IMG/VR virus record: IMGVR_UViG_3300035208_003482
Reading direction: 5' to 3' (one strand)
DNA: 64,000 bases
Source: a virus
In this document: piece by piece, positions 1 to 64,000 of the stretch
Numbering within the stretch: the stretch's first letter is position 1
How the letters are laid out: each line of letters begins with the position of its first letter
Program-made: the position numbers and the translations under genes
Notes under the pieces: model-generated
The model's database searches: none
The model's input: only the letters and a program-made list of their open reading frames with translations
Told to the model about the DNA's origin: nothing

Positions 1-99
1 GCCTTTTGATGGCATCAATCTGAGCTTCTGATAAACCAGCCTTCTTGATTATGAAGGAGGCTGAGGAGCTATTACTTACAAATCCGTTTCTGACTTTCA
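1..99 (-). CDS. N-terminal fragment of a gene running off the window start (starts at 99). Unknown function.
   Basis: Minus-strand ATG at 99..97 followed by an open frame to position 1 ('MKVRNGFVSNSSSASFIIKKAGLSEAQIDAIKR...'). Confidence 0.3.
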
Positions 100-987
100 T
101 TACTGTATTCCCAACTCCGCCTGCACCGCGCTTCTATTAACTAATTCAGATTCATACATTTTATACTTTTCAAATTTTCGTTTAAGTCTCAAATCAATTT
201 CATTATCATATAGAGTATTTAAAAACTTAAAACACTTACTACCTCTCCAGGTAAGTGTATCTCTCCAAAGATATCCGCCAAAACGATCTTGTATTGATTT
301 TAACAAATCATATGATAATGATTTTATAAAACACTGTGGTTGTCTATGTGATGTGTGAGATACACAACCATCACCATCAAAAATACCCCTAACAAAATAA
401 ACATCAAGATCAGTTGGTATGTCTGGATATTTTACAATATCACACTTTCTACCAAACGGTATTTGTAGAAGCTTAGCAAGATCTAATGCTATTTGCTTGG
501 AATCAACGCGCATTACAACCATACCTCTTTTATTGTATGATAAATGAGCATCGTTATTAAATAATAACTTTGATAATGTTTTCAATACATCCGAATCAGA
601 ACCAAGTATTTGAATTACGAAACCTCTTTTAGCTACATGACCATCACTTGCAATCCAGCCAAGTGCATAAGCCTTGGCTGGACTATCTATTACAGAAAAT
701 ACATTATCATCAATAAGATGATGTTTTGTATTTGGATTTAATCTACCAGAAGCTTTTAAATGACGAGAACACTGTAAACACAACAAATCACCATTATTGG
801 TTTTAGTATGTTTTAGATAATCCCTAAACTGAATTTCATATTCAAATCTACAATTTGGGGATTTCCCACTATCACATCTCACTAAAAACTTCTTATGAGA
901 ATTTCGTGGCACATCAGCCAGTTGATCCAAAACCTCCTGACCTGACAGCAGCTCTCCTTTCACATAAAGCATTAAAATCCTCCGCAC
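100..987 (-). CDS. Free-standing LAGLIDADG homing endonuclease
   Basis: Two LAGLIDADG-type motifs ('AYALGWIASDGHV', 'YFVRGIFDGDGCV'). N-terminus overlaps the 3' end of the upstream dUTPase gene. Confidence 0.6.
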   Translation of the reverse strand: MRRILMLYVKGELLSGQEVLDQLADVPRNSHKKFLVRCDSGKSPNCRFEYEIQFRDYLKHTKTNNGDLLCLQCSRHLKASGRLNPNTKHHLIDDNVFSVIDSPAKAYALGWIASDGHVAKRGFVIQILGSDSDVLKTLSKLLFNNDAHLSYNKRGMVVMRVDSKQIALDLAKLLQIPFGRKCDIVKYPDIPTDLDVYFVRGIFDGDGCVSHTSHRQPQCFIKSLSYDLLKSIQDRFGGYLWRDTLTWRGSKCFKFLNTLYDNEIDLRLKRKFEKYKMYESELVNRSAVQAELGIQ

Positions 988-1423
988 TAACTTTACTTAC
1001 AAGCATCTCTTGTCTTTTAACTGGAATTATTTGTCCAATTCTTTCACCTTTAGAAATTATAATACTAGAATCATTACCATGATTCGGTAAATATTGGCCA
1101 GCTAAAATAACTTCTTGTGGATACGTTTCATCTATTATACCTACCAAGATATGCATAGATTTTTTGGTAAAAGAAGAACTTCTTGGATGTAATTGAAACC
1201 ACCAACCCTCTGGTGGAAAAGCTCTAAACCCAAGAGGGATCTTAAAATAAGAAAAAGGATCAATTGTTATTTCAATTGCAGCTTTTACATCCCAACCAGT
1301 TGATTCTAGATCTGATCTAGATGGAAGAAAACTATCATCCAAACCTTCATTCAAAGTAAAAAAGAACTCTGGAATATTATCTTTACAACAACTCATTTTA
1401 TGAATCTTTCTTTTGGATTTCAA
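914..1423 (-). CDS. dut: dUTP pyrophosphatase (dUTPase)
   Basis: dUTPase-like motifs 'LHPRSS', 'GIIDETY', 'GERIGQIIP'. Typical size, about 170 aa. Confidence 0.65.
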   Translation of the reverse strand: MKSKRKIHKMSCCKDNIPEFFFTLNEGLDDSFLPSRSDLESTGWDVKAAIEITIDPFSYFKIPLGFRAFPPEGWWFQLHPRSSSFTKKSMHILVGIIDETYPQEVILAGQYLPNHGNDSSIIISKGERIGQIIPVKRQEMLVSKVSAEDFNALCERRAAVRSGGFGSTG

Positions 1424-1749
1424 AACATTCGGGTAAGATCATTAGCTAATTGCTGAACCTCTTCTTTGGTAAGATGAAGAGGCCGAGCAGTAGCTTGTAC
1501 ACTGAAACGTGTAGCCTTATCACTCCAAACGTCCCAGGAAAGAGGCTCGACCCCATCCTCTATTGCTCCCTTGACGTGTTCGCAGTACAAGATATGATTA
1601 AAAATCGTTTCATCACGAGCTTGTATCTCTTCTTTTGTATTTTCACAATCAAATGTTAAAGGTCTACATGCCTCAAATAGAAGTGTCAGAGCTTGTGTCC
1701 ACTTCTCCAGATTCTTCGCCTGATTTTTCAGTTCCATACTTCTCTTCAA
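1420..1749 (-). CDS. Hypothetical protein
   Basis: Intact ORF with a 4-nt overlap onto the downstream gene. No recognisable motif. Confidence 0.3.
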   Translation of the reverse strand: MKRSMELKNQAKNLEKWTQALTLLFEACRPLTFDCENTKEEIQARDETIFNHILYCEHVKGAIEDGVEPLSWDVWSDKATRFSVQATARPLHLTKEEVQQLANDLTRMF

Positions 1750-2134
1750 GATCTTTTAGAATCTCTGAAACAGCATAGTCTTTCTGTACCTGTTGATACA
1801 TTCTTCTAGCCGTTGCTTCTAATAAAGATTCTTCATTCGCAACCTTGATCAATGCTTCGGCGATTACTCGATACTCTTCAAATTGCTCTTTGGTATTCTT
1901 ACCTTTACCATATTTGGAATGAAAGTCTTCATGATGAAAAGAACATAATGTCGCACCATTACTTACATCGTACCTCTCTGTAGGATGAGAAGCCCAAGCA
2001 TTAAGATGATGTGAATTTAAAGCAACACCTCTACGACCACAAATTACACATGTATAATGATCTCGACGTTTAACTTCAGAAGCCCAACGAATATATCCAT
2101 AGTCATCTTTACGATCAAAGAATGTTCCCATCAT
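1673..2134 (-). CDS. HNH endonuclease
   Basis: 'CVICGRRG...NSHHLNAWASHP...NGATLCSFHHEDFH' HNH/His-Me finger motif. Confidence 0.6.
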   Translation of the reverse strand: MMGTFFDRKDDYGYIRWASEVKRRDHYTCVICGRRGVALNSHHLNAWASHPTERYDVSNGATLCSFHHEDFHSKYGKGKNTKEQFEEYRVIAEALIKVANEESLLEATARRMYQQVQKDYAVSEILKDLEEKYGTEKSGEESGEVDTSSDTSI

Positions 2135-2143
2135 TCCACCACA

Positions 2144-2401
2144 TTATCCTAAAAGGGCCTTGATAGCTTTCAAACGACGCTCTGGATTATCAGCGGTACA
2201 GCGGGCGATTAAAACTACTTCATCAAGAAGTTCTGCGGCTGATGAGAAATTATCTTCAACTGTCTTACTTAAACAAGATTTGCAAATTGTTATAGGTCCA
2301 GTAAAGCCTGCAACTTTAACTGTTTTTAAGTCAGTCTCAAAGTGTTCAGTGCCACAAGCTTGGCAGTTGATGGATACTGGGTCAGTCTCGATCTCGAACA
2401 T
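2144..2401 (-). CDS. Small zinc-ribbon protein
   Basis: 'CQACGTEH...CKSC' Cys pairs. Confidence 0.3.
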   Translation of the reverse strand: MFEIETDPVSINCQACGTEHFETDLKTVKVAGFTGPITICKSCLSKTVEDNFSSAAELLDEVVLIARCTADNPERRLKAIKALLG

Positions 2402-2600
2402 GATTCACCACCAGAGTGAACTACCATTACCTAAAGGTAAGGGCTTCCTATCGAACTTACGTTCTCAAGGCGTTTTAATTCGGTCTGTTCCATACCGAAT
2501 TTTAATACATTTATTGCTGCGTTAACATCTCTATCATGTTCCTTACCACATGATTTGCATTTCCATTCTCTTTCTTCTAACTTCAACTCTGTATTTATAT
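2396..2600 (-). ncRNA. Candidate omega-RNA (scaffold overlapping the tnpB 3' end, terminal hairpin, 'GGTAGTTCAC' end, then ~20-nt guide at 2396..2415)
   Basis: Sense strand '...GGAAGCCCTTACCTTTAGGTAATGGTAGTTCAC|TCTGGTGGTGAATCATGTTC'. Same terminal block as the other two TnpB loci with a different downstream sequence. Boundaries are approximate. Confidence 0.4.
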
Positions 2601-3576
2601 TACCACATTCTGAACATTTCTTAGAACTTGGCTCATATCTTCCTATCTTTATTAATCTCTTCCCATTCCATAAGGCTTTGTATTCTAACATTACTACAAA
2701 TGTGCTCCAAGAAACATCTCCGATATTTCTTGACATAGATGTATAAGACTTTTCCATTAGAGATTTTATATCAAGATCTTCTGTTATTATTACGTGGTTA
2801 TTGTTAACAATATCTTTAGATACTTTATGTAGAAAATCATCTCTTTTGTTACAAATCTTTTCATGCAATATAGCAATTTTATACTTTATGTTTCGGTAAT
2901 TAGAAGAACCTTTAATTTTTGTAGATAAAACCTTTTGTAAGGCTTTTAATTTCTTTAAGGATTTATGATAGAATTTAGGATTCTGTATTTTGTTTCCATT
3001 AGAGAAAGTTACAAATGTCTTTATTCCTAAATCTATTCCTATATTCTTATCTCCAGGAATTATGTTAGGTAATTCTTCTTTATTATCTACAAGAACGGAT
3101 ATGTAATACTTATTAGTACAAGTTTTTGAAATTGTACAAGTTTTAATTGTACCTTCAAAAGTTCTATGAAATTTAGCTTTAATTGTACCAATTTTAGGAA
3201 TACTAACGTGAGAATCTTTAAAGTTAACTTTAACAAATTGGGGAAGGGAAAATGATTGTTTAGAATATTTGGACTTAAAAGAAGGGAATTTATTTTGGTT
3301 CTTGAAGAATCTTTTATATGCTGAATCAAGATGTCTCAAGCTTTGTTGCAAAGCTTGAGAAGGTGCATCTTGTAACCAAATGAATTCCTCTTTAAGATCT
3401 TTTAGAAAAGAAGTTGCTAATTCATTATAAGAGATAGACTTTTTCTCAGAATCATAAACAGATTTCTTATGTTCGAGAGCTTTATTATATAAGAACCTGC
3501 AAGAGCCAAAAGCTCTTGCCAACTCTTCCGATTGGGAAGAAGTAGGGTAGATTCTATATTTGAAAGCTTTAAGCAT
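2431..3576 (-). CDS. tnpB: TnpB (IS200/IS605 OrfB-type RNA-guided endonuclease). RuvC triad present.
   Basis: N-terminus 'MLKAFKYRIYPT...ELARAFGSCRFLYNKAL'. RuvC-I 'DLGIKTF', RuvC-II 'ITEDLDIK', Zn finger 'CSECGN...CKSCGKEHDRDVNAAINV'. Confidence 0.8.
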   Translation of the reverse strand: MLKAFKYRIYPTSSQSEELARAFGSCRFLYNKALEHKKSVYDSEKKSISYNELATSFLKDLKEEFIWLQDAPSQALQQSLRHLDSAYKRFFKNQNKFPSFKSKYSKQSFSLPQFVKVNFKDSHVSIPKIGTIKAKFHRTFEGTIKTCTISKTCTNKYYISVLVDNKEELPNIIPGDKNIGIDLGIKTFVTFSNGNKIQNPKFYHKSLKKLKALQKVLSTKIKGSSNYRNIKYKIAILHEKICNKRDDFLHKVSKDIVNNNHVIITEDLDIKSLMEKSYTSMSRNIGDVSWSTFVVMLEYKALWNGKRLIKIGRYEPSSKKCSECGNINTELKLEEREWKCKSCGKEHDRDVNAAINVLKFGMEQTELKRLENVSSIGSPYL

Positions 3577-3700
3577 GTGTAATATTATGGATAAGATTAG
3601 TATTTCTCGACTTGAGAATAGAACGGCAATTCATCCCCCCGCCTAAAGGCAGGGGTCTTCTTGCACCACCAGAATAAAGGAATATTCAAATATCCCTATA

Positions 3701-4204
3701 TCACGGACGGAGATCGTCCTCTTTAACAAGTTCAAGAGTATTATTCTCTTTTATAATATAACAATTAACACCTGAAGATATTAACATTTCTAGTGATAAT
3801 TTATGTGTTTCGTAAGACCTTTCTCTAAAACCACGAGCACTTTCAGATTTATCTTCTGGATAAAAAAGTGATATAATACCAGATTGAATTATACCTCTTG
3901 CACAATCAGGACATGGAAAATGTGTACAATACATTTCACATCCTTCAAGAGATACTCCTATACGAGCTGCATGATAGAGACAATTTCTCTCGGAATGTTC
4001 TGTATAAACATATTTTAATGGACGTTCATACCTCTCTTCAATATCATCATCAACACCGCGAGGGAATCCATTATATCCAGTAGAACGAATCTCTCGATTT
4101 GGCCCTACAGCTACAGCTCCAACTTTTGTACTACGATCTTTAGACCAAGACGCAATATGCTTGGCTAGTTCAATAAACCTGAGATGCCATTTTGTTAATT
4201 TCAT
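3701..4204 (-). CDS. dCMP deaminase (zinc-dependent)
   Basis: 'HSERNCLYHAAR' (HxE) and 'PCPDCA' (PCxxC) zinc-binding motifs. Confidence 0.75.
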   Translation of the reverse strand: MKLTKWHLRFIELAKHIASWSKDRSTKVGAVAVGPNREIRSTGYNGFPRGVDDDIEERYERPLKYVYTEHSERNCLYHAARIGVSLEGCEMYCTHFPCPDCARGIIQSGIISLFYPEDKSESARGFRERSYETHKLSLEMLISSGVNCYIIKENNTLELVKEDDLRP

Positions 4205-4706
4205 GTCTTGTTACACCTGGAAAATAGACTTCCCAATCTGGATGAATTTCTTGTAGAACAGAATACTCTAGACCTAACGCATCAGGAGGTGCCATTGGTT
4301 TACTCAACAACTTCAAACCAGCCTCTTCAGGAGTCCTATTACTCTTGGCCGCATTGACTTCAAGAGAAGCTGTTACACAATTCTCCCATGTGCTTTTACC
4401 ACCTCTCGATTTTGGAAGAATATGATCAACAGTTAATTGAGATGGCGGAAGGATTTTTCCAGTATAACAACAAGTATAAAAATCCCTACGAAAAACTCCA
4501 CGAAAATTGAACCTAGGTTGTAATGGCTTTTTACGAACATAGGACTTAAGAATGATGATTGCGGGATAATCTAGTCCATCATAAAAAGACTCACCTTTCC
4601 ACTGAGAAATAACATCAGCCTTTCCTGTCATGACAAGACGAATCATTCGTCGAAATGCAACGAATGCAATTGGCTTGTATTGTCTATCAAGCAGTAGCGT
4701 TTTCAT
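4170..4706 (-). CDS. HNH endonuclease
   Basis: 'TVDHILPKSRGGKSTWENCVTA' HNH motif. Confidence 0.55.
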   Translation of the reverse strand: MKTLLLDRQYKPIAFVAFRRMIRLVMTGKADVISQWKGESFYDGLDYPAIIILKSYVRKKPLQPRFNFRGVFRRDFYTCCYTGKILPPSQLTVDHILPKSRGGKSTWENCVTASLEVNAAKSNRTPEEAGLKLLSKPMAPPDALGLEYSVLQEIHPDWEVYFPGVTRHEINKMASQVY

Positions 4707-4717
4707 GCTATTTTAAC

Positions 4718-5491
4718 CTATTCACTAGAAATTCTTGACCACAATTCTTGCATTGTCTTTTCTATTTCCTCACCAGAAGAATATATCAAATCATTAAAAG
4801 GAGACATGTCTCCTTTTAATTTAGAGAGTGATTTCCTTATATCCTCGCCTTTTGACATTAAAACTTCATTACCAAGACAATACCAACCTCTTTTTTGACG
4901 TCTAGCAAAAAGCTCAAGTTTATTACATTCTGTTTTAGGAAACATTTTTTCAAGCATATCTTGCAATAATTCTGGCTTTACTGAATGTTTTGTAGCTGGG
5001 AAAAAATGAACAGATCTTTGAGATTTATTTTCTAAATGATTGTAGATCTTACCACGAACTCCAATAAGTGCAAGTTCATGAGTCTGTCTAAATAAACGAC
5101 CCATTCCAAATGCTAGCAAATTATTTGCATTAAACTTCGAAAGAATATCCTTAATAAATGGAACTAAGCCAGGTTTTGGAGCCTTAAAAGCTTTAGTAAT
5201 TTCTCGTTGAATTGATTTCAAAGGATCTTGCTTAGTCTTTACCCAAATATGAGTCTGAGTCTGACGAAATCCCCATGCTTTCATTATATCAAGTCCATCT
5301 GAAAGTAAAGTAGATGGTACCCAAAGAACGAGAATAGCGTCATCCTCACATATTTCCTTCACATTAAGATTCTTCAAATCTTCAATTGATAGAGTATCAT
5401 AATTAGCTGATGCTCCTCTTTTTGTTTTAGCCATGGAAAGTTCATCTTTGAACCTATATGGAGGATCTGCAATAATAACACTAAACTTCAT
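4718..5491 (-). CDS. DNA methyltransferase (N6-adenine/N4-cytosine, beta-class/MT-A70-like)
   Basis: N-terminal 'IIADPPYRF' DPPY catalytic motif. About 257 aa. Confidence 0.6.
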   Translation of the reverse strand: MKFSVIIADPPYRFKDELSMAKTKRGASANYDTLSIEDLKNLNVKEICEDDAILVLWVPSTLLSDGLDIMKAWGFRQTQTHIWVKTKQDPLKSIQREITKAFKAPKPGLVPFIKDILSKFNANNLLAFGMGRLFRQTHELALIGVRGKIYNHLENKSQRSVHFFPATKHSVKPELLQDMLEKMFPKTECNKLELFARRQKRGWYCLGNEVLMSKGEDIRKSLSKLKGDMSPFNDLIYSSGEEIEKTMQELWSRISSE

Positions 5492-5501
5492 AAGTCAACC
5501 T

Positions 5502-5999
5502 TTATCCTTTTTTCTTTATAGTCTTTACAGAGGAAGATTCATATATTCCATTCTCGATATCTTGAATCTTGGCAATGATACAATCAATCCTTGCAACATT
5601 CAGCTTAATCTTCTCATCTTCAAGCTTGGACTTTTTCTGCTCATGAAGCCTACGCAATGCAAACTTATGTTTCATATCTTGAAGATTGAATTTGGTTCTT
5701 GGATTCTTGTGTTCGCGATTTAGGGATTCGCAAAGAGTTTCGATGGGTAGGGAATTAAACCAGTCCATCGCTTCATCCTTTGAAGCACCTAAAACATATC
5801 GATCATGTTCTTCTCGAATTGCTTCAAGATCCAAATTCAATTCATTCACACTGCGTTGAAGCTTTTTAACCCGTTGAGAAAGGTTATCGTTCTTCAACAT
5901 CATACCCCAATTCTCGAAGAAATTCTGCAGTATGAGTTCTAAATGTAAGGTGACCACCCCTCTCCCATGAGAGCAAAGTATCACCATCTTCAAAGCCAA
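5502..5999 (-). CDS. Hypothetical coiled-coil protein
   Basis: Heptad-rich sequence. Overlaps the next ORF. Confidence 0.25.
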   Translation of the reverse strand: MALKMVILCSHGRGVVTLHLELILQNFFENWGMMLKNDNLSQRVKKLQRSVNELNLDLEAIREEHDRYVLGASKDEAMDWFNSLPIETLCESLNREHKNPRTKFNLQDMKHKFALRRLHEQKKSKLEDEKIKLNVARIDCIIAKIQDIENGIYESSSVKTIKKKG

Positions 6000-6312
6000 T
6001 AAGCTCCTCCATTGGTTTTCCAGTTCTATTTACTTCAGAAATCAAAGCTATCTTAAAATCTTGCAACCTAGCTTTATATCCATTTACAAAATCTTCACCA
6101 GCCTTCTTTAAAAGTTCAGCATCATCATTAGCTGCCTTTCTTGCCTTGTGATAGTCCCAATAAACGTCATCTGGTGAAAGATAATCATGAACGAAATCAC
6201 ATTCATAACCAGCTTCCTCTTTCAGATTCTTTGGAGCTGAAGGAGCAATACAGATTTTACGTCCAGATCCATGAACTTCGGGTTCCCAAAATGATGCAGT
6301 ATAAATCTTCAT
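5884..6312 (-). CDS. Hypothetical protein
   Basis: ORF only. Confidence 0.25.
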   Translation of the reverse strand: MKIYTASFWEPEVHGSGRKICIAPSAPKNLKEEAGYECDFVHDYLSPDDVYWDYHKARKAANDDAELLKKAGEDFVNGYKARLQDFKIALISEVNRTGKPMEELIGFEDGDTLLSWERGGHLTFRTHTAEFLRELGYDVEER

Positions 6313-6331
6313 TGTGTTTCTCTATAAAATC

Positions 6332-6358
6332 AAAGGGCGGGATTTTGTCCCGCCCTTT
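6332..6358. terminator. Rho-independent terminator hairpin (bidirectional)
   Basis: 'AAAGGGCGGGATTTTGTCCCGCCCTTT' perfect 8-bp GC stem flanked by A/T runs. Confidence 0.6.
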
Positions 6359-6521
6359 GAATGGGCTTGTTGCCCGTTTCTCGACCGCTATATTAAGCAG
6401 TATCTTTAATTTGATCTTAGAACACTTCTAAGATCAAATGGCCTCTTTCATTGAATGAGAAGAGGCTCTTGCCCTTTTACAAAATTCGTATTTGGACAAG
6501 GCTATCACCACCCTTCGAAAA

Positions 6522-7289
6522 TTAACCATCACCATTCAAGGTTAATGGGTTAAGCTCAACCGGTTTATCCGATTGAGGTATCACAATAGGATATGTAACA
6601 TCAATTTGCTTCTTCCCAGAATCGGGAGGAAAGCGTTTGAGTACATGTACCTGATAACTACCAGGCGCTAACGCTAGCATCCATCGACCTTTTGTATTTG
6701 TACGAGTTTGATTTATGAGAGATCCATTTTCATCTAACAACTCTACTGTTGCTAAATAGATAGGTGAGTCTTCTCTAACCAAATTCTGAGACACGGAACA
6801 CTTAGTACCTTTGGTCTTTGGACCTCTTTGACCACGAGAATTTCCACGAGAAGCTGCAGACTCTAACAAATCAATATCACTTTCACTTTTGACCATCTGT
6901 GTTGGACGAGGTAAAGCATCATTCGAGAACTGACTCGCAAAAGCCAACGCTTCTGCTTCATCGTCTGATTCAAAAGGATCGACAGGGTTAATATCATCCT
7001 CAACATTAAGCCCATGACTTGCTGCGGCTTCAGTAAACTTATTTGTCCGTGATCTGGATTCAAAGTTGTCCTTGTTTACAACAGATGGAACAACCGGTAC
7101 ATTTGTAGTTTGTTGTACCTGTTGTGATTGTGATTGAACAACTGTTCCAGAACTCAAAGAAGCATTAACTCTAGATAGTAAAATCTTGAGAAGGTTCTCT
7201 GAATTCTGGACACGCTTATCCAACGTACTCAATCGAGCTTCAATATCTAACAGAATATCTGTTGCCGATCTTTTATCGTCAGTTACCAT
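6522..7289 (-). CDS. Hypothetical protein (acidic middle, beta-rich C-terminus)
   Basis: ORF only. Confidence 0.3.
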   Translation of the reverse strand: MVTDDKRSATDILLDIEARLSTLDKRVQNSENLLKILLSRVNASLSSGTVVQSQSQQVQQTTNVPVVPSVVNKDNFESRSRTNKFTEAAASHGLNVEDDINPVDPFESDDEAEALAFASQFSNDALPRPTQMVKSESDIDLLESAASRGNSRGQRGPKTKGTKCSVSQNLVREDSPIYLATVELLDENGSLINQTRTNTKGRWMLALAPGSYQVHVLKRFPPDSGKKQIDVTYPIVIPQSDKPVELNPLTLNGDG

Positions 7290-8365
7290 TAATCATCCAA
7301 GATTACACCAAAATCAATTGGTATTCTCTTAATTAATTGAATATTCTCAACTGGAACATTGTTACCAAGAATGAGTTTAGTAAGTACTTCGCGAGCTTCT
7401 TTTGCAGAAGACAGTGTTACAAACAACTTGTCATCAATGAAAATGGCAAATTGCCCGGCAGCTAGAGCTGATGAAATCTTTACAGTTGCTTGAGGCTCCT
7501 CAGCCTCTTCGGATTTCTCTTCCGAAAGATCAGGAGGTTCACCCTCATAATCTTCGTGCATCTTTTCTTCATCTTCTTCGGAAGATGAAGTAAGTTCATA
7601 CTCTTTTGCTTCAAATTCAAGCTTTAACTGATCAATAACATCATTGACCAATTGACCAACTGCAACTCTTTCAGCAGATGGAATCTTGGAGAACTGTATA
7701 AGGATATCACTCAGGATACCGTTCTTACCAAGAACCCTAGATTTAAGATCGGCAAAATCATCTAACGAATCCATCACTGACAGTTCTTCAGTGACTTCGG
7801 TCAGCATAACTTGAAGTTGATGCTCTAGGTTTTTACGAACTGAACTTTCAAGATCCTTTAGTGGATTCATTCCCTGAAGTGTTTCAACATGGTTTTGAAC
7901 CGCATCACCATCTTCTTCAGAAACAGTCTCTGGCCAATTGTTATCAACCATTTGTGATTTTGAATTCTTTGTATCCGGTAAACCAGTTACTTCTTTCGTT
8001 GCCCAAGCCGTTTCTACCTGCCCAACAGATACGAAATTGTTCTTTGGCGGTATAAAACCATCATCACTAAAATTCTGCTGAGCAGATACTACTGGTATTC
8101 CTTTCTTAAGAACAAGGTTAGATGATTGTTTTTTGTTTGGATCTGATGCTTTAATAACAACAGGCTTATTAGAAACTTCTTTCATGATAGGAAAGTCCCC
8201 TTTATTAGTTGGTTGAGGTGCAACTTTAGGAAGTCCAAACTCATCATGAAGAAGTGACTTACCACCATCCTTTGGCTCATAGTCAAGCCTTTGGTATTCT
8301 GGTGGTTGGCGCTTTGCATCCAAAATGCGTCGAACTCTATTTCCTCGAAGATCTTCAGTCATCAA
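7289..8365 (-). CDS. Hypothetical acidic protein
   Basis: ORF. Stop/start overlap with its neighbours. Confidence 0.3.
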   Translation of the reverse strand: MMTEDLRGNRVRRILDAKRQPPEYQRLDYEPKDGGKSLLHDEFGLPKVAPQPTNKGDFPIMKEVSNKPVVIKASDPNKKQSSNLVLKKGIPVVSAQQNFSDDGFIPPKNNFVSVGQVETAWATKEVTGLPDTKNSKSQMVDNNWPETVSEEDGDAVQNHVETLQGMNPLKDLESSVRKNLEHQLQVMLTEVTEELSVMDSLDDFADLKSRVLGKNGILSDILIQFSKIPSAERVAVGQLVNDVIDQLKLEFEAKEYELTSSSEEDEEKMHEDYEGEPPDLSEEKSEEAEEPQATVKISSALAAGQFAIFIDDKLFVTLSSAKEAREVLTKLILGNNVPVENIQLIKRIPIDFGVILDD

Positions 8366-8687
8366 TTACCCCTGCAGATTTTTCTTCTTTGAGAATTCTC
8401 TTCTGAGCCTTCTGTTTTTGACTATGATCCCATTCGCCTGACTTCATCATTTGATCACGCCTCTCTGCCATTAAGCGCCTTGCAATTGCTTCTCTAGACT
8501 TACGCCTCTTCTTTATAGATGGCTTCTCATACGCTGAGCGTTCCTTTAACTGTCCAATAACTCTTTCACGTTGAAAGAGCGTCTTAAACCTTCGAGCAGC
8601 GTACTCGAAATCTTCACGAGAAGAGCCCTCAACAACAACTTCGATTGGTCTAACCCACGACTTATCAAACTCTTTTGGTGCAACCAT
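8355..8687 (-). CDS. rpsU: Ribosomal protein S21-like
   Basis: 'FEYAARRFKTLFQRERVIGQLKERSAYEKPSIKKRRKSREA' matches the bS21 core pattern (ALRRFKR...FYEKPS..RK). Extended basic C-terminus. Confidence 0.5.
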   Translation of the reverse strand: MVAPKEFDKSWVRPIEVVVEGSSREDFEYAARRFKTLFQRERVIGQLKERSAYEKPSIKKRRKSREAIARRLMAERRDQMMKSGEWDHSQKQKAQKRILKEEKSAGVIDD

Positions 8688-9054
8688 TATAGTACATCCC
8701 TTTCTTCTAGTATATTATCAATCAGATCACGTTGCTGTGATAAGAAATCAGAATCCGCAGCTTTCTTTCCAGCGTAACCTTCTTCAGAGACAGATCAACA
8801 TCTGCTACTGTCTGAACTTCTCGACCACCAGGAATTACAATAAACACAGCATTAAAGTAGATCTCTTGAAGATGAGTATATATAAACTTTTTTCTTCACT
8901 GCTTTAGTTGCAGTGTTTGCAATTTCTCAGATAATATAGGAGCTTCAGAACAATAAAATCATTGCACGTCTAACAACACCTTCACAGATAGCTGTGTTAC
9001 GAAAAGCTCTAGGTTTATCGATTAGTCTTTCCAATTCAATCTTGCCTAGTTTGT

Positions 9055-11190
9055 TCACTTAAGAACCTTTTCTACCTTCTTTGAATAAACTGGTGGAGTT
9101 ACCTTCTTCGGGTCCAACCAATTTATTTCTGCATCATCTGGTAAATCCTCGACATGTTTGCAATTTGGATATCCCATACATGCTAATACCATAGTTTCTT
9201 TCATCAATGTTGCATATAACTCATTACCACAGTCTGAACATTTCTTTCCAAATGGCATCTTTCTCTTACCCATACACTTAGGATATTCCGAACATGAATA
9301 AAATGGTCCAAACTTACCATCAGGTCTTGGCACCATAGGTGCACCGCAATCTGGACACTTAACAGTTTCATCTACTTTAGCCCTTTGTGATTTAGGAACA
9401 ACCTTACCATCTTCGATATTGATATTAACAATACCATCACACCCAGCTTTATACTTTATACAACCAGCAAAAAATCCATACTTAGACTTCCTAACAACCG
9501 TATCACTACCACACTTAGGACATGGAATTCCAGTTGCCATACCTTGACTTCCACGAGCTTTCTGAAATTCTTCCTTGAACCCATTAAAGAACTCAGACAT
9601 CATACCAACATAATCAAGCTTACCTTCCGCAATAAGATCGAGTTTCTTCTCCATCTGTGCGGTGTACATATAATCCATGAAGGTAAATGAATCTTTCAAA
9701 TCATCAATTACCTTCTTTCCCAATTCTGTTGGTAAGAATCCATTGGCTGTATCTTTTACGTATTTACGAGTAGATATACGTGCAATGATAGATGCGTATG
9801 TACTAGGACGACCAATCTCTTTAGCTTCAAGCTCTCGAATAAGAGATGCCTCAGTGTATCGAGGGGATGGTTTGGTTTGAGACTTATCAACCTTAATACC
9901 AGGAGGTTGGATTAGTTTTACTGTGTCTGCTTTTACAAGCTGAGGTAATTCTACATCCTTATCCTTTTTCACAAATGGTTTCGCAACTACCATCCAACCT
10001 TCTTCTCGTTGGATTTTACCTTCAGCTATTAGATTATGTTCCCCAGCTTTGATAGTCACTTTGACTGTATCAAATTCTGCTGGAGTCATTTGAGAAGCAA
10101 CAAACGTTCTCCAAATAAGATTGTAGATCTTTGCTTCATCACCAGTTAAAGCAATCTTGTCAGGATGATCCTCTATATGAGTTGGTCGAATAGCCTCGTG
10201 TGCATCCTGTGCAGCTTCTTTGTTCTTGAACTCATTCGGAGTCTTGGGAATACTAAAACCTTGTTTGGTAATGTAATCCCTAACACCAACTATAGACTCT
10301 TCGCTGTTTCGAGTAGAGTCAGTTCTAATGTAAGTAACATGTCCAGCTTCATACAACTTCTGAGCTGCCGCCATTGTTCGATCAGATTTGATCTTCAATT
10401 TTGTACTAGCTTCCTGTTGCAGCATTGATGTTGTAAGAGGTGCAGGCGGCTTGCGCTCCAATCTCTTAGACTCAATATCCTGGACCTTGAAGTCTTTACG
10501 AGGATCAAGGTCCTTCTTAATATCTTTTGCCTCATCCTCGTTATCAATCCTTCGAGGATATTTGGCCAGGAATTTTACCCCATCCTTCTCAAATGTAGCG
10601 GATAGATTCCAATAGACCTCGGGAACGAAAGCTTCAATCTCGCGCTCTCGATCAACAATGATTCTTAGAGCAACAGATTGTACACGGCCTGCGCTTAACT
10701 TATCGCCAAGCTTCTTAGATATGTATGGTGAGACCATGAAACCCACAATACGATCTAAAACACGCCGAGCTTGTTGAGCATCAAACAGGTTCTTATCAAA
10801 CTCTTTAGGATTAGCAATAGCTTGTAATAAAGCTTTCTTGGTAATCTCATTAAATGTAATACGCTTTAATGGCTTATTTAGGTTTTTTAATTGGTCAGCT
10901 ATATGAAACGCTATTGCTTCGCCTTCTTTATCAGAATCAGAAGCTACATAAATTTCATCAGATGTTCTTGCAGCGTCTATAATTGATTTAATCACATCCC
11001 TTTTATCCGCAATAACCTCATATCTAGGAGCAAATCCATTCTGGATATCAATCCCAATATCATCACCACCCCTTCCATTAGAAAGATCAACAATATGTCC
11101 AAATGTTGGTCTAATTACAAAATTAGATCCTACAAAACTTTGTATTGTTTTTATTTTCCCGGGAGACTCAACTATTATAAGTTTTGTCAT
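9055..11190 (-). CDS. topA: DNA topoisomerase I (type IA, TopA-like) with C-terminal C4 zinc ribbons
   Basis: N-terminal Toprim '[13 protein letters not shown]...GHIVDL', '[11 protein letters not shown]'. Multiple 'CPKCG...C..C' ribbons at the C-terminus. Confidence 0.85.
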
Positions 11191-11426
11191 CTATTTCCCT
11201 TTAAAAGATTTTCTTTAGCAGAAAGAGGTCTTAAGTTATCACCACCCCTTCCATTAGAAAGGTCAACAATGTGTCCCATTGTTGGGCGCACAGTATATCC
11301 ACTCCCCAAAAGCTTGGAGATGGTTTTCATCTTCGCAGGAGATTCGACAATCAGTAGAGCGTTTGACATCACCCTTTTAGGGTGGCTTTCAAGGATTCCT
11401 CGACCCCAATCCTGGCGATCAGCCAA
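11187..11426 (-). pseudogene. Remnant 5' fragment (Toprim N-terminus) of a second, divergent topA allele
   Basis: '[40 protein letters not shown]' parallels the topA N-terminus. About 36 nt are near-identical to the topA 5' end. Its stop TGA overlaps the topA ATG (ATGA). Confidence 0.55.
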
Positions 11427-11557
11427 TCAACTCTACGAGCAACATCACGATACATCAATGAGTCTTCCTCATTCTTACAGGCAAAAGACTTTAACATGCA
11501 ATCATTCGAGAGATCTTGTAAAAGATTAGATGCGTACTTCAAAAACATATTGGTATA

Positions 11558-12337
11558 CTAGGTTATTGATTCCTTCACAAGTCTTTTGTTTCCAACTCGT
11601 GAATAGAATCCTGTCTTAGAATTAAGTTCCCACACGTAAAGTTTCTCGGCCTGACTTCCATCAAGCATCATGTATTTATCATGTACAAATGGTTTACCTT
11701 CAGGTTCTCCATTATGTCCAGTTACAATTATCTTTTTCCATGAACACCTTATTTTGTTCTTAGCTAAATTACACATATGTGTATAAACAGATCTGTCCCA
11801 AGCTAAAACTTTTGGTTCTTGATTTTGGAGCGGTATGAATGGATCACACCCACCATGTACGAAAATGTAGTTATCATTTTCATAATATGGTAAAAGAGAT
11901 TCCATGAACTTGATATGTTTATCTGGAAAGAATCTCTTTATAGAGTTTCTTGAGATCAAGTATGGGTTTTCAACTTCTGAGTTAGCTCTTTGGAGATAAC
12001 CCATAAAGGTTTCCTCCCCTCCATTACTCATCCACATATTGTACGAACGAATTGAAGCATCTGGCTGAATAGCTTCCAATAACATAAGTTCATGATTACC
12101 AAGAAGAGTAATCACTTGATCTGGTGCTTCTTGTTTTGTTTTGATAAGTACGTCTATTACTTTATGAGAATCAAACCTTCTATCAACATAATCTCCAAGA
12201 AATACAAGCATATCCATACTACCACCAGTTCTACGCAGTGGTAGTATCCTTTTTAAGATTAGTTCTAACTCATCATACATTCCGTGTATATCCGGAATGA
12301 CGTACAAGCAACTATCTGCTGGTCTCCATTTACTCAA
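11558..12337 (-). CDS. Calcineurin-like metallophosphoesterase (Ser/Thr phosphatase-like)
   Basis: 'DIHG', 'LGDYVDRR', 'GNHE' phosphoesterase motifs. Confidence 0.6.
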   Translation of the reverse strand: MSKWRPADSCLYVIPDIHGMYDELELILKRILPLRRTGGSMDMLVFLGDYVDRRFDSHKVIDVLIKTKQEAPDQVITLLGNHELMLLEAIQPDASIRSYNMWMSNGGEETFMGYLQRANSEVENPYLISRNSIKRFFPDKHIKFMESLLPYYENDNYIFVHGGCDPFIPLQNQEPKVLAWDRSVYTHMCNLAKNKIRCSWKKIIVTGHNGEPEGKPFVHDKYMMLDGSQAEKLYVWELNSKTGFYSRVGNKRLVKESIT

Positions 12338-12378
12338 TTTTAGCTCCTTAAATCCAACACGTATAAATATAACGGTCG

Positions 12379-14652
12379 ATGCCTATTTATTTTTCGCCTC
12401 AAAAGGCCATGTCTCAATTAGTTCTGTCGAAAGACCAAGAAATTGCGTACAAAACCATTGCTAAATGGTTGGCAGATGGCGGTGTTGTTCACCCAAAACA
12501 GAAAGACCCTCAGCTATTAAGTCTTGGTGGTTATGCCGGCTCTGGAAAAGCGCTAGATATCAATACTCCTATACCAACTCCAAATGGTTGGACTATAATG
12601 GGAGAATTAAAAATTGGTGATGTAGTTTTCTCAGATGATGGAAAACCATGCTCAATCATTGCAATATCAGAGATTATGACTGGCCATGATTGTTTTGAAT
12701 TTGAATTTTCTGATGGAACAAAAGTCATTGCAGATTCAGATCATATTTGGAAAACTAAAAACTATAAAGAAAGAACTAAAAACAAACAACCAAAAGAAAG
12801 AATATCTAAAGAACTATTTAATACACAAAGAATAGGAAAACACAAACGTGTAAATCATTCTATTGATATTGTACCTGCTATAGAAATTGAAAGTAAAAAA
12901 CTTCCAATTGATCCATATTTACTTGGAGTTTGGCTTGGCGATGGCGCTAAATCTATGGCAAGAATATCAAGCATTGATAATGAAATTATAGATTCATTTA
13001 AACATGAATATAACATAAACAAAGTTGCTGGAGAAAATTGCGATTGGGGAATTAGTTCAAAAAATAATGGTCCATCATTAAAAGTTCAATTAAGAACATT
13101 GAATCTATTGTTTAATAAACATATTCCAACTATTTATTTGAGAAGTTCAAAAGAACAAAGAATGTCACTTCTTCGTGGTTTGATGGATACCGATGGAACT
13201 GTTTCTAAAGATACAGGAATACCATCATTTACCAATACAAATAAACAATTAGCTATTGATACTTTAGAACTAATTAGATCTCTTGGGTTTCATTCTAAAC
13301 TAACAACAGGCAAAGCTAAACTAAATGGTATTGTAACGTCTGATAAATATACCATACATTTCTCAGCAAATGAACCAGTTTTCAGGTTGTTAAGGAAAAA
13401 ACGCCTTCAAAAGATATTTAACTTTAGAGCAACATATGGAAGAAAATACATAACAAATGTACGTAAAATTGATTCTGTTCCAGTCAAATGTATAGCTGTT
13501 GACTCTTCTTCGAAAATGTATTTATGTTCTGATGGGTTTACTCCCACACATAATACAACACTCGTATCTACGATTGCTAAAGAGTTTGGATCAGCTATTC
13601 GCTTCGCTTTCTGCGCTTTGTCAGGAAGAGCTGCTAGTATTCTTGGTGTGAAGCTTCAAAATCAAGGTATTCGTTTCAAAGATGACGGACACTATTGTGG
13701 TACTATCCATCGACTGATTTATCGACCCATAGAAAATAGTGAAGGTGAAGTTATCTTCTGGGCAAAGAAAGAATCATTGGATTACGATGTTATCGTAATG
13801 GATGAAGCTTCCATGGTTTCGGAAGATATCTTTCGAGATCTTAAATCATACGGTATCGATATTTTGGCTGTTGGAGATCATGGTCAACTACCACCTATCG
13901 AAGGTAAATTCTCCTTGATGTCTGATCCTATCTTGAAGCTTGAAAAGATTCATCGACAAGCAGCTGATAATCCAATCATAAGTCTTTCGATGCACATTCG
14001 AGAGAGTGGTAGAATACCAAAAGATTATACCAACAACGATAAAGTTCAAATTGTTAAAAAGGGAGAATACATAGATTATCTGAAGGATATCTATTCCAAA
14101 AGTCAAGATCCTGAAAAGACAATTGATACAGCTGTTTTGTGTTACACAAACGCAACCAGATCCAAATTAAATATCATGATTCGTAATATGGTTTTTGGAA
14201 ATATATCTTCAATACCATTAGTTAATGATATTGTGATTTGTCTTAGAAACGCCGTCAATAACAGAAAAGTTCCTTTGTACAATGGGTTTAGAGGATATCT
14301 ATTAAATGGTGTTCAAGATGAAGGTGATTTCTATGAGGGTAATATTAGATTCCCTTATGAAGGATTTGATACCAATGTGAATAATTTATTGAAGTATCAA
14401 TTTGGATACAATAAAACATTTAGTTCATTTCAAGAACTTGAGAACTTTGGAATGGATGTAAAGCACTGGTCCGAGGTTGGTCTTTTATTTGATTACGGAT
14501 ATTCGATGACAGTTCATAAAGCACAAGGATCTCAGATGAGTAATGTTGTGCTGTTTAATGAACGCCCAGCTCCGGTATCGGACGACAACTACAAACGCTG
14601 GCTCTATACCGCGACCACCAGATCCTCGGACAAGCTAACAATTATTTTGTGA
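12379..14652 (+). CDS. SF1B DNA helicase (RecD/Dda/Pif1-like) with an intein inserted in Walker A
   Basis: Extein 'GYAGSGK|TTL' (P-loop), 'MDEASMV', 'VGDHGQLPPI', 'TVHKAQGSQ'. Confidence 0.75.
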   Translation: MPIYFSPQKAMSQLVLSKDQEIAYKTIAKWLADGGVVHPKQKDPQLLSLGGYAGSGKALDINTPIPTPNGWTIMGELKIGDVVFSDDGKPCSIIAISEIMTGHDCFEFEFSDGTKVIADSDHIWKTKNYKERTKNKQPKERISKELFNTQRIGKHKRVNHSIDIVPAIEIESKKLPIDPYLLGVWLGDGAKSMARISSIDNEIIDSFKHEYNINKVAGENCDWGISSKNNGPSLKVQLRTLNLLFNKHIPTIYLRSSKEQRMSLLRGLMDTDGTVSKDTGIPSFTNTNKQLAIDTLELIRSLGFHSKLTTGKAKLNGIVTSDKYTIHFSANEPVFRLLRKKRLQKIFNFRATYGRKYITNVRKIDSVPVKCIAVDSSSKMYLCSDGFTPTHNTTLVSTIAKEFGSAIRFAFCALSGRAASILGVKLQNQGIRFKDDGHYCGTIHRLIYRPIENSEGEVIFWAKKESLDYDVIVMDEASMVSEDIFRDLKSYGIDILAVGDHGQLPPIEGKFSLMSDPILKLEKIHRQAADNPIISLSMHIRESGRIPKDYTNNDKVQIVKKGEYIDYLKDIYSKSQDPEKTIDTAVLCYTNATRSKLNIMIRNMVFGNISSIPLVNDIVICLRNAVNNRKVPLYNGFRGYLLNGVQDEGDFYEGNIRFPYEGFDTNVNNLLKYQFGYNKTFSSFQELENFGMDVKHWSEVGLLFDYGYSMTVHKAQGSQMSNVVLFNERPAPVSDDNYKRWLYTATTRSSDKLTIIL
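12550..13554 (+). mobile_element. Intein (about 335 aa) with LAGLIDADG homing-endonuclease domain, inserted between K and T of the helicase P-loop
   Basis: Starts 'ALDINTPIPTPNGW' (block A with Ala1) and ends '...THN' + Thr(+1). LAGLIDADG motifs 'LLGVWLGDGA' and 'LLRGLMDTDGT'. The insert is markedly more AT-rich than the exteins. Confidence 0.7.
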
Positions 14653-14691
14653 TTGACACCCCCTTGACGAGCTGTATAGCATGGTTATTTT
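14653..14691 (+). promoter_or_regulatory. Sigma70-like promoter candidate for hsp20
   Basis: 'TTGACA' (14653-58) and 'TTGACG' (14664-69). 'TATTTT' lies 16 nt downstream of the latter. Confidence 0.35.
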
Positions 14692-14728
14692 CCTACACCT
14701 CAGGGCCTGGCCCGTGAGGAGGTGATTT

Positions 14729-15130
14729 ATGGTTATAGCAAAAAGAAAAGCAATCTCCCCTTTAGCAGATCCTTTCAATATGTTTGAAGCTCTATTTGCA
14801 GATCCTTTTACTGACAGGACCGATGGAGTGTCACTCAAAACTCTCGTTGAAAGTATCGACAACAATTATGTTTTCACTTTAGAACTTCCTGGTTTTGATG
14901 AAAACGAAATTGATATACAGGTTCGCAATGGTCAGCTTCAGATTGTTGCTGAACACAAAGACACAAATGGTAAGTTCTTCCATACATGTGTCCAACGTAC
15001 TTGGTCATTGCCTGAACCAGTAGATCAGGATAATGTTGAGGCTATCTTGAAAAATGGTGTCTTAACAGTTAAAGTGCCAAAAAAGATCGTAGAAAAAGTT
15101 AAGAAGATAGCTGTAAAGACAGCTGAATAA
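14729..15130 (+). CDS. Small heat-shock protein (Hsp20/alpha-crystallin family)
   Basis: Alpha-crystallin domain '...VFTLELPGFDENEIDIQVRNGQLQIVAEHK...GVLTVKVPK'. SD 'AGGAGGTGA' 3 nt before the ATG. Confidence 0.8.
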   Translation: MVIAKRKAISPLADPFNMFEALFADPFTDRTDGVSLKTLVESIDNNYVFTLELPGFDENEIDIQVRNGQLQIVAEHKDTNGKFFHTCVQRTWSLPEPVDQDNVEAILKNGVLTVKVPKKIVEKVKKIAVKTAE

Positions 15131-15131
15131 G

Positions 15132-15157
15132 AAAAGGCCGGGTTCGCCCGGCCTTTT
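15132..15157. terminator. Rho-independent terminator (bidirectional; serves hsp20 and the converging minus-strand gene)
   Basis: 'AAAAGGCCGGGTTCGCCCGGCCTTTT'. Confidence 0.65.
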
Positions 15158-15344
15158 ACTTTAAATCATTAGAAAGCTTTTCAAAATGATGATCGTTCCA
15201 TGTCTTATGAAAATCACATAGTACCAAGATATCACCTCTAACACCTAAATCAAAAGCTTCTTGTACATTCTCTGCCTTATCCCATCGACATCCACATTGG
15301 TATTCATCATTAGATATTTTACATCTAAGTAGTTTATCACTCAT
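15156..15344 (-). CDS. Hypothetical small Cys-containing protein
   Basis: ORF. Confidence 0.25.
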   Translation of the reverse strand: MSDKLLRCKISNDEYQCGCRWDKAENVQEAFDLGVRGDILVLCDFHKTWNDHHFEKLSNDLK

Positions 15345-15675
15345 TATTCACTTTATCCCAATCTGGAATTTCAACAGTTTGATTCATCATCGAATGAGAG
15401 CAGTCCCCAAGGTATTGTATAAAACCATCAGTTACAAATGAATGGCATCTGTGGTCCTTACCATCAGCCGGGTCTCCGTACTTTGCGGTAGCTAACATTG
15501 ATGGAGTAAATGTCGGTTTTTCAAAATCACCATTGAAAGACCAACCCGGAATATCATTCTTCATCTTCTTATAGAAGACATGTGCAAATCCCATATCTTC
15601 AGCATCACATGCTGGACATCGAATTGCATATCCAATAACCTCACCATCTTTATTAACCACCTCATGTACCTTCAT
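15337..15675 (-). CDS. Hypothetical protein
   Basis: ORF. 'CPAC' motif. Confidence 0.25.
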   Translation of the reverse strand: MKVHEVVNKDGEVIGYAIRCPACDAEDMGFAHVFYKKMKNDIPGWSFNGDFEKPTFTPSMLATAKYGDPADGKDHRCHSFVTDGFIQYLGDCSHSMMNQTVEIPDWDKVNNE

Positions 15676-16280
15676 TTAAGCTCCTCGAATAAATGATCAT
15701 CACCATTACAATGCTCTCTTAATCGTAAATACCAAGATTCACGCTTAAGCTTGAACATCAATATGGTGTTTCCTTTACCCTTGGTCTTACAAACGATACC
15801 CTCAGAACCCATACCTTCAAGAGTTCCGTTCCTTACAGAATCAAGTAGTGTATTGTTACAATTACCTTGATAAAGTAATGGAGCGTGGTTCATGTCACCA
15901 AAACTATCAAGAAATTCCCTTGGTGGAAGGATGCCTCGCTTATATGGATTAGCATCAATTAGATAAACATTATGGTCATCAGTTTCTATATGATTACCAA
16001 AAGATGAATTTGGTCCTGCAAATTCATAGAAAAGAATGATACTTTCCCATCTGTTCTTTTCACAGATCTTCGCTACCGTATCTTGCTGCTCTAGAATGAG
16101 TCCTTGAGCTTTAGAAAGAATTGGGTGCTCATCACTAAGCAAACGCTTGCGTGAACCAAACTTATAGAACCCGCGCTTCTTGCTCCATTCAGCTCTGATG
16201 TTTGAGCCGTCAATCTTATCAAAACCATAAATGGGAAGACCCATCTGAATTATAGATGAGATAGATGGATATGATTTCAT
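15672..16280 (-). CDS. ATP-dependent RNA ligase-like nucleotidyltransferase domain (Rnl2/small RNA-ligase type)
   Basis: Ligase motif I 'FDKIDGSN' (KxDG), motif III 'ILFYEFAGPNS', motif IV 'EGIVCK', motif V 'LMFKLK'. Confidence 0.5.
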   Translation of the reverse strand: MKSYPSISSIIQMGLPIYGFDKIDGSNIRAEWSKKRGFYKFGSRKRLLSDEHPILSKAQGLILEQQDTVAKICEKNRWESIILFYEFAGPNSSFGNHIETDDHNVYLIDANPYKRGILPPREFLDSFGDMNHAPLLYQGNCNNTLLDSVRNGTLEGMGSEGIVCKTKGKGNTILMFKLKRESWYLRLREHCNGDDHLFEELK

Positions 16281-17239
16281 TTTCTAATCGATTCTAGCCA
16301 GCAGGTAACAATATCAATCTCAATAGGTTCCACAATACCTTCACTAGCAAGTTTCTTGTAGATATTGAGAAGGTTACAATCTTCGTCCTTTATAGATCTA
16401 AGGATATCAAAAACCTTAGATGTATTCTTGTACAATGGAATCTCATCGATGAAATCCGCCATGTAGTTGGAACGAAGACGTTCCTGATACACGATTGGGT
16501 AAGTGATTCCAAGGCGCATCTTCTTTGCCCAGAAGATACGTTGAGCAATGAAAGACCTTAGGATGTCACCAAATCGCCAGCTTACTGTACACGGAAAGTA
16601 CATGCAGTCAAGAACATTCGACTCAGCATTCCAGAAAACACTCTGCGTATTAAATGGAGTGAACACGTCATTGGCTAAGTGAAATTCATCCTCAAGGTTA
16701 AACTTAATGGCTTCATTATTTGTCAATCTATAAATAGCATCAACATCAGCATCTCCATCGATGAGTGTCTGCCACGCACCTATAATACATGTATTAACTT
16801 TTGATGTTGAGCATACATCACGTGATAAGATTTTATCTAATGGATAGCCCCTGTTCCATATATTCTTACCAGAAATGTGCCCATAAATATTAGCAACACC
16901 ACTTGGATTTGTCAGCTCAAGATTTGATACAAAATAAACATGTGATGGAAAATTTTTATATGGAAACGTGTCATCATCACTTTCATAAATGATTTTTACC
17001 GACGGATCTTTAATAGCTTTTAAGTAACCAATATTTTTTCGACAATAAGAATTAGTCGGTAGCATTCTCTCAAACTCAGAAGTTTGTGCAGACAATGGTA
17101 TAAAGTTAATTCTAGAATCGTTGTACTCAGGAGTCTTCGCATCACCAACCAAAACAAGATCCCAGCCAGGAAGATTCTTCCACTTTTCAATTGCTGGAGT
17201 TTCAGGATTGATGGTAGTTATTATGATCTTGTTTGCCAT
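16277..17239 (-). CDS. Putative glycosyltransferase (DxD-type), low confidence
   Basis: 'IIITTIN...WDLVLVGDAKT', 'RKNIGYLKAI', 'ESDDD'. Confidence 0.3.
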   Translation of the reverse strand: MANKIIITTINPETPAIEKWKNLPGWDLVLVGDAKTPEYNDSRINFIPLSAQTSEFERMLPTNSYCRKNIGYLKAIKDPSVKIIYESDDDTFPYKNFPSHVYFVSNLELTNPSGVANIYGHISGKNIWNRGYPLDKILSRDVCSTSKVNTCIIGAWQTLIDGDADVDAIYRLTNNEAIKFNLEDEFHLANDVFTPFNTQSVFWNAESNVLDCMYFPCTVSWRFGDILRSFIAQRIFWAKKMRLGITYPIVYQERLRSNYMADFIDEIPLYKNTSKVFDILRSIKDEDCNLLNIYKKLASEGIVEPIEIDIVTCWLESIRK

Positions 17240-17243
17240 ACTA

Positions 17244-17588
17244 TTACTTAGTATAGCTCTTTACAGAATCCTCGACCAATGACTTACCCTCAACTACTGC
17301 CTTCTCAACTAGACGATTTAAGGCTTCTACAAGTTGAGGACGCTTACGTTTGAAACATTGATCAATCTTCCTTTTAAGGTCTGCCAACTCTTCATCTGAT
17401 ATGTCTTGATGTATCTTATCTTCCAACATCCAAGTGCGAATATGAACAATGATTAGCTTATCAATTACTTCACCAAAATTGTCTGTGCATACAAATTCTT
17501 TGGTATCTGGTATTTCACCAGTACTACAAATGGCAGCTACATGTTCTTGTATTCTGTGATCAATAATGTCTTTAAATTCTGTATCCAT
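17244..17588 (-). CDS. Hypothetical protein
   Basis: ORF. Confidence 0.25.
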   Translation of the reverse strand: MDTEFKDIIDHRIQEHVAAICSTGEIPDTKEFVCTDNFGEVIDKLIIVHIRTWMLEDKIHQDISDEELADLKRKIDQCFKRKRPQLVEALNRLVEKAVVEGKSLVEDSVKSYTK

Positions 17589-17646
17589 AACGAATACTAT
17601 ATCTAAGTATTCGTGGATCTCTTACGCCACCAATTAATAGTGACAA

Positions 17647-18384
17647 TTATCTTCTATCTAGATTTTCAAGACCAATAATATCAACCTTGATTAGATTGAC
17701 CTTTGCAACGGATCCATTCTCTTCCACTGTAAATGCTTCGGGACATTCATCGAAAATCTTACCATTGAACTTGATGATGTAGTCTGGCTTGCCCTTTTTA
17801 AAGGGTGTTGGAACATACAACTCTCCACGTTCTGTCTTGATAATCGTTGTTCCACCATCCCTGTATCGATCAAAATCGAGAATCTTTAACTCCCGCATCT
17901 CTTCAGGCGGCCCGATAAAGAACTTGTAATCACTATAATCAGTCATGTATTTGTCATAACTGACATATATGTATTCATCGTCTTTACTAAAGAGATAATC
18001 CTTTACCCTAATTTCAGGAAGTGGAACTATATTATCAGGAAGTCGGTCGAGTTTCTTTGGATTTGAGAAAAAGTACGGCCCATCAAACCCAATATCCAAA
18101 CAGAGAGTCTGTCTATCGGTGTACAGGTGACCGTTATGGTAAGACTTTTCATTGCCATAGACGGCTGGATTATGCGGGTTATCAAACCCACACTTAACTT
18201 TTCCTGCAACAAATGCACCACCAGTTGTTCGAACTGTAAAGAACTTATTCGGTTCACCACCATTCAAAAGCTCTGACTCAAATCTTAGATAGAAATTACT
18301 AGAGTATAATCCATTTTTCAATATAACTGCATTGCCGATATCATCTTCCCATAACAAAAACTCTGAATCAGAATAAAAATCCAT
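17647..18384 (-). CDS. Hypothetical protein
   Basis: ORF. Confidence 0.25.
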   Translation of the reverse strand: MDFYSDSEFLLWEDDIGNAVILKNGLYSSNFYLRFESELLNGGEPNKFFTVRTTGGAFVAGKVKCGFDNPHNPAVYGNEKSYHNGHLYTDRQTLCLDIGFDGPYFFSNPKKLDRLPDNIVPLPEIRVKDYLFSKDDEYIYVSYDKYMTDYSDYKFFIGPPEEMRELKILDFDRYRDGGTTIIKTERGELYVPTPFKKGKPDYIIKFNGKIFDECPEAFTVEENGSVAKVNLIKVDIIGLENLDRR

Positions 18385-18386
18385 AC

Positions 18387-18590
18387 TTAAGAATCTCCAT
18401 TAATAATAAGAACAGGAGTGCTTTTGGGCTGCTCTTTACTTCCAACATATCCACCACTCATATTTGCAAGTTCAATATTATCTGTACAATAACACCCATC
18501 ATCTCTTTTGCTTTGCCTAAAATAGACATCAATTGAGTCACAGGAATCTGGTAAATTATTTAATTGATTTTTCAAATCAATAACTTTCAT
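18387..18590 (-). CDS. Hypothetical small protein
   Basis: ORF. Confidence 0.2.
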   Translation of the reverse strand: MKVIDLKNQLNNLPDSCDSIDVYFRQSKRDDGCYCTDNIELANMSGGYVGSKEQPKSTPVLIINGDS

Positions 18591-18593
18591 ATT

Positions 18594-18899
18594 TTACTTC
18601 TCCATTAAAGATTTAATCTTGTAGTACGTTGCCCGGAATTCTTTTTCAGCTTGCTTTACAGCTTTTTGAATATCAGGTCCTGCGCTTTTTGAAAGCTCTG
18701 TACCATTGTGGTCTTTCGACGTTGCATAAACATTAACGTAGCAGTTAGTGTCGTTTGGTACTTCGGATACAATGATAAGCAAATTGTCAAGTTTGTAGAT
18801 GTGTTCAGTAAGGGAATCATTACTTCTGTAGTATACAAACCTTCCTTTACAGAAAATCAACTCTACAGGATATCCATCAGGAGCTTTAGGCTTTCCCAT
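18594..18899 (-). CDS. Hypothetical protein
   Basis: ORF. Confidence 0.25.
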   Translation of the reverse strand: MGKPKAPDGYPVELIFCKGRFVYYRSNDSLTEHIYKLDNLLIIVSEVPNDTNCYVNVYATSKDHNGTELSKSAGPDIQKAVKQAEKEFRATYYKIKSLMEK

Positions 18900-35992: not shown

Positions 35993-38410
35993 TTATGTCA
36001 TCGAAGCATATTTAAAGAAAGATTCGATAAAGTATTCTAGACTTGAAGTTACACCTCTTCGTTTTTCTTGTTGCCATCGTGCCCATTCTCCGGGTTGGAA
36101 CTTACGACTCGATCTTACAGACTCTTGTTTTACTAAGTCTTTAGTCTCTTCCCACATTTTTGGAATGGCTTGTATATGTTCTTCAAGAGCTTTAATAACT
36201 TCTTTATTAGCTCTTGGAGGATAACTCTTTATCTGATTTAATGCATCTGTTAACTTTGTAACTCTATCATCAAGTCTTAGTTTAATAAAATCTTCAAGTA
36301 TAGAATCTGGAAGCCATGAGTGTTCAACAGATCTCCACATTTTCATAAGAGTGTTGATATGTTTTTGTCTAAGTGTTTTGATCTTTTCACGAGGATTTCC
36401 TTTTGAAAGACCAATATCTTTCCAACCATTTGTTTCTTCAATAATAGCATTACGATCAGGATTCTTTATTCTTCTCTTCTCTTGCGCAGGATCTCTTCTA
36501 GCTTGAAACTCTTCTTCGGTTTCCATTCGGCGTTCTTCGCCACGACCACGCATAGCCGGCTCTTTCATTGCCGAGTATCTAGCTCTTTGCCCATAATAAC
36601 CAGCAATGTCACCGTGGAACCTTACCAGATCCATATACTTTCGTCTAGCTTTATCCTCAATTTCTTTATTTCGTATGCGCTTTTTTTGTGGTAGGTTCTT
36701 CTCTTCCTCTGTCAGAGGTTTCTTTGTTGGGTCTTGAACCGTTAATCCAAGATCAAAAGCTTCAGCAGATGCTATTGGATCTGTCTGATCCACTTGCTCA
36801 ATACCAAACGTTTCAGAGTATTCATTTACTATTGCTGTTGCAATATAAACAACCTTAAAGATGTTTCCATTATCATAAGCTTTTAGTTTGATATCTTGTG
36901 GTGTTGAAGATATCTTACCGCTAAGAGCAATTGTTTTATTGTATACTTCCTGAATTTTATCTTGCAGCTCAATTGGCATTTCTTGCTGCTTCTTTATTCT
37001 ATCTTCCCAATCAGCACCAATATTTAACAAGTTGTAAGCTAGCTCTGCAAACTCTGTTATCTGCTGAGTTAGTGTTGTTTTGTATTCATCTGGAACACCT
37101 TCAAGCTCGTTTGATACAAACTCTTCATCAGAGATATCTTTAAGTTCATCTTTGATATCTTCTTCAGATTCGGAATCAGGATCAATTCCATCATAGAATG
37201 TATCTTTCTTGGTTTGATCTCTTTGCATCAAACCAATGATGTACTGTTGAGCATCTTCATAAGAATCACCACCAAGCATAGCTTTAGCAAACATTGCTCT
37301 AAATGTTGCTTGGTCTCCTGGACTGAACTTAGAACCGTTCTTTTCAACAGTTTCCACAATACCATTCCAATCTTCTTGAGCTTGCTCTTCTGCTTGCTGA
37401 GCAGTTACACCTTCATTTCTCATGATATCGATTGAACGATTCTGGGTGAATATGACATTCTCTCCATGGAATTTAGATGAACGTCTCTGTAATGGTCTAG
37501 GTTTTGGACCATCAACCTGGCGAACTATTTGTTCATTTACTTTCTCTTGGAACTTAGGATCTAAGTTAGCTGATTGTTCGCTATAGAATTCTTTGACTGT
37601 GTTTGCTGCCTGAACTATCTGTTCTTTGTTCTTACCAAAAGAATCTTGATTTCTAAGTAGTGCTTCAATGGAACCAATGATAAAGCCTAAAGCATTTGCC
37701 AGCATCTTCTGGCTTCTGTTTTGCCTGCTCGCTGCAAGTAGATTGGTTACATTGTCAATAGCATTAGTAAGCCCATCAAACAATGTTCCTTTAAGTGATA
37801 GAAGATACGACTTAGCTGTATTGAAATCAGATAAGTCTGCTGGCGGCTTTATCTCTGGAACCGCTGGAGGTGCAACAACACTCTTTGGTTCTGGTGTAAC
37901 TTTTGGTTCTGGTTTAACAACTGTTGGAGTTCCAGGAAAGTCGAGTAATTCAAACTCTTCAAATCCAGGAAGGTCATCTTCGGGCTCCTGTTCTTCAGCT
38001 TTCTGCTGGAACATACTCGGAAGTTTCCATGATGGGTCATACCATGCAGGAGTTTCTTCGAGGAAGCTAAAGTTTTGAGGTTTTTCTTCAGGCTCTTCAG
38101 TTAGAAATTCAAAGCTTGGTTGAACCGCAGCGGGAACTGGTGCGGGTTTAGCAGGAGCCGCTGGCTCCAGTTCCTCGATAAAGGAAAAGCTTTCTGGAGT
38201 TTCTTCAAATTCAAAACCTGGCTTAGGTTGAGCTTGTGGTGGTTTTGATGTTGGAATATAGTCAGCCCAATCATCGCCATCCTCTGTCTCTTCAAATTGT
38301 AAAGAAGACGCAGGTTCTTGCTCAGAAGGATCCTTCTGCAATTCATGTGGTGGTTTACTTGGCGCTAGACCAAGAAGATCCCAAAATTCTTCGCTGAACT
38401 TATCTAGCAT
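35993..38410 (-). CDS. Large acidic protein with an N-terminal array of F-x-F-x-E-E type short motifs (probable ATG start at 38410)
   Basis: 'PGFEFEETPESFSFIEE', 'PSFEFLTEEPEE', 'NFSFLEETPAW', 'PGFEEFELLDFPGTP'. The ORF-track start at 38437 is a non-ATG codon. Confidence 0.3.
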   Translation of the reverse strand: MLDKFSEEFWDLLGLAPSKPPHELQKDPSEQEPASSLQFEETEDGDDWADYIPTSKPPQAQPKPGFEFEETPESFSFIEELEPAAPAKPAPVPAAVQPSFEFLTEEPEEKPQNFSFLEETPAWYDPSWKLPSMFQQKAEEQEPEDDLPGFEEFELLDFPGTPTVVKPEPKVTPEPKSVVAPPAVPEIKPPADLSDFNTAKSYLLSLKGTLFDGLTNAIDNVTNLLAASRQNRSQKMLANALGFIIGSIEALLRNQDSFGKNKEQIVQAANTVKEFYSEQSANLDPKFQEKVNEQIVRQVDGPKPRPLQRRSSKFHGENVIFTQNRSIDIMRNEGVTAQQAEEQAQEDWNGIVETVEKNGSKFSPGDQATFRAMFAKAMLGGDSYEDAQQYIIGLMQRDQTKKDTFYDGIDPDSESEEDIKDELKDISDEEFVSNELEGVPDEYKTTLTQQITEFAELAYNLLNIGADWEDRIKKQQEMPIELQDKIQEVYNKTIALSGKISSTPQDIKLKAYDNGNIFKVVYIATAIVNEYSETFGIEQVDQTDPIASAEAFDLGLTVQDPTKKPLTEEEKNLPQKKRIRNKEIEDKARRKYMDLVRFHGDIAGYYGQRARYSAMKEPAMRGRGEERRMETEEEFQARRDPAQEKRRIKNPDRNAIIEETNGWKDIGLSKGNPREKIKTLRQKHINTLMKMWRSVEHSWLPDSILEDFIKLRLDDRVTKLTDALNQIKSYPPRANKEVIKALEEHIQAIPKMWEETKDLVKQESVRSSRKFQPGEWARWQQEKRRGVTSSLEYFIESFFKYASMT

Positions 38411-38485
38411 GTATCTATACTGAAAAATGCGTAACACAACATATTTTTACAAAAACCTATCAATTTTGTAGGATACTTATAAGTT

Positions 38486-39682
38486 ATGTCGTTCAAAGCG
38501 TTTCGATACAGAATCTATCCATCAAAAGAACAAGAAGCTTTTCTTGCTAAATCTTTTGGCTGCAATCGCTTTGTCTTTAATTTCTTCCTCAATAGAAGAA
38601 AACAAGAATATACTAATTCTAAAAACAACTTGAATTATTATGATCTTGCTAAAGAACTTACTCAACTAAAACAACGACAAGAATTTTCTTGGCTTAATGA
38701 TGTTAATTCTCAGATGTTGCAAAGCTCTCTTCGTAACATCGAAACTGCTTATACCAAATTCTTTACCAAACAGAATAAGTTTCCTAGATTCAAAAGCAAG
38801 AAGAATGAACAATGCTTTAAAATTCCACAAGCATTCTCTATAGAAGATGGTTTACTTTGGATACCTAAACTAAAATCCGGAATCAAAATTCGTCTTCATT
38901 CTCCTATTGGTGGTAAATTTGTATCTTGTTGTATTCGTAAAACTTGTTCTGGAAAGTATTATGCAAGTATTCAAACAGAACTTGAAATTGCTAAACTTCC
39001 ATTAAGTAATAATAAGGTTGGTTTAGATCTTGGAATCAAACATCTTATTACTGATTCAAATGGTAACAAGATTGATAATCTAAAAGCTTACAAATCCAAA
39101 CAAAAGAAATTAGCTTATAGAAGCAAACAACTGAGTAAGAAACAAAAAGGATCTTCAAATAGAAATAAAGCAAGAATATTGCTTGCTTTGATTCATGAAA
39201 AGATTTCAAACATAAGAAAAGATTACTTACACAAATTAAGTCATAAGATAGTTAGCGATAACCAAGTTATTATCTGTGAAGATTTAAGTGTAATCAAAAT
39301 GATGAAGAATCATAATCTTTCTAAGAGTATTGTAGATGCTTCTTGGGGAGAGTTGTTAAGGCAACTTGAATACAAATCAGAATGGTATGGAAGAACGTTT
39401 TATAAGATTGATAAATACTTTCCATCAAGTAAGATGTGTAATCAATGTAATTATGTTCTTCAAGATATGGAGCTTAAGGTTAGAGAATGGGAATGTCCAA
39501 AATGTCATGCAAAGCATGATAGGGACAAGAATGCAGCCAATAATATATTGGAACAAGGCTTAAAAGATTTGGGTTTATGGAACGTAATCCCAGAGAAGAA
39601 TTCTGAAAAGGATTCTTTGAAACAAAAACTTGGGGAGGCGCTATCAGTTGATAGGTCTGAGAACCAAGAAACTATTGCTTAA
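38486..39682 (+). CDS. tnpB: TnpB (IS200/IS605 OrfB-type RNA-guided endonuclease)
   Basis: 'MSFKAFRYRIYPS...FGCNRFVFN', 'DLGIKHL', 'ICEDLSV', 'CNQCN...CPKCHAKHDRDKNAANNI'. Confidence 0.8.
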   Translation: MSFKAFRYRIYPSKEQEAFLAKSFGCNRFVFNFFLNRRKQEYTNSKNNLNYYDLAKELTQLKQRQEFSWLNDVNSQMLQSSLRNIETAYTKFFTKQNKFPRFKSKKNEQCFKIPQAFSIEDGLLWIPKLKSGIKIRLHSPIGGKFVSCCIRKTCSGKYYASIQTELEIAKLPLSNNKVGLDLGIKHLITDSNGNKIDNLKAYKSKQKKLAYRSKQLSKKQKGSSNRNKARILLALIHEKISNIRKDYLHKLSHKIVSDNQVIICEDLSVIKMMKNHNLSKSIVDASWGELLRQLEYKSEWYGRTFYKIDKYFPSSKMCNQCNYVLQDMELKVREWECPKCHAKHDRDKNAANNILEQGLKDLGLWNVIPEKNSEKDSLKQKLGEALSVDRSENQETIA

Positions 39683-39718
39683 AGCATTGGTAGTTCACAC
39701 TGAAAATTGCCTACTTAC
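39520..39718 (+). ncRNA. Candidate omega-RNA for the second TnpB (scaffold ends 'GGTAGTTCAC' at 39689-39698; guide about 39699-39718)
   Basis: '...GCTTAAAGCATTGGTAGTTCAC|ACTGAAAATTGCCTACTTAC'. The guide overlaps the 3' end of the converging phosphatase gene. Boundaries are approximate. Confidence 0.4.
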
Positions 39719-40442
39719 GTTCAATCAATATCAAGTCAGTTAGAGACCCTTGTGATACAATTTGCCCGGTTAAAATGCCGGTATCGTAACATTTTGTATC
39801 AAGATTGCACGAATGTTTGTAGAATTTTGGAACCCCATCAGCCTGGGAATCATGTCCAGAGATGATGTATCCAAACCTGCCATCATACCGTTCGTGCCAC
39901 AGAGTGCCAGGCTTTTCGGCTTTGAGCTTTTTACAGCCATCTATTTCAGTCCAAACTAATGGAATGGGTCGATCTTTCTCGCCCAGCGTCCTAACATACA
40001 TCACCTCGGTATTGTTGGAGACATTACTCCAGGTATGTTTAGGGGTTACTCCGGCGTGAACTACGGTAATCCTATTGTTGTTTGAAAACACAAAACTGAG
40101 AATCAGAGGAAGTTGGGCGCACCACTCTAGCTCTGGACTCAGTTTCTTTTTGTCATCAGTGGTTCGTTTAATGATTCTTTGCTCATGGTTGCCTCGTACC
40201 ATGTAAGCCCAACCGTTTTCAACTAAACCACGAATTCTATTAATGATTCGCTCAGCTACATGATGTCCTTCCCCTTTGTCATAGACATCACCCAAGCAAA
40301 CCAAAATGCGCTTTGTACCAACCTCAGCGCGCTCTATAAGTTGTTCAAAATGCCATTCATTCTCGTGAATGTCACCAACAACAACTAGTTCTTGACTTTT
40401 CGGTATCTTAATTGTATGAATCATTACACCTATATATGCCAA
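39711..40442 (-). CDS. Metallophosphoesterase (PP2A-like Ser/Thr phosphatase)
   Basis: 'VVGDIHE', 'LGDVYDKG', 'RGNHE'. Confidence 0.6.
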   Translation of the reverse strand: MAYIGVMIHTIKIPKSQELVVVGDIHENEWHFEQLIERAEVGTKRILVCLGDVYDKGEGHHVAERIINRIRGLVENGWAYMVRGNHEQRIIKRTTDDKKKLSPELEWCAQLPLILSFVFSNNNRITVVHAGVTPKHTWSNVSNNTEVMYVRTLGEKDRPIPLVWTEIDGCKKLKAEKPGTLWHERYDGRFGYIISGHDSQADGVPKFYKHSCNLDTKCYDTGILTGQIVSQGSLTDLILIERK

Positions 40443-40454
40443 TATAATTAGGTG

Positions 40455-41024
40455 TCACCTTCCGTAACCAAGCCACTCAGTAAATTCAGCAGCTAATTTT
40501 TCATCAGCATTTGTCTTCTGAGCCCAAGAACCTGGATGGTTATCATACACTCCATAGAACATAGACATAGAGTGAAACATTTCATGAACAAATGTTACCA
40601 TAAACTCAGAGTCCCGAGCTGATGTAATGAAAGCCCAATGATCATTACGGGAAGTGTACCCAATAACCGCACCACCAACGAACCTGTTATTGAATCTGAA
40701 TTTCTCATCATTGAGACATCTGTAACAGGTAGCCTCAGGTAGAAACGAAATGTTCCAATCGAAAGTATTATAATGACTTACTCTTAGACCTTTAGCTTTA
40801 ATGTACTGAAAGAAGTTAGAGTAAGCATGAGTACACATATCATTGAGTTGAGCATAGTTCTGAGACGAACCACGTACCTCTCTAACCACCGCACCACAAT
40901 CCAGTGTCACTGGATTTCTAAGAAGTTCATTTTGGAGAGGTGTCGGATGCCCAACCATTCTGTCAGCTAGTGCTACATTGGTAATGAATAGAACTGAAAG
41001 AATAATTGAGAATAGACGGGACAT
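40455..41024 (-). CDS. Secreted HExxH zinc-metallopeptidase-like protein
   Basis: Signal peptide 'MSRLFSIILSVLFITNVALA'. 'VHEMFHSM' HExxH motif. Confidence 0.4.
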   Translation of the reverse strand: MSRLFSIILSVLFITNVALADRMVGHPTPLQNELLRNPVTLDCGAVVREVRGSSQNYAQLNDMCTHAYSNFFQYIKAKGLRVSHYNTFDWNISFLPEATCYRCLNDEKFRFNNRFVGGAVIGYTSRNDHWAFITSARDSEFMVTFVHEMFHSMSMFYGVYDNHPGSWAQKTNADEKLAAEFTEWLGYGR

Positions 41025-41027
41025 GGT

Positions 41028-41567
41028 TTACTCCGGTTCAGGATCTAGGAGCTTCTGTCGATTGTTTTCAATTGCTTGTTGCAATGCGGTCGCTGAATTG
41101 ATTTGGATGCCACCCTTCTCTTCTAGGTGTGCGCAGAAAGCGCACAGTCCAAAAAGAATCTCTCCCATTGCTTTATGAAGTTCTTCATGGCTTTCTCCGT
41201 CTGCTAGGTCTTCCAAAGAGTTTCTAATTCCTCGAATGATCTTTTTTCGATCTAGGTCAGAATAACTCTTAGCTACGGACTCAGCCTCATTCCAGATTGT
41301 CTCGAAGTGCATCCAACTTTCTCCCTGAGGATATCCTGAAGATGAAGCTTCGTCAAGAACTATTTTCTGTTCGACAACTTCATCTGCGGAATCTTCATCT
41401 TTCGGTTTTTCGTTTAAACCATATGGGTCTCGGCAGTATGGGCAGGTGTACTGAGTGTCGTCCGGCTGGCCATCCCAATCCGAGGTGTCGGGAAGCTCGT
41501 GCCGCCAGACCCAACCAGCACCACCACATACATTACAATCTTTATTCTCCATATTCCTTGACTGCAT
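41028..41567 (-). CDS. Hypothetical Cys-rich protein
   Basis: 'CNVCGGAG...CPYC'. Confidence 0.25.
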   Translation of the reverse strand: MQSRNMENKDCNVCGGAGWVWRHELPDTSDWDGQPDDTQYTCPYCRDPYGLNEKPKDEDSADEVVEQKIVLDEASSSGYPQGESWMHFETIWNEAESVAKSYSDLDRKKIIRGIRNSLEDLADGESHEELHKAMGEILFGLCAFCAHLEEKGGIQINSATALQQAIENNRQKLLDPEPE

Positions 41568-42231
41568 TGACTATATCAGCAAGTGGAGCCATTGCTCCCT
41601 TACCAAGTACTCCGCAAGCAAGTTTGGATTCTACTGGCTCAACGATGCATAATCTTTGTGTGAAAATCACTGGTTTCTCTCTAACAGAGTTACCAATAGT
41701 TATAGGTTGGTAATCTATAGATTCATATGATTTCTGTGGACCTGATAACTCTTCGTCTTTTTTAGCTAGTCTTGAGAATGAATGACGCGTCCTAAGCTCT
41801 TTCAAATGTTTATCGGTCAAAGGATTGTTCAACATATCTGTATTCATTGCAGGGGCCACAACGATGTTTTTATCACTTGGCCATGCATAGTACAAAGATG
41901 TTAGGAGATTATCACAGATTCCAACAGCCATCTTTGTAAGAGTGTTTGCTGAAAGTGGAGCGATTACCAAGACATCGGCCCAGTCTTTAAGGTCGATATG
42001 AAGAACTTGGTCACCGATTTTCTTCCAAGACCACTCATTAGAATCACTATACACCTCTCCACTAGAAGCTATATGGAGTAAGTCTTTGTTCTCAGCTAGA
42101 GCTGTGGATGCGAAGTACGCGCCCTTGTCTGTTAAGATTCCTTTAACGGTACCAACATCTTGAAGAGCTTTGAACAAGCGCCAGTATTTGATTGCAGCAA
42201 CACTTCCAGTTCCTGCCAGAAGAATATTCAT
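41542..42231 (-). CDS. coaC: Phosphopantothenoylcysteine decarboxylase-like flavoprotein (CoaC domain)
   Basis: 'ILLAGTGSVAAIK', 'VLVIAPLSANTLTKMAVGICDNLLT', 'PAMNTDMLNNP'. Confidence 0.65.
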   Translation of the reverse strand: MNILLAGTGSVAAIKYWRLFKALQDVGTVKGILTDKGAYFASTALAENKDLLHIASSGEVYSDSNEWSWKKIGDQVLHIDLKDWADVLVIAPLSANTLTKMAVGICDNLLTSLYYAWPSDKNIVVAPAMNTDMLNNPLTDKHLKELRTRHSFSRLAKKDEELSGPQKSYESIDYQPITIGNSVREKPVIFTQRLCIVEPVESKLACGVLGKGAMAPLADIVNAVKEYGE

Positions 42232-42237
42232 ATACCC

Positions 42238-42486
42238 TCATTTAAACAGTGTTACGTATATCCCAGCCAGTAATGTTAGTACCTGAAAAACAGCCGGAAC
42301 TTTAACATTACCTGAATTGACATCTCTATGTTCAACTGAAATGTTACCAATAATAGCTCCAATACCAAATATAAAGCTTGTAAAGAACCACGATCTGTGA
42401 GTGTTAAAACGCATCAGGAATACAACGTTCATCACCTGAATACTTACAGACCACACGAAAGCCAGTATCAATTGTAGATGCTTCAT
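42238..42486 (-). CDS. Small membrane protein (2 TM helices)
   Basis: Hydrophobic segments. Confidence 0.3.
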   Translation of the reverse strand: MKHLQLILAFVWSVSIQVMNVVFLMRFNTHRSWFFTSFIFGIGAIIGNISVEHRDVNSGNVKVPAVFQVLTLLAGIYVTLFK

Positions 42487-42511
42487 TGTTCCTCAAAAGC
42501 CACATAGAAAA

Positions 42512-42973
42512 ATGGCCCATAGTATCCGTCTGTTAATAAATAGATTGTATGATGCTAAAATCAGAAAGATAAATGATTATCAGCATAAAGTCTCGAAGAG
42601 ACTTGGTTCAACATATGATACAATCTATGCAGAAGATCTTTCTGTCAAAACAATGTCAGAAAGTAAGTTCAAGAACCTAAATAAAGCATTACGAAATGCT
42701 AAACTGTCGCAATTCTTATTATTCTTAGGATATAAGAGTAAGAAATTAGTACTAGTAAATCCAAAGAATACATCAAAAACATGTAATACATGTGGAAAGG
42801 TACATGATATAAAGTTATCAGATAGGATAATATCGTGTAGTTGTGGGAGTGTATATGATAGAGATGAGAATGCGGCAAGAAATATTTATTGCTTGGGACA
42901 AGCTATTGAGGATAATCCTCAATATGTTGGATCGTTAACGATCCAAGAAGCCCTTGCCTTTAGGCATGGGTAG
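42512..42973 (+). pseudogene. N-terminally truncated TnpB remnant (RuvC-II, Zn finger and RuvC-III only) retaining the conserved 3' end and omega-RNA terminus
   Basis: 'YAEDLSVK', 'CNTCGK...CSCGSVYDRDENAARNI'. Lacks the RuvC-I Asp and the N-terminal half. Ends 'GGGTAGTTCAC' at 42969-42978. Confidence 0.6.
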
Positions 42974-43094
42974 TTCACTATAGTCTAGGTACCTAACTTT
43001 GGATGCATGTTCTCCAGAAAGAATATATGTTCTACCAAAGTAAGTACCTACACCAGATGGTACGTCTTCTATAAACGTAAACAGATTTGGCTGC

Positions 43095-43820
43095 TTACGA
43101 TTTAGTGACGGTTTTAGATCTATCATACTTCTCTTGGACAAGCTTCAAAAGATTAGCTGGAAGGTCGGCTCTTGTAGATTCAACAAGCAACCCATCGCCA
43201 CAGATGTACATGTTAGGACTTGGTTGGTTGAAATCATCCAACACATTAGCTACGATGAAGTCAGCGGAAGATACAGTACGAGACTTCCGAGCAATCTCTA
43301 GAAGCTCTTCTTTGGTAATTCCAACCTGAAGTTTAAACTTGACTAATACTCCATTGAAACCCCAAGGCTCTCGGATATAGTCAACAAGCTTCGGAGTCTG
43401 AATGCATTTGATGTAGATCTCTGGATATTCAGATGAAACCTTTGCAGCCTTAATAGAATGCAAACCTTTGTTGTAATAATCGTGAGGTTCGGGAGCGAGA
43501 ACATCCACTGGTCTATAATCGCTCACAGCTGCTGAATGAATGATGACATCATAGTTACCAGAAGTAATTTCTTCTTTCATTCTGGCTTCTAGTTCATCAA
43601 ACGTTTTGTACGTAATAAGATTAAGCTTACGCTCCCTATCAATCATACTAGGCGCTTGAAGCATTTCGTTCGAGCTTGGGTTACCAATGAGTGTAACTTC
43701 ATTGTCCTGTGCCGCTTCCCAAGCAATGGATGTTCCAGTTTTACCCTTGAAGATGTTCGAGATTGTACGAACATGATCGATAGGCATCTGCGTTGAACCT
43801 GCTGTTACTAGGATTTTCAT
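43095..43820 (-). CDS. coaB: Phosphopantothenate-cysteine ligase-like (CoaB domain)
   Basis: 'KILVTAGSTQMPIDHVRTISNIFKGKTG' resembles the CoaB 'VTAGPTxEPIDPVRxISNxSSGKMG' signature. Confidence 0.6.
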   Translation of the reverse strand: MKILVTAGSTQMPIDHVRTISNIFKGKTGTSIAWEAAQDNEVTLIGNPSSNEMLQAPSMIDRERKLNLITYKTFDELEARMKEEITSGNYDVIIHSAAVSDYRPVDVLAPEPHDYYNKGLHSIKAAKVSSEYPEIYIKCIQTPKLVDYIREPWGFNGVLVKFKLQVGITKEELLEIARKSRTVSSADFIVANVLDDFNQPSPNMYICGDGLLVESTRADLPANLLKLVQEKYDRSKTVTKS

Positions 43821-43828
43821 AATAACCT

Positions 43829-44293
43829 TTATTGATTACCCTGTGTCATTTTAATTTTCTCTAACAACTCTTCCACCGCGTAATACTCTGGCGAAATGAG
43901 GTGCGTTATTCCGTTGAACAAAAACATACCAGAACCAATTAAACATCCGGAAATCATAAATATTGATAAAAGTGTAAGACCACCATCACAAGGATCTCGA
44001 AATTTACCATCGTAACAATATGGCTTGACCAAAAGTTTGAAGTAAAACCATAGTATGATTAGGAGCGCTACACCGGCAATAGAGTAGAAAATCCCTTCAG
44101 CGATTTGCTGACGAACCAAACATTTCCAGGCATATAGCCCAATAGTTTTTAGTTCCGCTGCAATCTGCGGGGCGATAGTATCAACTCGCTTGATAAATTC
44201 AGTAGCAAACTTTTCAGCATCGGTAATGAGACGATCCATACCATTACCAAACTTATCGACAACGTTATTTACTACAGCTGCTGTTTCAGACAT
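43829..44293 (-). CDS. Membrane protein
   Basis: Multiple hydrophobic helices. Confidence 0.3.
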   Translation of the reverse strand: MSETAAVVNNVVDKFGNGMDRLITDAEKFATEFIKRVDTIAPQIAAELKTIGLYAWKCLVRQQIAEGIFYSIAGVALLIILWFYFKLLVKPYCYDGKFRDPCDGGLTLLSIFMISGCLIGSGMFLFNGITHLISPEYYAVEELLEKIKMTQGNQ

Positions 44294-44302
44294 GTTATTT
44301 CC

Positions 44303-44584
44303 TTATCTAATTCTCTTAGCAAATTCTTGTTTGAACAGTCTCAAGAACTCTGGTTGTTCACCAGTTCTCTCTAACATCTTGATGATATTATACATGTGAT
44401 TGTCAGTTATCTTAGACAATGGAATACATCGGCCTTCGGCGGTACGCCAAACAATCTCACCGATAAGTTTGTGATAGCACCATTGCTGAAGTATTCCAAG
44501 ATATCTAATCATGAAATACCCAAGACGCTGAGTTCTGTTTAGTGAACTCCAATCTTCTTTGGTAACCGCTTGTTTAGTATTCAT
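44303..44584 (-). CDS. Hypothetical protein
   Basis: ORF. Confidence 0.25.
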   Translation of the reverse strand: MNTKQAVTKEDWSSLNRTQRLGYFMIRYLGILQQWCYHKLIGEIVWRTAEGRCIPLSKITDNHMYNIIKMLERTGEQPEFLRLFKQEFAKRIR

Positions 44585-45306
44585 AGTTTGATCATTTCTG
44601 TTGTCCAGTCACCGCCACTACACGCTGGGCCATCTTTGGATTTTATCTTCCAAGCTCGCTCGTCATTTATAAGCATTGCGGTTGATCTTGTTTCCCACCT
44701 ATGTTCGCTGTCATGAACACAAACAGAATCCTCAGAACCAATTCCGCAGTCATGTGAACTCATAAGTTTCAACAATGTGTTTGGATTAACCGGCTGAGAA
44801 AAGTCTTTAATCTGTGCAAGAAGATTCTTGCGAATAAAGGTGTCTCTTGGAACTTTCTGGTTGAATCCAATACCAGTTGAGATATGAACTCCAGCCTTTA
44901 GTTTTGTGACAATCAACTCCTTATTATCACAACTAAGATTGTACAAATCATTTGCAGTTCCAGCAACCATATTAAATGGTTTATGCTCCCTAGCATCTAG
45001 TCCTGCCCAATACTCAACAACATCAATGATGTTTGTCTTCTTTAAAGACTCAAGAACCAAATGACCACGAGATTTAAGACCTCTTCCATGGAAGTTCTCA
45101 TCTAAATCCCAGTTGGTAATCGCACAAAAGATACCAGAGGTATTAGCTCCAATCCATGTTCCACCCAGAACATCCAATGGACAGTAAATAGAACTCTGCC
45201 TAATACTCCAAGGAGTACTAGGACGAGTTGGATTCTCATCCCTATTGGATGCAATTACCAAAGGTGTTTTTGTTTTTGGATAGAATGCTACAACCAAAGT
45301 ACACAT
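44581..45306 (-). CDS. NRDE/TANGO2-family (Ntn-hydrolase-like) protein
   Basis: N-terminal 'MCTLVVAF...IASNRDE'. Met-Cys start typical of the family. Confidence 0.45.
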   Translation of the reverse strand: MCTLVVAFYPKTKTPLVIASNRDENPTRPSTPWSIRQSSIYCPLDVLGGTWIGANTSGIFCAITNWDLDENFHGRGLKSRGHLVLESLKKTNIIDVVEYWAGLDAREHKPFNMVAGTANDLYNLSCDNKELIVTKLKAGVHISTGIGFNQKVPRDTFIRKNLLAQIKDFSQPVNPNTLLKLMSSHDCGIGSEDSVCVHDSEHRWETRSTAMLINDERAWKIKSKDGPACSGGDWTTEMIKL

Positions 45307-45790
45307 TGGTTAATCATCCTTTTCATCATCTGGTACAACGGATGTTTATTAATCATCATCTTCTGTTTGTTCATCATTGCAGCTTTTACCGAATATCGTT
45401 TTAAAGATACTAACGATTCCGGCCACAGCAATCCAGAACATAATCATAGTAATCAATGGATGTTCAAGAGCAAATTGTAACATGTTATTTATCTCCAAGG
45501 ATCGATCTTCCAATCAATCTCTTCAATTAGTTCATTCTTACGTAGAAGCCACCACTTCTTAATGCGTAACCATTTCGCAAATCTGCGGAGCTTCTTTACA
45601 GAGCATTGCGGGAGAGATTGTATTAGAGTTTTCAACTAACCCCAATAATCTCCATACTTGGAATCAGCAAGTTCTTGAGCTTCTCTTTTTGAAAGACCAT
45701 ACTTATCTTGAAGCTCTCTGTAGCTTTCCTCTCGGATAGAGTCTGGAGTATGCTTGTGAGCGATATCTGAAATCAAACTTTCTTTCTCGT

Positions 45791-46054
45791 TCATTTGTTC
45801 TCTAACTCCAGTAAAGTGTCGGTGAGTTGCTGGATTGTATCACGCAATGCATTAACTTCTTGCTCAGCTAGATGAGCACGATTTTTATCATGATAACCCT
45901 GCCAGATCTTTGCCCATAACTTATCACCCATAGCTAATGCGCTGATGGCGGCTTTGGATCCTGACCTAGCCTCACGCGCAATATGATGACGCATAAGGGT
46001 AGGCCAGGTACCATTATCTAATGCTTCTAGGGTATCTCTGTAAGCACTTGACAT
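45791..46054 (-). CDS. Hypothetical protein
   Basis: ORF. Confidence 0.25.
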   Translation of the reverse strand: MSSAYRDTLEALDNGTWPTLMRHHIAREARSGSKAAISALAMGDKLWAKIWQGYHDKNRAHLAEQEVNALRDTIQQLTDTLLELENK

Positions 46055-46059
46055 TGTTA

Positions 46060-46509
46060 CTATAATCTATAGATTGGAGGATCTGCTCGCTCCCATTTAA
46101 TCTCCTGCTCACCTTTGTAATAGACCAGCTTGCCATCTTCGAATCCCCACTTCTCATATGACGCTCCGTCATAGATTGTTTCAAAGATGATGAACGATCC
46201 ATTTTCGACGTAAGGGGCTAGCTTCTGGAAGAATTCAAACTCTACTCCATCAACCCAGCCCTCACACTCTCTGTTGATTTTAGTAATCCCATCTTGGCGA
46301 GAAGCAAGAGCCCTCCAACCAATATTACTAACAACTTCTTTAATTGAGTCATCGTTTGGATAATGCTCAATAAGAAACTTGTCAACATTCTCTCTGGTGA
46401 CTTTGAACGTTCCGGATGTGTTGATACTATCTACGCCCATGTTATTACCCCTTAACGCAAACGATCTGTCGAAGCTCGTGTTGAATTTCAACAAGATCCT
46501 TTTGAGCAT
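46060..46509 (-). CDS. Hypothetical protein
   Basis: ORF. Confidence 0.25.
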   Translation of the reverse strand: MLKRILLKFNTSFDRSFALRGNNMGVDSINTSGTFKVTRENVDKFLIEHYPNDDSIKEVVSNIGWRALASRQDGITKINRECEGWVDGVEFEFFQKLAPYVENGSFIIFETIYDGASYEKWGFEDGKLVYYKGEQEIKWERADPPIYRL

Positions 46510-47686
46510 TCATTACGTCTTCGATATTTTTGTAAGCACCTGGAGTCTCATCAAGGACAGAAGAATCTTTCTTACACTCAATACCTTCCGTTGCTTTGAT
46601 ATGATCTTCAACAGTAAATGTTTTCATAGCTTGGGTTCTGCTCATCTTTCTACCAGCACCATGTGATGCAGATTTGTAAGCATCTTCATTACCCAAACCT
46701 TTAACAATATATGTCTTTGCACCCATGCTCCCAGGAATTATAGCGAGCCTGCCAAGGTCAGCATTAATTGCTCCCTTTCTAGTAATTAGAACATTTCTAC
46801 CAAAATGGTTTTCATAAGCAATATAGTTATGATGACAGCTAATTGTTTGAACATCACGTTCAAACTTCGGAACTAACTTACTCTTCTTAAGAGCTTTTAA
46901 ACCAAAGTCTCTCATTAACTCCCTGTTAATTTGAGCATATCTTTGCGCCCATTTGATACCTTGCATATAATCATTGAAGGCATCTGTTCCCTTTGGAAGA
47001 AAGGCCAGATCAACATCTGGTAATTCTATAAACCATCTTTTCATCTCACTTTTTGCTAAGTCAATGAAATATTGTCCGATTTTATTTCCAGGTCCACGGG
47101 ATCCTGAATGTAGAGATATCCCAACTCTATTAAGATCATCCACTACAATTTCATAGTAGTGATTATTACTTCCGAGTGTTCCTAACTGACTTATCGGATT
47201 TTTATGAGCAAGTTTTGGATGCTTCTTAACTAGGTCTTTGTATCCTGGTTCTAGTTCTTCCCAAGCAATACAAACCTCTGTTGGGATATTTCTCCAAGAA
47301 CCTTTGTCATTTTCTTCTTTTGGATAAAATCCATGAGGAATTGCATCCTCTAAAGCTTCCCTAATGGAAAGTAAATCTTTTGGTAGCATATCATATTTTA
47401 AAGTTGTCAATTCATAATCACACCCGCATCCAATGTCTACCCCGCAAGCTGCCGGAATTATTGCGTTTATTGTCGGAATTACAGATCCTATTGTTGCACC
47501 AATACCACAATGAGCATCAGGCATAACAGCAAGTCCATGAGGATCTATAAATGGAAGATTTGCAACATTATGAAGTTGCATTTCCGCTTGTTGTTCAATT
47601 TCAACTCCAAGCGTCCAACGTTTAATTGGTACCTTGGCACCGATTTGTTTTTCGATATTTCCATCTCTATAAACGTGATAGTTCAT
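46445..47686 (-). CDS. rtcB: RtcB-family RNA ligase (3'-phosphate/5'-OH RNA-splicing ligase)
   Basis: 'MPDAHCGIGATIGSVIPT', 'CGVDIGCGCD', 'HSGSRGPGNKIG', 'CHHNY', 'SHGAGR'. Confidence 0.85.
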   Translation of the reverse strand: MNYHVYRDGNIEKQIGAKVPIKRWTLGVEIEQQAEMQLHNVANLPFIDPHGLAVMPDAHCGIGATIGSVIPTINAIIPAACGVDIGCGCDYELTTLKYDMLPKDLLSIREALEDAIPHGFYPKEENDKGSWRNIPTEVCIAWEELEPGYKDLVKKHPKLAHKNPISQLGTLGSNNHYYEIVVDDLNRVGISLHSGSRGPGNKIGQYFIDLAKSEMKRWFIELPDVDLAFLPKGTDAFNDYMQGIKWAQRYAQINRELMRDFGLKALKKSKLVPKFERDVQTISCHHNYIAYENHFGRNVLITRKGAINADLGRLAIIPGSMGAKTYIVKGLGNEDAYKSASHGAGRKMSRTQAMKTFTVEDHIKATEGIECKKDSSVLDETPGAYKNIEDVMNAQKDLVEIQHELRQIVCVKG

Positions 47687-47730
47687 AATTTCCTCACAAT
47701 GGTGCGCTGTACCTGTTATATTGTAACTTT

Positions 47731-48507
47731 ATGGATGGTTATTTCAAAACACAAGAATGTTTAGAATATTTTTGCGGGTTAGTCATTTCTGATGGTCATA
47801 TGAGGAAAAGTACCAGAAACAGAGGTTGTGTAAGCATTGAATTGAAAGATACCGATTCTGACATTTTAAGTAAGTTAAAGAATGAAATTCTTGTAAATTC
47901 AACATTAAGAAATCGTACAAGATCTTCAAACTTTTCAAATTCATTTTCCAGTAGAACTCTTAATGTTTTTGATAAAGGATTTAGAGATTTTATCGAAACT
48001 CTTGGAGTTCCTTATGGAAAGAAAAATGATGTCATTATTCCTGAATGGTTTAAGTTCAACTCCAATTTTTGGAGAGGTATGATTGATGGTGATGGATCGT
48101 TGGGTTTAGTAAAAAAAGGATATTGTTTCGTATCTTTGATAACAAAAAGTGAAAGTGTTGCAACTTCTTATATGTCTCTTGTTTCTGGAATTATAGGTAG
48201 GTCTGTTAATGCAAATAGAAATAAACGAGATTCTGTTTATAACATAACCGTTTCAAATGAAGACGCTAAGAGATTGGTTAATTGGCTTAATTATTCTTCT
48301 GATTTATCTCTTAATCGTAAAAGGAACAAAGCAAAAGAAGTTCTAAGTTGGAAAAGGCCACATGGAATGAGAAGAGCTCATAGACAAAAACGATGGTCTA
48401 AACAAGAAGATGATTACATTTTATCTCACTCACTAAGTGATTCTGTTAACAATCTTAAAAGAACAGAGATGAGTATTAAGATGCGTCTGTGGCGTCTTAA
48501 GAACTAG
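47731..48507 (+). CDS. Free-standing LAGLIDADG homing endonuclease
   Basis: 'YFCGLVISDGHM', 'FWRGMIDGDGSL'. Opposite strand to the flanking genes. Confidence 0.55.
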   Translation: MDGYFKTQECLEYFCGLVISDGHMRKSTRNRGCVSIELKDTDSDILSKLKNEILVNSTLRNRTRSSNFSNSFSSRTLNVFDKGFRDFIETLGVPYGKKNDVIIPEWFKFNSNFWRGMIDGDGSLGLVKKGYCFVSLITKSESVATSYMSLVSGIIGRSVNANRNKRDSVYNITVSNEDAKRLVNWLNYSSDLSLNRKRNKAKEVLSWKRPHGMRRAHRQKRWSKQEDDYILSHSLSDSVNNLKRTEMSIKMRLWRLKN

Positions 48508-48815
48508 TTCACAATATCACCAAAGAAAGAACCATTACAACCAGTGCAATCAAAGATTTGTTCTGGTTGTAAATTGTTTACATCACCATCAACCGGCATT
48601 TGAATTACCGGTCCTTGTTCTAGTTTCGACCCACAATGCGGACAATTATACGTACCAGATGGCAGTCTCTCAACGGGGTTTCCAAGTTCCTCAGGATTAG
48701 AACTCTTAAAAAGTTCCTCTAGTTGTTTTGCAATTCCATCTCTCTGATCTTTTGGAAGGCTATCTAGAGCGCCATTTGCGAATATAACCTTCATTGGTTT
48801 TTTAGAATTGCTCAT
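48504..48815 (-). CDS. Hypothetical Zn-ribbon protein
   Basis: 'CPHCGS...CTGCNGS'. Confidence 0.25.
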   Translation of the reverse strand: MSNSKKPMKVIFANGALDSLPKDQRDGIAKQLEELFKSSNPEELGNPVERLPSGTYNCPHCGSKLEQGPVIQMPVDGDVNNLQPEQIFDCTGCNGSFFGDIVN

Positions 48816-49144
48816 TATCGTAACCTTTCAATCTCACCATAATCACCAATCGATATACTATCTTCTGGATGAATATTAAGAATTCTTTTTACAGCTGTTT
48901 CGGCATTTCCTATGTATTTATCAAACTGTTGTTGAAGAGATTTCTCTTTATCTTTGTATTCTTGTTTTATTTGACTCAAACGTCCGTCCCATCCAGGATC
49001 GTAAAAAGCTTGACTATACATTTCATGTGCGGATGAAGCACCCTCTGCCAGTGTTTCAAGCTGGATATCTGTTAGTGATAAATTGCAATCTTCAGCAGAT
49101 TGGGCAATACATTCTTTCCAATACTCTAAGTCACTCATTTTCAT
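48815..49144 (-). CDS. Hypothetical protein
   Basis: ORF. Confidence 0.25.
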   Translation of the reverse strand: MKMSDLEYWKECIAQSAEDCNLSLTDIQLETLAEGASSAHEMYSQAFYDPGWDGRLSQIKQEYKDKEKSLQQQFDKYIGNAETAVKRILNIHPEDSISIGDYGEIERLR

Positions 49145-49475
49145 CCTTAATCACACCCGCATCAAAACGGTTGTTCCATGCATGACAAATCTCACACATC
49201 TCATCAATTACTTTACCATGAATAGGTTTACAACAATCAGCACAATAAACAATACCAAATAACTTATCTAAGTCTTCTGATATTTCAATTGTAAAGATTT
49301 CATCACCACAAGTAGTACAAGTAGGAATTTTGAAGTCAGCGGGAATAGGAAGGTGATGCCCCTTTACAATTTCGTATGTACGCCCTTCGCGTGCAACCAA
49401 TTCTATTTGGCCGCCGCATTCGAGACATCTAGGAAAAAACACTGGAATTTTTACCATGCGGAAGCATCGTACCAC
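49131..49475 (-). CDS. Hypothetical Zn-ribbon protein
   Basis: 'CLECGG', 'CTTCGD', 'CADCC...CEICH'. Confidence 0.25.
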   Translation of the reverse strand: MVRCFRMVKIPVFFPRCLECGGQIELVAREGRTYEIVKGHHLPIPADFKIPTCTTCGDEIFTIEISEDLDKLFGIVYCADCCKPIHGKVIDEMCEICHAWNNRFDAGVIKDENE

Positions 49476-49543
49476 AAAGAAAATCCCCAGTCAACACTTT
49501 TCGACTAGGGACTTCTGTCTTGACACTTATAGTTGTCTGGTCA

Positions 49544-49957
49544 TTAATATGGTTGAATATTTTCCAAGTCTGTAATTGGCTCTCTTTCATTTGAAAGCCG
49601 CTCGATAACTTCGATTAGATCTTGTTGTCCATTCTTAACTGCTCGCTCTATACATTCTTCTTTGGGTGTAAAGAATTCAATATATTTACACAACCATAAT
49701 TCTGACTTCCATTCTTTACGTCTAGATTTTGTTAAACAAGTTGAGTCAAGAATAACAGTATCATGTCCCGCATAAAATAATGCCCTTATCATTACCTTAG
49801 CAGTTAGGATAATAAAAGGCTCCATTACTTGGTTTCGTTTATCTCCATGTAATGCTAGCCTAATACTATCAAGAGATACAATTGGAAGACCCTGTGTTTT
49901 AGTCCAAGTGGATTTACCAGAACGAGGTAAACCAACTGTCATTATTAGAGTTTTCAT
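49544..49957 (-). CDS. P-loop kinase (polynucleotide kinase-like kinase domain)
   Basis: 'TVGLPRSGKSTW' Walker A. About 137 aa. Confidence 0.4.
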   Translation of the reverse strand: MKTLIMTVGLPRSGKSTWTKTQGLPIVSLDSIRLALHGDKRNQVMEPFIILTAKVMIRALFYAGHDTVILDSTCLTKSRRKEWKSELWLCKYIEFFTPKEECIERAVKNGQQDLIEVIERLSNEREPITDLENIQPY

Positions 49958-49958
49958 G

Positions 49959-50204
49959 TTACTTATCTTCTTTTTGCCAATCCATTACTCTTCTAACTTC
50001 AGTATCAAACTTTTCATAAGCTTGACGTGATGTTTCTACTCCAGGAAGTAATGTTTCTTTTCCAGTAGAGAAGAATTTAATACTACACGTTCGTTCGTTT
50101 TTAGTTACAACTATTCTTAGATGCTTAGCCCCACCCTTTGTTGTTAACCTTATCTTATCTTTGTATTCATTAATATCAGTAATATTTTTCATATTCATTA
50201 CCAA
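49959..50204 (-). CDS. Hypothetical protein
   Basis: ORF. Confidence 0.2.
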   Translation of the reverse strand: MVMNMKNITDINEYKDKIRLTTKGGAKHLRIVVTKNERTCSIKFFSTGKETLLPGVETSRQAYEKFDTEVRRVMDWQKEDK

Positions 50205-50731
50205 TCAACGTGCTCCCCTGTTAAACCAAAAACAACTTTACCATTGTACTTGGCAGTTATGTCTTTGAACTTTTCCTTAGCTTCAGCCAGGTCATTCTGG
50301 ATTTGTTGTAGGTCAAACTCTTTTACGAATGGTCTATAGTAATTATAATCTCCAAGAGTTATGTATTCTTTAACAATAAAGACCCAGTTACAATCATCTT
50401 CAATAAAGCCTTCGCCGATAGAATCTTCTCCGAAGGTAACATGATTTTCGATTCCAAGTTCCTTCATCTCGGCTCGAACATCCGGAATCGGAACTGTTTG
50501 TTCCTGATTGTCACCTCTATAGTTTTTTGGAGATTCTGTGACTTCTATGTACTTTCCACCACAATGTGAGCAGAACTCACCATATCCATTCTGTAACCTT
50601 CCACATTTATCACATTTATTAAATGTAGCCATGAGAGGTTCTTTCTTAGAACCAGTCACAGGAATAACCACTAAGATTCCTAGAACCTGGGAATCAACAT
50701 TTACTGTACTGATTACATCATAGTATTGCAT
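50198..50731 (-). CDS. Hypothetical Zn-ribbon protein
   Basis: 'CDKCGRL...CSHCGG'. Confidence 0.25.
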   Translation of the reverse strand: MQYYDVISTVNVDSQVLGILVVIPVTGSKKEPLMATFNKCDKCGRLQNGYGEFCSHCGGKYIEVTESPKNYRGDNQEQTVPIPDVRAEMKELGIENHVTFGEDSIGEGFIEDDCNWVFIVKEYITLGDYNYYRPFVKEFDLQQIQNDLAEAKEKFKDITAKYNGKVVFGLTGEHVDW

Positions 50732-50737
50732 AAAATA

Positions 50738-50989
50738 CTAATCTTCCCATCTAATTTCAACGTTCGAATCATCTCTACTATGAAACTCTTTAACGGTAAG
50801 ACCTTCCTCTACTAGAAGTCTCCAAGCTTCTGCAGGAATTTCTTCTTTCGAAACGGTGATTTTCTGCTCACCTTTCTTAGCAGCTTCCTTACAGAGCTGA
50901 GAAAGTTTTTTGAAACAAAATATACCATGCTCATTAAGCATCGTTCTATGTGCAGCATTCAGTAATAGAAGTTCATCTTTAAGTCCCAT
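50738..50989 (-). CDS. Hypothetical protein
   Basis: ORF. Confidence 0.2.
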   Translation of the reverse strand: MGLKDELLLLNAAHRTMLNEHGIFCFKKLSQLCKEAAKKGEQKITVSKEEIPAEAWRLLVEEGLTVKEFHSRDDSNVEIRWED

Positions 50990-51221
50990 AGTATTCCTCT
51001 TTTATCTCTGTATCATTAGGTGATGTAACTGTTACATTTGCATGATAATCAGTATATGTATCAAGATCAGAATCCTCTTCGGAATAATAGATATCTACAT
51101 TTACTTTATCAGTGTCAGCAATTGCGGCAACATTTCGAACATGAGCTTCAATGATTTGTTTAATCTCTTTGATGTCAAGTCTAATTGATGTTGTCTTAGT
51201 AATGGTTTTAGTTATTTTCAT
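50979..51221 (-). CDS. Hypothetical protein
   Basis: ORF. Confidence 0.2.
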   Translation of the reverse strand: MKITKTITKTTSIRLDIKEIKQIIEAHVRNVAAIADTDKVNVDIYYSEEDSDLDTYTDYHANVTVTSPNDTEIKEEYYGT

Positions 51222-51316
51222 ATAGCTTTTACCAAAGAAATAATAATATCTAGCGCCTCATAAAGCTCAGATGGTTCTTTCTTGCAAAGAACATCTCTGG
51301 TCTTTGTTTTATGTTC

Positions 51317-51790
51317 TCAAGCGCTTGTGCTAATTGCAAAATGAATCTGCTTCGCTATGATTTGTTTAGCCTTTTTAATGTGCTCTTCTAACAGACCAGT
51401 CTCGAAACTTGTCTTAACAAGCATGTCTTGAACTGTACTCATGTCATCGTCATCATCGAGGATTACAAAAGCATCAACATGAATCTGTCTAAGCCAAAGT
51501 TCGATCTCATCTCCTCTTTGGCCTTTTGTTTCAGAAGACGTTGCACCAATAATACGCTCAGGGTATTTGAACCCAACCTTCTCAAGTGCATTTTGTAGCC
51601 AGAATATTGGATGACCAATACGCCAAGAAGAAGAAATCACAACACTAGCATTGGTTTCTTCTAGTAGTTTATTGAGAATCTGTACACGCTCAGGATCAAT
51701 TTCCAATCCAGGATTCTTTAGAAGAAAACTCTGACTATTCAGAACGCCATCTATATCTAAAAAACAAATAATAGTTTTTACGTTTAACAT
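51317..51790 (-). CDS. HAD-superfamily phosphatase (Pnk 3'-phosphatase-like)
   Basis: 'ICFLDIDGVLN' DxDG motif I. Small size typical of Pnk-type phosphatases. Confidence 0.45.
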   Translation of the reverse strand: MLNVKTIICFLDIDGVLNSQSFLLKNPGLEIDPERVQILNKLLEETNASVVISSSWRIGHPIFWLQNALEKVGFKYPERIIGATSSETKGQRGDEIELWLRQIHVDAFVILDDDDDMSTVQDMLVKTSFETGLLEEHIKKAKQIIAKQIHFAISTSA

Positions 51791-51847
51791 GTTAACTTAC
51801 ATTACCAGAGAAAATATCTGCGCTAAGTTCTGTTATTTGAATATCTT

Positions 51848-52336
51848 TTAAGGAGAAATAGAGTCAGAATAAGAACGGCGTTTGTAAATAGTTTCTGCAC
51901 CTTTGCGAATTTTGGGATTCAACTTAGAGATTTGAATCTCTTCATGTCCTGGTCTTGATGTGAAAATAGTAAAAAAGATTCCACGAACAAGGTCGAGCTT
52001 GGCAAGTCCGACAGCTTCTCCTACATAATAAGTTCGTCCATTCTGATCGACCATCGGATAAAGATCAACACTAATCCTAGATTTATTCATGTATAGATCA
52101 TCATCTGTTTTTGATCTTCGAGATGTTGTAAGAGGTGCAATTTGCAACTCTTCTTGGCCATCTTCTGAAAGAAATATAAAGAAAGAAACTCCGCACTCAA
52201 ATTTTAATGTACCAGGAAATTGCAGTTTACCAATATAGTAAGGTTGATCATTTGCGTCTCTAGCAATCTTCTTAAGATCAACACGCGTCTTTGCCTCAGG
52301 ATCAATGTAGATATCGTCTTCCATTTTAAGTACCAT
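51848..52336 (-). CDS. Hypothetical protein
   Basis: ORF. Confidence 0.25.
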   Translation of the reverse strand: MVLKMEDDIYIDPEAKTRVDLKKIARDANDQPYYIGKLQFPGTLKFECGVSFFIFLSEDGQEELQIAPLTTSRRSKTDDDLYMNKSRISVDLYPMVDQNGRTYYVGEAVGLAKLDLVRGIFFTIFTSRPGHEEIQISKLNPKIRKGAETIYKRRSYSDSISP

Positions 52337-52679
52337 TATCTTTCTTATTGGGCTTGATAAGCCCTAAAAGCTTCTGTAACGATTCAGGATCAACACTTCC
52401 AATAACATCCCCATTGGGATATATTAGCCTAATATTTATAGGTATTTCATCTTTAGAGACACCACCATTTCTTCCAACTTTGATTTTGTAACCCTTGATA
52501 TGACCATCTCGGATTAGTTCTGACATCTCTTTTGAAAAACGATACTTCTCAATATCCGTCTTCAATCTTTGATTGAAAGAATTATAGATGGTTGCTTTTG
52601 GGATTGTTAATCCGTCTACACAAACATCTTGTAGAACATTCTTTAATATCTCAATGTGATCCTTTAAGTGTGTCATCAT
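52326..52679 (-). CDS. Hypothetical protein
   Basis: ORF. Confidence 0.25.
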   Translation of the reverse strand: MMTHLKDHIEILKNVLQDVCVDGLTIPKATIYNSFNQRLKTDIEKYRFSKEMSELIRDGHIKGYKIKVGRNGGVSKDEIPINIRLIYPNGDVIGSVDPESLQKLLGLIKPNKKDNGT

Positions 52680-53520
52680 AATCGCGTTCCGGTCGAAAGA
52701 TATCTGACCCAGTAGTAATGATTGTATTCAACCATTCCTTTGAATCGTTAAACAAAGGAACACTGAAGTCAGAGATCCATTTATGTCGAGTTACTTGTCC
52801 TTGTGCTGTTGGATAGAAAGCTGGAGCAAGATAGGTTGCTGAACCATGACGAAATGCGCTGGGCAAGGAATCGAATTCAAACCCGGCCTCATCTAGGATT
52901 TGTCTTCTATCATTCATATCCTTATCTTCTAGTATTGAATATGTCTGATTTCCATAACGGTTCCAAAGAACAGATCTAACGGCTTCATCTACAGCATTTT
53001 GAATACATCTAAACTGTCTGTAAAGTAGATAGTTAATTGTCTCCTTAATTGATGGTACACCAAATGCGTGAGCTGAAAATGTGACAGAGCCATCTAAGTC
53101 TGGTGGGTTATTCATTTCCCACATATGAGTCATGAATTCATATGTTGCCATTGACGCGGCTGACGAAGACATCTTTTGAGTGTTGTTTCCAAACCATGGC
53201 GTCTCATCTGCAGAACGATCATTTCGAAGAACTAAAATGATCTTATCACTGTACTGGTAACCAAATATTACACCATCTATTTGTTTAGCTAAAGATACCA
53301 TAGTACTGTTAAATAGTAACATAGTTCTCTGACAGAATGGTTTTGGTATGTTTTTAGTTACACGAGTGAAAGACCTTCCATCTATTTTTATGATGACAGG
53401 AATTCTACTAATGATTGTTTGGTTGTAAGAACTCTCGTAAGCTAACTGTCTGTGTTGTAACGATTGAGCCATGTTTCTCCATGACTCCAAATCCAAATGG
53501 AACGTAGGAGCCTTACGCAT
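52651..53520 (-). CDS. Thg1-like protein (tRNA 3'-5' nucleotidyltransferase family)
   Basis: 'VIIKIDGRSFTRVTKNIPKPFCQRTMLLFNSTMVSLAKQIDGVIFGYQYSDKIILVL' parallels the Thg1 core '...VRLDGRNFHRF...KPND...AYGQSDEYSFVF'. Confidence 0.55.
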   Translation of the reverse strand: MRKAPTFHLDLESWRNMAQSLQHRQLAYESSYNQTIISRIPVIIKIDGRSFTRVTKNIPKPFCQRTMLLFNSTMVSLAKQIDGVIFGYQYSDKIILVLRNDRSADETPWFGNNTQKMSSSAASMATYEFMTHMWEMNNPPDLDGSVTFSAHAFGVPSIKETINYLLYRQFRCIQNAVDEAVRSVLWNRYGNQTYSILEDKDMNDRRQILDEAGFEFDSLPSAFRHGSATYLAPAFYPTAQGQVTRHKWISDFSVPLFNDSKEWLNTIITTGSDIFRPERDYDDTLKGSH

Positions 53521-53614
53521 TTAATATAGCACCTACCACCATGGCATAACGTACCGAGATTGTCAAGAGCTGGCGTAACCGCAATTTTCCAATATGATTC
53601 AGATAGATAAGATA

Positions 53615-54829
53615 CTACCATCTTCCGATATCAATCGTAAGACCAACATCCTGAGCCCAACTCAACATGTACTTGTACTCTTCAGAATCATACATCCTAT
53701 TGTATCTCCCTCTAGCCTGTACAATTCTTCTCTGAAGATTTCTAACCTCGATAGTGATCATTTTCTCACCATTACGAGACATACTCCAAATAGATGTTTG
53801 GCCAGATGAAATGCTTCGGCCATAAGATGCTACGCAGTGATGATGAGTAGAACCCTCTTTGTGAAGTTCTTTTGATGTAAGTATCTCTTCAATCCTCCAA
53901 ATCTCGTGAATGTGGCCTGTACGTTCTTTCTTGGTAACTTCCCAATGACCACATTTGAAACCAGAAGGTTTATAGTTACTCTCCTCGAAGTTTCGTTGTT
54001 TGGTTAACTCTCCGTGCCATTCGTTCATTCCTCGAATGACAGCAAGGACACTACGACCTTTCATTGAAAAGTCTTTGTCTTGGTTTTTGCGATACGCAAT
54101 ATAATCTAACAACGGTCCAAGCTGATTAAGATCAAGCATTGGATTTTTACATAACCAAGCAATTACAGAATCCCAAAACACTTCAGTTTCAGAAGAGTGC
54201 AGTGTTCTTCCAACATCACGAGACATCCAAGCTTGAAACAATCGGGCGCTACCACCGTGAGTTTCAAATTGAATTTGCCGCAATGCTTTCATGAAGTTTC
54301 GATCAGCTGGCGAGTTCAGGAACCTATGACATTGATTTCTATTCAGCGGCAAAGGAAAATCACCACTCTGACACATCTTTGCAAATGATTCTCCTGCGGC
54401 AATGCGCTGAACAATAGGACACAGAATATTAGCATTCTGTTCCCAGAATACGCTCCAGAGAAACTTTGGAACGGGATACTCTGCCCAAATATATTCAGCT
54501 AAAGAAATGAATTGAGTAAGCCGTCCTTTGCCCTGAGGAACCCAATCATAAATATCTTTCTTTGTTGACCTCGATAAAACCTTCACAGCTCCAAGGTATT
54601 CTTTGTCCAATAGTTTGGGAGCTTTGCTTTCAACAACATGAAAGAATGAAACGTTTTCACAATCAGGACTAAATCTTGATTTCTTTTTGTTGTCACGGGC
54701 AATCTGAATCTGAACATTCTGGTCTTTACGAACGGCGTCTAGGGCCTGCCTCTCTCGAAGCAAGGCCCTATGCGCTTTCCTATTTTCCCAAGACTCTTTT
54801 GCCGCCAATCGTTTGCTAAGTTTTGACAT
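53615..54829 (-). CDS. PcfJ-like protein
   Basis: C-terminal 'HHCVASYGRSISSGQTSIWSMSRNGEKMITIEV...IVQARGRYN' resembles the PcfJ-like domain. Confidence 0.4.
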   Translation of the reverse strand: MSKLSKRLAAKESWENRKAHRALLRERQALDAVRKDQNVQIQIARDNKKKSRFSPDCENVSFFHVVESKAPKLLDKEYLGAVKVLSRSTKKDIYDWVPQGKGRLTQFISLAEYIWAEYPVPKFLWSVFWEQNANILCPIVQRIAAGESFAKMCQSGDFPLPLNRNQCHRFLNSPADRNFMKALRQIQFETHGGSARLFQAWMSRDVGRTLHSSETEVFWDSVIAWLCKNPMLDLNQLGPLLDYIAYRKNQDKDFSMKGRSVLAVIRGMNEWHGELTKQRNFEESNYKPSGFKCGHWEVTKKERTGHIHEIWRIEEILTSKELHKEGSTHHHCVASYGRSISSGQTSIWSMSRNGEKMITIEVRNLQRRIVQARGRYNRMYDSEEYKYMLSWAQDVGLTIDIGRW

Positions 54830-54838
54830 ACTTACCTT

Positions 54839-54854
54839 GGCAGCAACCGCTGCC
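54839..54854. terminator. Short GC hairpin after the ligase stop
   Basis: 'GGCAGCAACCGCTGCC' followed by a T-rich stretch. Confidence 0.3.

Positions 54855-64000: not shown

Follow-up and report, generated by a model that had tools for sequence, protein, structure and literature searches.

The window, that is, the whole 64,000-nt stretch of viral DNA analysed here, belongs to the genome of a large phage of lytic type, in which three distinct IS200/IS605-family elements (IS1341 group), all of them tnpB-only, are present (Table 1). Pfam searches found OrfB_IS605 and Cas12f1-like_TNB domains in all three frames and HTH_OrfB_IS605 in the two full-length frames, at loci 1 and 2, where all three domains pass the curated cut-offs. 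At locus 3 the TNB domain passes and OrfB_IS605 scores 21.5 bits, under its cut-off of 30.5 bits. At locus 1 the protein is closely related to TnpB of ISDra2 from Deinococcus radiodurans, whose structure is known (E 1.9e-70). The RuvC D-E-D triad of loci 1 and 2 (GIDLG/GLDLG, EDL and HDRD) aligns with that of ISDra2, and locus 3 is without RuvC-I.

The first-pass annotation had counted locus 3 as a third TnpB locus. Its right end is indeed that of a TnpB element, but the gene is truncated. Compared with the intact 374-aa gene of a 99%-identical sister strain, L239, a deletion of 847 bp has taken the left end together with 228 codons. In L239 the element and its RuvC triad are intact, the right-end flank is the same, and TATAGTC, with which the flank begins, recurs after the target-adjacent motif (TAM) at the left end. 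Locus 3 in the window is a dead deletion remnant without nuclease, and can at most be a source of an orphan RNA.

Table 1. Positions of the tnpB genes, element ends and candidate guides in the window
Feature	Position	Strand	Remarks
Locus 1 tnpB	2431-3576	-	381 aa; RuvC motifs GIDLG, TEDL and HDRD present
Locus 1 right end	2416-2448	-	GAAG DNA guide 2444-2447, hairpin, TAGTTCAC 2416-2423
Locus 1 right-end hairpin	2424-2443	-	CCCTTACC 2436-2443, TTTA loop, GGTAATGG 2424-2431
Locus 1 TTCAC	right end	-	transposon-encoded motif and cleavage site; register compared with ISDra2
Locus 1 candidate guide TCTGGTGGTGAATCATGTTC	2396-2415	-	phage DNA directly 3' of the element
Locus 1 predicted omega-RNA scaffold, upstream part	2449-2510	-	within the tnpB coding region
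Locus 1 left end	3623-3673	-	homologous left ends elsewhere
Locus 1 left-end repeat TCTGGTGGTG	3664-3673	-	identical to nt 1-10 of the guide
Locus 1 left-end CAAGAAGA	3656-3663	-	followed by hairpin CCCCTGCCTTTAGGCGGGGGG 3635-3655, then GATGAATTGCCG
Locus 1 TAM TTTAT	3674-3678	-	18 nt 5' of the left-end hairpin
Locus 2 TAM-like TCTAT	38414-38418	+	directly 5' of the left-end start
Locus 2 left-end start ACTGAAAAATGCGTA	38419-38433	+	13/15 match to own guide, first 8 exact
Locus 2 tnpB	38486-39682	+	398 aa; RuvC motifs present
Locus 2 right end	39665-39698	+	CAAGAAACT, stem, then GGTAGTTCAC 39689-39698
Locus 2 right-end stem ATTGC/GCATT	39674-39688	+	5 positions, one mismatch; stop TAA 39680-39682
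Locus 2 candidate guide ACTGAAAATTGCCTACTTAC	39699-39718	+	spans stop codon (39711-39713) of a minus-strand metallophosphatase gene
Locus 3 tnpB remnant	42512-42973	+	153 aa; RuvC-II, zinc ribbon and RuvC-III kept, RuvC-I missing
Locus 3 deletion junction	~42535/42536	+	relative to the intact 374-aa gene of strain L239
Locus 3 right end	42945-42978	+	AAGAAG, hairpin, then TAGTTCAC 42971-42978
Locus 3 right-end hairpin	42951-42970	+	CCCTTGCC 42951-42958, TTTA loop, GGCATGGG 42963-42970
Locus 3 candidate guide TATAGTCTAGGTACCTAACT	42979-42998	+	first 7 nt TATAGTC

A right-end block under nucleotide constraint

The right end is built from three parts, namely a GAAG-type DNA guide, a hairpin in subterminal position and a fixed tail, GTAGTTCAC, in which TTCAC is the transposon-encoded motif. 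The 10-nt terminus GGTAGTTCAC occurs in three exact copies in the window (2416-2425 on the minus strand, 39689-39698 and 42969-42978 on the plus strand), all of them at the 3' ends of TnpB reading frames. Allowing one mismatch, nine sites were found against 2.3 expected, a number reached in 0 of 100 shuffles; no further copy of a TnpB end was found elsewhere in the window. The earlier annotation had quoted the sequences of the three ends correctly and had described the hairpin as identical at all of them. This holds in part: at loci 1 and 3 the stem is 8 bp long and contains one mismatch (CCCTTACC/GGTAATGG and CCCTTGCC/GGCATGGG, respectively), but the stem of locus 2 is shorter, and identity across all three is confined to the last 10 nt. 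The left-end hairpin of locus 2 is likewise only weakly recognisable. Subterminal hairpins without terminal inverted repeats are present at both ends of locus 1 and, in L239, at both ends of locus 3. Among the aligned copies the right-end hairpin covaries strongly, with 93% of the cells paired versus 73% in shuffles, and 81 double-change cells versus 24.

Directly beyond TTCAC there is no more similarity, either among the three loci or in alignments of 27 and 43 sequences of unrelated copies, in agreement with the first-pass annotation. That annotation would have given up its reading had the block run on past TTCAC in additional copies, and across about 50 more distinct copies from viral metagenomes it does not. 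Copies of the same element at different sites (L001 versus L002, L047 versus L076) begin to diverge exactly past this motif, and sister copies of the locus 1 element part ways from the guide start onward. Two locus 1-type copies at different sites have in common everything from TTAT/CGATATCGTG through GTAGTTCAC, and nothing outside. Defined ends were also found in the CCTGATC lineage at four sites and in the TCCGTTG and GATTAAC lineages at two sites each, with about 50 right ends compared. The pattern TTTAGG-N5-GTAGTTCAC is present in at least 120 IMG/VR stretches, giant-virus contigs among them, and the sequence 3' of it is unrelated between copies. At the opposite end, relatives of locus 1 have TTAT, TTTAA or TTAA at the TAM position, and the 18 nt between TTTAT and the left-end hairpin of locus 1 correspond to an IS608-like geometry, as given in the review and by Meers et al.

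The block also doubles as the last codons of tnpB, as annotated, but this is incidental. The tnpB frame stops in the hairpin loop at locus 1 (TAG, 2431-2433), within GGTAGTTCAC at locus 3 (TAG, 42971-42973) and in the short loop of locus 2 (TAA, 39680-39682). Given these differing positions and frames, the constraint acts on nucleotides rather than codons. Apart from the overlap with the last codons of all three frames, little speaks for a block kept as coding sequence for the TnpB C-terminus: the C-terminal tails encoded at the loci differ, the stem changes are compensatory, and the 10-nt terminus is identical although the proteins are merely 33%-43% identical (43% between loci 1 and 2, 33% between loci 1 and 3). 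Moreover, ORF-less elements of 39-300 nt (mini-elements L110, L031, L088 and L161) end in the same block. We thus regard coding conservation as refuted, its remaining probability being negligible.

Predicted omega-RNA, guides and targets

In ISDra2, the RNA (reRNA) comprises the tnpB 3' end, the right end and about 16 nt of flank as guide, and its UUC at -5 to -3 makes the pseudoknot. The block described here matches the 3' end of the ISDra2 omega-RNA scaffold in a base-for-base register, with GAA at -32 to -30 and UUC at -5 to -3. Read as RNA, the same bases would form the 3' end of an omega-RNA scaffold, with the hairpin as the last stem and GUUCA as the pseudoknot strand beside the guide. 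At locus 1, a further stem of the predicted scaffold (AATTCGGT/ACCGAATT, with loop AUGGAACAG) covaries in L122 and L047, and the segment 2416-2600 folds with z = -3.25; by analogy with ISDra2, GGAAC (2487-2491) is a candidate pseudoknot partner for GUUC in the tail. Transcription would continue past the element, and the first 16-20 nt or so of flanking phage DNA would serve as the guide. The candidate guide of locus 1 spans a Shine-Dalgarno-like GGTGGTGA and the ATG (2399-2401) of the ORF at 2144-2401. In view of these features, the three blocks are in all likelihood TnpB right ends that also encode the end of the omega-RNA scaffold and are followed by locus-specific guides. This reading, already put forward in the first-pass annotation, agrees with every expectation that could be checked at the sequence level, and its layout is the established TnpB architecture, known in kind.

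From this anatomy we infer a putative cycle of transcription, RNA processing, cleavage and homing. A Y1 TnpA acting in trans would recognise the right-end structure and cleave it behind TTCAC. Targets of the TnpB-omega-RNA complex would be genomes in which the left-flank motif (TTTAT, TTAA or TCTAT) is joined directly to the guide sequence; the predicted target is TTTAT followed by TCTGGTGGTGAATCAT (TCTGGTGGTGAATCATGT) for locus 1, and TCTAT or TTTAT followed by ACTGAAAATTGCCTAC for locus 2. The cut allele would be an element-free one, arising from excision or brought in by a co-infecting relative, and recombinational repair off the occupied copy would reinstall the element.

Database searches bear on several of these steps. 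A covariance-model search, which had been proposed as a check, found no match to any Rfam family at curated or gathering thresholds, and at E <= 1 gave three unrelated sub-threshold matches in the window. No tnpA adjoins any of the loci, and a motif regular expression detected no ORF with an HUH/Y motif in the window. In the protospacer search of IMG/VR, another of the proposed checks, guides 2 and 3 had no match. Guide 1 had a 19-nt match within an unrelated ORF of 653 aa, of which one contig carries two paralogous copies; this is probably a chance match and was set aside, because by a rough estimate about one such match is expected in a collection of this kind. Element-free alleles were found neither in JGI metagenome contigs (0 matches to the predicted empty site of locus 1) nor in IMG/VR, and all strain contigs found, including those from exact-protein look-ups of the flanking genes, carry the insertions. 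For close relatives with empty sites, INPHARED, searched for near and distant similarity, gave just a 75%-identical segment of dCMP deaminase, and the best IMG/VR match to a dCMP deaminase query was 57% identical.

It might also be that the block is a right end at the DNA level only, namely the TnpA hairpin and cleavage motif, and that the elements are decaying passengers in the phage with neither functional omega-RNA nor guided cleavage. TnpA recognition in the IS200/IS605 family needs the hairpin and TTCAC anyway, so covariation alone is no proof of an RNA role. In addition, locus 3 is already broken, many of its relatives in the protein database are fragments, and Rfam holds no matching family. 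Against decay, the frames of loci 1 and 2 are full length with all three catalytic motifs, and the locus 2 protein shows no differences across five assemblies from four samples. Furthermore, GUAGUUCAC is invariant far past the 4-5 nt of the transposase cleavage motif and fits the pseudoknot register of ISDra2, and the motif scan of the window saw no TnpA that could impose DNA-level selection within the phage. We consider this purely DNA-level role improbable.

Repeat of the guide start at the left ends

The left ends of the three elements, and of mini-element L110 from another phage, repeat the bases that follow TTCAC directly after the TAM, over about 7-12 nt. The repeat is exact over 10 nt at locus 1, over 7 nt at locus 3 (in one molecule, L239) and over 7 nt in L110, and matches at 13 of 15 positions at locus 2. 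A 7-nt repeat is expected by chance at about 9e-5 per site. By the descriptions in the review and in Meers et al., IS200/IS605 elements do not duplicate their target, and a flank repeat thus departs from the description of the family. It is new, and constitutes the unusual part of these elements. The repeat is absent from about 15 other left/right end pairs and from six isolated phages; over IMG/VR right ends it was found in 5 of 89 versus 4 of 89 in the control, indicating that it is not family-wide. A genome scan with the left-end pattern gave mostly right ends of another TnpB family, from Phormidium and Methanoculleus, and added few left/right pairs. It revealed GTGCAAGAA-hairpin to be a shared module.

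Three other origins of the repeat were rejected. A staggered TnpB cut does not account for it, as the repeat abuts the TAM and the cut site is 15-21 nt off. Retention of a ribosome-binding site fits L110 only, and an assembly artefact is at odds with the ENA, JGI and Logan assemblies, which are identical in sequence.

We tentatively prefer, at low confidence, to read the repeat as a repair scar, which RNA-guided homing would leave behind as its natural footprint. When TnpB cuts 15-21 nt away from the TAM, the TAM and adjoining target bases would remain on the broken end as a 3' tail. This tail would sit in register over the left end of the donor, be trimmed until its tip pairs, and then be extended. 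As a result, the first bases of the left end would be overwritten by target sequence. Resident elements would gradually acquire target sequence in this way, and on later transposition would carry a record of the previous site. An in-register trim-back rule yields all three observed left ends if the donor starts with CCTGATC, the commonest start; the model is post hoc, and the donor left-end start is assumed. Overwriting would explain why the first 7 nt are hypervariable beside the invariant GTGCAAGAA. Comparison of locus 3 with L104 fits it: the two left ends show 2 differences over 52 nt, yet 4 within the first 7 bases, which indicates that these 7 nt were replaced rather than mutated. Locus 2 points the other way, since the start of its left end, ACTGAA, is also found in a 59%-identical relative at another site, and it would then be the flank that resembles an inherited left end. 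The nearest relatives of locus 2 are at most 60% identical, and its left-end boundary is therefore approximate.

Alternatively, insertion may have been directed to sites already similar to the element's own left-end start, or the repeat may be kept for a function. In the former case, an omega-RNA across the right-end/left-end junction, with the left-end start as its guide, could open sites for TnpA; alternatively, a circular form could recombine through short homology. In the latter, TnpB could bind without cutting to the TAM and a 7-12-nt seed at the left end, in autoregulation or excision control. ACT(GAA) starts recur after TTTAT at other sites in L244 (ACTGAA) and L246 (ACTACA), CCTCATC of L110 is identical to the common CCTGATC at 6 of 7 positions, and the first 10 nt of locus 1 are identical at 8 of 10 to those of L172/L174. 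Moreover, when guides 1 and 2 are compared with the 64-kb window, each has its best partial match at its own left-end junction, directly after a TAM-like motif. However, a TAM joined to a 7-10-nt match is expected by chance in few phage genomes, and three such insertions of three elements are found here. The first 7 nt of locus 3 are identical to those of near-identical relatives at just 3 positions, the repeated bases look native to the phage, in that they form the Shine-Dalgarno sequence of the neighbouring gene at locus 1 and L110, and experimental precedent was found neither in the review nor in Meers et al. We hold directed insertion or a retained function to be rather unlikely. Still more doubtful, and in our view very unlikely, are true target-site duplications by an unrecognised double-strand route, in which the bottom strand of the left end, hairpin-TCTTCTTGCAC, would act as a second TTCAC-like end. 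The boundary of the repeat falls precisely at N7/GTGCA, i.e., TGCAC/ on the bottom strand, and the bottom strand of the locus 1 target has TTCAC/ at a 7-nt stagger. At the other two sites, however, the bottom-strand motif is merely TTCTA and ACCTA, and in lineages that moved recently the first 7 nt are the same at the new sites and form no repeat there, which fits ordinary single-strand transposition.

Relation to known systems and significance

The phage elements share with ISDra2 the protein family, the RuvC motifs and the GAA/UUC register around the last hairpin. They differ from it in being tnpB-only, in the TAM (TTTAT or TTAA instead of TTGAT), in the tail GUAGUUCAC and in the repeat of the guide start at the left end. 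The predicted scaffolds of loci 1 and 3 also look shorter, with a candidate pseudoknot strand at about -76/-84 versus -105. Like IS605 and IS608 of Helicobacter pylori and ISGst of Geobacillus stearothermophilus, they have a subterminal hairpin near either end and, 5' of these hairpins, DNA guides that pair with the TAM and the transposon-encoded motif. They likewise insert 3' of motifs of the TTTAA, TTAAC or TTAC type, and have ORF-less palindrome-associated derivatives. Those elements carry or adjoin tnpA, whereas none was seen here, and they excise scarlessly without target duplication, whereas 7-12 nt of flank are repeated here at the left end. The phage elements are also reminiscent of the free-standing homing endonuclease genes of T4-like phages (Seg and Mob), as each is a selfish nuclease gene located between other genes of a large lytic phage. 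When a relative without the element co-infects, they are predicted to cut its allele and to spread by recombinational repair; as is usual for homing sites, the guides cover signals under constraint, here the start or stop codons of neighbouring genes. Unlike in Seg and Mob, recognition would depend on an RNA guide and a TAM instead of protein, and the element is bounded by transposon ends. Phages commonly carry TnpB genes: homologues are present in 197 records of isolated phages.

In summary, the main gain is the correct annotation of three independent, predicted RNA-guided nuclease elements in one phage, with exact ends and TAMs and with three readable candidate guides that overlap start and stop signals of neighbouring genes. 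GAAG-hairpin-GTAGTTCAC provides a compact and very widespread signature, by which elements can be delimited and guides read without RNA data. Should the left-end repeat prove to be a homing scar, it would document TnpB homing in phage populations directly from genome sequence, and would offer a means to date or trace the residency of an element and to separate homing from transposition by sequence. If it instead reflects target choice or self-binding, it would reveal a hitherto unknown link between guide RNA and transposition.

Terminal block and right ends of the three elements

Each of the three TnpB frames closes on an exact copy of GGTAGTTCAC, found at three sites of the 64-kb window, confirming that the loci share a 3'-terminal block. 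With up to one mismatch allowed there are nine sites against 2.3 expected (0 of 100 shuffles reach nine); neither hairpin nor tnpB adjoins the six one-mismatch sites. The strings that the first-pass annotation listed for the three ends were correct on re-reading. Its statement that hairpin and end are identical in all three holds for the last 10 nt and not for the rest: the stem is 8 bp with one mismatch at loci 1 and 3, and shorter and degenerate at locus 2 (ATTGC / GCATT). Similarly, the block does close the frames, as claimed for the last tnpB codons, but the stops lie at differing positions and frames, namely the TAG of the hairpin loop at locus 1, a TAA in the short loop at locus 2 and the TAG within GGTAGTTCAC at locus 3. 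Two frames of the right end contain a TAG, one in the TTTAGG loop and the other in GTAGTT (window 2424-2443 and 42951-42978; 43 right ends, alignment A2); thus differing tnpB frames all end inside the block.

Against the solved ISDra2 TnpB, the locus 1 protein scores an E-value of 1.9e-70. It shares 43% identity with the locus 2 protein, and both keep the RuvC motifs GxDLG, EDL and HDRD; Pfam HTH_OrfB_IS605, OrfB_IS605 and Cas12f1-like_TNB all score above cut-offs at these two loci. The locus 3 protein, 33% identical to that of locus 1, is without the N-terminal RuvC-I segment, with TNB above cut-off and a sub-threshold OrfB_IS605 match.

Features of the TnpB elements and further selfish-looking genes in the window
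Feature	Position	Strand	Description
Locus 1 tnpB	2431-3576	-	381 aa; 3' end at exact GGTAGTTCAC site
Locus 2 tnpB	38486-39682	+	398 aa; 3' end at exact GGTAGTTCAC site
Locus 3 tnpB	42512-42973	+	153 aa; 3' end at exact GGTAGTTCAC site
Exact GGTAGTTCAC, locus 1	2416-2425	-	
Exact GGTAGTTCAC, locus 2	39689-39698	+	
Exact GGTAGTTCAC, locus 3	42969-42978	+	
Locus 1 element	3673-2416		1258 bp
Locus 1 left end	3678-3623	-	TTTAT, then TCTGGTGGTG CAAGAAGA, hairpin CCCCTGCC TTTAGG CGGGGGG, then ATGAATTGCCG
Candidate pseudoknot strand, locus 1	2487-2491		GGAAC; in loop of stem covarying in relatives
Candidate pseudoknot strand, locus 2	39550-39554		GGAAC
Candidate pseudoknot strand, locus 3	42895-42899		GGGAC
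Selfish-looking gene	100-987	-	
Selfish-looking gene	4170-4706	-	
Selfish-looking gene	~47731-48507	+	

Scanning IMG/VR with the pattern TTTAGG-N5-GTAGTTCAC, which fixes loop and tail and leaves GAAG, stem and flank free, yielded at least 120 stretches. Common among the listed matches is the layout RGAAGC, stem, CTTTAGG, stem', GTAGTTCAC, then unrelated sequence. Invariant columns in an alignment of 27 sequences (250 nt, with 20 nt of flank added) comprise AA(G), the TTTAGG loop and GTAGTTCAC; no conservation continues past TTCAC, either there or when 43 sequences are aligned over their final 36 nt with 12 nt of flank. Two locus 1-type copies at different sites (83-86% protein identity) are common from TTAT/CGATATCGTGCAAAG through GGAGTAGTTCAC/, with no similarity outside these ends. 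Given these unrelated flanks, the block does not run on in further copies, and conservation ends exactly after TTCAC, as first described.

Within the 8-bp stem, standard pairs fill 93.3% of cells versus 73.2% in shuffles, and 81 cells are changed on both sides versus 23.9; slid controls pair at 37-54%. Coding conservation of the block was ruled out, given that the stop frames differ and that the block also terminates ORF-less elements of 39-300 nt (retrieved stretches L110, L161, L031 and L088).

The ISDra2 omega-RNA consists of the tnpB 3' end and the right end, its final ~16 nt being flank-derived and serving as guide; UUC at -5..-3 forms a pseudoknot, for which GAA at -32..-30 is a sequence-predicted alternative partner. 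In the nomenclature of Meers et al., TTCAC corresponds to the transposon-encoded motif, and the right-end DNA guide pairing with it is GAAG. Every copy here has GAA and UUC at those positions. A candidate 5' pseudoknot strand is readable a few codons past the RuvC-III motif at all three loci; its 3' partner is invariant, so that covariation cannot test the pairing. For the last 185 nt of locus 1, the predicted fold has z = -3.25. An omega-RNA family search, proposed as a check, found no Rfam family at curated thresholds, and a lax search of the whole window gave only three unrelated sub-threshold matches. A weak BSnc120 match at 15095-15175(+) (29.9 bits versus a gathering score of 114, E 0.007) is most likely chance. 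Boundary, stem covariation and ISDra2 register agree with the original reading: the block is very probably a transposon right end and predicted omega-RNA scaffold end, followed by a locus-specific candidate guide.

Left ends and the locus 3 remnant

At locus 1, 18 nt separate the target-adjacent motif (TAM) from the left hairpin and 8 nt the right hairpin from the element end, resembling IS608, whose counterpart spacings are ~19 and ~10 nt. At related left ends elsewhere, the motif position is occupied by TTAT, TTTAA, TTAA or TTAC. Locus 2 begins TCTAT, then ACTGAAAAATGC, and its relatives (59-60% identity) begin TTTAT/ACTGAATTGAC and TTTAT/ACTACATGTCG. No tnpA adjoins any of the three loci, and searching the window for Y1 transposase motifs gave no match; loci 1-3 are non-autonomous, tnpB-only elements.

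Locus 3 in the window is a remnant. A 99% identical sister strain (L239, JGI 3300037067) has the element intact within a single molecule, from ...caaccTTAA/TATAGTC GTGCAAGAAATCCCCTTGCTTTAGCTGGGTTATGAATTGCCG... to ...CCAAGAAGCCCTTGCCTTTAGGCATGGGTAGTTCAC/TATAGTC TAGGTACC, with a 374-aa tnpB product bearing all three RuvC motifs. The window is without 847 bp of it (L239 12065-12911), a deletion across a 2-nt microhomology that takes out part of the flank, the left end and 228 codons. Several further assemblies have the same deleted form.

A repeat of the candidate guide start at the left end

The bases after the TAM recur directly after TTCAC, where the candidate guide starts. At locus 1, TTTAT/TCTGGTGGTG and TTCAC/TCTGGTGGTG agree at 10/10 positions; at locus 3 of the sister strain, TTAA/TATAGTC and TTCAC/TATAGTC agree at 7/7; at locus 2, TCTAT/ACTGAAAAATGCGTA and TTCAC/ACTGAAAATTGCCTA agree at 13/15, the first eight exactly. 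An ORF-less mini-element with a 39-nt core on an unrelated 209-kb phage contig (L110/L162/L171) has TTTAT/CCTCATC and TTCAC/CCTCATC (7/7). The chance of such a match at fixed register is ~9e-5 for 7 nt and ~2e-6 for 10 nt, with ~20 end pairs examined. Across the whole window, guides 1 and 2 find their best partial match at their own left-end junction. The repeat departs from the description of IS200/IS605 elements (Meers et al. among the sources) as making no target duplication. It is not general: it is absent from ~15 resolved end pairs and from six isolated phages, and 8-nt flank matches upstream of IMG/VR right ends number 5/89 versus 4/89 in controls.

In clearly moved lineages, the first 7 nt stay unchanged at new sites and do not match the flank (CCTGATC at four sites; CGATATC, TCCGTTG and GATTAAC at two each). 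Overall, these 7 nt are hypervariable beside an invariant GTGCAAGAA; between the left end of locus 3 and its close relative L104, 2/52 nt differ, but 4 of the first 7 do. High variability of the terminal sequence ahead of the palindrome was likewise described in an earlier survey of haloarchaeal IS605-type elements. The repeated bases appear to be the phage's own: the right-hand copy at locus 1 is the Shine-Dalgarno-like GGTGGTGA of ORF 2144-2401, and the left-hand copy of L110 is GATGAGG, 5 nt upstream of the neighbouring gene's ATG.

No element-free allele was found for the predicted locus 1 site in JGI metagenome contigs or with the guides in IMG/VR. A 19-nt exact match of the locus 1 guide (L242 1852-1870 and L243 5477-5495, IMGVR_UViG_3300045918_000781) lies inside an unrelated 653-aa ORF, in two paralogous copies with ATTA or GTTA just before the match; a rough estimate of ~1 such match for a collection of this size makes chance the probable explanation.

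Our preferred reading, a tentative one, is that the repeat is a scar of homing. Given that TnpB cuts the target 15-21 bp from the TAM with 5' overhangs, the TAM-side end would after resection retain a 3' tail of ~15 target bases. This tail would sit in register on the left-end start of an occupied donor, be trimmed only until its tip pairs and then be extended, yielding TAM, target bases 1..k and left end from k+1. A rule that stops at the first in-register run of >=2 matches, counting from the 3' side, reproduces all three observed left ends when the donor is given the common start CCTGATC (k = 10 for locus 1; k = 7 for locus 3 and L110), although the model is post hoc and the donor sequence assumed. 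It would account for a change confined to the left end, for the kept 18-nt spacing, for the repeat in resident single-site copies and not in recently moved ones, and for the hypervariable first 7 nt.

Alternatively, the target would have been chosen by similarity, or the repeat would form a functional TAM-plus-seed site that TnpB binds uncut. The locus 2 start ACT(GAA) also occurs in distant relatives at other sites, and L110 agrees with the common form at 6 of its first 7 nt, so that it may be the flank that resembles a left end inherited by the element. We consider this alternative unlikely. Double-strand insertion, in which the left end's TGCAC-like bottom strand would act as a second end, fits locus 1 only and is very improbable.

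Phage context and related modules

The window is identical to part of the 76.6-kb ENA contig ERZ27247350 k141_1045408, with near-identical contigs in one JGI and three Logan assemblies; INPHARED and IMG/VR hold no close relatives. Gene content (dCMP deaminase, dUTPase, RtcB, ClpP, HU, MT-A70 methylase, HNH and LAGLIDADG-like genes) points to a large virulent phage, in which the TnpBs seem to be accompanied by several other homing-type nucleases. An HNH endonuclease ORF overlaps the start of the dCMP deaminase gene, and two ORFs have faint LAGLIDADG_3 matches. Where a 110-aa HU-like (Bac_DNA_binding) gene is called in sister strains (L239 1427-1759; L240 1412-1744), none is called at window ~31775-32294 (1290-1809 of L238, the window's contig), which may reflect a strain-specific disruption or indel. 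The + strand is asymmetric over the whole window (C 0.21 versus G 0.17), genes among the listed window stretches are almost all on the minus strand, and no tRNA genes were found in the whole window.

ORF-less, palindrome-associated mini-elements of 39-373 nt have the same end modules (L110 1530-1590, also L162 and L171; L161/L163; further L031, L088, L102, L123, L132 and L173). The smallest is a single hairpin between GTGCAAGAAGA and TAGTTCAC, and several share large phage contigs with full tnpB copies. TTTAGG-N5-GTAGTTCAC also matches giant-virus MAG contigs (IMG/VR GVMAG: L046 and L081, the latter with the GAAG-stem layout). A separate, highly multi-copy TnpB family in Phormidium pseudopriestleyi FRX01 (L176-L230) and Methanoculleus (L185-L219) ends GTGCAAGAATCCCC-hairpin-GGGAGTGTCAA/; thus the GTGCAAGAA-hairpin is a left end in phage and a right end in that family. 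Methanoculleus copies that share one sequence up to the hairpin continue as either GATGAATTGC, like phage left ends, or the right-end type GAGTGTCAA.

Since ISDra2, IS608 and ISGst elements have the same layout of right end, scaffold and guide, and 197 isolated phage records have TnpB homologues, the phage elements represent a known type of system. New here are their exact ends and TAMs, the broken locus 3 with its intact sister allele, and the compact, widespread right-end signature. The left-end repeat is the only part that a specialist might find surprising.

Follow-up and report, generated by a model that had tools for sequence, protein, structure and literature searches.

Elements of the IS200/IS605 family are defined by the lack of target-site duplications (TSDs) and by scarless donor joints. 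A preliminary description of the DNA analysed here reported direct repeats around two intact TnpB units, coinciding with the predicted guide, and rightly called them unexpected in this family; tandem insertion, a TSD-generating mechanism and homing into sites that look like the flank of the element were offered as explanations. The question raised by this locus is what these repeats are and how they arose.

Three TnpB units and their repeats

The window (the whole 64 kb stretch of DNA under analysis) looks like a large phage genome, with genes for a topoisomerase IA, a dCMP deaminase and an intein-bearing helicase, and with most genes on one strand. A near-match search of INPHARED with window positions 1-8000 matched no deposited phage. 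Three TnpB units were located (TnpB-1, TnpB-2 and TnpB-3), the proteins of which share only 33-43% pairwise identity. The right ends (REs) of all three terminate in GGTAGTTCAC, which is present in three exact copies in the window; further sites with one mismatch to it are without hairpins and were set aside as chance matches. Pfam analysis placed TnpB-1 and TnpB-2 above the curated cut-offs and gave partial matches for TnpB-3. The features of the three loci are as follows.

3674-3678, minus strand: TAM TTTAT, abutting the TnpB-1 left end on its 5′ side; in the empty alleles L138 and L139 it stands before the one repeat copy
3664-3673, minus strand: left repeat copy TCTGGTGGTG, equal to TnpB-1 left-end positions 1-10
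3577-3663, minus strand: rest of the TnpB-1 left end, with CAAGAAGA, the hairpin CCCCTGCC-TTTA-GGCGGGGG (3655-3636), ATGAATTGCCG and the leader to the ATG
2431-3576, minus strand: tnpB-1 CDS, 381 aa (Pfam HTH_OrfB_IS605, OrfB_IS605 and Cas12f1-like_TNB)
2416-2443, minus strand: TnpB-1 right end, with the hairpin CCCTTACC-TTTA-GGTAATGG (2443-2424), then TAGTTCAC; terminus TTCAC at 2420-2416
2396-2415, minus strand: predicted TnpB-1 guide/target, the first 10 nt of which (2415-2406) are the right repeat copy
38414-38418, plus strand: TAM-like TCTAT, 5′ of the TnpB-2 left end (TCCAT at this place in the empty allele L059)
38419-38430, plus strand: left repeat copy ACTGAAAAATGC of TnpB-2
38486-39682, plus strand: tnpB-2 CDS, 398 aa, 43% identical to TnpB-1
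39689-39698, plus strand: right-end terminus GGTAGTTCAC of TnpB-2
39699-39710, plus strand: right repeat copy ACTGAAAATTGC of TnpB-2, guide positions 1-12
42512-42978, plus strand: TnpB-3, a 5′-truncated tnpB (153 aa, 42512-42973) plus the right end terminating in GGTAGTTCAC
42979-42985, plus strand: right repeat copy TATAGTC of TnpB-3, the left copy being deleted in the window

Read in sense, the left side of TnpB-1 runs CCTTTAT, TCTGGTGGTG, CAAGAAGA, CCCCTGCC-TTTA-GGCGGGGG, GATGAATTGCCG and the ATG of tnpB, and the right side GGAAG, CCCTTACC-TTTA-GGTAATGG, TAGTTCAC, TCTGGTGGTG and AATC-ATG of the next gene. The repeat is exact and spans 10 nt (3673-3664 and 2415-2406), one more than the 9 nt first described at 2406 and 3664. 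Its left copy begins one base past TTTAT (3678-3674) and its right copy one base past the RE terminus TTCAC (2420-2416), and TCTGGTGGTG occurs twice in the whole 64 kb window, against a chance expectation of 0.11. The coincidence with the predicted guide was borne out, the right copy being the TAM-proximal start of the guide; the predicted guide stretch covers the ribosome-binding site and the start codon of an 85-aa gene. Both hairpins fold as predicted, that of the left end (LE) with an 8-bp stem, and the LE is homologous to those of L020, L021, L044 and L223. An Rfam search of the right end matched no family. TTTAT is the published, experimentally defined TAM of ISGst2 TnpB2. The TnpB-1 protein matched ISDra2 TnpB structures at E=1.9e-70 (top-scoring chain 9yyg, E=5.5e-71), and its RuvC catalytic motifs GIDLG, EDL and DRDxNAA align with chain 9yyg in the printed alignment.

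At TnpB-2 the order is TCTAT, ACTGAAAAATGC, GTAAC...GGTAGTTCAC, ACTGAAAATTGC and CTA, with the stop codon of a convergent phosphoesterase gene directly after the right copy. The 13/17 match described earlier between 38419-38435 and 39699-39715 is present, and the empty allele sets the duplicated unit at 12 nt, of which 11 are identical (single mismatch at position 9). TnpB-3, absent from the preliminary description, behaves alike. In the window only its RE and TATAGTC survive of the repeat structure; two other assemblies of the same phage (L024 and L434) carry full-length tnpB alleles and read CCTTAA, TATAGTC, the GTGCAAGAAAT-hairpin and then the intact tnpB start. The TnpB-3 left end was thus taken from L024/L434 and the right end from the window, no single contig having been found with both full-length ends.

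The elements measure 1.26 kb with tnpB as sole gene, and the encoded proteins have the HTH, OrfB_IS605 (RuvC) and zinc-ribbon domains of IS200/IS605 TnpB. Each is inserted directly 3′ of a short motif left outside the element (TTTAT, TCTAT and TTAA), and the LE and RE subterminal hairpins stand in direct orientation without terminal inverted repeats, the layout that defines IS200/IS605 architecture. A reading of the ends as terminal inverted repeats with a TSD was rejected, as hairpins, loops and 5′ CAAGAAG blocks of both ends are all in direct orientation. A tblastn search of the 64 kb window with Y1 transposases (TnpA of L163 and L054) detected no TnpA (best E=0.5), so that the TnpA of autonomous IS605-type elements is not encoded in these; the relative L054 has tnpA. 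Protein, end structure and TAM together mark the three units as non-autonomous TnpB-only IS200/IS605 elements of the IS1341 type. They depart from the family definition in their repeats of 10, 12 (11/12) and 7 nt, found at both ends against one copy in the empty alleles.

The repeats are duplicated target bases

Empty alleles were recovered for all three sites through protein look-ups of related phage contigs: L138, L139 and L140 for TnpB-1, and L059 for both TnpB-2 and TnpB-3. A metagenome scan with the dCMP deaminase yielded only distant relatives (at most 70% identity), of no use for empty sites. In each empty allele the repeat occurs once, immediately 3′ of a TTTAT/TTTAA-type TAM, and in each filled allele once at either end. 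The elements are polymorphic for presence and absence between related metagenomic phage contigs. Alignment of these alleles, a check proposed in the preliminary description, confirmed the element boundaries.

At the TnpB-1 site, L138 and L139 read CCCTTTAT, TCTGGTGGTG, AATCATG (with upstream bases, TGA-TATAGGGATATTTGCATATCCCTTTAT-TCTGGTGGTG-AATC-ATG), and the more distant L140 reads ...TTTTCAT-TCTGGTGGTG-AATC-ATG. The flank matches the window over its first 36 bases in L138 and L139, well past the guide, and over its first 19 in L140, and along its entire length the TnpB-1 guide is identical to the empty alleles. At the TnpB-3 site L059 reads, in TnpB sense, CAAC-TTTAA-CATAGTC-TAGGTACC within an intact 81-aa gene, position 1 being its sole difference from the TnpB-3 guide. 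A TAM followed by a guide match, the empty allele expected of a homing element, is therefore found for TnpB-1, and with one mismatch for TnpB-3. At the TnpB-2 site L059 reads CAT-GTATCCAT-ACTAGAAATTGC-CTA with TCCAT directly before ACTAGAAATTGC, so that it differs from the TnpB-2 guide at seed positions 4-5 as well as in the TAM.

The reading frame at the TnpB-3 site gives the same count of copies. When the window right flank is joined to the left flank of L024, a single 7-mer between them restores an 80-aa frame, and leaving it out breaks the frame; P0001, encoded on L059, is an intact 81-aa gene with 94% identity. Assigning the right copy to the element was rejected, as its removal breaks the frame of the interrupted gene and conflicts with L059. 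The uninterrupted alleles establish that the flanking repeats are a real duplication of target bases.

The preliminary description had allowed that the matches might fall within chance expectation. The common in-register prefix of LE start and RE flank is 10 nt in TnpB-1, 8 nt in TnpB-2 and 7 nt in TnpB-3. The same prefix was scored in 21 control elements with definable ends, taken from contigs of IMG/VR and of metagenomes and from a single bacterial genome. It was 0-1 nt in 19 of them; one element had 3 nt and another, L355, had 6 nt, so that 20 of the 21 stayed at or below 3 nt. Mismatched LE-flank pairs reached at least 6 nt in 1 of 552. The repeats thus lie far above the controls, and chance is excluded as their source. 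A cruder prefix search of 46 bacterial elements gave background levels, and canonical ends without a repeat were seen in Aeromonas phiA009 and Microcystis Mic1, two cultured phages whose ends could be defined. Apparent repeats in L206 and L163 from a naive prefix search were dismissed, as they lie inside tnpA remnants or coding sequence. A loose LE pattern scan of IMG/VR gave 120 matches, nearly all random, and the real ones were already known loci. All three repeat cases belong to one phage lineage.

The left-end start is replaced, not lengthened

The hairpin block upstream of tnpB-1 had been taken for a degenerate right-end remnant. The block exists, and it turned out to be an ordinary LE subterminal hairpin. 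More than 15 relatives have an LE hairpin that looks like their RE hairpin and points the same way, with a TTTA loop and an A/G-rich 5′ block; it lies 16-20 nt downstream of TTTAT/TTTAA/TTAT, and ATGAAT(T)G comes after it. TAM and hairpin are 18 nt apart both in TnpB-1 and in TnpB-3 (L024), which is the family median; the spacing in 17 relatives is 16-20 nt. Since this distance is at the family norm, sequence was replaced and not added.

What was replaced can be seen from relatives at other sites. L020 and L021, 83-86% identical to TnpB-1 in amino acids, have the same LE start CGATATC-GTG at two different sites, with flanks unrelated to it and no repeat. Likewise, the TnpB-3 lineage at three unrelated sites (L221, L222 and L223) reads TTTAA, CCTGATC, GTGCAAGAAATCCCCTTGCTTTAGC / GTGCAAGAAAT. 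These constant LE starts indicate that transposed copies normally keep their own LE start. From LE position 8 on, L024 and L434 equal L221-L223, and their positions 1-7 are TATAGTC, the local target, which shows in-register replacement for TnpB-3. Over its first 7-12 nt the LE has thus been overwritten base for base, in register, by the local target, the TAM-proximal guide seed; the start of that target therefore stands at both ends, as the repeats.

Origin of the repeats and relation to known systems

The absence of TnpA, the conserved RuvC motifs, the exact guide match and the published activity of TnpB, which cleaves joints of TAM and flank and drives IS spread without TnpA, led us to propose that the repeats are scars of homing between phages triggered by TnpB and its guide RNA. 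From the sequences compared here we give this reading slightly less than an even chance. The TnpB-guide RNA complex of an element-bearing phage would attack a co-infecting relative at its empty allele, cutting ~15-21 nt away from the TAM. As the cut would be distal to the TAM, the left broken end of the recipient would keep the TAM and the proximal target bases. During recombinational repair its 3′ tail would pair with the left flank and TAM of the donor, which would fix the register; the unpaired tail would then be trimmed until its tip met a few matching bases of the donor LE, and would be extended across the element. After replication, one daughter would have target bases in place of the LE start, in the order TAM-repeat-LE...RE-repeat. 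We infer cleavage, tail retention, microhomology priming and heteroduplex resolution as parts of this model.

Such a course would account for the start of the repeats at the TAM, their variable length and the unchanged LE length, as well as for the lack of repeats in copies that TnpA moved to new sites. A TnpB cut reportedly leaves roughly 15-21 nt on the TAM side (Karvelis et al. 2021), and the repeats are shorter than this (7-12 nt). Target and LE of TnpB-1 have GTG in common at positions 8-10, and target and canonical LE of TnpB-3 have TC in common at positions 6-7; these shared bases at the repeat ends fit junctions formed by trimming to microhomology. Priming from a terminal match of 2-3 nt across a mismatch bubble of 5-7 nt is demanding, and a donor allele with a canonical LE was found at none of the three sites. 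If homing were general in phages, scars should also be commoner, and related TnpB elements in cultured phages and IMG/VR contigs are without repeats.

The repeats could instead be genuine TSDs, generated by another pathway through staggered cuts beside the TAM and filling of the gap (TnpA might, for instance, nick one strand, with another nick following at a distance of 7-12 nt), with the element proper beginning after the repeat. One copy in empty sites against two in filled ones, and the direct adjoining of both element ends to the repeats, are what such a pathway would leave. We nonetheless consider it rather unlikely: repeat lengths vary (7, 10 and 12 nt), TAM and hairpin are the canonical 18 nt apart and not 18 nt plus the repeat length, the same lineages elsewhere have a constant LE start and no repeat, tblastn found no transposase gene in the window, and the two TnpB-2 copies differ at position 9. 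The fixed-length TSD mechanism raised in the preliminary description thus fits poorly with the variable repeats, the unchanged LE length and the repeat-free relatives.

It is also conceivable that the LE start is the element's own and that targets were chosen by resemblance, the phage sites having been similar beforehand, either through a guide spanning an RE-LE circle or tandem junction or through single-crossover integration of a circle at microhomology. TnpB-2 lends itself best to this idea. Its LE hairpin differs from the others, being A/T-rich in common with L344, and ACTGAA opens the LE here as it does in L344/L345, which are inserted at an unrelated site (L344 is 59% identical in amino acids), from which it follows that the TnpB-2 repeat may be partly element-borne. 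Because the nearest TnpB-2 relatives are at most 60% identical, the canonical LE of this lineage could not be fixed; a scan of IMG/VR with the TnpB-2-type LE pattern gave one match, a random one. The TnpB-1 LE start TCTGGTG is also partly like those of relatives, such as CCTGATC. Nevertheless, the TnpB-2 match reaches 11/12, far past the shared 6 nt, the RE flanks of control elements show no likeness to LE starts, and the canonical CCTGATC of TnpB-3, constant at three sites, agrees with the target at no more than 3-4 of 7 positions, the LE of this phage having changed to the target. Homing into flank-like sites, as first suggested, is thereby reversed for TnpB-3 and may hold for TnpB-2; as an account of the repeats we find resemblance decidedly unlikely.

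Another reading, also drawn from comparison of the alleles, is that the TAM with a seed of 7-12 nt forms a partial self-target kept by selection, which the TnpB-guide RNA complex would bind without cutting, for regulation of tnpB or marking of the occupied allele. A TAM is kept beside every left copy, and the matches are at most 12 nt long, the longest with a mismatch at position 9, which fits avoidance of self-cleavage. Most relatives are without the repeat, however, and the window has lost the left copy of TnpB-3 by deletion, to no apparent effect. Such selection would explain the maintenance of the repeats and not their origin, and we regard it as quite improbable. Tandem insertion beside an older right-end remnant, or chance matching, has next to no probability: although the upstream hairpin is like right-end hairpins at ~25/30 positions, it is a normal LE and gives no evidence of tandem insertion, standing at the canonical LE position before the conserved motif ATGAATTGCCG common to many LEs and 3′ of the left repeat where a right end would precede it, exact 10-mers are expected at 0.11 per window while three in-register matches of 7-10 nt fall far outside the controls, and the empty-site alleles contradict it.

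The duplication is thus solidly confirmed, and homing by TnpB and its guide RNA is a plausible mechanism for it. To our knowledge, demonstrations of TnpB homing have come so far from engineered bacterial and plasmid systems only, and the papers searched contained no report of LE overwriting or of such repeats for TnpB elements. Annotation pipelines that set element ends and guides on the premise that nothing is duplicated would put the left boundary of such copies in the wrong place. If homing is responsible, a duplicated guide seed at the LE would be a searchable signature separating RNA-guided homing copies from TnpA-moved ones. The TAM with a partial guide match at the element's own end raises the question of a regulatory or protective role. 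A bolder and unlikely extension is that TnpB-only elements of this phage lineage spread purely by RNA-guided homing between co-infecting genomes, with a one-way LE-overwriting ratchet, a self-target that is bound and uncut, and a readable footprint. Every homing event could then overwrite further LE bases, up to the limit at which TAM and repeat became a cleavable self-target; the promoter-proximal partial self-target, bound by the TnpB-guide RNA complex uncut, would serve autoregulation or mark the occupied allele; and the repeats would be the natural footprint of an RNA-guided gene drive in viruses.

Among known elements, those of the IS1341 type, e.g., ISGst2 of Geobacillus stearothermophilus (TAM TTTAT), are closest to the three units in their TnpB domains and RuvC motifs, direct LE/RE hairpins, insertion directly 3′ of TTTAT/TTTAA/TTAT, RE adjoining the guide and lack of inverted terminal repeats. 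Contrary to the rule for this family, the present elements have the first 7-12 target bases at both ends, and the window is without TnpA. Short direct repeats of target sequence at the flanks recall DDE cut-and-paste transposons, from which the units differ in having neither terminal inverted repeats nor a DDE transposase, and in a repeat length that varies without affecting element length.

Homing by TnpB and its guide RNA has been described as restorative homing (Meers et al. 2023) and as a TnpA-independent IS605 gene drive in plasmids (2025 preprint). The phage units share with these systems an empty allele in relatives composed of TAM and guide match, nuclease motifs retained in TnpB-1 and a proposed spread by break-induced copying. 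In contrast to the precise products published there, the LE is overwritten here, and the setting proposed is phage-to-phage co-infection. The homing endonucleases of T-even phages, free-standing or intron-encoded, are likewise present in some phages and absent from their relatives, and they spread by break repair, in which flanking markers are co-converted and the conversion tract ends at variable points; unlike in those systems, recognition here would be RNA-guided, and the conversion endpoint would fall a few bases inside the element.

A deletion allele of TnpB-3

Comparison with L024 (7040-7197) and L434 (1-330), both of which are further assemblies of this phage, revealed that TnpB-3 of the window (42500-42560) is a deletion allele, lacking 42 nt of the left flank, the entire left end and approximately 60% of tnpB. 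Every part deleted from the window's copy is retained in both assemblies, and the deletion junction reads CCGTCTGTTA|ATAAATAGATTG. TnpB-3 disrupts an 81-aa gene encoded on the opposite strand, which is intact in the related phage contig L059.

Left ends and candidate in-register repeats

The left ends of the GTGCAA subfamily were compared in three sequences:

8490-8560, left end in the related contig L223
7100-7165, left end in L024
3620-3680, left end in the window

These left ends display a TnpA-type hairpin enclosed by an outer helix, in which GTGCAA is paired with TTGCCG. The 3′ arm of the hairpin is GCTGGGTT in L024 and L434, in place of GCTGGGGG, and the predicted stem is weaker as a result; this may be a sign that recognition by TnpA has decayed.

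Possible in-register repeats were also seen in two further elements, one of 6 nt in L355, a Saccharibacteria MAG (left end TTTAT|GAAAGG, right RE|GAAAGG), and one of 7 nt in L164 from IMG/VR (TTTAT|TCATAGG and RE|TCATAGG).

Remnants, differing right flanks and assembly breaks

Right-end-only remnants are common in related viral contigs (IMG/VR contigs L055-L058; L044, minus strand), each consisting of the hairpin and GGTAGTTCAC with scant or no tnpB, and may represent 5′-truncated copies. Two contigs, L158 and L159, have 45 nt of left flank in common, together with the left end of a TnpB element, but their right flanks differ.

Logan contigs of the window's phage end within TnpB units, in tnpB or in the right-end hairpin (L029, 1-30; L033, end; L035 and L432, ends). 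These breaks fit either repetition of the hairpin sequence or presence/absence heterogeneity within the samples concerned.

Other genes of the window

The following genes were recorded in the window:

22144-24738, 864-aa protein with major-vault-protein shoulder and repeat domains
12379-14652, helicase with a LAGLIDADG/Hom_end intein-like insert
4170-4706, HNH endonuclease gene overlapping the 5′ end of the dCMP deaminase gene

Selfish endonucleases are abundant in this genome.

Follow-up and report, generated by a model that had tools for sequence, protein, structure and literature searches.

The 64,000-nt stretch of viral DNA analysed here (IMG/VR record IMGVR_UViG_3300035208_003482; hereafter the window) carries on its minus strand an intact type IA topoisomerase gene, topA (9055..11190), which encodes a protein of 711 aa with Pfam Toprim, Topoisom_bac and Zn_ribbon_Top1 matches (precomputed for the protein, P0001) and which has a chimeric 5' end. 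Directly upstream on the same strand lies a small ORF (11187-11426) that reads as 79 aa from a TTG start. Its meaningful start is the ATG at 11369, which overlaps the stop codon of an upstream 59-aa ORF (11369..11548, minus strand) as TGATG and gives 60 codons, and its TGA overlaps the topA ATG as ATGA, as an earlier note on this DNA had described. The 59-aa ORF, of unknown function and with no match in Pfam or PHROG, lies immediately 5' of topA in all relatives and was recovered by tblastn at 51-78% identity in the loci L001-L004, L007-L009, L012 and L013. The 60-codon ORF is a gene fragment, consisting of 44 topA-like codons and a 16-codon tail. Pfam Toprim matches it at E 8e-7, bearing out the second Toprim N-terminus that the earlier note had read upstream of the intact gene, and the match covers only positions 2-37 of the 96 in the profile. 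The encoded peptide lacks both the Toprim DxD motif and the topoisomerase core and thus does not qualify as a type IA DNA topoisomerase; comprising the first Toprim strand-helix-strand with its Glu but no DxD, the stub can act neither as a nuclease nor as a topoisomerase.

The topA-like part of the fragment (codons 1-44; 11238..11369, minus strand) has a GC content of 0.46, compared to 0.28 in the first 90 nt of the intact topA and 0.38 in the whole window, so that the GC difference reported earlier is real. The near-identical 36-nt block shared by the two copies likewise stands at 34 of 36 positions, though the coordinates first assigned to it were slightly off: it lies at 11238-11273 in the fragment and at 11062..11097 (minus strand) in the intact gene. 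None of 100 shuffles of the window gave a match. The similarity is not confined to this block, which the earlier note had considered might be a mere short repeat, for the two copies can be aligned over all 43-44 codons, with a DNA identity of approximately 59% (55/93) upstream of the block and approximately 95% inside it. From its block onwards the intact gene is native-like again (36-38 of 39 positions identical to the relative L008). Codons 32-85 of the intact copy form a patchy mosaic with no clean assignment to donor or recipient, because the three sequences compared are about equidistant there (79-84%).

Relatives without an endonuclease gene at this place show which of the two 5' ends belongs to the locus. 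In L008, L009 and L001-L004, the gene order is phosphatase, 59-aa ORF and topA, with topA following the 59-61-aa ORF directly and with no second Toprim piece; this order represents the ancestral state. The small ORF is therefore not a conserved independent gene, as the earlier note had allowed that it might be. The fragment shares 43 of 44 residues with the topA N-termini of P0003 and P0004 and 42 of 44 with that of P0006, the closest relatives of this kind, and over the first 31 aa it matches them at 30 of 31 residues, compared to 16 of 30 for residues 1-30 of the intact gene. At the nucleotide level, 86 of 96 positions of the fragment but only 58 of 93 of the intact topA 5' end are identical to L008, the background identity of topA being 86%. 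Since the fragment combines this 43/44 identity with a position relative to the 59-aa ORF that is the position of the topA start in these relatives, it is, as judged by sequence comparison, the native topA 5' end and not an import, and the suggestion that an old 5' end was left behind is upheld. The reverse polarity, in which the AT-rich start would be native and the GC-rich fragment would have come in with the upstream genes from another phage, could draw on the local GC peak (0.47-0.49) formed by the fragment together with the 3' part of the 59-aa ORF. However, GC values of this order are found at other places in topA, and the window, L007 and L008 are equally close to one another (83-88%) in the upstream genes. 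Moreover, the six closest relatives (topA 79-91% identical) as well as more distant ones start topA with fragment-type sequence directly after the 59-aa ORF. This reading is therefore very improbable. A blastn comparison of the 3.5-kb region with the INPHARED phages gave no match, so that no annotated relative was at hand for comparison.

The origin of the tail became apparent from L007, whose topA is 97% identical to that of the window. There, the 59-aa ORF is followed by an 84-codon native fragment ending in DEIYVV and a stop codon, a 250-aa ORF encoding an HNH-like endonuclease, and a topA that overlaps it by ATGA and has the same new N-terminus as in the window. The fragment-endonuclease junction of L007 recurs at 100% identity in L105, an independent JGI contig. 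The endonuclease ORF is thus located between two topA copies in L007 and L105, and the window retains only its last 16 codons and stop (11187..11237, minus strand), in frame with the native fragment and carrying the Shine-Dalgarno-like AAGGGA of topA. The earlier note had remarked that the small ORF diverges from topA after GGD; the diverged part is this 3' end of the endonuclease gene. In a tblastn search with the endonuclease, the remnant gave the only match in the window. Furthermore, window positions 11098-11237 and L007 positions 3733-3872, comprising the tail and the first 93 nt of topA, are identical at 140 of 140 positions. Two head-to-tail copies lying 176 nt apart and sharing a nearly identical 36-nt core could also have arisen if the topA 5' region had been tandemly duplicated in place and one copy had then diverged rapidly, with no mobile element involved. 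This seems highly implausible, given that the spacer corresponds exactly to the 3' end of the endonuclease gene that separates the copies in L007, that 35 of 93 positions differ in the first 93 nt, against none of 140 from L007 in the same stretch, and that the composition of the new copy matches that of the endonuclease gene. In L007 the duplication is longer, covering 84 codons, and the 36-nt block is its remainder in the window.

The window lacks 824 bp of L007 (2905-3728). In the blastn comparison, L007 1600-2904 corresponds to window 12549-11237 and L007 3729-6033 to window 11241-8939, the pieces overlapping by 5 nt at the junction. These five bases, TGATA (11237..11241, minus strand), occur both in the native fragment and in the 3' part of the L007 endonuclease gene. 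An in-frame fusion at such a junction has a one-in-three chance without selection. Because strain mixtures can yield spurious tandem joins at shared repeats such as the 36-nt block, a metagenome assembly artefact joining two topA strain variants was considered. The junction leads, however, to endonuclease sequence and not to a topA variant; the whole arrangement is present at 100% identity in a separate JGI contig, L005 (1944 bp), the intact protein P0001 is recorded on three contigs from three sources (JGI, Logan and ENA), and the related state of L007 was assembled twice independently. An artefact is hence hardly credible. An exact scan of IMG/VR for the scar junction returned no match.

The 250-aa ORF of L007 matches PHROG 7091, HNH endonuclease (E 6.6e-9), and PHROG 1035, endonuclease VII (E 9.4e-7), and its Pfam HNH_4 match falls below the gathering score. 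Among 35 homologues, D209-H210, N235 and N244 are invariant, as are C35 and C38, with C13 and C16 conserved in at least 90%. The model of the protein has a beta-beta-alpha arrangement at residues 206-246. The protein also has an N-terminal four-Cys zinc-ribbon-like element and, between the Cys cluster and the nuclease motif, a long helical repeat region (36-150). The top Foldseek matches in the PDB were colicin, pyocin and Cas9 HNH domains, none of them significant (E 0.8-9), and a profile search of the PDB gave nothing relevant. Each of the seven closest members of the endonuclease subfamily is located directly 5' of topA, and the six besides that of L007 (L010-L015, 48-58% identity) often overlap the topA start. 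More distant members of the family are multi-copy and occupy other sites, being topA-adjacent in only 2 of 79 loci. At the locus itself the gene is sporadic: it is present in L007 and L105, absent in L008, L009 and L001-L004, and a remnant in the window. It has its own start and stop and is located in neither a self-splicing intron nor an intein; no intron signal was obtained with Rfam at E <= 1 in L007 2400-4200 or window 10800-11700. Nuclease family, sporadic presence, the lack of intron or intein and the co-conversion tract described below together point to a free-standing homing endonuclease gene (HEG). The plausibility of a homing endonuclease as the cause, raised in the earlier note, is thus supported by an intact gene at the same place in the 97% relative.

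The identity of the window to L007 is unevenly distributed. In the first ~720 nt of topA (10471..11190, minus strand), most 90-nt windows are 97-100% identical, with 94% at nt 91-180 and 90% at nt 361-450, whereas the rest of topA is 92% and the flanks are 83-88% identical; we read this stretch as a putative co-conversion tract around the HEG. The native fragment of L007 ends at topA nt 250, and the next 30 nt are identical to L008 at 21 positions. A candidate target of the endonuclease may therefore be placed at topA nt ~250-285 (10906..10941, minus strand), across the Toprim DxD motif ASDSDKEGE, and the enzyme is predicted to cleave HEG-less topA near these DxD codons. The rare R-to-K variant DKEGE is found in 4 of 90 scored homologues, three of which are HEG-linked; its role as an immunity marker, which we had considered, was weakened by its presence in the HEG-less L016 and by five HEG-bearing loci that keep DREGE.

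The foreign origin of codons 1-31 of the intact topA (11098..11190, minus strand) rests on divergence from the HEG-less relatives, composition and linkage, since no donor with the new N-terminus was found: the best match of its back-translation in IMG/VR was 59% over 29 residues, and a third protein search gave no more than 10 short Toprim proteins, among them P0241, which is the L007 fragment. The GC content of this AT-rich end (0.28) is near that of the HEG (0.26) and unlike that of native DNA (0.46). The N-terminus of L013 was dropped as a donor-like lead, with 21 of 30 residues matching the new end and 20 of 31 the native end.

Considering these results, we propose, with a probability of roughly 0.88, that the small ORF is the scar of a free-standing HNH HEG targeting phage topA, made up of the displaced 5' end of the gene and the tail of the HEG, and that it arose as follows. 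A cassette comprising the HEG and the first part of a foreign topA allele would have entered topA approximately 250 nt from its start, leaving the native 84 codons upstream and, downstream, a complete topA whose new start overlaps the stop of the HEG (ATGA), the arrangement kept in L007 and L105. The most likely route is a one-sided double-strand-break repair, in which the endonuclease may have cut a topA without HEG close to the Toprim DxD codons, the downstream broken end may have copied the donor leftwards through the donor topA 5' end and the HEG, and the upstream end may have been joined illegitimately just before the ribosome-binding site of the HEG. The cassette together with ~700 nt of downstream topA would then have been shared by co-conversion between two phage lineages, which differ elsewhere by 12-17%. 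Finally, in the lineage of the window, an 824-bp deletion at the TGATA microhomology would have taken out fragment codons 45-84 and the first 234 HEG codons. The last 16 HEG codons, which contain the ribosome-binding site of topA, would have stayed in frame with what was left of the fragment. The allelic replacement suggested in the earlier note thus appears to be right in that the 5' end of topA was replaced, but the event would have been an insertion duplicating the 5' end of the target gene and a subsequent microhomology deletion instead of a clean gene conversion. Campbell-type integration of a small circle, also considered, became unnecessary once the HEG was found.

A further possibility, which we put forward tentatively, is that the HNH gene and the replacement topA 5' end with its own start constitute a self-contained homing cassette that inserts inside an essential phage gene at the cleavage site of its own enzyme, with neither intron nor intein. 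As the 5' duplication makes both flanks of the cassette homologous to the target, it could home like an intron, and the own 5' end of each recipient would become the displaced fragment. Hints in this direction are an identical cassette in two genomes that are 12-17% diverged and fragments that differ at synonymous sites only.

The fragment could alternatively be a retained functional small gene, either a selected translated leader that couples topA to the 59-aa ORF or a Toprim-stub regulatory or decoy peptide. Consistent with this, its frame is open, its start and stop both overlap the adjacent genes (TGATG and ATGA), the HEG tail has stayed in frame across the deletion, neither a terminator nor an above-chance promoter was found between the genes, and the fragments of the window and L007 differ by six synonymous and no non-synonymous changes over 40 codons. 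However, two functional native alleles would be expected to show the same synonymous-only pattern, the in-frame fusion had a prior of 1/3 in any case, and the tail provides topA with a Shine-Dalgarno-like site of its own. In addition, the fragment is absent from all HEG-less relatives, its carriers differ in length (60 codons in the window, 84 in L007) and at the C-terminus, and it covers only the Glu-containing first portion of Toprim. We therefore regard a selected function as unlikely. As the scar of a HEG, the stub is probably non-functional and serves only as a translated leader on which ribosomes pass from the 59-aa ORF to topA, the overlapping codons being suggestive of translational coupling between fragment and topA.

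One site in one uncultivated large-phage clade thus displays three stages in the life cycle of a HEG: empty (L008 and L009), invaded (L007 and L105) and scar (the window). It illustrates how a selfish nuclease may gain entry to an essential gene by supplying a replacement gene start, with no intron, no intein and no splitting of the gene. For annotation, it implies that short 'Toprim domain' ORFs 5' of phage topA are best taken as displaced gene ends and not as new genes. The endonuclease represents a topA-associated, previously unnamed subfamily of an HNH-like family of at least 900 proteins in huge-phage contigs, with a predicted target at the Toprim DxD codons.

The closest known counterparts are the mORF gene hybrids of fungal mitochondria, described for atp6 of Allomyces macrogynus and for atp6, atp9, cox2 and nad3 of Glomus sp. 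(PMC3630166), together with the partial atp6 and cob duplications beside degenerate LAGLIDADG ORFs in Endoconidiophora (PMC6279837). As in those hybrids, an endonuclease ORF appears to have brought a foreign copy of one gene end and inserted inside its target gene, which remains intact as a hybrid while its native end survives as a displaced duplicate. That native piece is 91-98% identical to relatives in the mORF systems and 90% (nt) or 98% (aa) here, and the inserted piece 64-81% and 62%, respectively; degenerate endonuclease remnants are common there, too. In contrast, mORFs replace the 3' (C-terminal) end and the native body is read through, whereas here the 5' end is replaced, and the cassette must therefore bring a start codon and a ribosome-binding site, the HEG stop overlapping the new ATG. 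The host is, moreover, a large bacteriophage and not an organelle, the nuclease is HNH-like and not of the LAGLIDADG or GIY-YIG type, and in the window the endonuclease gene has already been deleted.

Among phages, the seg and mob genes of T4-like phages are free-standing HEGs known for intronless homing, marker exclusion and co-conversion, and for T4 homing elements, illegitimate repair of a one-sided kind, with junctions at microhomologies, and cleavage at a distance from the insertion site have been documented (PMC2988022). Likewise, the HNH-type gene described here is free-standing, lies between or within conserved genes of DNA metabolism and is sporadic among close relatives, with a tract of elevated identity beside it and a putative cleavage site some hundreds of base pairs away. 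Unlike the T4 cases, which are either intergenic or interrupt the host gene (mobE in Aeh1 nrdA; mobA in gene 60/39), it leaves the host gene whole by means of the duplicated 5' end. The DH...N...N motif and the predicted beta-beta-alpha element of the protein would fit HNH / His-Me finger nucleases (PHROG 7091, PHROG 1035 and Pfam HNH_4), though the protein differs in the helical repeat region of residues 36-150, scores below the Pfam gathering threshold and gave no significant structural match. Events in which a free-standing endonuclease homes with co-conversion are already known, and the topA locus extends, without changing, the current understanding of homing by adding a new host gene and an architecture that is the mirror image of the mitochondrial one.

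On the minus strand of the window, a metallophosphatase gene (12337-11558; Pfam Metallophos) is followed by a 59-aa ORF (11548-11369), the fragment ORF and topA, encoding a 711-aa type IA topoisomerase (11190-9055). The 59-aa ORF (MFLKYASNLLQD…CMLKSFAC…; 11369-11548, minus strand) had no match in Pfam or PHROG and is conserved clade-wide immediately 5' of topA, overlapping its start. The fragment ORF, listed as 79 aa from a TTG, has its meaningful start at an ATG at 11369 that overlaps the stop of the 59-aa ORF (TGATG); it comprises 44 topA-like codons (11369-11238) followed by 16 unrelated codons, and its TGA overlaps the topA ATG. This overlap, together with the second Toprim N-terminus, had been described in the earlier note; the latter was confirmed by a Pfam match to the first 37 Toprim positions (E 8e-7), and a separate 1944-bp JGI contig (L005) was identical across the whole arrangement. 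The fragment was also GC-richer (0.46) than the first 90 nt of the intact topA (0.28), as claimed there, with a window value of 0.38.

None of the annotated phages in INPHARED matched the region; metagenomic relatives were plentiful. In all the insertion-less relatives (L001-L004, L008 and L009), topA comes straight after a 59-61-aa ORF and starts M[ST]NAL[VL][IV]VESP.... Compared with the topA proteins P0003/P0004 of relatives (91% in topA), the fragment was identical at 43/44 residues and the intact gene at 16/30 of its first 30, and the fragment matched another such protein, P0006, at 42/44. Nucleotide identity to L008 over the first 96 nt was 86/96 for the fragment versus 58/93 for the intact gene. 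P0003, P0005 and P0006 showed 93-97% mutual identity in the N-terminal stretch, and the background identity in the remainder of topA was 86%. The fragment, being closer to the relatives than the intact 5' end and sitting where topA starts in insertion-less relatives, is therefore the original topA 5' end in its original position, and codons 1-31 of the working topA are the newcomer. Allelic replacement of the topA 5' region, with the old end left behind, had been proposed in the earlier note and agrees with these comparisons.

The near-identical block reported between the two copies was recovered at 34/36 identity, with none expected in shuffles, though at 11238-11273 and 11062-11097, so that the positions first assigned to it were off by 10 and 2 nt. 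On the 5' side of the block, the two copies were approximately 59% identical in DNA (55/93) and clearly homologous in protein. The strongly foreign stretch of the intact gene stops at codon 31, and from nt 94 the sequence is native-like again (36-38/39 identical to L008). The block marks where the two copies of the duplication begin to share clade ancestry; this shared part reaches codon 84 in L007, and in the window a deletion ended it at codon 44. GGTGGTGAT is common to both window copies, and the copies of L007 differ there; the sharing may reflect a short conversion between the window copies or slippage of a GGT repeat.

The closest relative overall, P0002 (97% identical; contig L007), has the same new N-terminus as the window. 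L007 carries, in order, the 59-aa ORF, an 84-codon native topA fragment ending in ...DEIYVV and a stop at the Toprim DxD motif, 12 nt, a 250-aa ORF with a GC content of 0.26, ATGA and topA. The C-terminal part of the 250-aa ORF includes ...WQLDHIIPQS..., and its terminal 16 residues are those of the 16-codon tail in the window; this tail is therefore the 3' end of the 250-aa ORF. Window 11098-11237 and L007 3733-3872 were identical (140/140), and L007 2905-3728 (824 nt, from blastn breakpoints) was absent from the window. Both flanks of the gap carry the pentamer TGATA; the loss was a deletion at a microhomology. L105, a JGI contig independent of L007, showed 100% identity to it across 3216 bp that take in the fragment-ORF junction.

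The family of the 250-aa ORF has at least 900 protein members. The ORF matched PHROG 7091 'HNH endonuclease' (E 6.6e-9), PHROG 1035 'endonuclease VII' (E 9.4e-7) and, at a sub-threshold level only, Pfam HNH_4. In a 35-member alignment, D209-H210, N235 and N244 were invariant, as were C35 and C38 of four conserved Cys near the N-terminus (C13 and C16 in at least 90%), which is the HNH pattern. An AlphaFold model (pLDDT 91.6) placed two strands and a helix at residues 206-246. A PDB sequence search gave no match, and the top Foldseek ranks (colicin, pyocin and Cas9 HNH domains) were not significant. No intron signature was found around the ORF. On profile and motif evidence, it was taken as a predicted HNH-type nuclease, and its location between both copies in L007 is consistent with the homing endonuclease suspected in the earlier note as the cause.

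Six further closest homologues (48-58% identity; L010-L015) all lay directly 5' of topA on contigs of related phages (6/6), often with 3' ends overlapping the topA start by 8-41 nt; none of these loci held a duplicated Toprim piece. Among more distant members in IMG/VR, 2/79 adjoined topA, and several contigs held two or three copies of the family. Such a distribution is typical of homing-endonuclease families whose subfamilies are each specific for a target. On huge-phage contigs (L017-L095, IMG/VR), the family was multi-copy and mostly away from topA, with, for example, three copies each on the 452-kb IMGVR_UViG_3300035661_000001 and the 85-kb 3300033075_001193. In L012 (endonuclease gene / topA start, 3839-4585 / 4545) and L014 (3001-3804 / 3770), the overlap is 35-41 nt, and gene callers therefore shortened topA, giving P0042 a length of 692 aa with an internal Met as its start. 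Short (93-140 aa) Toprim-only metagenome proteins annotated 'DNA topoisomerase-1' (P0242, P0244, P0247 and P0249) may be either genes cut off by a contig end or additional displaced 5' fragments like this one.

An intein that includes a LAGLIDADG homing-endonuclease domain interrupts the P-loop (…GSGK|ALDINTP … THN|TTLV…) of a RecD/UvrD-like helicase (757 aa; 12379-14652, plus strand); the helicase is intein-less (412 aa) in L001, L007 and L008 and intein-bearing (749 aa) in L013. A ribosomal protein S21 homologue (8355-8687, minus strand; Pfam Ribosomal_S21, E 1.5e-12) is kept downstream of topA in L007, L008, L010-L012 and L016. Between topA and S21, L007 (5912-7412) has a small ORF and a gene for a ~438-aa AAA ATPase, present also in most more distant relatives (L010-L012, L014 and L016) and missing from the window (~8938/8939) and L008, a second presence/absence polymorphism adjoining topA.

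The window, L007 and L008 were about equidistant (81-88%) in the helicase, phosphatase, 59-aa ORF and downstream genes. Between window and L007, topA identity was 97-100% across most of the first ~720 nt and 92% in the rest of the gene. This peak in similarity has the cassette of endonuclease gene and replacement 5' end at its centre, as would be expected for co-conversion. The native fragments of the two differed by six synonymous and no non-synonymous changes in 40 codons; synonymous-only differences arise in functional genes, which suggests that the fragments stem from two distinct native alleles or have been reshuffled with such alleles. In T4, free-standing endonucleases cleave DNA some way from the gene that encodes them, the ensuing repair co-converts the flanks, and a break with homology on just one side is finally repaired by illegitimate joining at microhomologies (PMC2988022). 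We propose the following scenario. After a cut near topA nt 250-285, the downstream end would invade an endonuclease-bearing donor, synthesis would run back through the donor's topA 5' end and then the endonuclease gene, and the product would be end-joined to the unresected upstream end; by analogy with T4, this route would give exactly the L007 structure. The L007 native fragment ends at topA nt 250, and the following 30 nt (21/30 identical to L008) encode a rare DKEGE variant found in 4/90 scored homologues, 3/4 of them endonuclease-linked; these features hint at a candidate cut site near nt 250-285, although the endonuclease-less L016 has DKEGE as well.

The last 16 endonuclease codons, kept through the deletion, contain AAGGGA upstream of the topA ATG, so this part could not be lost without harming topA expression. 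The tail is fused in frame to the fragment, a one-in-three chance. Stop/start overlaps occur at both ends of the fragment ORF and no terminator was found between the genes; translational coupling through it into topA is therefore plausible.

The closest analogues are the mitochondrial 'mORF' gene hybrids of Allomyces atp6 and Glomus atp6, atp9, cox2 and nad3 (PMC3630166), in which the endonuclease ORF brings along a foreign gene end, and the native end, although displaced, is still similar to that of relatives (PMC3630166; see PMC6279837). In phages, the known results of ectopic homing-endonuclease gene insertion are intergenic residence or split genes (PMC2988022), and no phage example of the 5'-end duplication solution was found in the open-access literature. 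The observation in the earlier note is confirmed, and its interpretation is supported and made more specific: the feature is a real, well-explained scar of selfish-DNA traffic and a variant of the mORF-type hybrid. In contrast to mORF hybrids, it is the mirror image, the 5' end being replaced and a new start codon supplied; the enzyme is HNH-like, the host is a large phage (related contigs reach 435-496 kb), and the endonuclease has already been lost from the window.

Follow-up and report, generated by a model that had tools for sequence, protein, structure and literature searches.

A helicase gene in a 64,000-nucleotide stretch of viral DNA (IMG/VR virus record IMGVR_UViG_3300035208_003482; here called the window) is interrupted by an in-frame insert within its P-loop, which raises the question of what the insert is and how an active helicase could be made from such a gene. 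We find that it is very probably a full-length class 3 intein, with a HINT splicing domain and a nested LAGLIDADG endonuclease, located in the P-loop of a Dda/RecD-like helicase and expected both to splice and to home. The surrounding genome looks like that of a huge phage.

A helicase gene interrupted in its Walker A motif

Helicase and insert are encoded in a single uninterrupted frame (Table 1), and an identical precursor protein is carried by two independent metagenome contigs/samples. Since homologues begin with MSEI or MSKI at the position matching ATG 12409 and AAAGG lies just upstream of that codon, ATG 12409 is probably the true start, which would give a precursor of 747 aa and a spliced helicase of 412 aa. 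Within the 757-aa frame, the insert occupies aa 58 to 392 (1005 nt; 335 codons, in frame). Its junctions read ...GGYAGSGK|ALDINTPIPTPNGW... upstream and ...DGFTPTHN|TTLVSTIAKEF downstream. The first residue of the insert is Ala (GCG, 12550-12552) rather than Cys, Ser, or Thr; its last two residues are His-Asn, and the residue that follows is Thr+1 (ACA). Deletion of the insert in silico gave GYAGSGKTTL, which fits the Walker A pattern GxxxxGKT. The first-pass annotation had placed the insertion at the Lys-Thr junction of Walker A (GYAGSGK|T), and this placement was confirmed to the base.

By motif and domain matches, the host protein is a Dda/RecD-like SF1B helicase with Walker A, Walker B, and SF1 motifs. 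The translated C-extein contains VIVMDEAS (Walker B), GDHGQLPP, TVHKAQGSQ, and YTATTRS. Pfam searches of the spliced sequence returned AAA_30 (E = 1.6e-17), AAA_19 (E = 3.8e-14), and UvrD_C_2 (E = 7.3e-14); PHROG 325, "Dda-like helicase," matched with an E value of 4.5e-83, and matches in the PDB were RecD2 (3e1s) and Dda (3upu). The Pfam PIF1 model scored under its cut-off (20.5 versus 25.9 bits). Of the earlier description "Pif1/RecD-like," the RecD/Dda side is thus retained by AAA_30 plus UvrD_C_2, PHROG, and PDB, whereas membership in the Pif1 group is not claimed. The annotation of this gene should read helicase precursor (N-extein, intein, C-extein) instead of a 757-aa fusion protein.

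The GC content of the insert (30.5%) was lower than that of the N-extein (42.7%), the C-extein (36.7%), and the whole window (37.9%), and fell within the lowest 4.5% of 1005-nt intervals. The AT richness reported previously is therefore present relative to both flanks but modest, given the 4.5th percentile and a stretch of the C-extein (14000-14400) that is as AT-rich as the insert (GC 30-32%). An Rfam scan of the window returned no RNA family and thus no sign of introns, and a tRNA scan found none.

Splicing and endonuclease domains

Class 3 inteins are defined by the lack of an N-terminal nucleophile, a Trp(B:12)-Cys(F:4)-Thr(G:5) (WCT) triplet, and Thr+1 (Tori et al. 2010, PMC2807308; cf. 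PMC5050341). The four splicing blocks named in the first-pass annotation, A, B, F, and G, are all present in the insert (Table 1). Together these contain Ala1, the triplet W67/C314/T333, Thr+1, a His at B:10, and a C-terminal His-Asn, in a predicted HINT fold. On these features the insert is classified as a class 3 intein, with all catalytic residues present.

Table 1. Features of the interrupted helicase gene (positions are those of the window; a vertical bar marks a junction between extein and insert)
Feature	Position	Strand	Basis or remarks
Helicase precursor ORF (N-extein + intein + C-extein)	12379..14652	+	757 aa from ATG 12379
N-extein	12379..12549	+	Translation; Walker A G-Y-A-G-S-G-K at its end (12529-12549); Lys-1 codon 12547-12549
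Putative class 3 intein, 335 aa, Ala1 to Asn335	12550..13554	+	PDB 6rix/6bs8, family HMM, AlphaFold, Foldseek, empty site in L003
Splicing block A, ALDINTPIPTPNGW	12550..12591	+	Ala1 in place of the usual Cys/Ser nucleophile
Cys48	12691..12693	+	Pairs Cys-to-Cys with 6bs8 in alignment; Cys in 113/116 relatives
Splicing block B, GTKVIADSDHIWK	12715..12753	+	Asp62 (B:7), His65 (B:10), Trp67 (B:12, W of WCT)
Segment missing from DnaBi1 mini-inteins (~aa 80-299)	12787..13446	+	LAGLIDADG endonuclease plus linker/DNA-recognition region
LAGLIDADG motif 1, LLGVWLGDG, aa 124-132	12919..12945	+	Predicted catalytic Asp131; G126, W128, G130, D131, G132 invariant (116 relatives)
LAGLIDADG motif 2, LLRGLMDTDG, aa 207-216	13168..13197	+	Predicted catalytic Asp215; G210, L211, D213, D215, G216 invariant (116 relatives)
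Splicing block F, PVKCIAVDSSSKMYLC	13480..13527	+	Cys314 = F:4, C of WCT, predicted initiating nucleophile
Splicing block G, GFTPTHN|T	13534..13557	+	Thr333 = G:5 (T of WCT), His334, Asn335; Thr+1 at 13555-13557
C-extein: remaining SF1B helicase core plus stop codon	13555..14652	+	AAA_30, AAA_19, UvrD_C_2

These residues are strongly conserved among 116 relatives. Ala1 was found in 111 of the 116, and L2, T6, T10, and G13 of block A were invariant; in block B, D62 was conserved in 114/116 and H65 and W67 in 116/116. Cys314, T333, H334, and N335 were each present in all 116, and the +1 residue was Ser in 101 and Thr in 14. Here Thr+1 doubles as the Walker A Thr. An HMM built from the 116 relatives detected the intein with an E value of 4.9e-122, its sole match in a six-frame translation of the window.

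The closest solved relatives (E ~1e-27) are crystallised class 3 inteins from the P-loop of mycobacterial DnaB, namely, M. chimaera DnaB-1 (6rix/6riy; 6rix, E = 1.5e-27) and M. smegmatis (Msm) DnaBi1 (6bs8; E = 2.5e-27). The alignments to these mini-inteins span only 71-78 aa at the N terminus and 35-36 aa at the C terminus, both in the same register and gap-free, with shared numbering of Ala1, Cys48, Asp62, His65, and Trp67 and a shared ...VPV(K/R)C...PTHN ending. D62/H65/W67 fall on D62/H65/W67 of DnaBi1, C314 on its catalytic Cys118 (PMC6195587), T333 on T137, and N335 on N139 (query 300-335 on chain 104-139). Splicing of Msm DnaBi1 requires its Cys48, which forms a disulfide with the catalytic Cys (PMC6195587). 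As in Msm DnaBi1, the P-loop +1 residue would serve also as splice nucleophile, although it is Ser there and Thr here. Unlike DnaBi1 and DnaB-1, which are ~139-145-aa mini-inteins lacking an endonuclease in the bacterial SF4 replicative helicase DnaB, the present intein has an extra ~220 aa with a LAGLIDADG endonuclease and interrupts an SF1B Dda/RecD-like phage helicase. Given the WCT triplet and the gap-free DnaBi1 alignment, the initiating nucleophile is predicted to be the internal Cys314 rather than a directly attacking +1 residue. The earlier proposal, that splicing skips the initial acyl shift by a non-canonical route, was right, and the WCT triplet and Thr+1 sharpen it to class 3.

The class 3 mechanism has been established biochemically for the mycobacteriophage Bethlehem DnaB (MP-Be DnaB) intein (PMC2807308). 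This class 3 prototype likewise interrupts a phage helicase, lacks an N-terminal nucleophile, carries WCT and Thr+1, and is ~341 aa long; compared by its published description, it differs in its DnaB-type host and in Ser62 at B:7 (Asp62 here). Mutation of the block F Cys abolishes splicing and N-terminal cleavage in both the MP-Be DnaB and Msm DnaBi1 inteins.

The two LAGLIDADG motifs that the first-pass annotation had noted, LLGVWLGDG and LLRGLMDTDG, each carry a predicted catalytic Asp (D131 and D215) and lie in the segment that the mini-inteins lack. Pfam matched LAGLIDADG_3 (E = 2.7e-9) and Hom_end (E = 1.7e-6), both over gathering cut-offs (PF14528, 37.6 bits against 22.5; PF05204, 28.5 bits against 21.1), and K190 and K283 were invariant in a 40-sequence alignment. 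AlphaFold predicted a compact fold (pLDDT 96; pTM 0.93) in which the splicing domain has the HINT fold and the endonuclease part agrees with the alpha-beta-beta-alpha-beta-beta-alpha fold of two-motif LAGLIDADG enzymes. The best whole-chain Foldseek match of this model was PI-SceI (E = 7.7e-19; TMq 0.78); 6bs8 (TMt 0.86-0.89), 6rix (TMt 0.82-0.85), and PI-PfuI were also found, and I-DmoI matched the endonuclease part. PI-SceI, the yeast VMA1 intein (1vde/1ef0/1lws), has the same arrangement of HINT domain and nested LAGLIDADG endonuclease; however, it is a eukaryotic class 1 intein of 454 aa (Cys1 nucleophile, Cys+1), is ~16% identical, and matches in sequence only over the endonuclease region (E ~9e-6). 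The predicted endonuclease could be catalytically intact yet past finding empty targets. A free-standing LAGLIDADG ORF (56750-57811) was considered as kin and rejected; only the motifs match, and the copies are unrelated.

Empty sites, filled sites, and rival explanations

The nearest homologues of the helicase, P0121, P0122, and P0123 (91, 89, and 86% identical, respectively; 412-413 aa), are without the insert. The N-extein is 81-89% identical to their N termini, and the C-extein is 86-92% identical to intein-less homologues. At a syntenic locus (L003), where genes for a topoisomerase, a phosphatase, the helicase, and Hsp20 occur in the same order, the site is precisely empty (GGAAAA|ACAACG; around 6100-6180 of L003). 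The first-pass annotation took the helicase to be probably essential; what bears on this here is that synteny around the gene is conserved in a relative. The empty-site comparison by MAFFT was made with the spliced sequence, since the full gene misplaced the short N-extein. This comparison with intein-less homologues, which the first-pass annotation had called for, shows the insert to be precisely absent at 86-91% identity, and motifs, Pfam, PDB matches, and empty homologues all agree with the Ala1 intein, LAGLIDADG endonuclease, and HN|T junction described there.

The same helicase site is filled in P0001 and P0141, whose inteins are ~69-70% identical to the present one. P0001 covers part of a related allele and is labeled "replicative DNA helicase" by its JGI source. 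The patchy distribution, in which the nearest helicases are empty, would be the pattern expected of homing. The P0141 and P0001 inteins, however, resemble the present intein no more closely than their exteins resemble the present exteins (78-85% identity), and the intein may as well have been inherited vertically over a long time and lost in some lineages as have been transferred recently. Horizontal acquisition had been proposed from the AT richness of the insert; the GC difference stands, whereas the identities do not demonstrate a recent event.

Intein relatives, ~40% identical and with GK|...HN|S/T junctions, occur in terminases (there full length), in dCTP deaminases, and in one fragment annotated as a replicative DNA helicase. 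The dCTP deaminase site, EGK|SSLGR, is a non-P-loop site. Occupancy of GK|S/T across unrelated proteins is a known pattern for phage inteins. When IMG/VR was scanned with the precursor protein as a single query, no match was returned, and none of 80 IMG/VR loci collected by helicase alignment had a P-loop intein. One IMG/VR locus (L007) showed a weak intein match at another, C-terminal site. A blastn search of the 4-kb gene region against GenBank phages returned just one 88-nt match at 75% and no annotated close relative.

The analysis establishes where the insert begins and ends, that relatives have an empty site, that all catalytic residues are present, and to which fold and family the insert belongs; other explanations can be weighed against these results. 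Continuity of the ORF alone would suit a native, immobile accessory domain of this helicase lineage, as the first-pass annotation had considered. However, helicases at 86-91% identity entirely lack the insert, 0/80 related IMG/VR loci carry it, and the ~40% identical module with the same junctions recurs in unrelated dCTP deaminases, terminases, and the fragment annotated as a replicative DNA helicase; these comparative data already refute a native domain, which we regard as having almost no chance of being correct. A class 2 (KlbA-type) intein, in which the +1 residue directly attacks the N-terminal bond and the block F Cys is uninvolved, is what the term "Ala1 intein" would first bring to mind. 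Ala1 by itself is compatible with it, and Mja KlbA shares Ala1 and hence also has no initial N-S acyl shift. Class 2 is nonetheless defined by an absent WCT triplet, and Mja KlbA, with Asp at F:4, Cys at +1, and direct +1 attack (PMC2807308), does not fit the present sequence, in which W67, C314, and T333 are present and family-invariant and +1 is Thr. In addition, the nearest solved structures are class 3 inteins, leaving class 2 highly improbable.

Decay of the intein is also improbable, if less so than a class 2 mechanism. Inteins fixed in a population lose function over time, and a splicing-dead intein would leave the helicase gene effectively inactivated or the precursor with some other role. 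In favor of this reading, the same samples yielded no closely related allele with an empty site. Against it, all 757 codons are open; C48, D62, H65, W67, C314, T333, H334, N335, and T+1 are all intact, as are both LAGLIDADG aspartates; the identical protein occurs in two independent samples; and the predicted model is compact and very confident. No evidence contradicts the explanation as a class 3 intein.

Proposed activity and implications

By homology to characterized inteins, we infer that the class 3 intein both splices and cleaves DNA. The precursor would be made with a split P-loop and is expected to be ATPase-dead. Cys314 (F:4), aided by His65, Trp67, and Asp62, would attack the Lys(-1)-Ala1 bond to form a branched intermediate with the thioester at block F, and the N-extein would then be transferred to the Thr+1 hydroxyl. 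Cyclisation of Asn335, with His334 assisting, would release the intein, and an O-to-N acyl shift would restore GYAGSGKTTL, yielding an active helicase of ~412 aa and a free 335-aa intein. The freed intein, through Asp131 and Asp215, may act as a homing endonuclease that cuts intein-less helicase alleles near GGAAAA|ACAAC at co-infection, and repair of the cut allele would copy the intein in; the empty site of L003 provides a candidate target.

The view of the P-loop as a classic intein hotspot agrees with PMC5050341 and PMC2807308. Mycobacteriophage TerL1-a and other P-loop inteins use the same "classic" site, after the invariant Lys of Walker A and before the Thr that acts as nucleophile (PMC5050341), and it has been proposed that nucleotide-binding motifs allow inteins to move from one extein to another, unrelated one (Kelley et al. 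2016, PMC5050341; bioRxiv 10.1101/2025.01.02.630785). TerL1-a (PMC5050341) and the terminase and Cas4 class 3 inteins (bioRxiv 10.1101/2025.01.02.630785) differ from the present case in their exteins and their actinobacteriophage hosts. Class 3 hosts in the cited literature are DnaB, RecG, Snf2, terminases, Cas4/RecB, and a few others, and a Dda/RecD-like SF1B helicase is not listed; neither PMC5050341 nor bioRxiv 10.1101/2025.01.02.630785 contains such a host, and "RecD" and "Dda" are absent from the text of the latter. A literature search on inteins at RecD Walker A found no paper, and we do not claim that a RecD/Dda-type host is unreported.

A more speculative reading, which we consider unlikely although somewhat less so than decay, is that the intein is a conditional switch, in which Cys48/Cys314 would keep the precursor from becoming active during oxidising or metal stress, and active helicase would be made only in a reducing cell. 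The suggestion draws solely on residue conservation: Cys48 and Cys314 are the counterparts of Cys48 and Cys118, which form a redox trap in Msm DnaBi1, and 113/116 relatives conserve them, although the DnaBi1 paper termed Cys48 "non-conserved" (PMC6195587). If true, redox gating would be a general property of the GK|S/T-targeting lineage, a module that would have hopped between P-loop ATPases and even into the dCTP deaminase site.

The intein is an ordinary new example of the well-described class 3 inteins and leaves the understanding of inteins unchanged. As a Thr+1, endonuclease-containing natural relative of the well-studied DnaBi1 scaffold, it may be of use in protein engineering. The huge-phage-like gene content provides a new genomic setting for class 3 inteins, and the finding fits the view that these inteins are phage-centered and spread between unrelated proteins via short nucleotide-binding motifs.

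Precursor boundaries and the host helicase

The insert begins with ALDINTPIPTPNGW, ends in DGFTPTHN and is flanked by the extein sequences GGYAGSGK and TTLVSTIAKEF. Its removal in silico yields GYAGSGKTTL, a Walker A motif, and translation confirmed that the coordinates and junctions proposed in the first-pass annotation were exact. Because homologues begin at the second ATG of the ORF (12409), which has AAAGG upstream, the precursor is probably 747 aa long and the spliced product 412 aa. An identical precursor was recorded in two samples (ENA ERZ27247350 and JGI 3300014204). GC content was 30.5% for the insert, 42.7% for the N-extein, 36.7% for the C-extein and 37.9% for the window, and among 1005-nt windows the insert falls within the lowest 4.5%. 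The signal is real but weak as evidence, since the C-extein stretch 14000-14400 is equally AT-rich.

The conceptually spliced protein matched Pfam AAA_30 (1.6e-17), AAA_19 and UvrD_C_2 and scored below the cut-off of the Pfam PIF1 model. Further matches were PHROG 325 ("Dda-like helicase"; 4.5e-83) and, in the PDB, 9kwf ("putative deoxyribonuclease"), Deinococcus radiodurans RecD2 (3e1s) and T4 Dda (3upu). The host protein is an SF1B Dda/RecD-like helicase. Other family members (P0170, P0172 and IMG/VR locus L007, 2983-5409) carry a different intein, of class 1 type (Cys1, Cys+1, LAGLIDADG_3 and Intein_splicing), inside a C-terminal motif between TVHK and QGSQ; inteins have thus entered this family at two or more sites.

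Features of the window
Feature	Position (nt)	Strand	Remarks
Transposase ORF (paralogous pair)	2431-3576	-	PHROG 506 "transposase", E 8e-125
Phe-tRNA-synthetase N-terminal domain protein	7289-8365	-	huge-phage-like content
Topoisomerase IA gene	9055-11190	-	
79-codon ORF	11187-11426	-	
Helicase precursor ORF	12379-14652	+	one open frame, 757 codons
Intein insert	12550-13554	+	1005 nt; ORF residues 58-392
Vault-domain protein	22144-24738	-	864 aa
Transposase ORF (paralogous pair)	38486-39682	+	PHROG 506 "transposase", E 6e-128
RtcB RNA ligase	46445-47686	-	huge-phage-like content
NAD-dependent DNA ligase	54855-56777	-	huge-phage-like content
Free-standing LAGLIDADG_3 ORF	56750-57811	+	353 aa, E 5.7e-7
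AAA ATPase gene	57797-58840		

Splicing class and endonuclease domain

Class 3 inteins are defined by having neither Ser, Thr nor Cys at the N-terminus, together with a WCT triplet (B:12, F:4, G:5); they usually have Ser or Thr at +1 and are found in helicase-like proteins, mostly at the ATPase P-loop (Tori et al. 2010, PMC2807308). The first 71 to 78 and last 35 to 36 residues of the intein matched, without gaps, the PDB sequences 6rix, 6riy and 6bs8 (E 1.5e-27 to 7.3e-27), which are the class 3 DnaB-1 and DnaBi1 inteins of Mycobacterium chimaera and M. smegmatis (Msm). In 6bs8, a class 3 intein that interrupts the P-loop of DnaB, the triplet is Trp67, Cys118 and Thr137, block B DxxH is Asp62 and His65, and Cys48 is essential for splicing and forms a disulfide with Cys118 (Kelley et al. 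2018, PMC6195587). Cys48, Asp62, His65 and Trp67 have identical residue numbers in the window intein and Msm DnaBi1, and Cys314, Thr333 and Asn335 align with Cys118, Thr137 and Asn139.

Conservation was counted in 116 full-length database relatives of the intein. His65, Trp67, Cys314, Thr333, His334 and Asn335 were each present in 116/116, Asp62 in 114 and Ala1 in 111; the −1 residue was Lys in 115, and +1 was Ser (101) or Thr (14). Position 1 was Cys, Gln or Arg in one relative each (examples P0006, P0017 and P0036). Cys48 (window 12691-12693) was Cys in 113/116, whereas the Msm DnaBi1 paper termed this regulatory-disulfide residue "non-conserved."

The intein thus carries every feature by which class 3 is defined in sequence. 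Class 2 (KlbA), which needs the absence of the WCT triplet, was rejected because the triplet is present. These comparisons support a class 3 assignment for the insert, which carries a LAGLIDADG endonuclease and occupies the classic Lys-Thr site of Walker A, so that the earlier reading as an Ala1 LAGLIDADG intein stands and is sharpened by the triplet and the DnaB intein match.

Within the endonuclease, residues 192-288 scored 37.6 bits against Pfam LAGLIDADG_3, whose cut-off is 22.5, and 28.5 bits against Hom_end, whose cut-off is 21.1, and the middle of the intein matched the endonuclease part of PI-SceI among PDB sequences (E about 9e-6). Asp131 in LLGVWLGDG and Asp215 in LLRGLMDTDG were invariant in 116/116 relatives, as were Lys190 and Lys283 in a 40-sequence alignment. 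That these residues are kept among sequences about 40% identical suggests that selection acts on the endonuclease. An AlphaFold2 model of the intein built with a 40-sequence alignment (mean pLDDT 96.0, pTM 0.93) was closest in a Foldseek search of the PDB to PI-SceI (E 7.7e-19, TMq 0.78), followed by archaeal VMA and PI-PfuI inteins, class 3 DnaB inteins over the splicing domain (TMt 0.82-0.89) and I-DmoI over the endonuclease domain.

Gene content of the window

Window genes encode topoisomerase IA, an NAD-dependent ligase, RtcB, an RNA ligase, a nucleotidyltransferase, Hsp20 and two transposases, the PHROG 506 ORFs, which read as TnpB/OrfB-like; many other ORFs had no match. A syntenic relative also has ribosomal protein S21 (L003, its helicase locus, 1005-1337) and a Phe-tRNA-synthetase N-domain protein. 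Given this content and the presence of related helicases on viral contigs as long as 434 kb in IMG/VR, the genome looks like that of a huge phage. Scans of the 64-kb window found no tRNA and no Rfam match. In the vault-domain protein, matches were to the shoulder domain of Major Vault Protein (E 5e-28) and to the Vault_3 repeat (E 2.9e-9); it had no PHROG match, an unusual find in a phage-like genome.

The free-standing LAGLIDADG_3 ORF, probably a homing endonuclease gene by its sequence, falls where the window reaches its most AT-rich kilobase (25.9% GC), between the NAD-dependent ligase and AAA ATPase genes, overlapping both slightly, on the opposite strand at that locus. It shares similar motifs with the intein endonuclease and otherwise showed no relation in sequence comparison. 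Just upstream of topoisomerase IA, the 79-codon ORF repeats the first ~44 codons of that gene (Toprim N-terminus). Nucleotide identity with the 5′ end of L003 topA is 86% for this remnant and 75% for the in-frame 5′ end in present use, which is 74% identical to the remnant; both copies share the same ATGGAAGGGGTGGTGAT at their 3′ ends. From sequence, a diverged allele looks to have taken the place of the topA 5′ end, with the former start left behind as the remnant.

Distribution and proposed homing

Searching with the spliced helicase returned thousands of matches. The closest (P0121, P0122 and P0123; 91, 89 and 86% identity, 412-413 aa) read uninterrupted GTGKS/TLV, so that the comparison with intein-less homologues proposed earlier found them continuous across the site. 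P0122 comes from a 121-kb NCBI metagenome-assembled contig that shares with the window the order topoisomerase IA, metallophosphatase, helicase, Hsp20, BubE-domain protein and RNA ligase. At the DNA level, GGAAAA and ACAACG adjoin in the empty site, whereas 1005 nt separate GGAAAA from ACAACA in the window; overall, the two helicase genes share 80% nucleotide identity. The insert was found in 0/80 of the best related IMG/VR helicase loci. Two further relatives hold a same-site intein: P0001, the closest match overall to the intein (JGI source label "replicative DNA helicase"), is an N-terminal fragment reading GFAGTGK followed by ALALNTLIPTPNGW (intein part 69% identical), and P0141, a C-terminal fragment, has PTHN followed by TTLVSTVAKEF (intein part 70%, C-extein 78% identical). 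With the closest helicases empty and these two occupied, the same-site distribution is patchy, as expected of a homing element; allele divergence alone is no proof of recent transfer.

Full-length relatives with 35-45% identity over the whole intein occupy G-K↓S/T sites in many unrelated proteins, including terminase families PF03354, PF03237 and PF04466 and other ATPase-like proteins. dCTP deaminases prevail, accounting for 92 of the 116 closest (P0007-P0120 range) at EGK↓SSLGR, a site that has the G-K↓S motif in common without being a P-loop. Movement across unrelated exteins via nucleotide-binding motifs has been proposed (PMC5050341; bioRxiv 10.1101/2025.01.02.630785), and an intein-bearing phage dCTP deaminase with a different, HNH-type endonuclease was reported (PMC6293099). 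A Dda/RecD-like SF1B helicase was not found among class 3 hosts in the cited literature, although an earlier report is possible. The intein is a new member of the class 3 family, of a type already known.

By homology with the MP-Be DnaB and Msm DnaBi1 inteins, the precursor, its P-loop split, would not be expected to hydrolyze ATP. Cys314, with His65, Trp67 and Asp62 of block B as its activators, would attack the bond between Lys and Ala1; the acyl group would pass to Thr+1, cyclization of Asn335 would release the intein, and an O-N shift would restore the Lys-Thr bond. The excised intein may then cut empty alleles of co-infecting relatives around GGAAAA↓ACAAC, and repair would copy the intein in.

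Follow-up and report, generated by a model that had tools for sequence, protein, structure and literature searches.

Why does a virus carry two genes of coenzyme A (CoA) biosynthesis, and do these two genes belong to a larger unit? The question arises from the IMG/VR virus record IMGVR_UViG_3300035208_003482, of which one stretch of 64,000 nucleotides (the window) was analysed. A first-pass annotation of this DNA had read two minus-strand open reading frames (ORFs), 43095..43820 and 41542..42231, as CoaB-like and CoaC-like; both are present in the ORF list with the peptides it had quoted. We consider it likely that the window is from a huge-phage genome carrying a TANGO2-CoaB-CoaC coenzyme A module, which would boost or maintain flux through the CoaBC step, with TANGO2 acting at that step.

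TANGO2 and its linkage to CoaB and CoaC

The first member of the pair (43095..43820, minus strand, 241 aa) is a predicted monofunctional phosphopantothenate-cysteine ligase (CoaB/PPCS) matching Pfam DFP (PF04127; E=4.8e-25, 88.9 bits, cut-off 22). The second (41542..42231, minus strand, 229 aa) is a predicted phosphopantothenoylcysteine decarboxylase (CoaC/PPCDC), a HAL3-like flavoprotein matching Pfam Flavoprotein (PF02441; E=1.2e-26, 93.6 bits, cut-off 22.7). These profile matches lie far above chance. The pair makes up two-thirds of a conserved module; its third member, and first gene, encodes a TANGO2-family protein of predicted Ntn-hydrolase type (44581..45306, minus strand, 241 aa). This gene starts the module a short way beyond the coordinates of the first-pass annotation, which did not include it.

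Judged by its sequence, this protein is a clear member of the TANGO2/NRDE family. It matches Pfam TANGO2 (PF05742) at 6.7e-23 (82.6 bits, cut-off 22.6), covering positions 1-224 of the 257 in the profile, and its residues 11-116 match the sequences of the human TANGO2 structures 8sv7 and 9bwa (E=4.7e-5). The protein starts with MCTL (Met-Cys, Cys2) and carries the NRDE motif within SNRDEN; C2, N21, R22, D23, E24 and GGTWIG are invariant in an alignment of six phage homologues. The Met-Cys nucleophile, NRDE and GGTW(I/L)G are shared with human TANGO2 (8sv7, 9bwa), whereas pairwise similarity is low, and the window protein is the product of a virus gene in a CoaB/CoaC operon, with no mitochondrial targeting context.

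Loss of the TANGO2 gene in humans leads to a severe metabolic disorder, and rival proposals for its function include transport of heme, binding of acyl-CoA and some unspecified hydrolase activity. The human protein has an Ntn-hydrolase fold with Cys2 as nucleophile (PMC12359130) and binds acyl-CoA via NRDE (PMC11867700), and TANGO2 loss is rescued by vitamin B5 (bioRxiv 10.1101/2022.11.04.514597). A bacterial homologue, Shewanella HtpA, has been assigned a role in heme trafficking (PMC10470608); the heme role is contested (PMC12782551).

The order TANGO2-CoaB-CoaC recurs as a tight operon on related contigs of huge phages and also in one cellular genome. TANGO2 is the upstream neighbour of CoaB in loci L003, L004, L011, L013, L016 and L028, the last being an operon with overlapping stop and start. 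At all four IMG/VR TANGO2 loci, CoaB and CoaC follow downstream. Among sampled cellular TANGO2 loci, 6 of the 67 (about 10%) have CoaB/C adjacent or fused, and about 30% are grouped with DinB, GNAT and DoxX genes instead. In Marinimicrobia, TANGO2 abuts a fused CoaBC. A TANGO2-CoaC-CoaB fusion is found in 43 archaeal protein clusters, with identity down to 44%, and as an unbroken ORF in two assemblies; P0434 is a separate TANGO2-CoaB fusion. In yet another fusion protein, TANGO2 is combined with NUDIX and AMP-binding domains, whose families include CoA pyrophosphatases and acyl-CoA synthetases. The CoaB/C-linked TANGO2s represent at least three separate, distant clades and three architectures. 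A literature search found no published report of this linkage.

Because the three genes stand side by side, or are fused into one, in unrelated bacterial and archaeal lineages, TANGO2 probably works at the CoaB/CoaC step of CoA metabolism, from phosphopantothenate to phosphopantetheine. The recurrent operon and the covalent CoaB/CoaC fusions (phages, bacteria, archaea) direct TANGO2 to this one defined step. Alternatively, the neighbourhood might be coincidental, with TANGO2 otherwise employed (heme trafficking or general lipid binding) and the linkage no more than an inherited gene block. The phage block is indeed also syntenic with unrelated genes, the majority of cellular TANGO2 genes do not lie beside CoaBC, and for HtpA a part in heme trafficking was put forward (PMC10470608). 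But an inherited block fits poorly with linkage in distant clades and several architectures, with covalent fusions kept to 44% identity, with the TANGO2-NUDIX-AMP-binding fusion, or with IMG/VR TANGO2 being found beside CoaB-CoaC only. Eukaryotic data also tie TANGO2 to CoA (PMC11867700; 10.1101/2022.11.04.514597), and the heme role is disputed (PMC12782551). We regard coincidence as unlikely.

Tentatively, and with a little less than even confidence, we propose that TANGO2-family proteins are CoA-metabolism enzymes acting directly with PPCS and PPCDC. Our preferred guess is an amidase with a Cys nucleophile, which would either recover 4'-phosphopantothenate from pantetheine-type compounds that are damaged or spent, or supply the cysteine substrate. 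For example, it might remove a damaged or spent cysteamine end from (phospho)pantetheine-type compounds and so restore 4'-phosphopantothenate for CoaB and CoaC to rebuild with fresh cysteine; or it might hand cysteine to CoaB, as an Ntn-type amidotransferase domain hands over ammonia. If this is true, TANGO2 acting with PPCS/PPCDC would explain the vitamin B5 rescue of TANGO2 deficiency, and the operons of phages and Marinimicrobia, together with the archaeal fusions, would form a prokaryotic "Rosetta stone" for human TANGO2 function. Prokaryotic TANGO2 proteins, including the natural three-domain enzyme, are small and tractable for direct study.

Probable phage origin of the contig and proposed role of the module

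The phage origin of the window is well supported, though indirectly. More than half of its ORFs belong to no family, and coding is dense and near-unidirectional. Its accessory genes include S21 (a single copy), ClpP, HU, Apyc1 (anti-Pycsar), RtcB, Thg1, an RNA ligase and TnpBs, together with a tRNA-repair set, homing endonucleases (both free-standing and in inteins) and an aaRS fragment (likewise a single copy). Its syntenic relatives come from IMG/VR viral records and measure 124-458 kb, some of them 435-458 kb, a typical huge-phage size. The PcfJ-like protein of the window has its best match on the 595-kb phage LR756511, and the homologue P0218 lies on a 447-kb contig named "uncultured Caudovirales phage".

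The contig might instead be a small cellular genome (e.g. Patescibacteria) or another mobile element, in which CoA genes would be housekeeping genes. No capsid, portal, tail or terminase gene is recognisable within the 64-kb window, deposited phages give no DNA match to it, and Patescibacteria-type genomes hold both the nearest named CoaB homologues and the cellular branch nearest the phage TANGO2s. Against this stand the synteny with viral contigs, some of huge-phage size, the phage-like gene content (Apyc1, tRNA repair, homing endonucleases, S21) and the LR756511 and P0218 matches, so that a non-phage origin is improbable. Terminase PHROG matches on 12379..14652 fall on the intein-bearing N-terminal part of a helicase (intein domains at residues 249-344) and were set aside as evidence of a terminase.

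In a huge phage, CoaB would use a nucleotide (CTP, going by the bacterial enzymes) to activate the host's 4'-phosphopantothenate and would join it to cysteine, and the flavoprotein CoaC would decarboxylate the CoaB product to 4'-phosphopantetheine. Host PPAT and DPCK would convert this to CoA, and the same product would feed holo-carrier proteins. The TANGO2-like protein would act at or beside the CoaBC step, and the phage would maintain or increase flux through that step during infection; no further CoA-pathway gene is visible within the 64-kb window. Conservation over many huge-phage contigs suggests that the supply of 4'-phosphopantetheine/CoA is limiting in infection, or in hosts that are possibly metabolically reduced. 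Manipulation of host CoA pools by the phage, as first suggested, is plausible.

PPCS and PPCDC had also been called unusual as viral auxiliary metabolic genes, which agrees with the literature. The genomic context is huge-phage-like, and no published account found lists the pair among phage auxiliary metabolic genes, or describes either enzyme in phages. Phage NAD+ reconstitution pathways are another cofactor-pathway segment carried by phages, in an auxiliary or counter-defence role. They offer a functional analogy only and are not members of the same system as the CoA module; we know of no CoA-depleting defence system.

CoaB and CoaC as predicted enzymes

The CoaB-like protein belongs to a divergent subfamily common to Patescibacteria and huge phages. 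Its top NCBIfam matches are PRK06732 and coaB_strep, and its scores stay below the equivalog cut-offs of PRK06732 and TIGR02114 (114.4 vs 265 and 103.5 vs 217.2 bits). Among PDB sequences it matches 2gk4 at 4e-18 and E. coli CoaB at 6e-8. The predicted structure (pLDDT 92.2, no segment below 50) and the Pfam match agree on the dinucleotide-binding fold of the DFP family, and all 50 Foldseek matches listed from the PDB are PPCS enzymes from bacteria, yeast and human. N22, AAVSDY and K127 are invariant in an alignment of 40 homologues. N22 aligns with the position mutated in the E. coli N210D structure 1u7u, and K127 with the last Lys of the E. coli KIKK. We take the ISN-motif Asn to be N210 and the Lys to be K289 in E. 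coli numbering, both needed for the two half-reactions. The gene product is a CoaB-type enzyme by sequence and structure model, with its catalytic residues intact and its activity predicted.

The closest known counterpart is the Streptococcus/Enterococcus-type CoaB (2gk4), likewise a free-standing protein (about 230-240 aa) whose gene immediately precedes a separate coaC (NCBIfam PRK06732, TIGR02114). The two align end to end (2gk4 residues 4-228, at the E-value given above), share the fold (Foldseek 2e-16) and keep GxTxxxID-VR-ISN, AAVSDY and the Lys. In contrast, identity is only about 28%, and the window gene is phage-borne with a TANGO2 gene ahead of it.

For the CoaC-like protein, matches to PDB sequences are led by the plant and human enzymes: AtHAL3a at 6e-40 and human PPCDC at 7e-30, with EpiD at 4.5e-9 and MrsD at 2.6e-6. 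The predicted structure (pLDDT 94, no segment below 50) and the Pfam match agree on the Rossmann-like FMN-binding fold of the Flavoprotein family. The top Foldseek match is 1mvn, AtHAL3a with its reaction intermediate (TM 0.88, rmsd 2.2 A), and AtHAL3a, Cryptococcus HAL3 and human PPCDC head the structural matches in the PDB. Two alignments, with 9 and 36 sequences and with AtHAL3a and tobacco HAL3 among them, show H78, N130 and C206 to be invariant and equivalent to AtHAL3a H90, N142 and C175. The clamp Cys, C206 in KLACGVLGKGAMA, aligns with RLACGDYGNGAMA. In AtHAL3a, Cys175 is the clamp Cys that reduces the enethiol intermediate; the active-site numbering is presumably His90, Asn142 of PAMN and Cys175, with 1mvl and 1mvn as the C175S entries. 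This product, too, is a CoaC-type enzyme by sequence and model, with intact catalytic residues and a predicted activity. The identity proposed in the first-pass annotation for both proteins is therefore borne out by profile searches, by the CoaB Asn and Lys and the CoaC His and Cys, which it had named as worth checking and which are all present and invariant, and by models whose best structural matches are PPCS and PPCDC.

The CoaC-like protein also falls short of the TIGR02113 and TIGR00521 equivalog cut-offs (98.2 vs 261.4 and 104 vs 219.7 bits), and since NCBIfam cut-offs are far from reached in both cases, both proteins must be considered divergent. For CoaC this weakens the call only slightly, because these models cover streptococcal and fused bacterial forms, and the protein is closer to enzymes of eukaryote type, a group with no model in the library. 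AtHAL3a (1e20/1mvn) and human PPCDC (1qzu) share 37-41% core identity with it, as well as the His, the Asn (PAMN) and the Cys (ACG). Unlike them, it has an ordered beta-hairpin insertion of 47 residues (147-193) that separates the PAMN helix from the Cys clamp, near the substrate clamp, has Leu at position 134 where more than 90% of relatives have Trp (PAMNxxMW motif), and stands in a prokaryotic-virus context.

Divergence, insertion and Trp-to-Leu exchange could mean that the pair acts on another substrate with no link to CoA, either in peptide modification (LanD-like, aminovinyl-cysteine type) or in building another thiol compound. The LanD-type enzymes EpiD, MrsD, SpaF, TvaF and CypD do share the homo-oligomeric flavin-containing Cys decarboxylase (HFCD) fold and the active-site His with the window CoaC, but both sequence and structure place them well below the PPCDCs, which lead EpiD, MrsD, SpaF and TvaF by 7-30 orders of magnitude. 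LanD enzymes are not known to have the PPCDC-specific Cys, which is invariant here (AtHAL3a C175). In addition, the partner PPCS keeps the Asn and Lys for acyl-cytidylate chemistry, precursor-peptide, lanthionine-synthetase and other RiPP genes were not found nearby, and cellular TANGO2 is joined to ordinary fused CoaBC in Marinimicrobia operons and archaeal fusions. The grouping with lantibiotic decarboxylases that had been named as a possible refutation was not seen, and a substrate outside CoA metabolism is highly improbable.

Gene order and local insertions

The two genes had been described as separate and transcribed in the order CoaB then CoaC, the reverse of the bacterial fusion. The observation holds; its reading as an oddity does not. 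Split genes with CoaB before CoaC are found at 13 of the 14 distinct related loci, including the Patescibacteria genome L007 and Firmicute-type records, and this is the standard layout of the monofunctional subfamily. E. coli and Mycobacterium CoaBC (Dfp) share both chemistries and both folds with the pair, but there a single polypeptide carries CoaC at its N-terminus and CoaB at its C-terminus, and similarity to the window pair is low (E ~1e-5 to 1e-8).

Between CoaB and CoaC lie the membrane ORF and TnpB remnant reported earlier. The former is a hydrophobic ORF of 82 aa just upstream of CoaC (42238..42486, minus strand), which has no Pfam or PHROG match and whose homologue is found on the window's own contig only, making it lineage-specific. 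The latter is a decayed C-terminal fragment of TnpB (IS605 OrfB/Cas12f-like; 42512..42973, plus strand, 153 aa), matching Cas12f1-like_TNB at 6.4e-16 and OrfB_IS605 at profile positions 74-119 only; it is 33-36% identical to the window's two full-length TnpBs. Neither occurs in L003, a 76%-identical relative, or in the compact operons L004, L011 and L028. They are local, lineage-specific insertions, and the TnpB fragment separates CoaB from CoaC. As it lies on the opposite strand, transcription of CoaC may be uncoupled from that of CoaB. In the window's lineage, a formerly compact operon would have been loosened by small-ORF insertions and a TnpB element that has since decayed.

That this insertion broke the operon and left the pair as non-functional, decaying passengers is very unlikely: the interruption by the TnpB remnant and extra small ORFs and the Leu at a nearly invariant Trp would fit, but the TANGO2, CoaB and CoaC ORFs have retained their full length and all catalytic residues, the CoaB and CoaC models are confident throughout, the decayed element is TnpB itself, and identical or 98%-identical copies of module proteins recur in independent samples (P0001 100%, P0121 98%). 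Hundreds of homologues exist, and those of CoaB and CoaC, at 45-88% identity, are found together on shared contigs, which with the conserved CoaB-CoaC order speaks for selection.

Two further ORFs separate TANGO2 from CoaB. The first, a lineage-specific filler of 93 aa (44303..44584, minus strand), has no recorded Pfam match and homologues only in copies of the window's own contig; a 4-base overlap links its start to the TANGO2 stop. The second encodes a predicted membrane protein (43829..44293, minus strand, 154 aa; phrog_1486 "membrane protein", 9.8e-15), with a counterpart in L003 (155 aa) and none in the compact operons L004, L011 and L028.

Downstream of CoaC lie three minus-strand genes (39711..41567), which encode a Cys-rich protein (179 aa), a secreted HExxH protein (189 aa) and a calcineurin-like phosphoesterase (243 aa; Pfam Metallophos 1.7e-13, the other two having no Pfam match). 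They have no counterparts beside cellular TANGO2-CoaBC loci and give no sign of belonging to the CoA module. Their homologues follow CoaC in L003, L004, L011 and partly L016, a synteny confined to the phage clade.

Assignment of the CoaB and CoaC genes

The CoaB/CoaC pair described in the first-pass annotation is real, and both genes are where they were placed. The CoaB-like gene (phosphopantothenate-cysteine ligase, PPCS) occupies 43095..43820 on the minus strand and encodes 241 aa with the N-terminus MKILVTAGSTQMPIDHVRTISNIFKGKTG; the CoaC-like gene (phosphopantothenoylcysteine decarboxylase, PPCDC) occupies 41542..42231 on the same strand and encodes 229 aa holding GSVAAIK, PLSANTLTKMAVGICDNLLT and PAMN. 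Pfam searches assign the former to DFP (PF04127, E=4.8e-25) and the latter to Flavoprotein (PF02441, E=1.2e-26), both far over the gathering score. The membrane ORF and TnpB remnant reported between them are likewise present: an 82-aa hydrophobic ORF (42238..42486, minus strand) and a 153-aa C-terminal fragment of TnpB, an IS605 OrfB/Cas12f-like protein (42512..42973, plus strand), which matches the Pfam profile Cas12f1-like_TNB at 6.4e-16 and the OrfB_IS605 profile at its tail only. In the promoter/terminator scan, promoter-like sites were scarcer than in shuffled sequence and nothing terminator-like appeared on the minus strand, which speaks neither for nor against co-transcription.

The best solved relative of the CoaB-like protein is the stand-alone Streptococcus pneumoniae enzyme 2gk4 (4e-18, aligned end to end); E. 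coli CoaB is a weaker match (6e-8). The expected Asn and Lys are both in place: N22 falls where the E. coli N210D structure carries its mutation, K127 aligns with the last Lys of E. coli KIKK, and both residues are invariant in 40 homologues, as are the GxTxxxIDxVR motif and AAVSDY. The predicted structure has a pLDDT of 92.2, and all 50 of the 50 structure matches listed are PPCS enzymes from bacteria, yeast or human.

Flavoprotein-type decarboxylases also include the lantibiotic-type peptidyl-cysteine (LanD) enzymes EpiD and MrsD, which do match the CoaC-like protein, at 4.5e-9 and 2.6e-6 among all PDB sequences. These matches are far weaker than the top ones, Arabidopsis AtHAL3a (6.4e-40) and human PPCDC (6.7e-30). 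The AlphaFold model (pLDDT 94) ranks the candidates in the same way: its best match is 1mvn (TM 0.88, rmsd 2.2 A), which is AtHAL3a with a reaction intermediate bound, and LanD-type enzymes trail 1mvn by 8-10 orders of magnitude in E-value. On these sequence and structure rankings a LanD identity was rejected, and the protein sides with the PPC decarboxylases. Its active-site residues H78, N130 (of PAMN) and C206 (of KLACG) are invariant in alignments that include AtHAL3a and tobacco HAL3, and correspond to His90, Asn142 and Cys175 of AtHAL3a. Cys175 is the residue that separates PPC decarboxylases from LanD enzymes.

Both proteins miss the NCBIfam equivalog cut-offs and therefore represent a divergent subfamily. 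The assignments of the pair to CoaB and CoaC are sound, and the corresponding enzyme activities are predicted. Two features of the CoaC-like protein stand out. Residues 147-193 (about 41653..41793) form a 47-residue insertion, modelled with high confidence as an ordered beta hairpin, which is clade-specific and variable in length, being absent in the Patescibacteria and plant proteins compared and shorter in the homologue P0128. Position 134 is Leu, where more than 90% of relatives carry the Trp of PAMNxxMW.

PHROGs holds no family for the CoaB-like, CoaC-like or TANGO2-like proteins, and comparing the region with deposited phages at the DNA level gave no match. The searchable literature, an incomplete set, contains no description of a phage PPCS or PPCDC; as far as we could find, their carriage by a phage is undescribed.

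Gene order and the TANGO2 neighbour

The reversed order had been singled out as an oddity, a view that the related loci do not bear out. CoaB followed by a separate CoaC on the same strand is found in 13 of 14 distinct related loci, mostly with overlapping or abutting stop and start codons. The order recurs in L007, a genuine Patescibacteria chromosome where the neighbours are T4SS pilins, SpoIID and polysaccharide-synthesis genes, as well as in the cellular operon L028 and in Firmicute-type records; it is ordinary for this subfamily. No TnpB lies between the two genes in L003, a 76%-identical relative, and in the more distant relatives L004, L011 and L028 they overlap. The window also carries full-length TnpB genes at 2431..3576 (minus strand) and 38486..39682 (plus strand). 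Since the remnant is only 33-36% identical to these two, it is an old, independent and now decayed insertion and not a recent copy of either.

A short way upstream of CoaB in the direction of transcription is a gene of the TANGO2 family (44581..45306, minus strand; PF05742, 6.7e-23), named after a human disease protein. Its product begins with MCTL and carries the NRDE and GGTWIG motifs; the crystal structures of human TANGO2 are matched in sequence at 4.7e-5. Two ORFs, one of 93 aa and a membrane ORF of 154 aa, intervene between TANGO2 and CoaB in the window. L004 has a compact order with no intervening gene (TANGO2 7236-7997, CoaB 8001-8708, CoaC 8705-9382), and TANGO2 is also immediately 5' of CoaB in L011, L013, L016 and L003. 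A pattern-based scan of IMG/VR with the TANGO2 alignment found CoaB and CoaC downstream of every TANGO2 locus (4/4).

Scanning a single genome for each prokaryotic species with the same alignment pattern gave 67 TANGO2 loci in cells, with CoaB/C adjacent or fused in six (about 10% of those sampled) and CoaB 3 kb distant in a seventh. As a rough estimate, chance alone would produce well below one adjacency of this kind, given one coaBC locus among a few thousand genes. The linkage takes several forms. On L028, a 1.5-Mb high-GC cellular contig, TANGO2, CoaB and CoaC overlap stop-to-start. An ordinary fused CoaBC abuts TANGO2 in L034, L047 and L049, which come from two Neomarinimicrobiota genomes and a related unclassified bacterium. 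In two independent archaeal assemblies (L041, L050) a single continuous ORF of ~650 aa contains TANGO2 (8-210), Flavoprotein (280-432) and DFP (446-618). With this archaeal fusion as query, a collection of 5.8 billion proteins yielded 43 clusters with all three domains, at identities down to 44%. Their contigs reach 292 kb, and the only name they carry in public databases is 'bifunctional CoaBC'. The MC(T/N)L N-terminus is present in 34 of the 42 fusions of at least 600 aa, and the remaining ones appear N-terminally truncated; most members of the archaeal clade have NRYA in place of NRDE. An exhaustive search with the window TANGO2 as query added a TANGO2-CoaB fusion (P0434, 488 aa) and a TANGO2-NUDIX-AMP-binding fusion (P0445, 1396 aa). 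The latter, with a NUDIX hydrolase and an acyl-CoA-synthetase-type AMP-binding domain, is a further architecture with a CoA flavour.

In a rough neighbour-joining tree the CoaBC-linked TANGO2 proteins are spread over no fewer than three separate clades. The phage proteins are sister to a group that includes L028, P0434 and Patescibacteria-type proteins; the Marinimicrobia proteins form a second clade; and the archaeal fusions form a third, whose sister group consists of Bathyarchaeia proteins without the linkage. The occurrence of three different architectures in three clades speaks for a linkage that was selected repeatedly and against a single inherited block. The searchable literature, again incomplete, has no paper that mentions both TANGO2 and CoaBC and no account of TANGO2 genes lying beside CoA genes or fused to them.

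A 288-aa protein (P0181), found on two short metagenome contigs (L008, L009), was not used as a Flavoprotein-TANGO2 fusion. It consists of the N-terminal half of TANGO2 and a Flavoprotein (CoaC) domain missing ~11 residues at its N-terminus, and is thus most simply a deletion chimera; the C-terminal half of TANGO2, the whole of CoaB and the beginning of CoaC look to have been lost in the deletion.

Proposed roles of the module

CoaB would join cysteine to host 4'-phosphopantothenate, CoaC would decarboxylate the product to 4'-phosphopantetheine, and host enzymes would complete CoA. The benefit to the phage would presumably be a supply of CoA or of holo-carrier-protein.

The fold of human TANGO2 is that of an Ntn-hydrolase, Cys2 being the presumed nucleophile, and docking places the pantothenate amide of CoA close to this residue (PMC12359130). 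Acyl-CoA binding by the human protein depends on NRDE (PMC11867700), and fly and cell models are rescued by vitamin B5 (bioRxiv 10.1101/2022.11.04.514597). A role in CoA salvage has been raised as speculation in a review (PMC11179719). Heme trafficking has been assigned to a bacterial homologue (PMC10470608), a role that is disputed for animals (PMC12782551). More speculatively, TANGO2 might be a Cys-nucleophile amidase working at the same node as CoaB and CoaC: it could return damaged or spent pantetheine-type molecules to phosphopantothenate, or could deliver cysteine. Action as an acyl-CoA thioesterase or transferase would be a third option.

About 30% of the sampled cellular TANGO2 loci, in the PVC group and Bacteroidota, have a different neighbourhood (L054, L055, L060, L063, L064, L066, L072, L078-L080, L083-L085, L088, L091 and others). 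Neighbour clustering was noisy (antisense ORFs, high-GC genomes), and the counts refer to four recurrent clusters picked by eye for annotation: a DinB_2 protein (20/67 loci), an unannotated ~360-aa protein with no Pfam match (19/67), a DoxX_2 membrane protein (9/67) and a GNAT Acetyltransf_5 N-acyltransferase (8/67). Since about 10% of loci are linked to CoaBC and about 30% to these other genes, the family may not be confined to a single thiol or acyl substrate. The greatest value of the finding lies in the TANGO2-CoaB-CoaC module, conserved and also present in fused forms, through which TANGO2 function becomes directly testable.

Genome type

The window belongs to an ENA metagenome contig of 76.6 kb, and an identical CoaB protein occurs in a second sample. 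It is very probably of phage origin. No capsid, portal, tail or terminase gene is recognisable within the 64 kb. In other respects the gene content is of the huge-phage kind. Coding is dense and nearly unidirectional, and most ORFs have no family. Ribosomal protein S21, a PheRS-N fragment, ClpP, HU and a DksA-type zinc-finger protein are encoded, as are topoisomerase IA, an NAD-dependent ligase, several LAGLIDADG endonucleases and three different TnpBs. Likely counter-defence or nucleotide-salvage genes, all on the minus strand, are an anti-Pycsar Apyc1-type metallo-beta-lactamase (62585..63451), a NADAR-domain protein (32294..33172) and an inosine-uridine nucleoside hydrolase (34361..35260). 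Synteny is shared with viral contigs of 124-458 kb in IMG/VR and with metagenome contigs of about 440-450 kb, one CoaC homologue is labelled 'uncultured Caudovirales phage', and the PcfJ-like protein has its best match in the 595-kb phage LR756511. An 814-aa conserved ORFan has no match among deposited phages.

PHROG 'terminase large subunit' matches at 12379..14652 (plus strand; residues ~48-404) fall in the intein-bearing N-terminal region of a Dda-like SF1 helicase (Hom_end and LAGLIDADG_3 at residues 249-344), and this terminase candidate was rejected. Most 'phage' tblastn records matching CoaB, CoaC or topoisomerase were left out as phage evidence, being short unannotated fragments or bacterial shotgun contigs (Listeria, Salmonella, Staphylococcus). 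Records such as OR848490, OR847036, AGRM01000003, AFYI01000003 and OR844988, among others, have the appearance of host DNA, and because many do, 'phage' CoaBC counts from that collection are inflated.

S21 (about 8355..8687, minus strand) adjoins a protein with the phenylalanyl-tRNA synthetase N-terminal domain only (7289..8365, minus strand), a pair of translation-related genes typical of huge phages. The tRNA/RNA-repair genes are dispersed on the minus strand: RtcB (46445..47686), a Thg1-like guanylyltransferase (52651..53520), an RNA ligase (15672..16280), a HAD_SAK_2 phosphatase (51317..51790) and a small AAA_33 kinase (49544..49957). Every syntenic phage relative has RtcB a few genes 5' of TANGO2. 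An 864-aa Major Vault Protein-domain protein (22144..24738, minus strand; shoulder 5e-28, vault repeat 2.9e-9) is unusual in a phage and has no PHROG family. An R2K-clade ATP-grasp protein is encoded at 59732..60487 (minus strand). In L005, on a 437,772-bp contig presumed from its size to be a huge phage, a 223-aa ORF upstream of CoaB was rejected as TANGO2, not being recognisable as one; an R2K ATP-grasp homologue (6467..7240), two genes upstream of CoaB, occupies the place held by TANGO2 in other phages.

Follow-up and report, generated by a model that had tools for sequence, protein, structure and literature searches.

Does a phage locus that encodes an RtcB-type RNA ligase, a T4-Pnk-like kinase, a HAD phosphatase and a Thg1-like protein serve the repair of RNA, and does the Thg1-like protein take part in it? 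The locus lies in a 64-kb stretch of DNA, hereafter the window, whose gene content and relatives support its being part of a very large uncultivated phage. The initial annotation had read the four ORFs on the minus strand; their coordinates stand (Table 1), and profile searches confirm all four families, with matches far above the curated cut-off. The Rnl-type ligase, the Pol-beta nucleotidyltransferase (which is RlaP) and the YqeY-domain protein proposed elsewhere in the window are also borne out, by Pfam and PHROG matches.

Table 1. Features of the window discussed in the text, in order of position.
Feature	Coordinates	Strand	Family match or description
Calcineurin-like metallophosphoesterase	11558..12337	-	PF00149 E=1.9e-13
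ATP-dependent RNA ligase, Rnl type, nucleotidyltransferase domain only	15672..16280	-	PF09414 E=1.6e-8; phrog_548 'RNA ligase' E=3.6e-11
RlaP, RNA-ligase-associated Pol-beta nucleotidyltransferase	19305..20399	-	PF10127 E=1.7e-22; phrog_388 E=1e-61
YqeY/GatB-C-like protein near RlaP	21076..21543	-	phrog_1460 'tRNA amidotransferase' E=6e-22
Calcineurin-like metallophosphoesterase, second copy	39711-40442		E=1.7e-13
RtcB-type RNA ligase	46445..47686	-	PF01139 E=1.9e-106, full profile 1-426
LAGLIDADG homing endonuclease, free-standing	47731..48507	+	LAGLIDADG_3 E=3.9e-10; Hom_end
P-loop kinase, stand-alone, T4-Pnk-like	49544..49957	-	AAA_33 E=2e-11; phrog_505 'polynucleotide kinase' E=6.5e-12
HAD_SAK_2 phosphatase	51317..51790	-	PF18143 E=1.3e-27, profile 1-138 of 139; phrog_1818
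o162, uncharacterised all-beta protein	51848..52336	-	two tandem repeats and a basic tail
o117, uncharacterised small protein	52326..52679	-	ORF overlaps the Thg1-like gene and o162
Thg1-like protein, TLP type	52651..53472	-	PF04446 E=4.4e-20; phrog_4717 E=8e-41; listed ORF to 53520
PcfJ-like protein, just upstream of the Thg1-like gene	53615..54829	-	PF14284 E=4.8e-15, residues 301-380
Apyc1 anti-Pycsar protein, MBL-fold	62585-63451		PF23023, 103.9 bits (cut-off 50)

Predicted RNA-repair enzymes of the window

The RtcB ORF is complete and intein-free. Aligned to the T. thermophilus and human RtcB chains, it retains the MPDAHCG, GSNNHY, HSGSRG, CHHN and SHGAGR motifs, and its best phage relatives, at about 53% identity, belong to jumbo phages. 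The enzyme would join ends that bear a 3'-phosphate or a 2',3'-cyclic phosphate to ends with a 5'-OH. In two related loci the RtcB gene is intein-containing (L003, 752 aa) or fragmented (L002). The LAGLIDADG ORF, located between the o103 gene and RtcB and missing from the equivalent position of the syntenic locus L001, is a selfish element and not a repair enzyme.

The closest solved chains to the kinase are those of T4 Pnk (1ly1/1ltq). Its Walker A motif reads GLPRSGKST, D30 and R33 align with D35 and R38 of T4 Pnk, and an Asn occupies the position equivalent to R126; the numbers and roles of these T4 residues follow the T4 Pnk literature. A role as a 5'-OH polynucleotide kinase is suggested. 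The HAD phosphatase displays a DIDGV (DxDxx) nucleophile motif and an acidic DDDDD motif, consistent with healing of 3'/2'-phosphate ends. The pair recalls the heal-and-seal logic of T4 Pnk and Rnl1/Rnl2, directed against the PrrC anticodon nuclease: the window kinase shares the P-loop, the Asp and the Arg with the T4 kinase domain, to which it aligns, and the window phosphatase is a HAD enzyme with a DxD motif. In T4, however, kinase and phosphatase are fused, the phosphatase comes from a different HAD family, Arg126 is present, and RtcB, RlaP and Thg1 are lacking.

Further candidates are found away from this region. The Rnl ORF, for which no solved relative was found by sequence, shows a motif I K-I-D-G (Lys22) as well as EGIVCK and FKLKR. 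RlaP carries an HGS...SDLD motif and would restore nucleotides at 3' ends. The start of the YqeY-type gene is likely the ATG at 21513. More speculatively, the calcineurin-like phosphoesterases could be extra end-healing enzymes; jumbo-phage phosphoesterases have been listed as partners of ATP-dependent ligases (PMC7824862). In contrast, the MBL-fold protein initially counted in the repair set was misassigned: as Apyc1, it is predicted to be a cyclic-nucleotide phosphodiesterase acting against host signalling, not an RNA-repair enzyme.

The initial annotation also called the set unusually complete. This is overstated, because comparable sets have been published for jumbo phages and the families are common in phage records: of 50,697 records searched with tblastn, 703 have RtcB, 733 RlaP, 206 a HAD_SAK_2-like protein and 153 a Thg1-like protein. 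Jumbo phages combine RtcB, Rnl1/Rnl2, polynucleotide kinases, phosphoesterases, RlaP, a CCA-adding enzyme and, in scattered cases, Thg1 (Iyer, Anantharaman, Krishnan, Burroughs & Aravind 2021, PMC7824862, building on Burroughs & Aravind 2016). The window shares with them the same families, a very large phage as carrier and the proposed purpose of reversing host attack on tRNA. It differs in that its kinase and HAD phosphatase are separate small ORFs and in that no tRNA genes are found nearby.

Fold and active site of the Thg1-like protein

Since homologues of about 273 aa begin at Met17 of the listed ORF, the gene probably covers 52651-53472, not 52651-53520. The protein matches BtTLP of Bacillus thuringiensis (4kgk) with E=5e-24 and about 27% identity. 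Its AF2 model (pLDDT 86.5) was compared with 4kgk/4kgm using Foldseek (E=4e-19, TM 0.85-0.89), and the predicted structure confirms the TLP fold. The eukaryotic HINNLYN anticodon-recognition motif is absent from the alignment.

The expected alignment over the catalytic Asp/Glu residues holds for both Asp and fails for the Glu. D47 and D92 align with the BtTLP metal ligands D30 and D75, and K60, S91 and N175 align with residues of the activation step, whereas the third carboxylate is replaced by Lys (SDE to SDK). This partial failure weighs less because the corresponding Glu does not bind metal in the solved structures of BtTLP or hTHG1 (PMC3701042). In addition, Lys and His stand at the equivalents of R27 and R133, and the K96 and R133 equivalents, which are nucleotide-site residues, are not conserved. 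SDK is found in 82 of the 85 close relatives; 11 of the 85 carry Asn or Glu in place of the first metal-binding Asp, which argues against a strict need for two-metal chemistry in this clade.

The protein also bears a 15-residue C-terminal extension with the motif TGSDIFRPERD, of which G-S-D-I-F-R-P-E-R-D is near-invariant in relatives. Among the nearest 50%-identity cluster representatives, those carrying G-x-D-[IV]-F-R retain both Asp in 13/58 cases and all three carboxylates in 6/58, whereas the tail-less ones retain all three in 56/80. Judged from these alignments, the protein represents a divergent, unstudied branch with an altered active site, many members of which lack a metal ligand.

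The fold, both metal Asp, the activation Lys and Ser, an NN.QK segment and a W/Y-R-Q segment are shared with BtTLP (4kgk/4kgm) and with MaTLP of Methanosarcina acetivorans (5axk-5axn). Unlike these, the window protein has Lys for Glu76, Lys for Arg28 and His for Arg131, besides its C-terminal extension. Phage proteins labeled tRNA-His guanylyltransferase, from Bacillus phage G, Bastille-like Bacillus phages, Lak megaphages and Caulobacter and Erwinia jumbo phages, are likewise of TLP type (about 250 aa), and their genomes often also hold RtcB or RlaP. However, the five that were checked (FNU2, phage G, Erwinia Kaldavass, Caulobacter RB23 and Lak-A2) have canonical R-x-D-G and Q-S-D-E motifs, and the G-x-D-I-F-R tail is absent in all five. 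None of the 153 sequenced phage records with a TLP contains a member of the window branch; the highest identity is 31%.

Neighbourhood of the Thg1-like gene

In 9 of 11 loci, the gene immediately upstream of the Thg1-like gene encodes the PcfJ-like protein, which matches several PHROGs of unknown function and has no PDB relative. Directly 3' of the Thg1-like gene, also in 9 of the 11 (25-72% identity), is o117, which has no family match and overlaps its two neighbours by 29 and 11 nt. The position of o162 is constant, two genes downstream of the Thg1-like gene. This four-gene block is unbroken in 9 of the 11 loci, with overlaps that suggest coupled expression, while the HAD phosphatase, kinase and RtcB genes are variable. 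Within a few kilobases of the Thg1-like gene, RtcB is found in 6 of nine related loci and the HAD gene in 4 (at the same relative place); the kinase accompanies the cluster in 1. The Thg1-like gene is thus linked more tightly to the PcfJ-like gene, o117 and o162 than to the repair enzymes.

The window order, ligase-PcfJ-Thg1L-o117-o162-HAD-...-kinase-...-RtcB-...-TANGO2, recurs in L001 and for the most part in L002; the Thg1-like, HAD, kinase and RtcB genes keep their order in L001, as do three of them in L002. Given the kinase linkage in only one and the HAD linkage in only four of the nine loci, the toolkit is no fixed operon. Other repair genes occupy the equivalent place in some loci: KptA/Tpt1 in L003 and an Rnl-tRNA_bind fusion in L004. 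The tightest partners of the Thg1-like protein are three proteins of unknown function, an observation that speaks against the repair scheme below.

Two proposed repair routes and their alternatives

Family membership, catalytic motifs, folds and the conservation of the neighbourhood in related phages are established by the comparisons above. Metal-independent anticodon nucleases leave 2',3'-cyclic-phosphate or 3'-phosphate ends and 5'-OH ends. We consider it reasonably probable that the window phage can mend broken RNA in two complementary ways, with tRNA as the most plausible substrate. In one, RtcB would join the cyclic-phosphate or 3'-phosphate end straight to the 5'-OH. In the other, the Pnk-like kinase would phosphorylate the 5'-OH, the HAD_SAK_2 phosphatase would strip the 3' or 2' phosphate, RlaP would replace nucleotides missing at the 3' end, and the ATP-dependent Rnl, whose gene adjoins RlaP 30 kb from the kinase/phosphatase region, would seal 3'-OH to 5'-P. 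As healing by kinase and phosphatase destroys the substrates of RtcB, the clustered enzymes would belong to different routes. We infer that these enzymes work together on tRNAs and that the cuts are made by nucleases of the host's defence; against this, the window and related loci contain no identifiable nuclease or defence gene and, but for one tRNA-Arg in L014, no tRNA gene that would name a substrate. The Thg1-like protein may rebuild 5'-truncated ends in the 3'-5' direction, templated by the opposite strand of the helix; its activation step would act on the 5'-phosphate that the kinase supplies. Such 3'-5' repair activity is established for TLPs (PMC4820378; PMC6471195). This step is the least certain part of the scheme, because of the Glu to Lys and R131 to His replacements and because the branch often lacks a metal ligand.

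A different role of the Thg1-like protein is conceivable but rather unlikely: instead of a repair polymerase, it would be a repurposed or non-catalytic fold that, for example, binds or modifies RNA 5' ends. Acting as one unit with the PcfJ-like protein, o117 and o162, it would only happen to lie near repair genes, in an accessory-gene region of this phage lineage. The prevalence of SDK, the variable first Asp, the rarity of both Asp in tail-bearing representatives as compared to the carboxylates of tail-less ones, the divergent nucleotide site and the overlapping, unbroken partner block amid varying repair genes all favour this role. On the other hand, the window protein itself retains D47, D92, K60, S91 and N175, the absent Glu binds no metal in BtTLP or hTHG1, gene order in a single phage lineage may reflect ancestry and not function, and the distant tail-bearing TLPs of L014 and L016 occur without the partner genes. 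It is more doubtful still that the enzymes serve tRNA maturation, with G-1 added to phage tRNA-His or phage tRNA 5' ends fixed, and RtcB used in splicing or processing of phage RNA. The Thg1 family does add G-1 to tRNA-His, bacterial and archaeal TLPs can do so opposite C73 (PMC6471195; PMC3245924), huge phages are often rich in tRNA genes (PMC7824862), and phage records label such genes tRNA-His guanylyltransferase. However, no tRNA gene was found in the window or in the 20-kb flanks of 10 of the 11 related loci, a single tRNA-Arg being located near the distant TLP of L014. An Rfam search returned no group I/II intron and no other Rfam family, and the protein is of TLP type, without HINNLYN.

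Finally, the window could derive from a cellular chromosome or a giant plasmid, the enzymes being ordinary cellular RNA-repair and housekeeping genes, which we regard as very improbable. None of the window ORFs was recognised as a capsid, portal or terminase gene, the largest match neither PHROGs nor, in tblastn, phages, and topoisomerase IA, NAD-dependent DNA ligase, ClpP and parts of CoaBC are cellular-type genes. Nevertheless, IMG/VR classes seven relatives as viral contigs (78-435 kb), to which additional assembled contigs with a related locus (up to 453 kb) can be added. Many window ORFs match phage families (RlaP, Apyc1, HNH and LAGLIDADG endonucleases, DNA methyltransferase), nearly all genes are short, closely packed and on a single strand, and the relatives of RtcB and RlaP sit in jumbo and huge phages. 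The closest cellular relatives of TnpB (identity <=54%) are from Bacillota, only a weak hint at a possible host.

Overall, two-route RNA repair is the preferred reading. An RNA-repair kit in a huge phage is already known; what is new is the Thg1-like branch, with its altered active site.

RNA-end enzymes of the window

The initial annotation had read this DNA as carrying a dispersed RNA/tRNA repair toolkit. Profile searches recovered the RtcB, kinase, HAD phosphatase and Thg1-like ORFs on the minus strand, all well over the Pfam curated cut-offs, and also matched the Rnl-type ligase, the Pol-beta nucleotidyltransferase, which is RlaP, and the YqeY-type protein found elsewhere in the window. 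RtcB covers its whole profile (1-426 of 426) and aligns end to end with the solved T. thermophilus and human chains; the segments MPDAHCG, GSNNHY, HSGSRG, CHHN and SHGAGR are kept in this alignment. Catalysis by RtcB depends on metal-binding Asp, Cys and His residues, and GMP is carried by the His of the S-H-G-A-G-R segment. Selfish elements target RtcB. A free-standing LAGLIDADG homing endonuclease gene lies directly upstream of it and is missing from the syntenic locus L001, the closest of the related loci (L001-L016) found around homologues of the Thg1-like gene. In addition, the 752-aa RtcB of L003 bears an intein, and the L002 copy is fragmented. A second such endonuclease gene is positioned directly upstream of the NAD-dependent DNA ligase gene, and both lie on the strand opposite to their respective neighbours. 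L001, L002 and L010 all keep the TANGO2-family gene, likewise downstream of the RtcB region.

Among solved structures, the kinase is nearest to the corresponding domain of T4 polynucleotide kinase (Pnk). Its Walker A motif, GLPRSGKST, aligns with GCPGSGKST of T4 Pnk, and D30 and R33 of its D-x-x-R segment align with D35 and R38. However, the lid residue R126 of T4 Pnk corresponds to Asn109, and the HAD phosphatase, fused at the C-terminus of T4 Pnk, is here a separate ORF 1.4 kb away. Against the bacterial Pnkp model TIGR04075, the kinase scored far under the cut-off. The phosphatase matches HAD_SAK_2 over profile positions 1-138 of 139 and contains the nucleophile DxD motif in FLDIDGVLN (residues 10-18). 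Just downstream of the kinase gene, a strong terminator-like hairpin, with a stem of 15 pairs and a T run after it, is the sole long-stem site on the coding strand across 44-58 kb.

The Rnl ORF corresponds to the Rnl2/Rnl5-like nucleotidyltransferase domain of an ATP-dependent RNA ligase, in which motif I (K22-I-D-G) and motifs IV and V (EGIVCK and FKLKR) are readable. It lacks a C-terminal domain, and the search for solved relatives found none. RlaP is encoded 3 kb away from the Rnl gene, in keeping with a family defined by its association with ligases. Its Pol-beta motifs G-S and D-x-D read H-G-S-H and S-D-L-D, and no solved relative was found by sequence. Two calcineurin-like phosphoesterases, absent from the initial list, are possible extra end-healing enzymes. 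Of the phenylalanyl-tRNA synthetase alpha subunit, a 358-aa ORF has just the N-terminal domain; it could be a tRNA-binding module without the catalytic core. The MBL-fold ORF, initially listed as an RNA repair hydrolase, is instead the anti-Pycsar cyclic-nucleotide phosphodiesterase Apyc1, sharing 89% identity with the gene annotated as Apyc1 in L001; as a counter-signalling enzyme, it was left out of the RNA repair count.

This repertoire is exactly that described for jumbo phages by Iyer et al. 2021 (PMC7824862), who report ligases of the RtcB and ATP-grasp types in any combination, together with polynucleotide kinases, phosphoesterases and a CCA-adding enzyme, RlaP being the commonest nucleotidyltransferase and Thg1 occurring "sporadically". 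By tblastn over 50,697 phage records, RtcB was counted in 703, RlaP in 733, HAD_SAK_2-like proteins in 206 and Thg1-like proteins in 153, the carriers of the last including Bacillus phage G, Lak megaphages and Caulobacter, Erwinia and Xanthomonas jumbo phages. Given the published repertoire and these counts, the toolkit as such is already known in kind; as a repair kit, it extends a published pattern by a further huge-phage lineage and is ordinary on that count. The initial observation holds, and its interpretation is borne out in part.

Features of the window, with coordinates, strand and profile matches (Pfam cut-off in bits in brackets)
Feature	Coordinates	Strand	Match or remark
TnpB (IS605 OrfB/Cas12f-like), full length	2431-3576	-	
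Phenylalanyl-tRNA synthetase alpha N-terminal domain	7289-8365	-	PF02912, E=7e-11
Calcineurin-like phosphoesterase	11558-12337		
UvrD/AAA_30-type helicase	12379-14652	+	
Rnl-type ligase	15672-16280		PF09414, E=1.6e-8, 35.3 bits (27); phrog_548
RlaP	19305-20399		PF10127, E=1.7e-22, 80.8 bits (23); phrog_388, E=1e-61
YqeY-type protein	21076-21543		phrog_1460
Vault-like protein, 864 aa	22144-24738	-	PF11978, E=5e-28; PF17795, E=3e-9
ClpP protease	30017-30679	-	E=5e-60
Inosine-uridine nucleoside hydrolase	34361-35260	-	
TnpB (IS605 OrfB/Cas12f-like), full length	38486-39682	+	
Calcineurin-like phosphoesterase	39711-40442		
CoaBC, flavoprotein half	41542-42231		
TnpB, C-terminal fragment	42512-42973	+	
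CoaBC, DFP half	43095-43820		
TANGO2-family protein	44581-45306	-	PF05742, E=7e-23
RtcB	46445-47686	-	PF01139, E=1.9e-106, 357 bits (27)
LAGLIDADG homing endonuclease	47731-48507	+	
Terminator-like hairpin	49480-49515	-	
Kinase, 137 aa	49544-49957	-	AAA_33, E=2e-11; phrog_505 "polynucleotide kinase", E=6.5e-12
HAD phosphatase, 157 aa	51317-51790	-	HAD_SAK_2, PF18143, E=1.3e-27, 97.3 bits (27.5)
o162, uncharacterised	51848-52336	-	
o117, uncharacterised	52326-52679	-	
Thg1-like ORF, 289 aa	52651-53520	-	PF04446, E=4.4e-20, 72.4 bits (29.2)
PcfJ-like protein	53615-54829	-	
LAGLIDADG homing endonuclease	56750-57811	+	
R2K-clade ATP-grasp enzyme	59732-60487	-	PF18299, E=5e-38
Apyc1 (MBL fold)	62585-63451	-	PF23023, 103.9 bits (50)

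A tail-bearing branch of Thg1-like proteins

To our knowledge, no 3'-5' polymerases other than Thg1 enzymes and Thg1-like proteins (TLPs) are known; the active site of these enzymes has hitherto been treated as invariant. Homologues of the window protein are about 273 aa long and start at Met17 of the ORF; the gene therefore probably spans 52651-53472. The nearest solved relative is the Bacillus thuringiensis TLP (BtTLP 4kgk, E=5e-24). The AlphaFold model (pLDDT 86.5) superposes on BtTLP 4kgk/4kgm with TM scores of 0.85-0.89, and all 32 significant Foldseek matches in the PDB are Thg1 or TLP chains. The HINNLYN motif of the eukaryotic-type tRNA-His guanylyltransferases (bona fide Thg1), involved in tRNA-His anticodon recognition, is absent, RCIQNAVDEA standing where hTHG1 has DCHINNLYNT. 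Since, in addition, the best matches are bacterial TLPs, the protein was filed as a TLP rather than as Thg1 proper. The Thg1C profile (PF14413) was dropped as a discriminator, being weak even in canonical phage TLPs.

Alignment over the catalytic residues held for two of the three carboxylates. D47 and D92 align with the metal-coordinating Asp pair (hTHG1 D29/D76, BtTLP D30/D75), while the third carboxylate (hTHG1 E77, BtTLP E76) is missing, the S-D-E motif reading S-D-K with Lys93. In the solved structures, this Glu binds no metal (Hyde et al. 2013, PMC3701042); in BtTLP, it packs on R28 and forms a salt bridge with R147 (PMC3701042). The mismatch is hence compatible with catalysis. Among the protein and 84 aligned database homologues, Lys occupies the Glu column in 82 of 85 sequences. 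D92 is invariant, kept in all 84 relatives that have a residue at this column, and of 85 close relatives, 70 have Asp at the D47 column, nine have Asn and two have Glu. At the nucleotidyl-transfer site, ScThg1 R27, K96 and R133 correspond to K45, K116 and H151. Within the close clade, the first column is Lys in 77/85 and K96 is kept in just 38/85; the R133 column varies among cluster representatives. The activation-step residues K44, S75 and N161 of ScThg1 align with K60, S91 and N175, the Asn varying within the clade. A C-terminal extension, T-G-S-D-I-F-R-P-E-R-D, is near-invariant in the 85-sequence alignment.

Searched exhaustively with HMMER, a set of 1.84 billion cluster representatives yielded 3,232 relatives, and residue states were read in the nearest 138 full-length ones. 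The G-x-D-[IV]-F-R tail is present in 58 of these, each a cluster at 50% identity from uncultivated genomes; wherever genomic context was readable, it was a viral contig. Both metal-binding Asp residues are found in 13 of the 58 tail-bearing representatives and all three carboxylates in 6, compared with 57 and 56, respectively, of the 80 without the tail. The first Asp of the tail-bearing group is most often replaced by Asn. These counts place the window protein in a sizeable, unstudied branch where the two-metal site is often dismantled, and it is among the tail-bearing members that keep both Asp residues. Five TLPs of sequenced phages (FNU2, phage G, Erwinia Kaldavass, Caulobacter RB23 and Lak-A2) have no tail and canonical motifs. 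Two distant viral Thg1-like proteins (L014 9989-10792 and L016 10010-10768; 31-36% identity) also have Asn for the first metal-binding Asp (ITINGRSF, YTLNGRNF); their genes lie in unrelated contexts, without PcfJ or o117 partners.

Gene neighbourhood and accessory genes

Window proteins were compared by tblastn with 11 related loci. In nine of them, the NAD-ligase, PcfJ-like, Thg1-like, o117 and o162 genes form an intact block with unchanged order, the identity being 46-84% for the Thg1-like protein and 49-71% for o162. Among these nine, HAD_SAK_2 comes next to the block in four and RtcB lies within a few kb in six; the kinase is linked to it only in L001. In the same region, L003 encodes a KptA/Tpt1 2'-phosphotransferase and L004 an Rnl fused to a tRNA-binding domain. 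This loose linkage, together with the other repair genes, indicates that the region gathers RNA-end enzymes and is not a fixed operon. For o162, Pfam, PHROG, NCBIfam, PADLOC and PDB profiles returned nothing and no fold relative was found. The PcfJ-like protein has no solved relative by sequence, and a literature search on the name "PcfJ" gave just papers on pCFJ plasmids of C. elegans. In L003, a 196-kb viral contig, Cas3, Cas7fv-like and Cas6f-type genes (1-2633), about 7 kb upstream of the block, look like a phage-borne type I-F-like CRISPR-Cas system.

Elsewhere in the window, the TnpB fragment sits between the halves of a split CoaBC, and the helicase contains an internal LAGLIDADG/Hom_end segment (residues ~249-344) that resembles an intein. 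The vault-like ORF matches the shoulder domain and repeat of the major vault protein (MVP) and has no match in PHROG or PADLOC; such a eukaryotic-type MVP-like protein is unusual for a phage genome. A promoter scan gave fewer sites than shuffled controls and was set aside as uninformative. A TnpB copy was rejected as evidence on the host, its nearest cellular relatives being distant Bacillota at <=54% identity.

Possible roles of the Thg1-like protein

From the families, motifs, fold and synteny, we infer a two-route RNA repair with Thg1-like rebuilding of 5' ends, the reading that we favour with moderate confidence. RtcB, as predicted from its family, would directly reseal breaks with 2',3'-cyclic-phosphate (or 3'-phosphate) and 5'-OH ends, with GTP and Mn2+. 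In parallel, the kinase and the HAD phosphatase would convert such ends for the ATP-dependent Rnl, and RlaP would replace 3'-end nucleotides that were lost. Because the two sealing routes need incompatible ends, they would be alternatives, not a single pathway. The Thg1-like protein could rebuild 5'-truncated ends on a template, the kinase supplying beforehand the 5'-phosphate needed for its activation.

Some of these enzymes could serve instead in the maturation of phage tRNAs, for example tRNA-His, a role for which the family of the Thg1-like protein might speak. We consider this improbable; neither tRNA genes nor Rfam families or structured RNAs were found within the 64-kb window, and a single tRNA-Arg (L014) was the only such element in the related loci. 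A non-viral origin of the region is very improbable. Megablast of window 46-54 kb against the 50,697 phage records gave no nucleotide match, and tblastn of an 814-aa ORF against phage records found nothing. On the viral side, genes are short, packed and nearly all on the minus strand, G+C is 29-42%, and phage-typical or selfish genes abound (HNH and LAGLIDADG endonucleases, a DNA methyltransferase, Apyc1, TnpB and the intein-like helicase insert). Contigs with close homologues of the Thg1-like protein span 114-453 kb, and IMG/VR viral contigs of 78-435 kb carry seven close homologues. The window belongs to a lineage of uncultivated phages of very large size.

Repurposing of the Thg1 fold, the protein working with three partners of unknown function, appears rather unlikely; the conserved block is consistent with it, and the retained Asp pair with the two-route repair. 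We likewise regard as unlikely an undescribed huge-phage module of four genes (PcfJ-like, tail-bearing Thg1-like, o117 and the two-repeat beta protein o162) built on a repurposed Thg1 palm fold. In such a module, the protein might use a remodelled site, with Lys in place of the third carboxylate and an invariant Asp from the G-x-D-I-F-R tail. It might otherwise perform no two-metal catalysis and cap, mark or shield RNA 5' ends from host nucleases, that is, 5'-end protection instead of 3'-5' polymerisation. If the module exists, the wider tail-bearing group, in which most members lack a metal-binding Asp, would form a large non-canonical family derived from Thg1.

Overall, the Thg1-like component is a candidate new variant that merits a biochemical test, and with both Asp residues and the SDK motif, the window protein is a convenient first member for assay. 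Should members of the branch prove active, they would delimit the part of the Thg1 active site that can be dispensed with; should they prove inactive, they would be cases of the fold being recruited repeatedly to another purpose.
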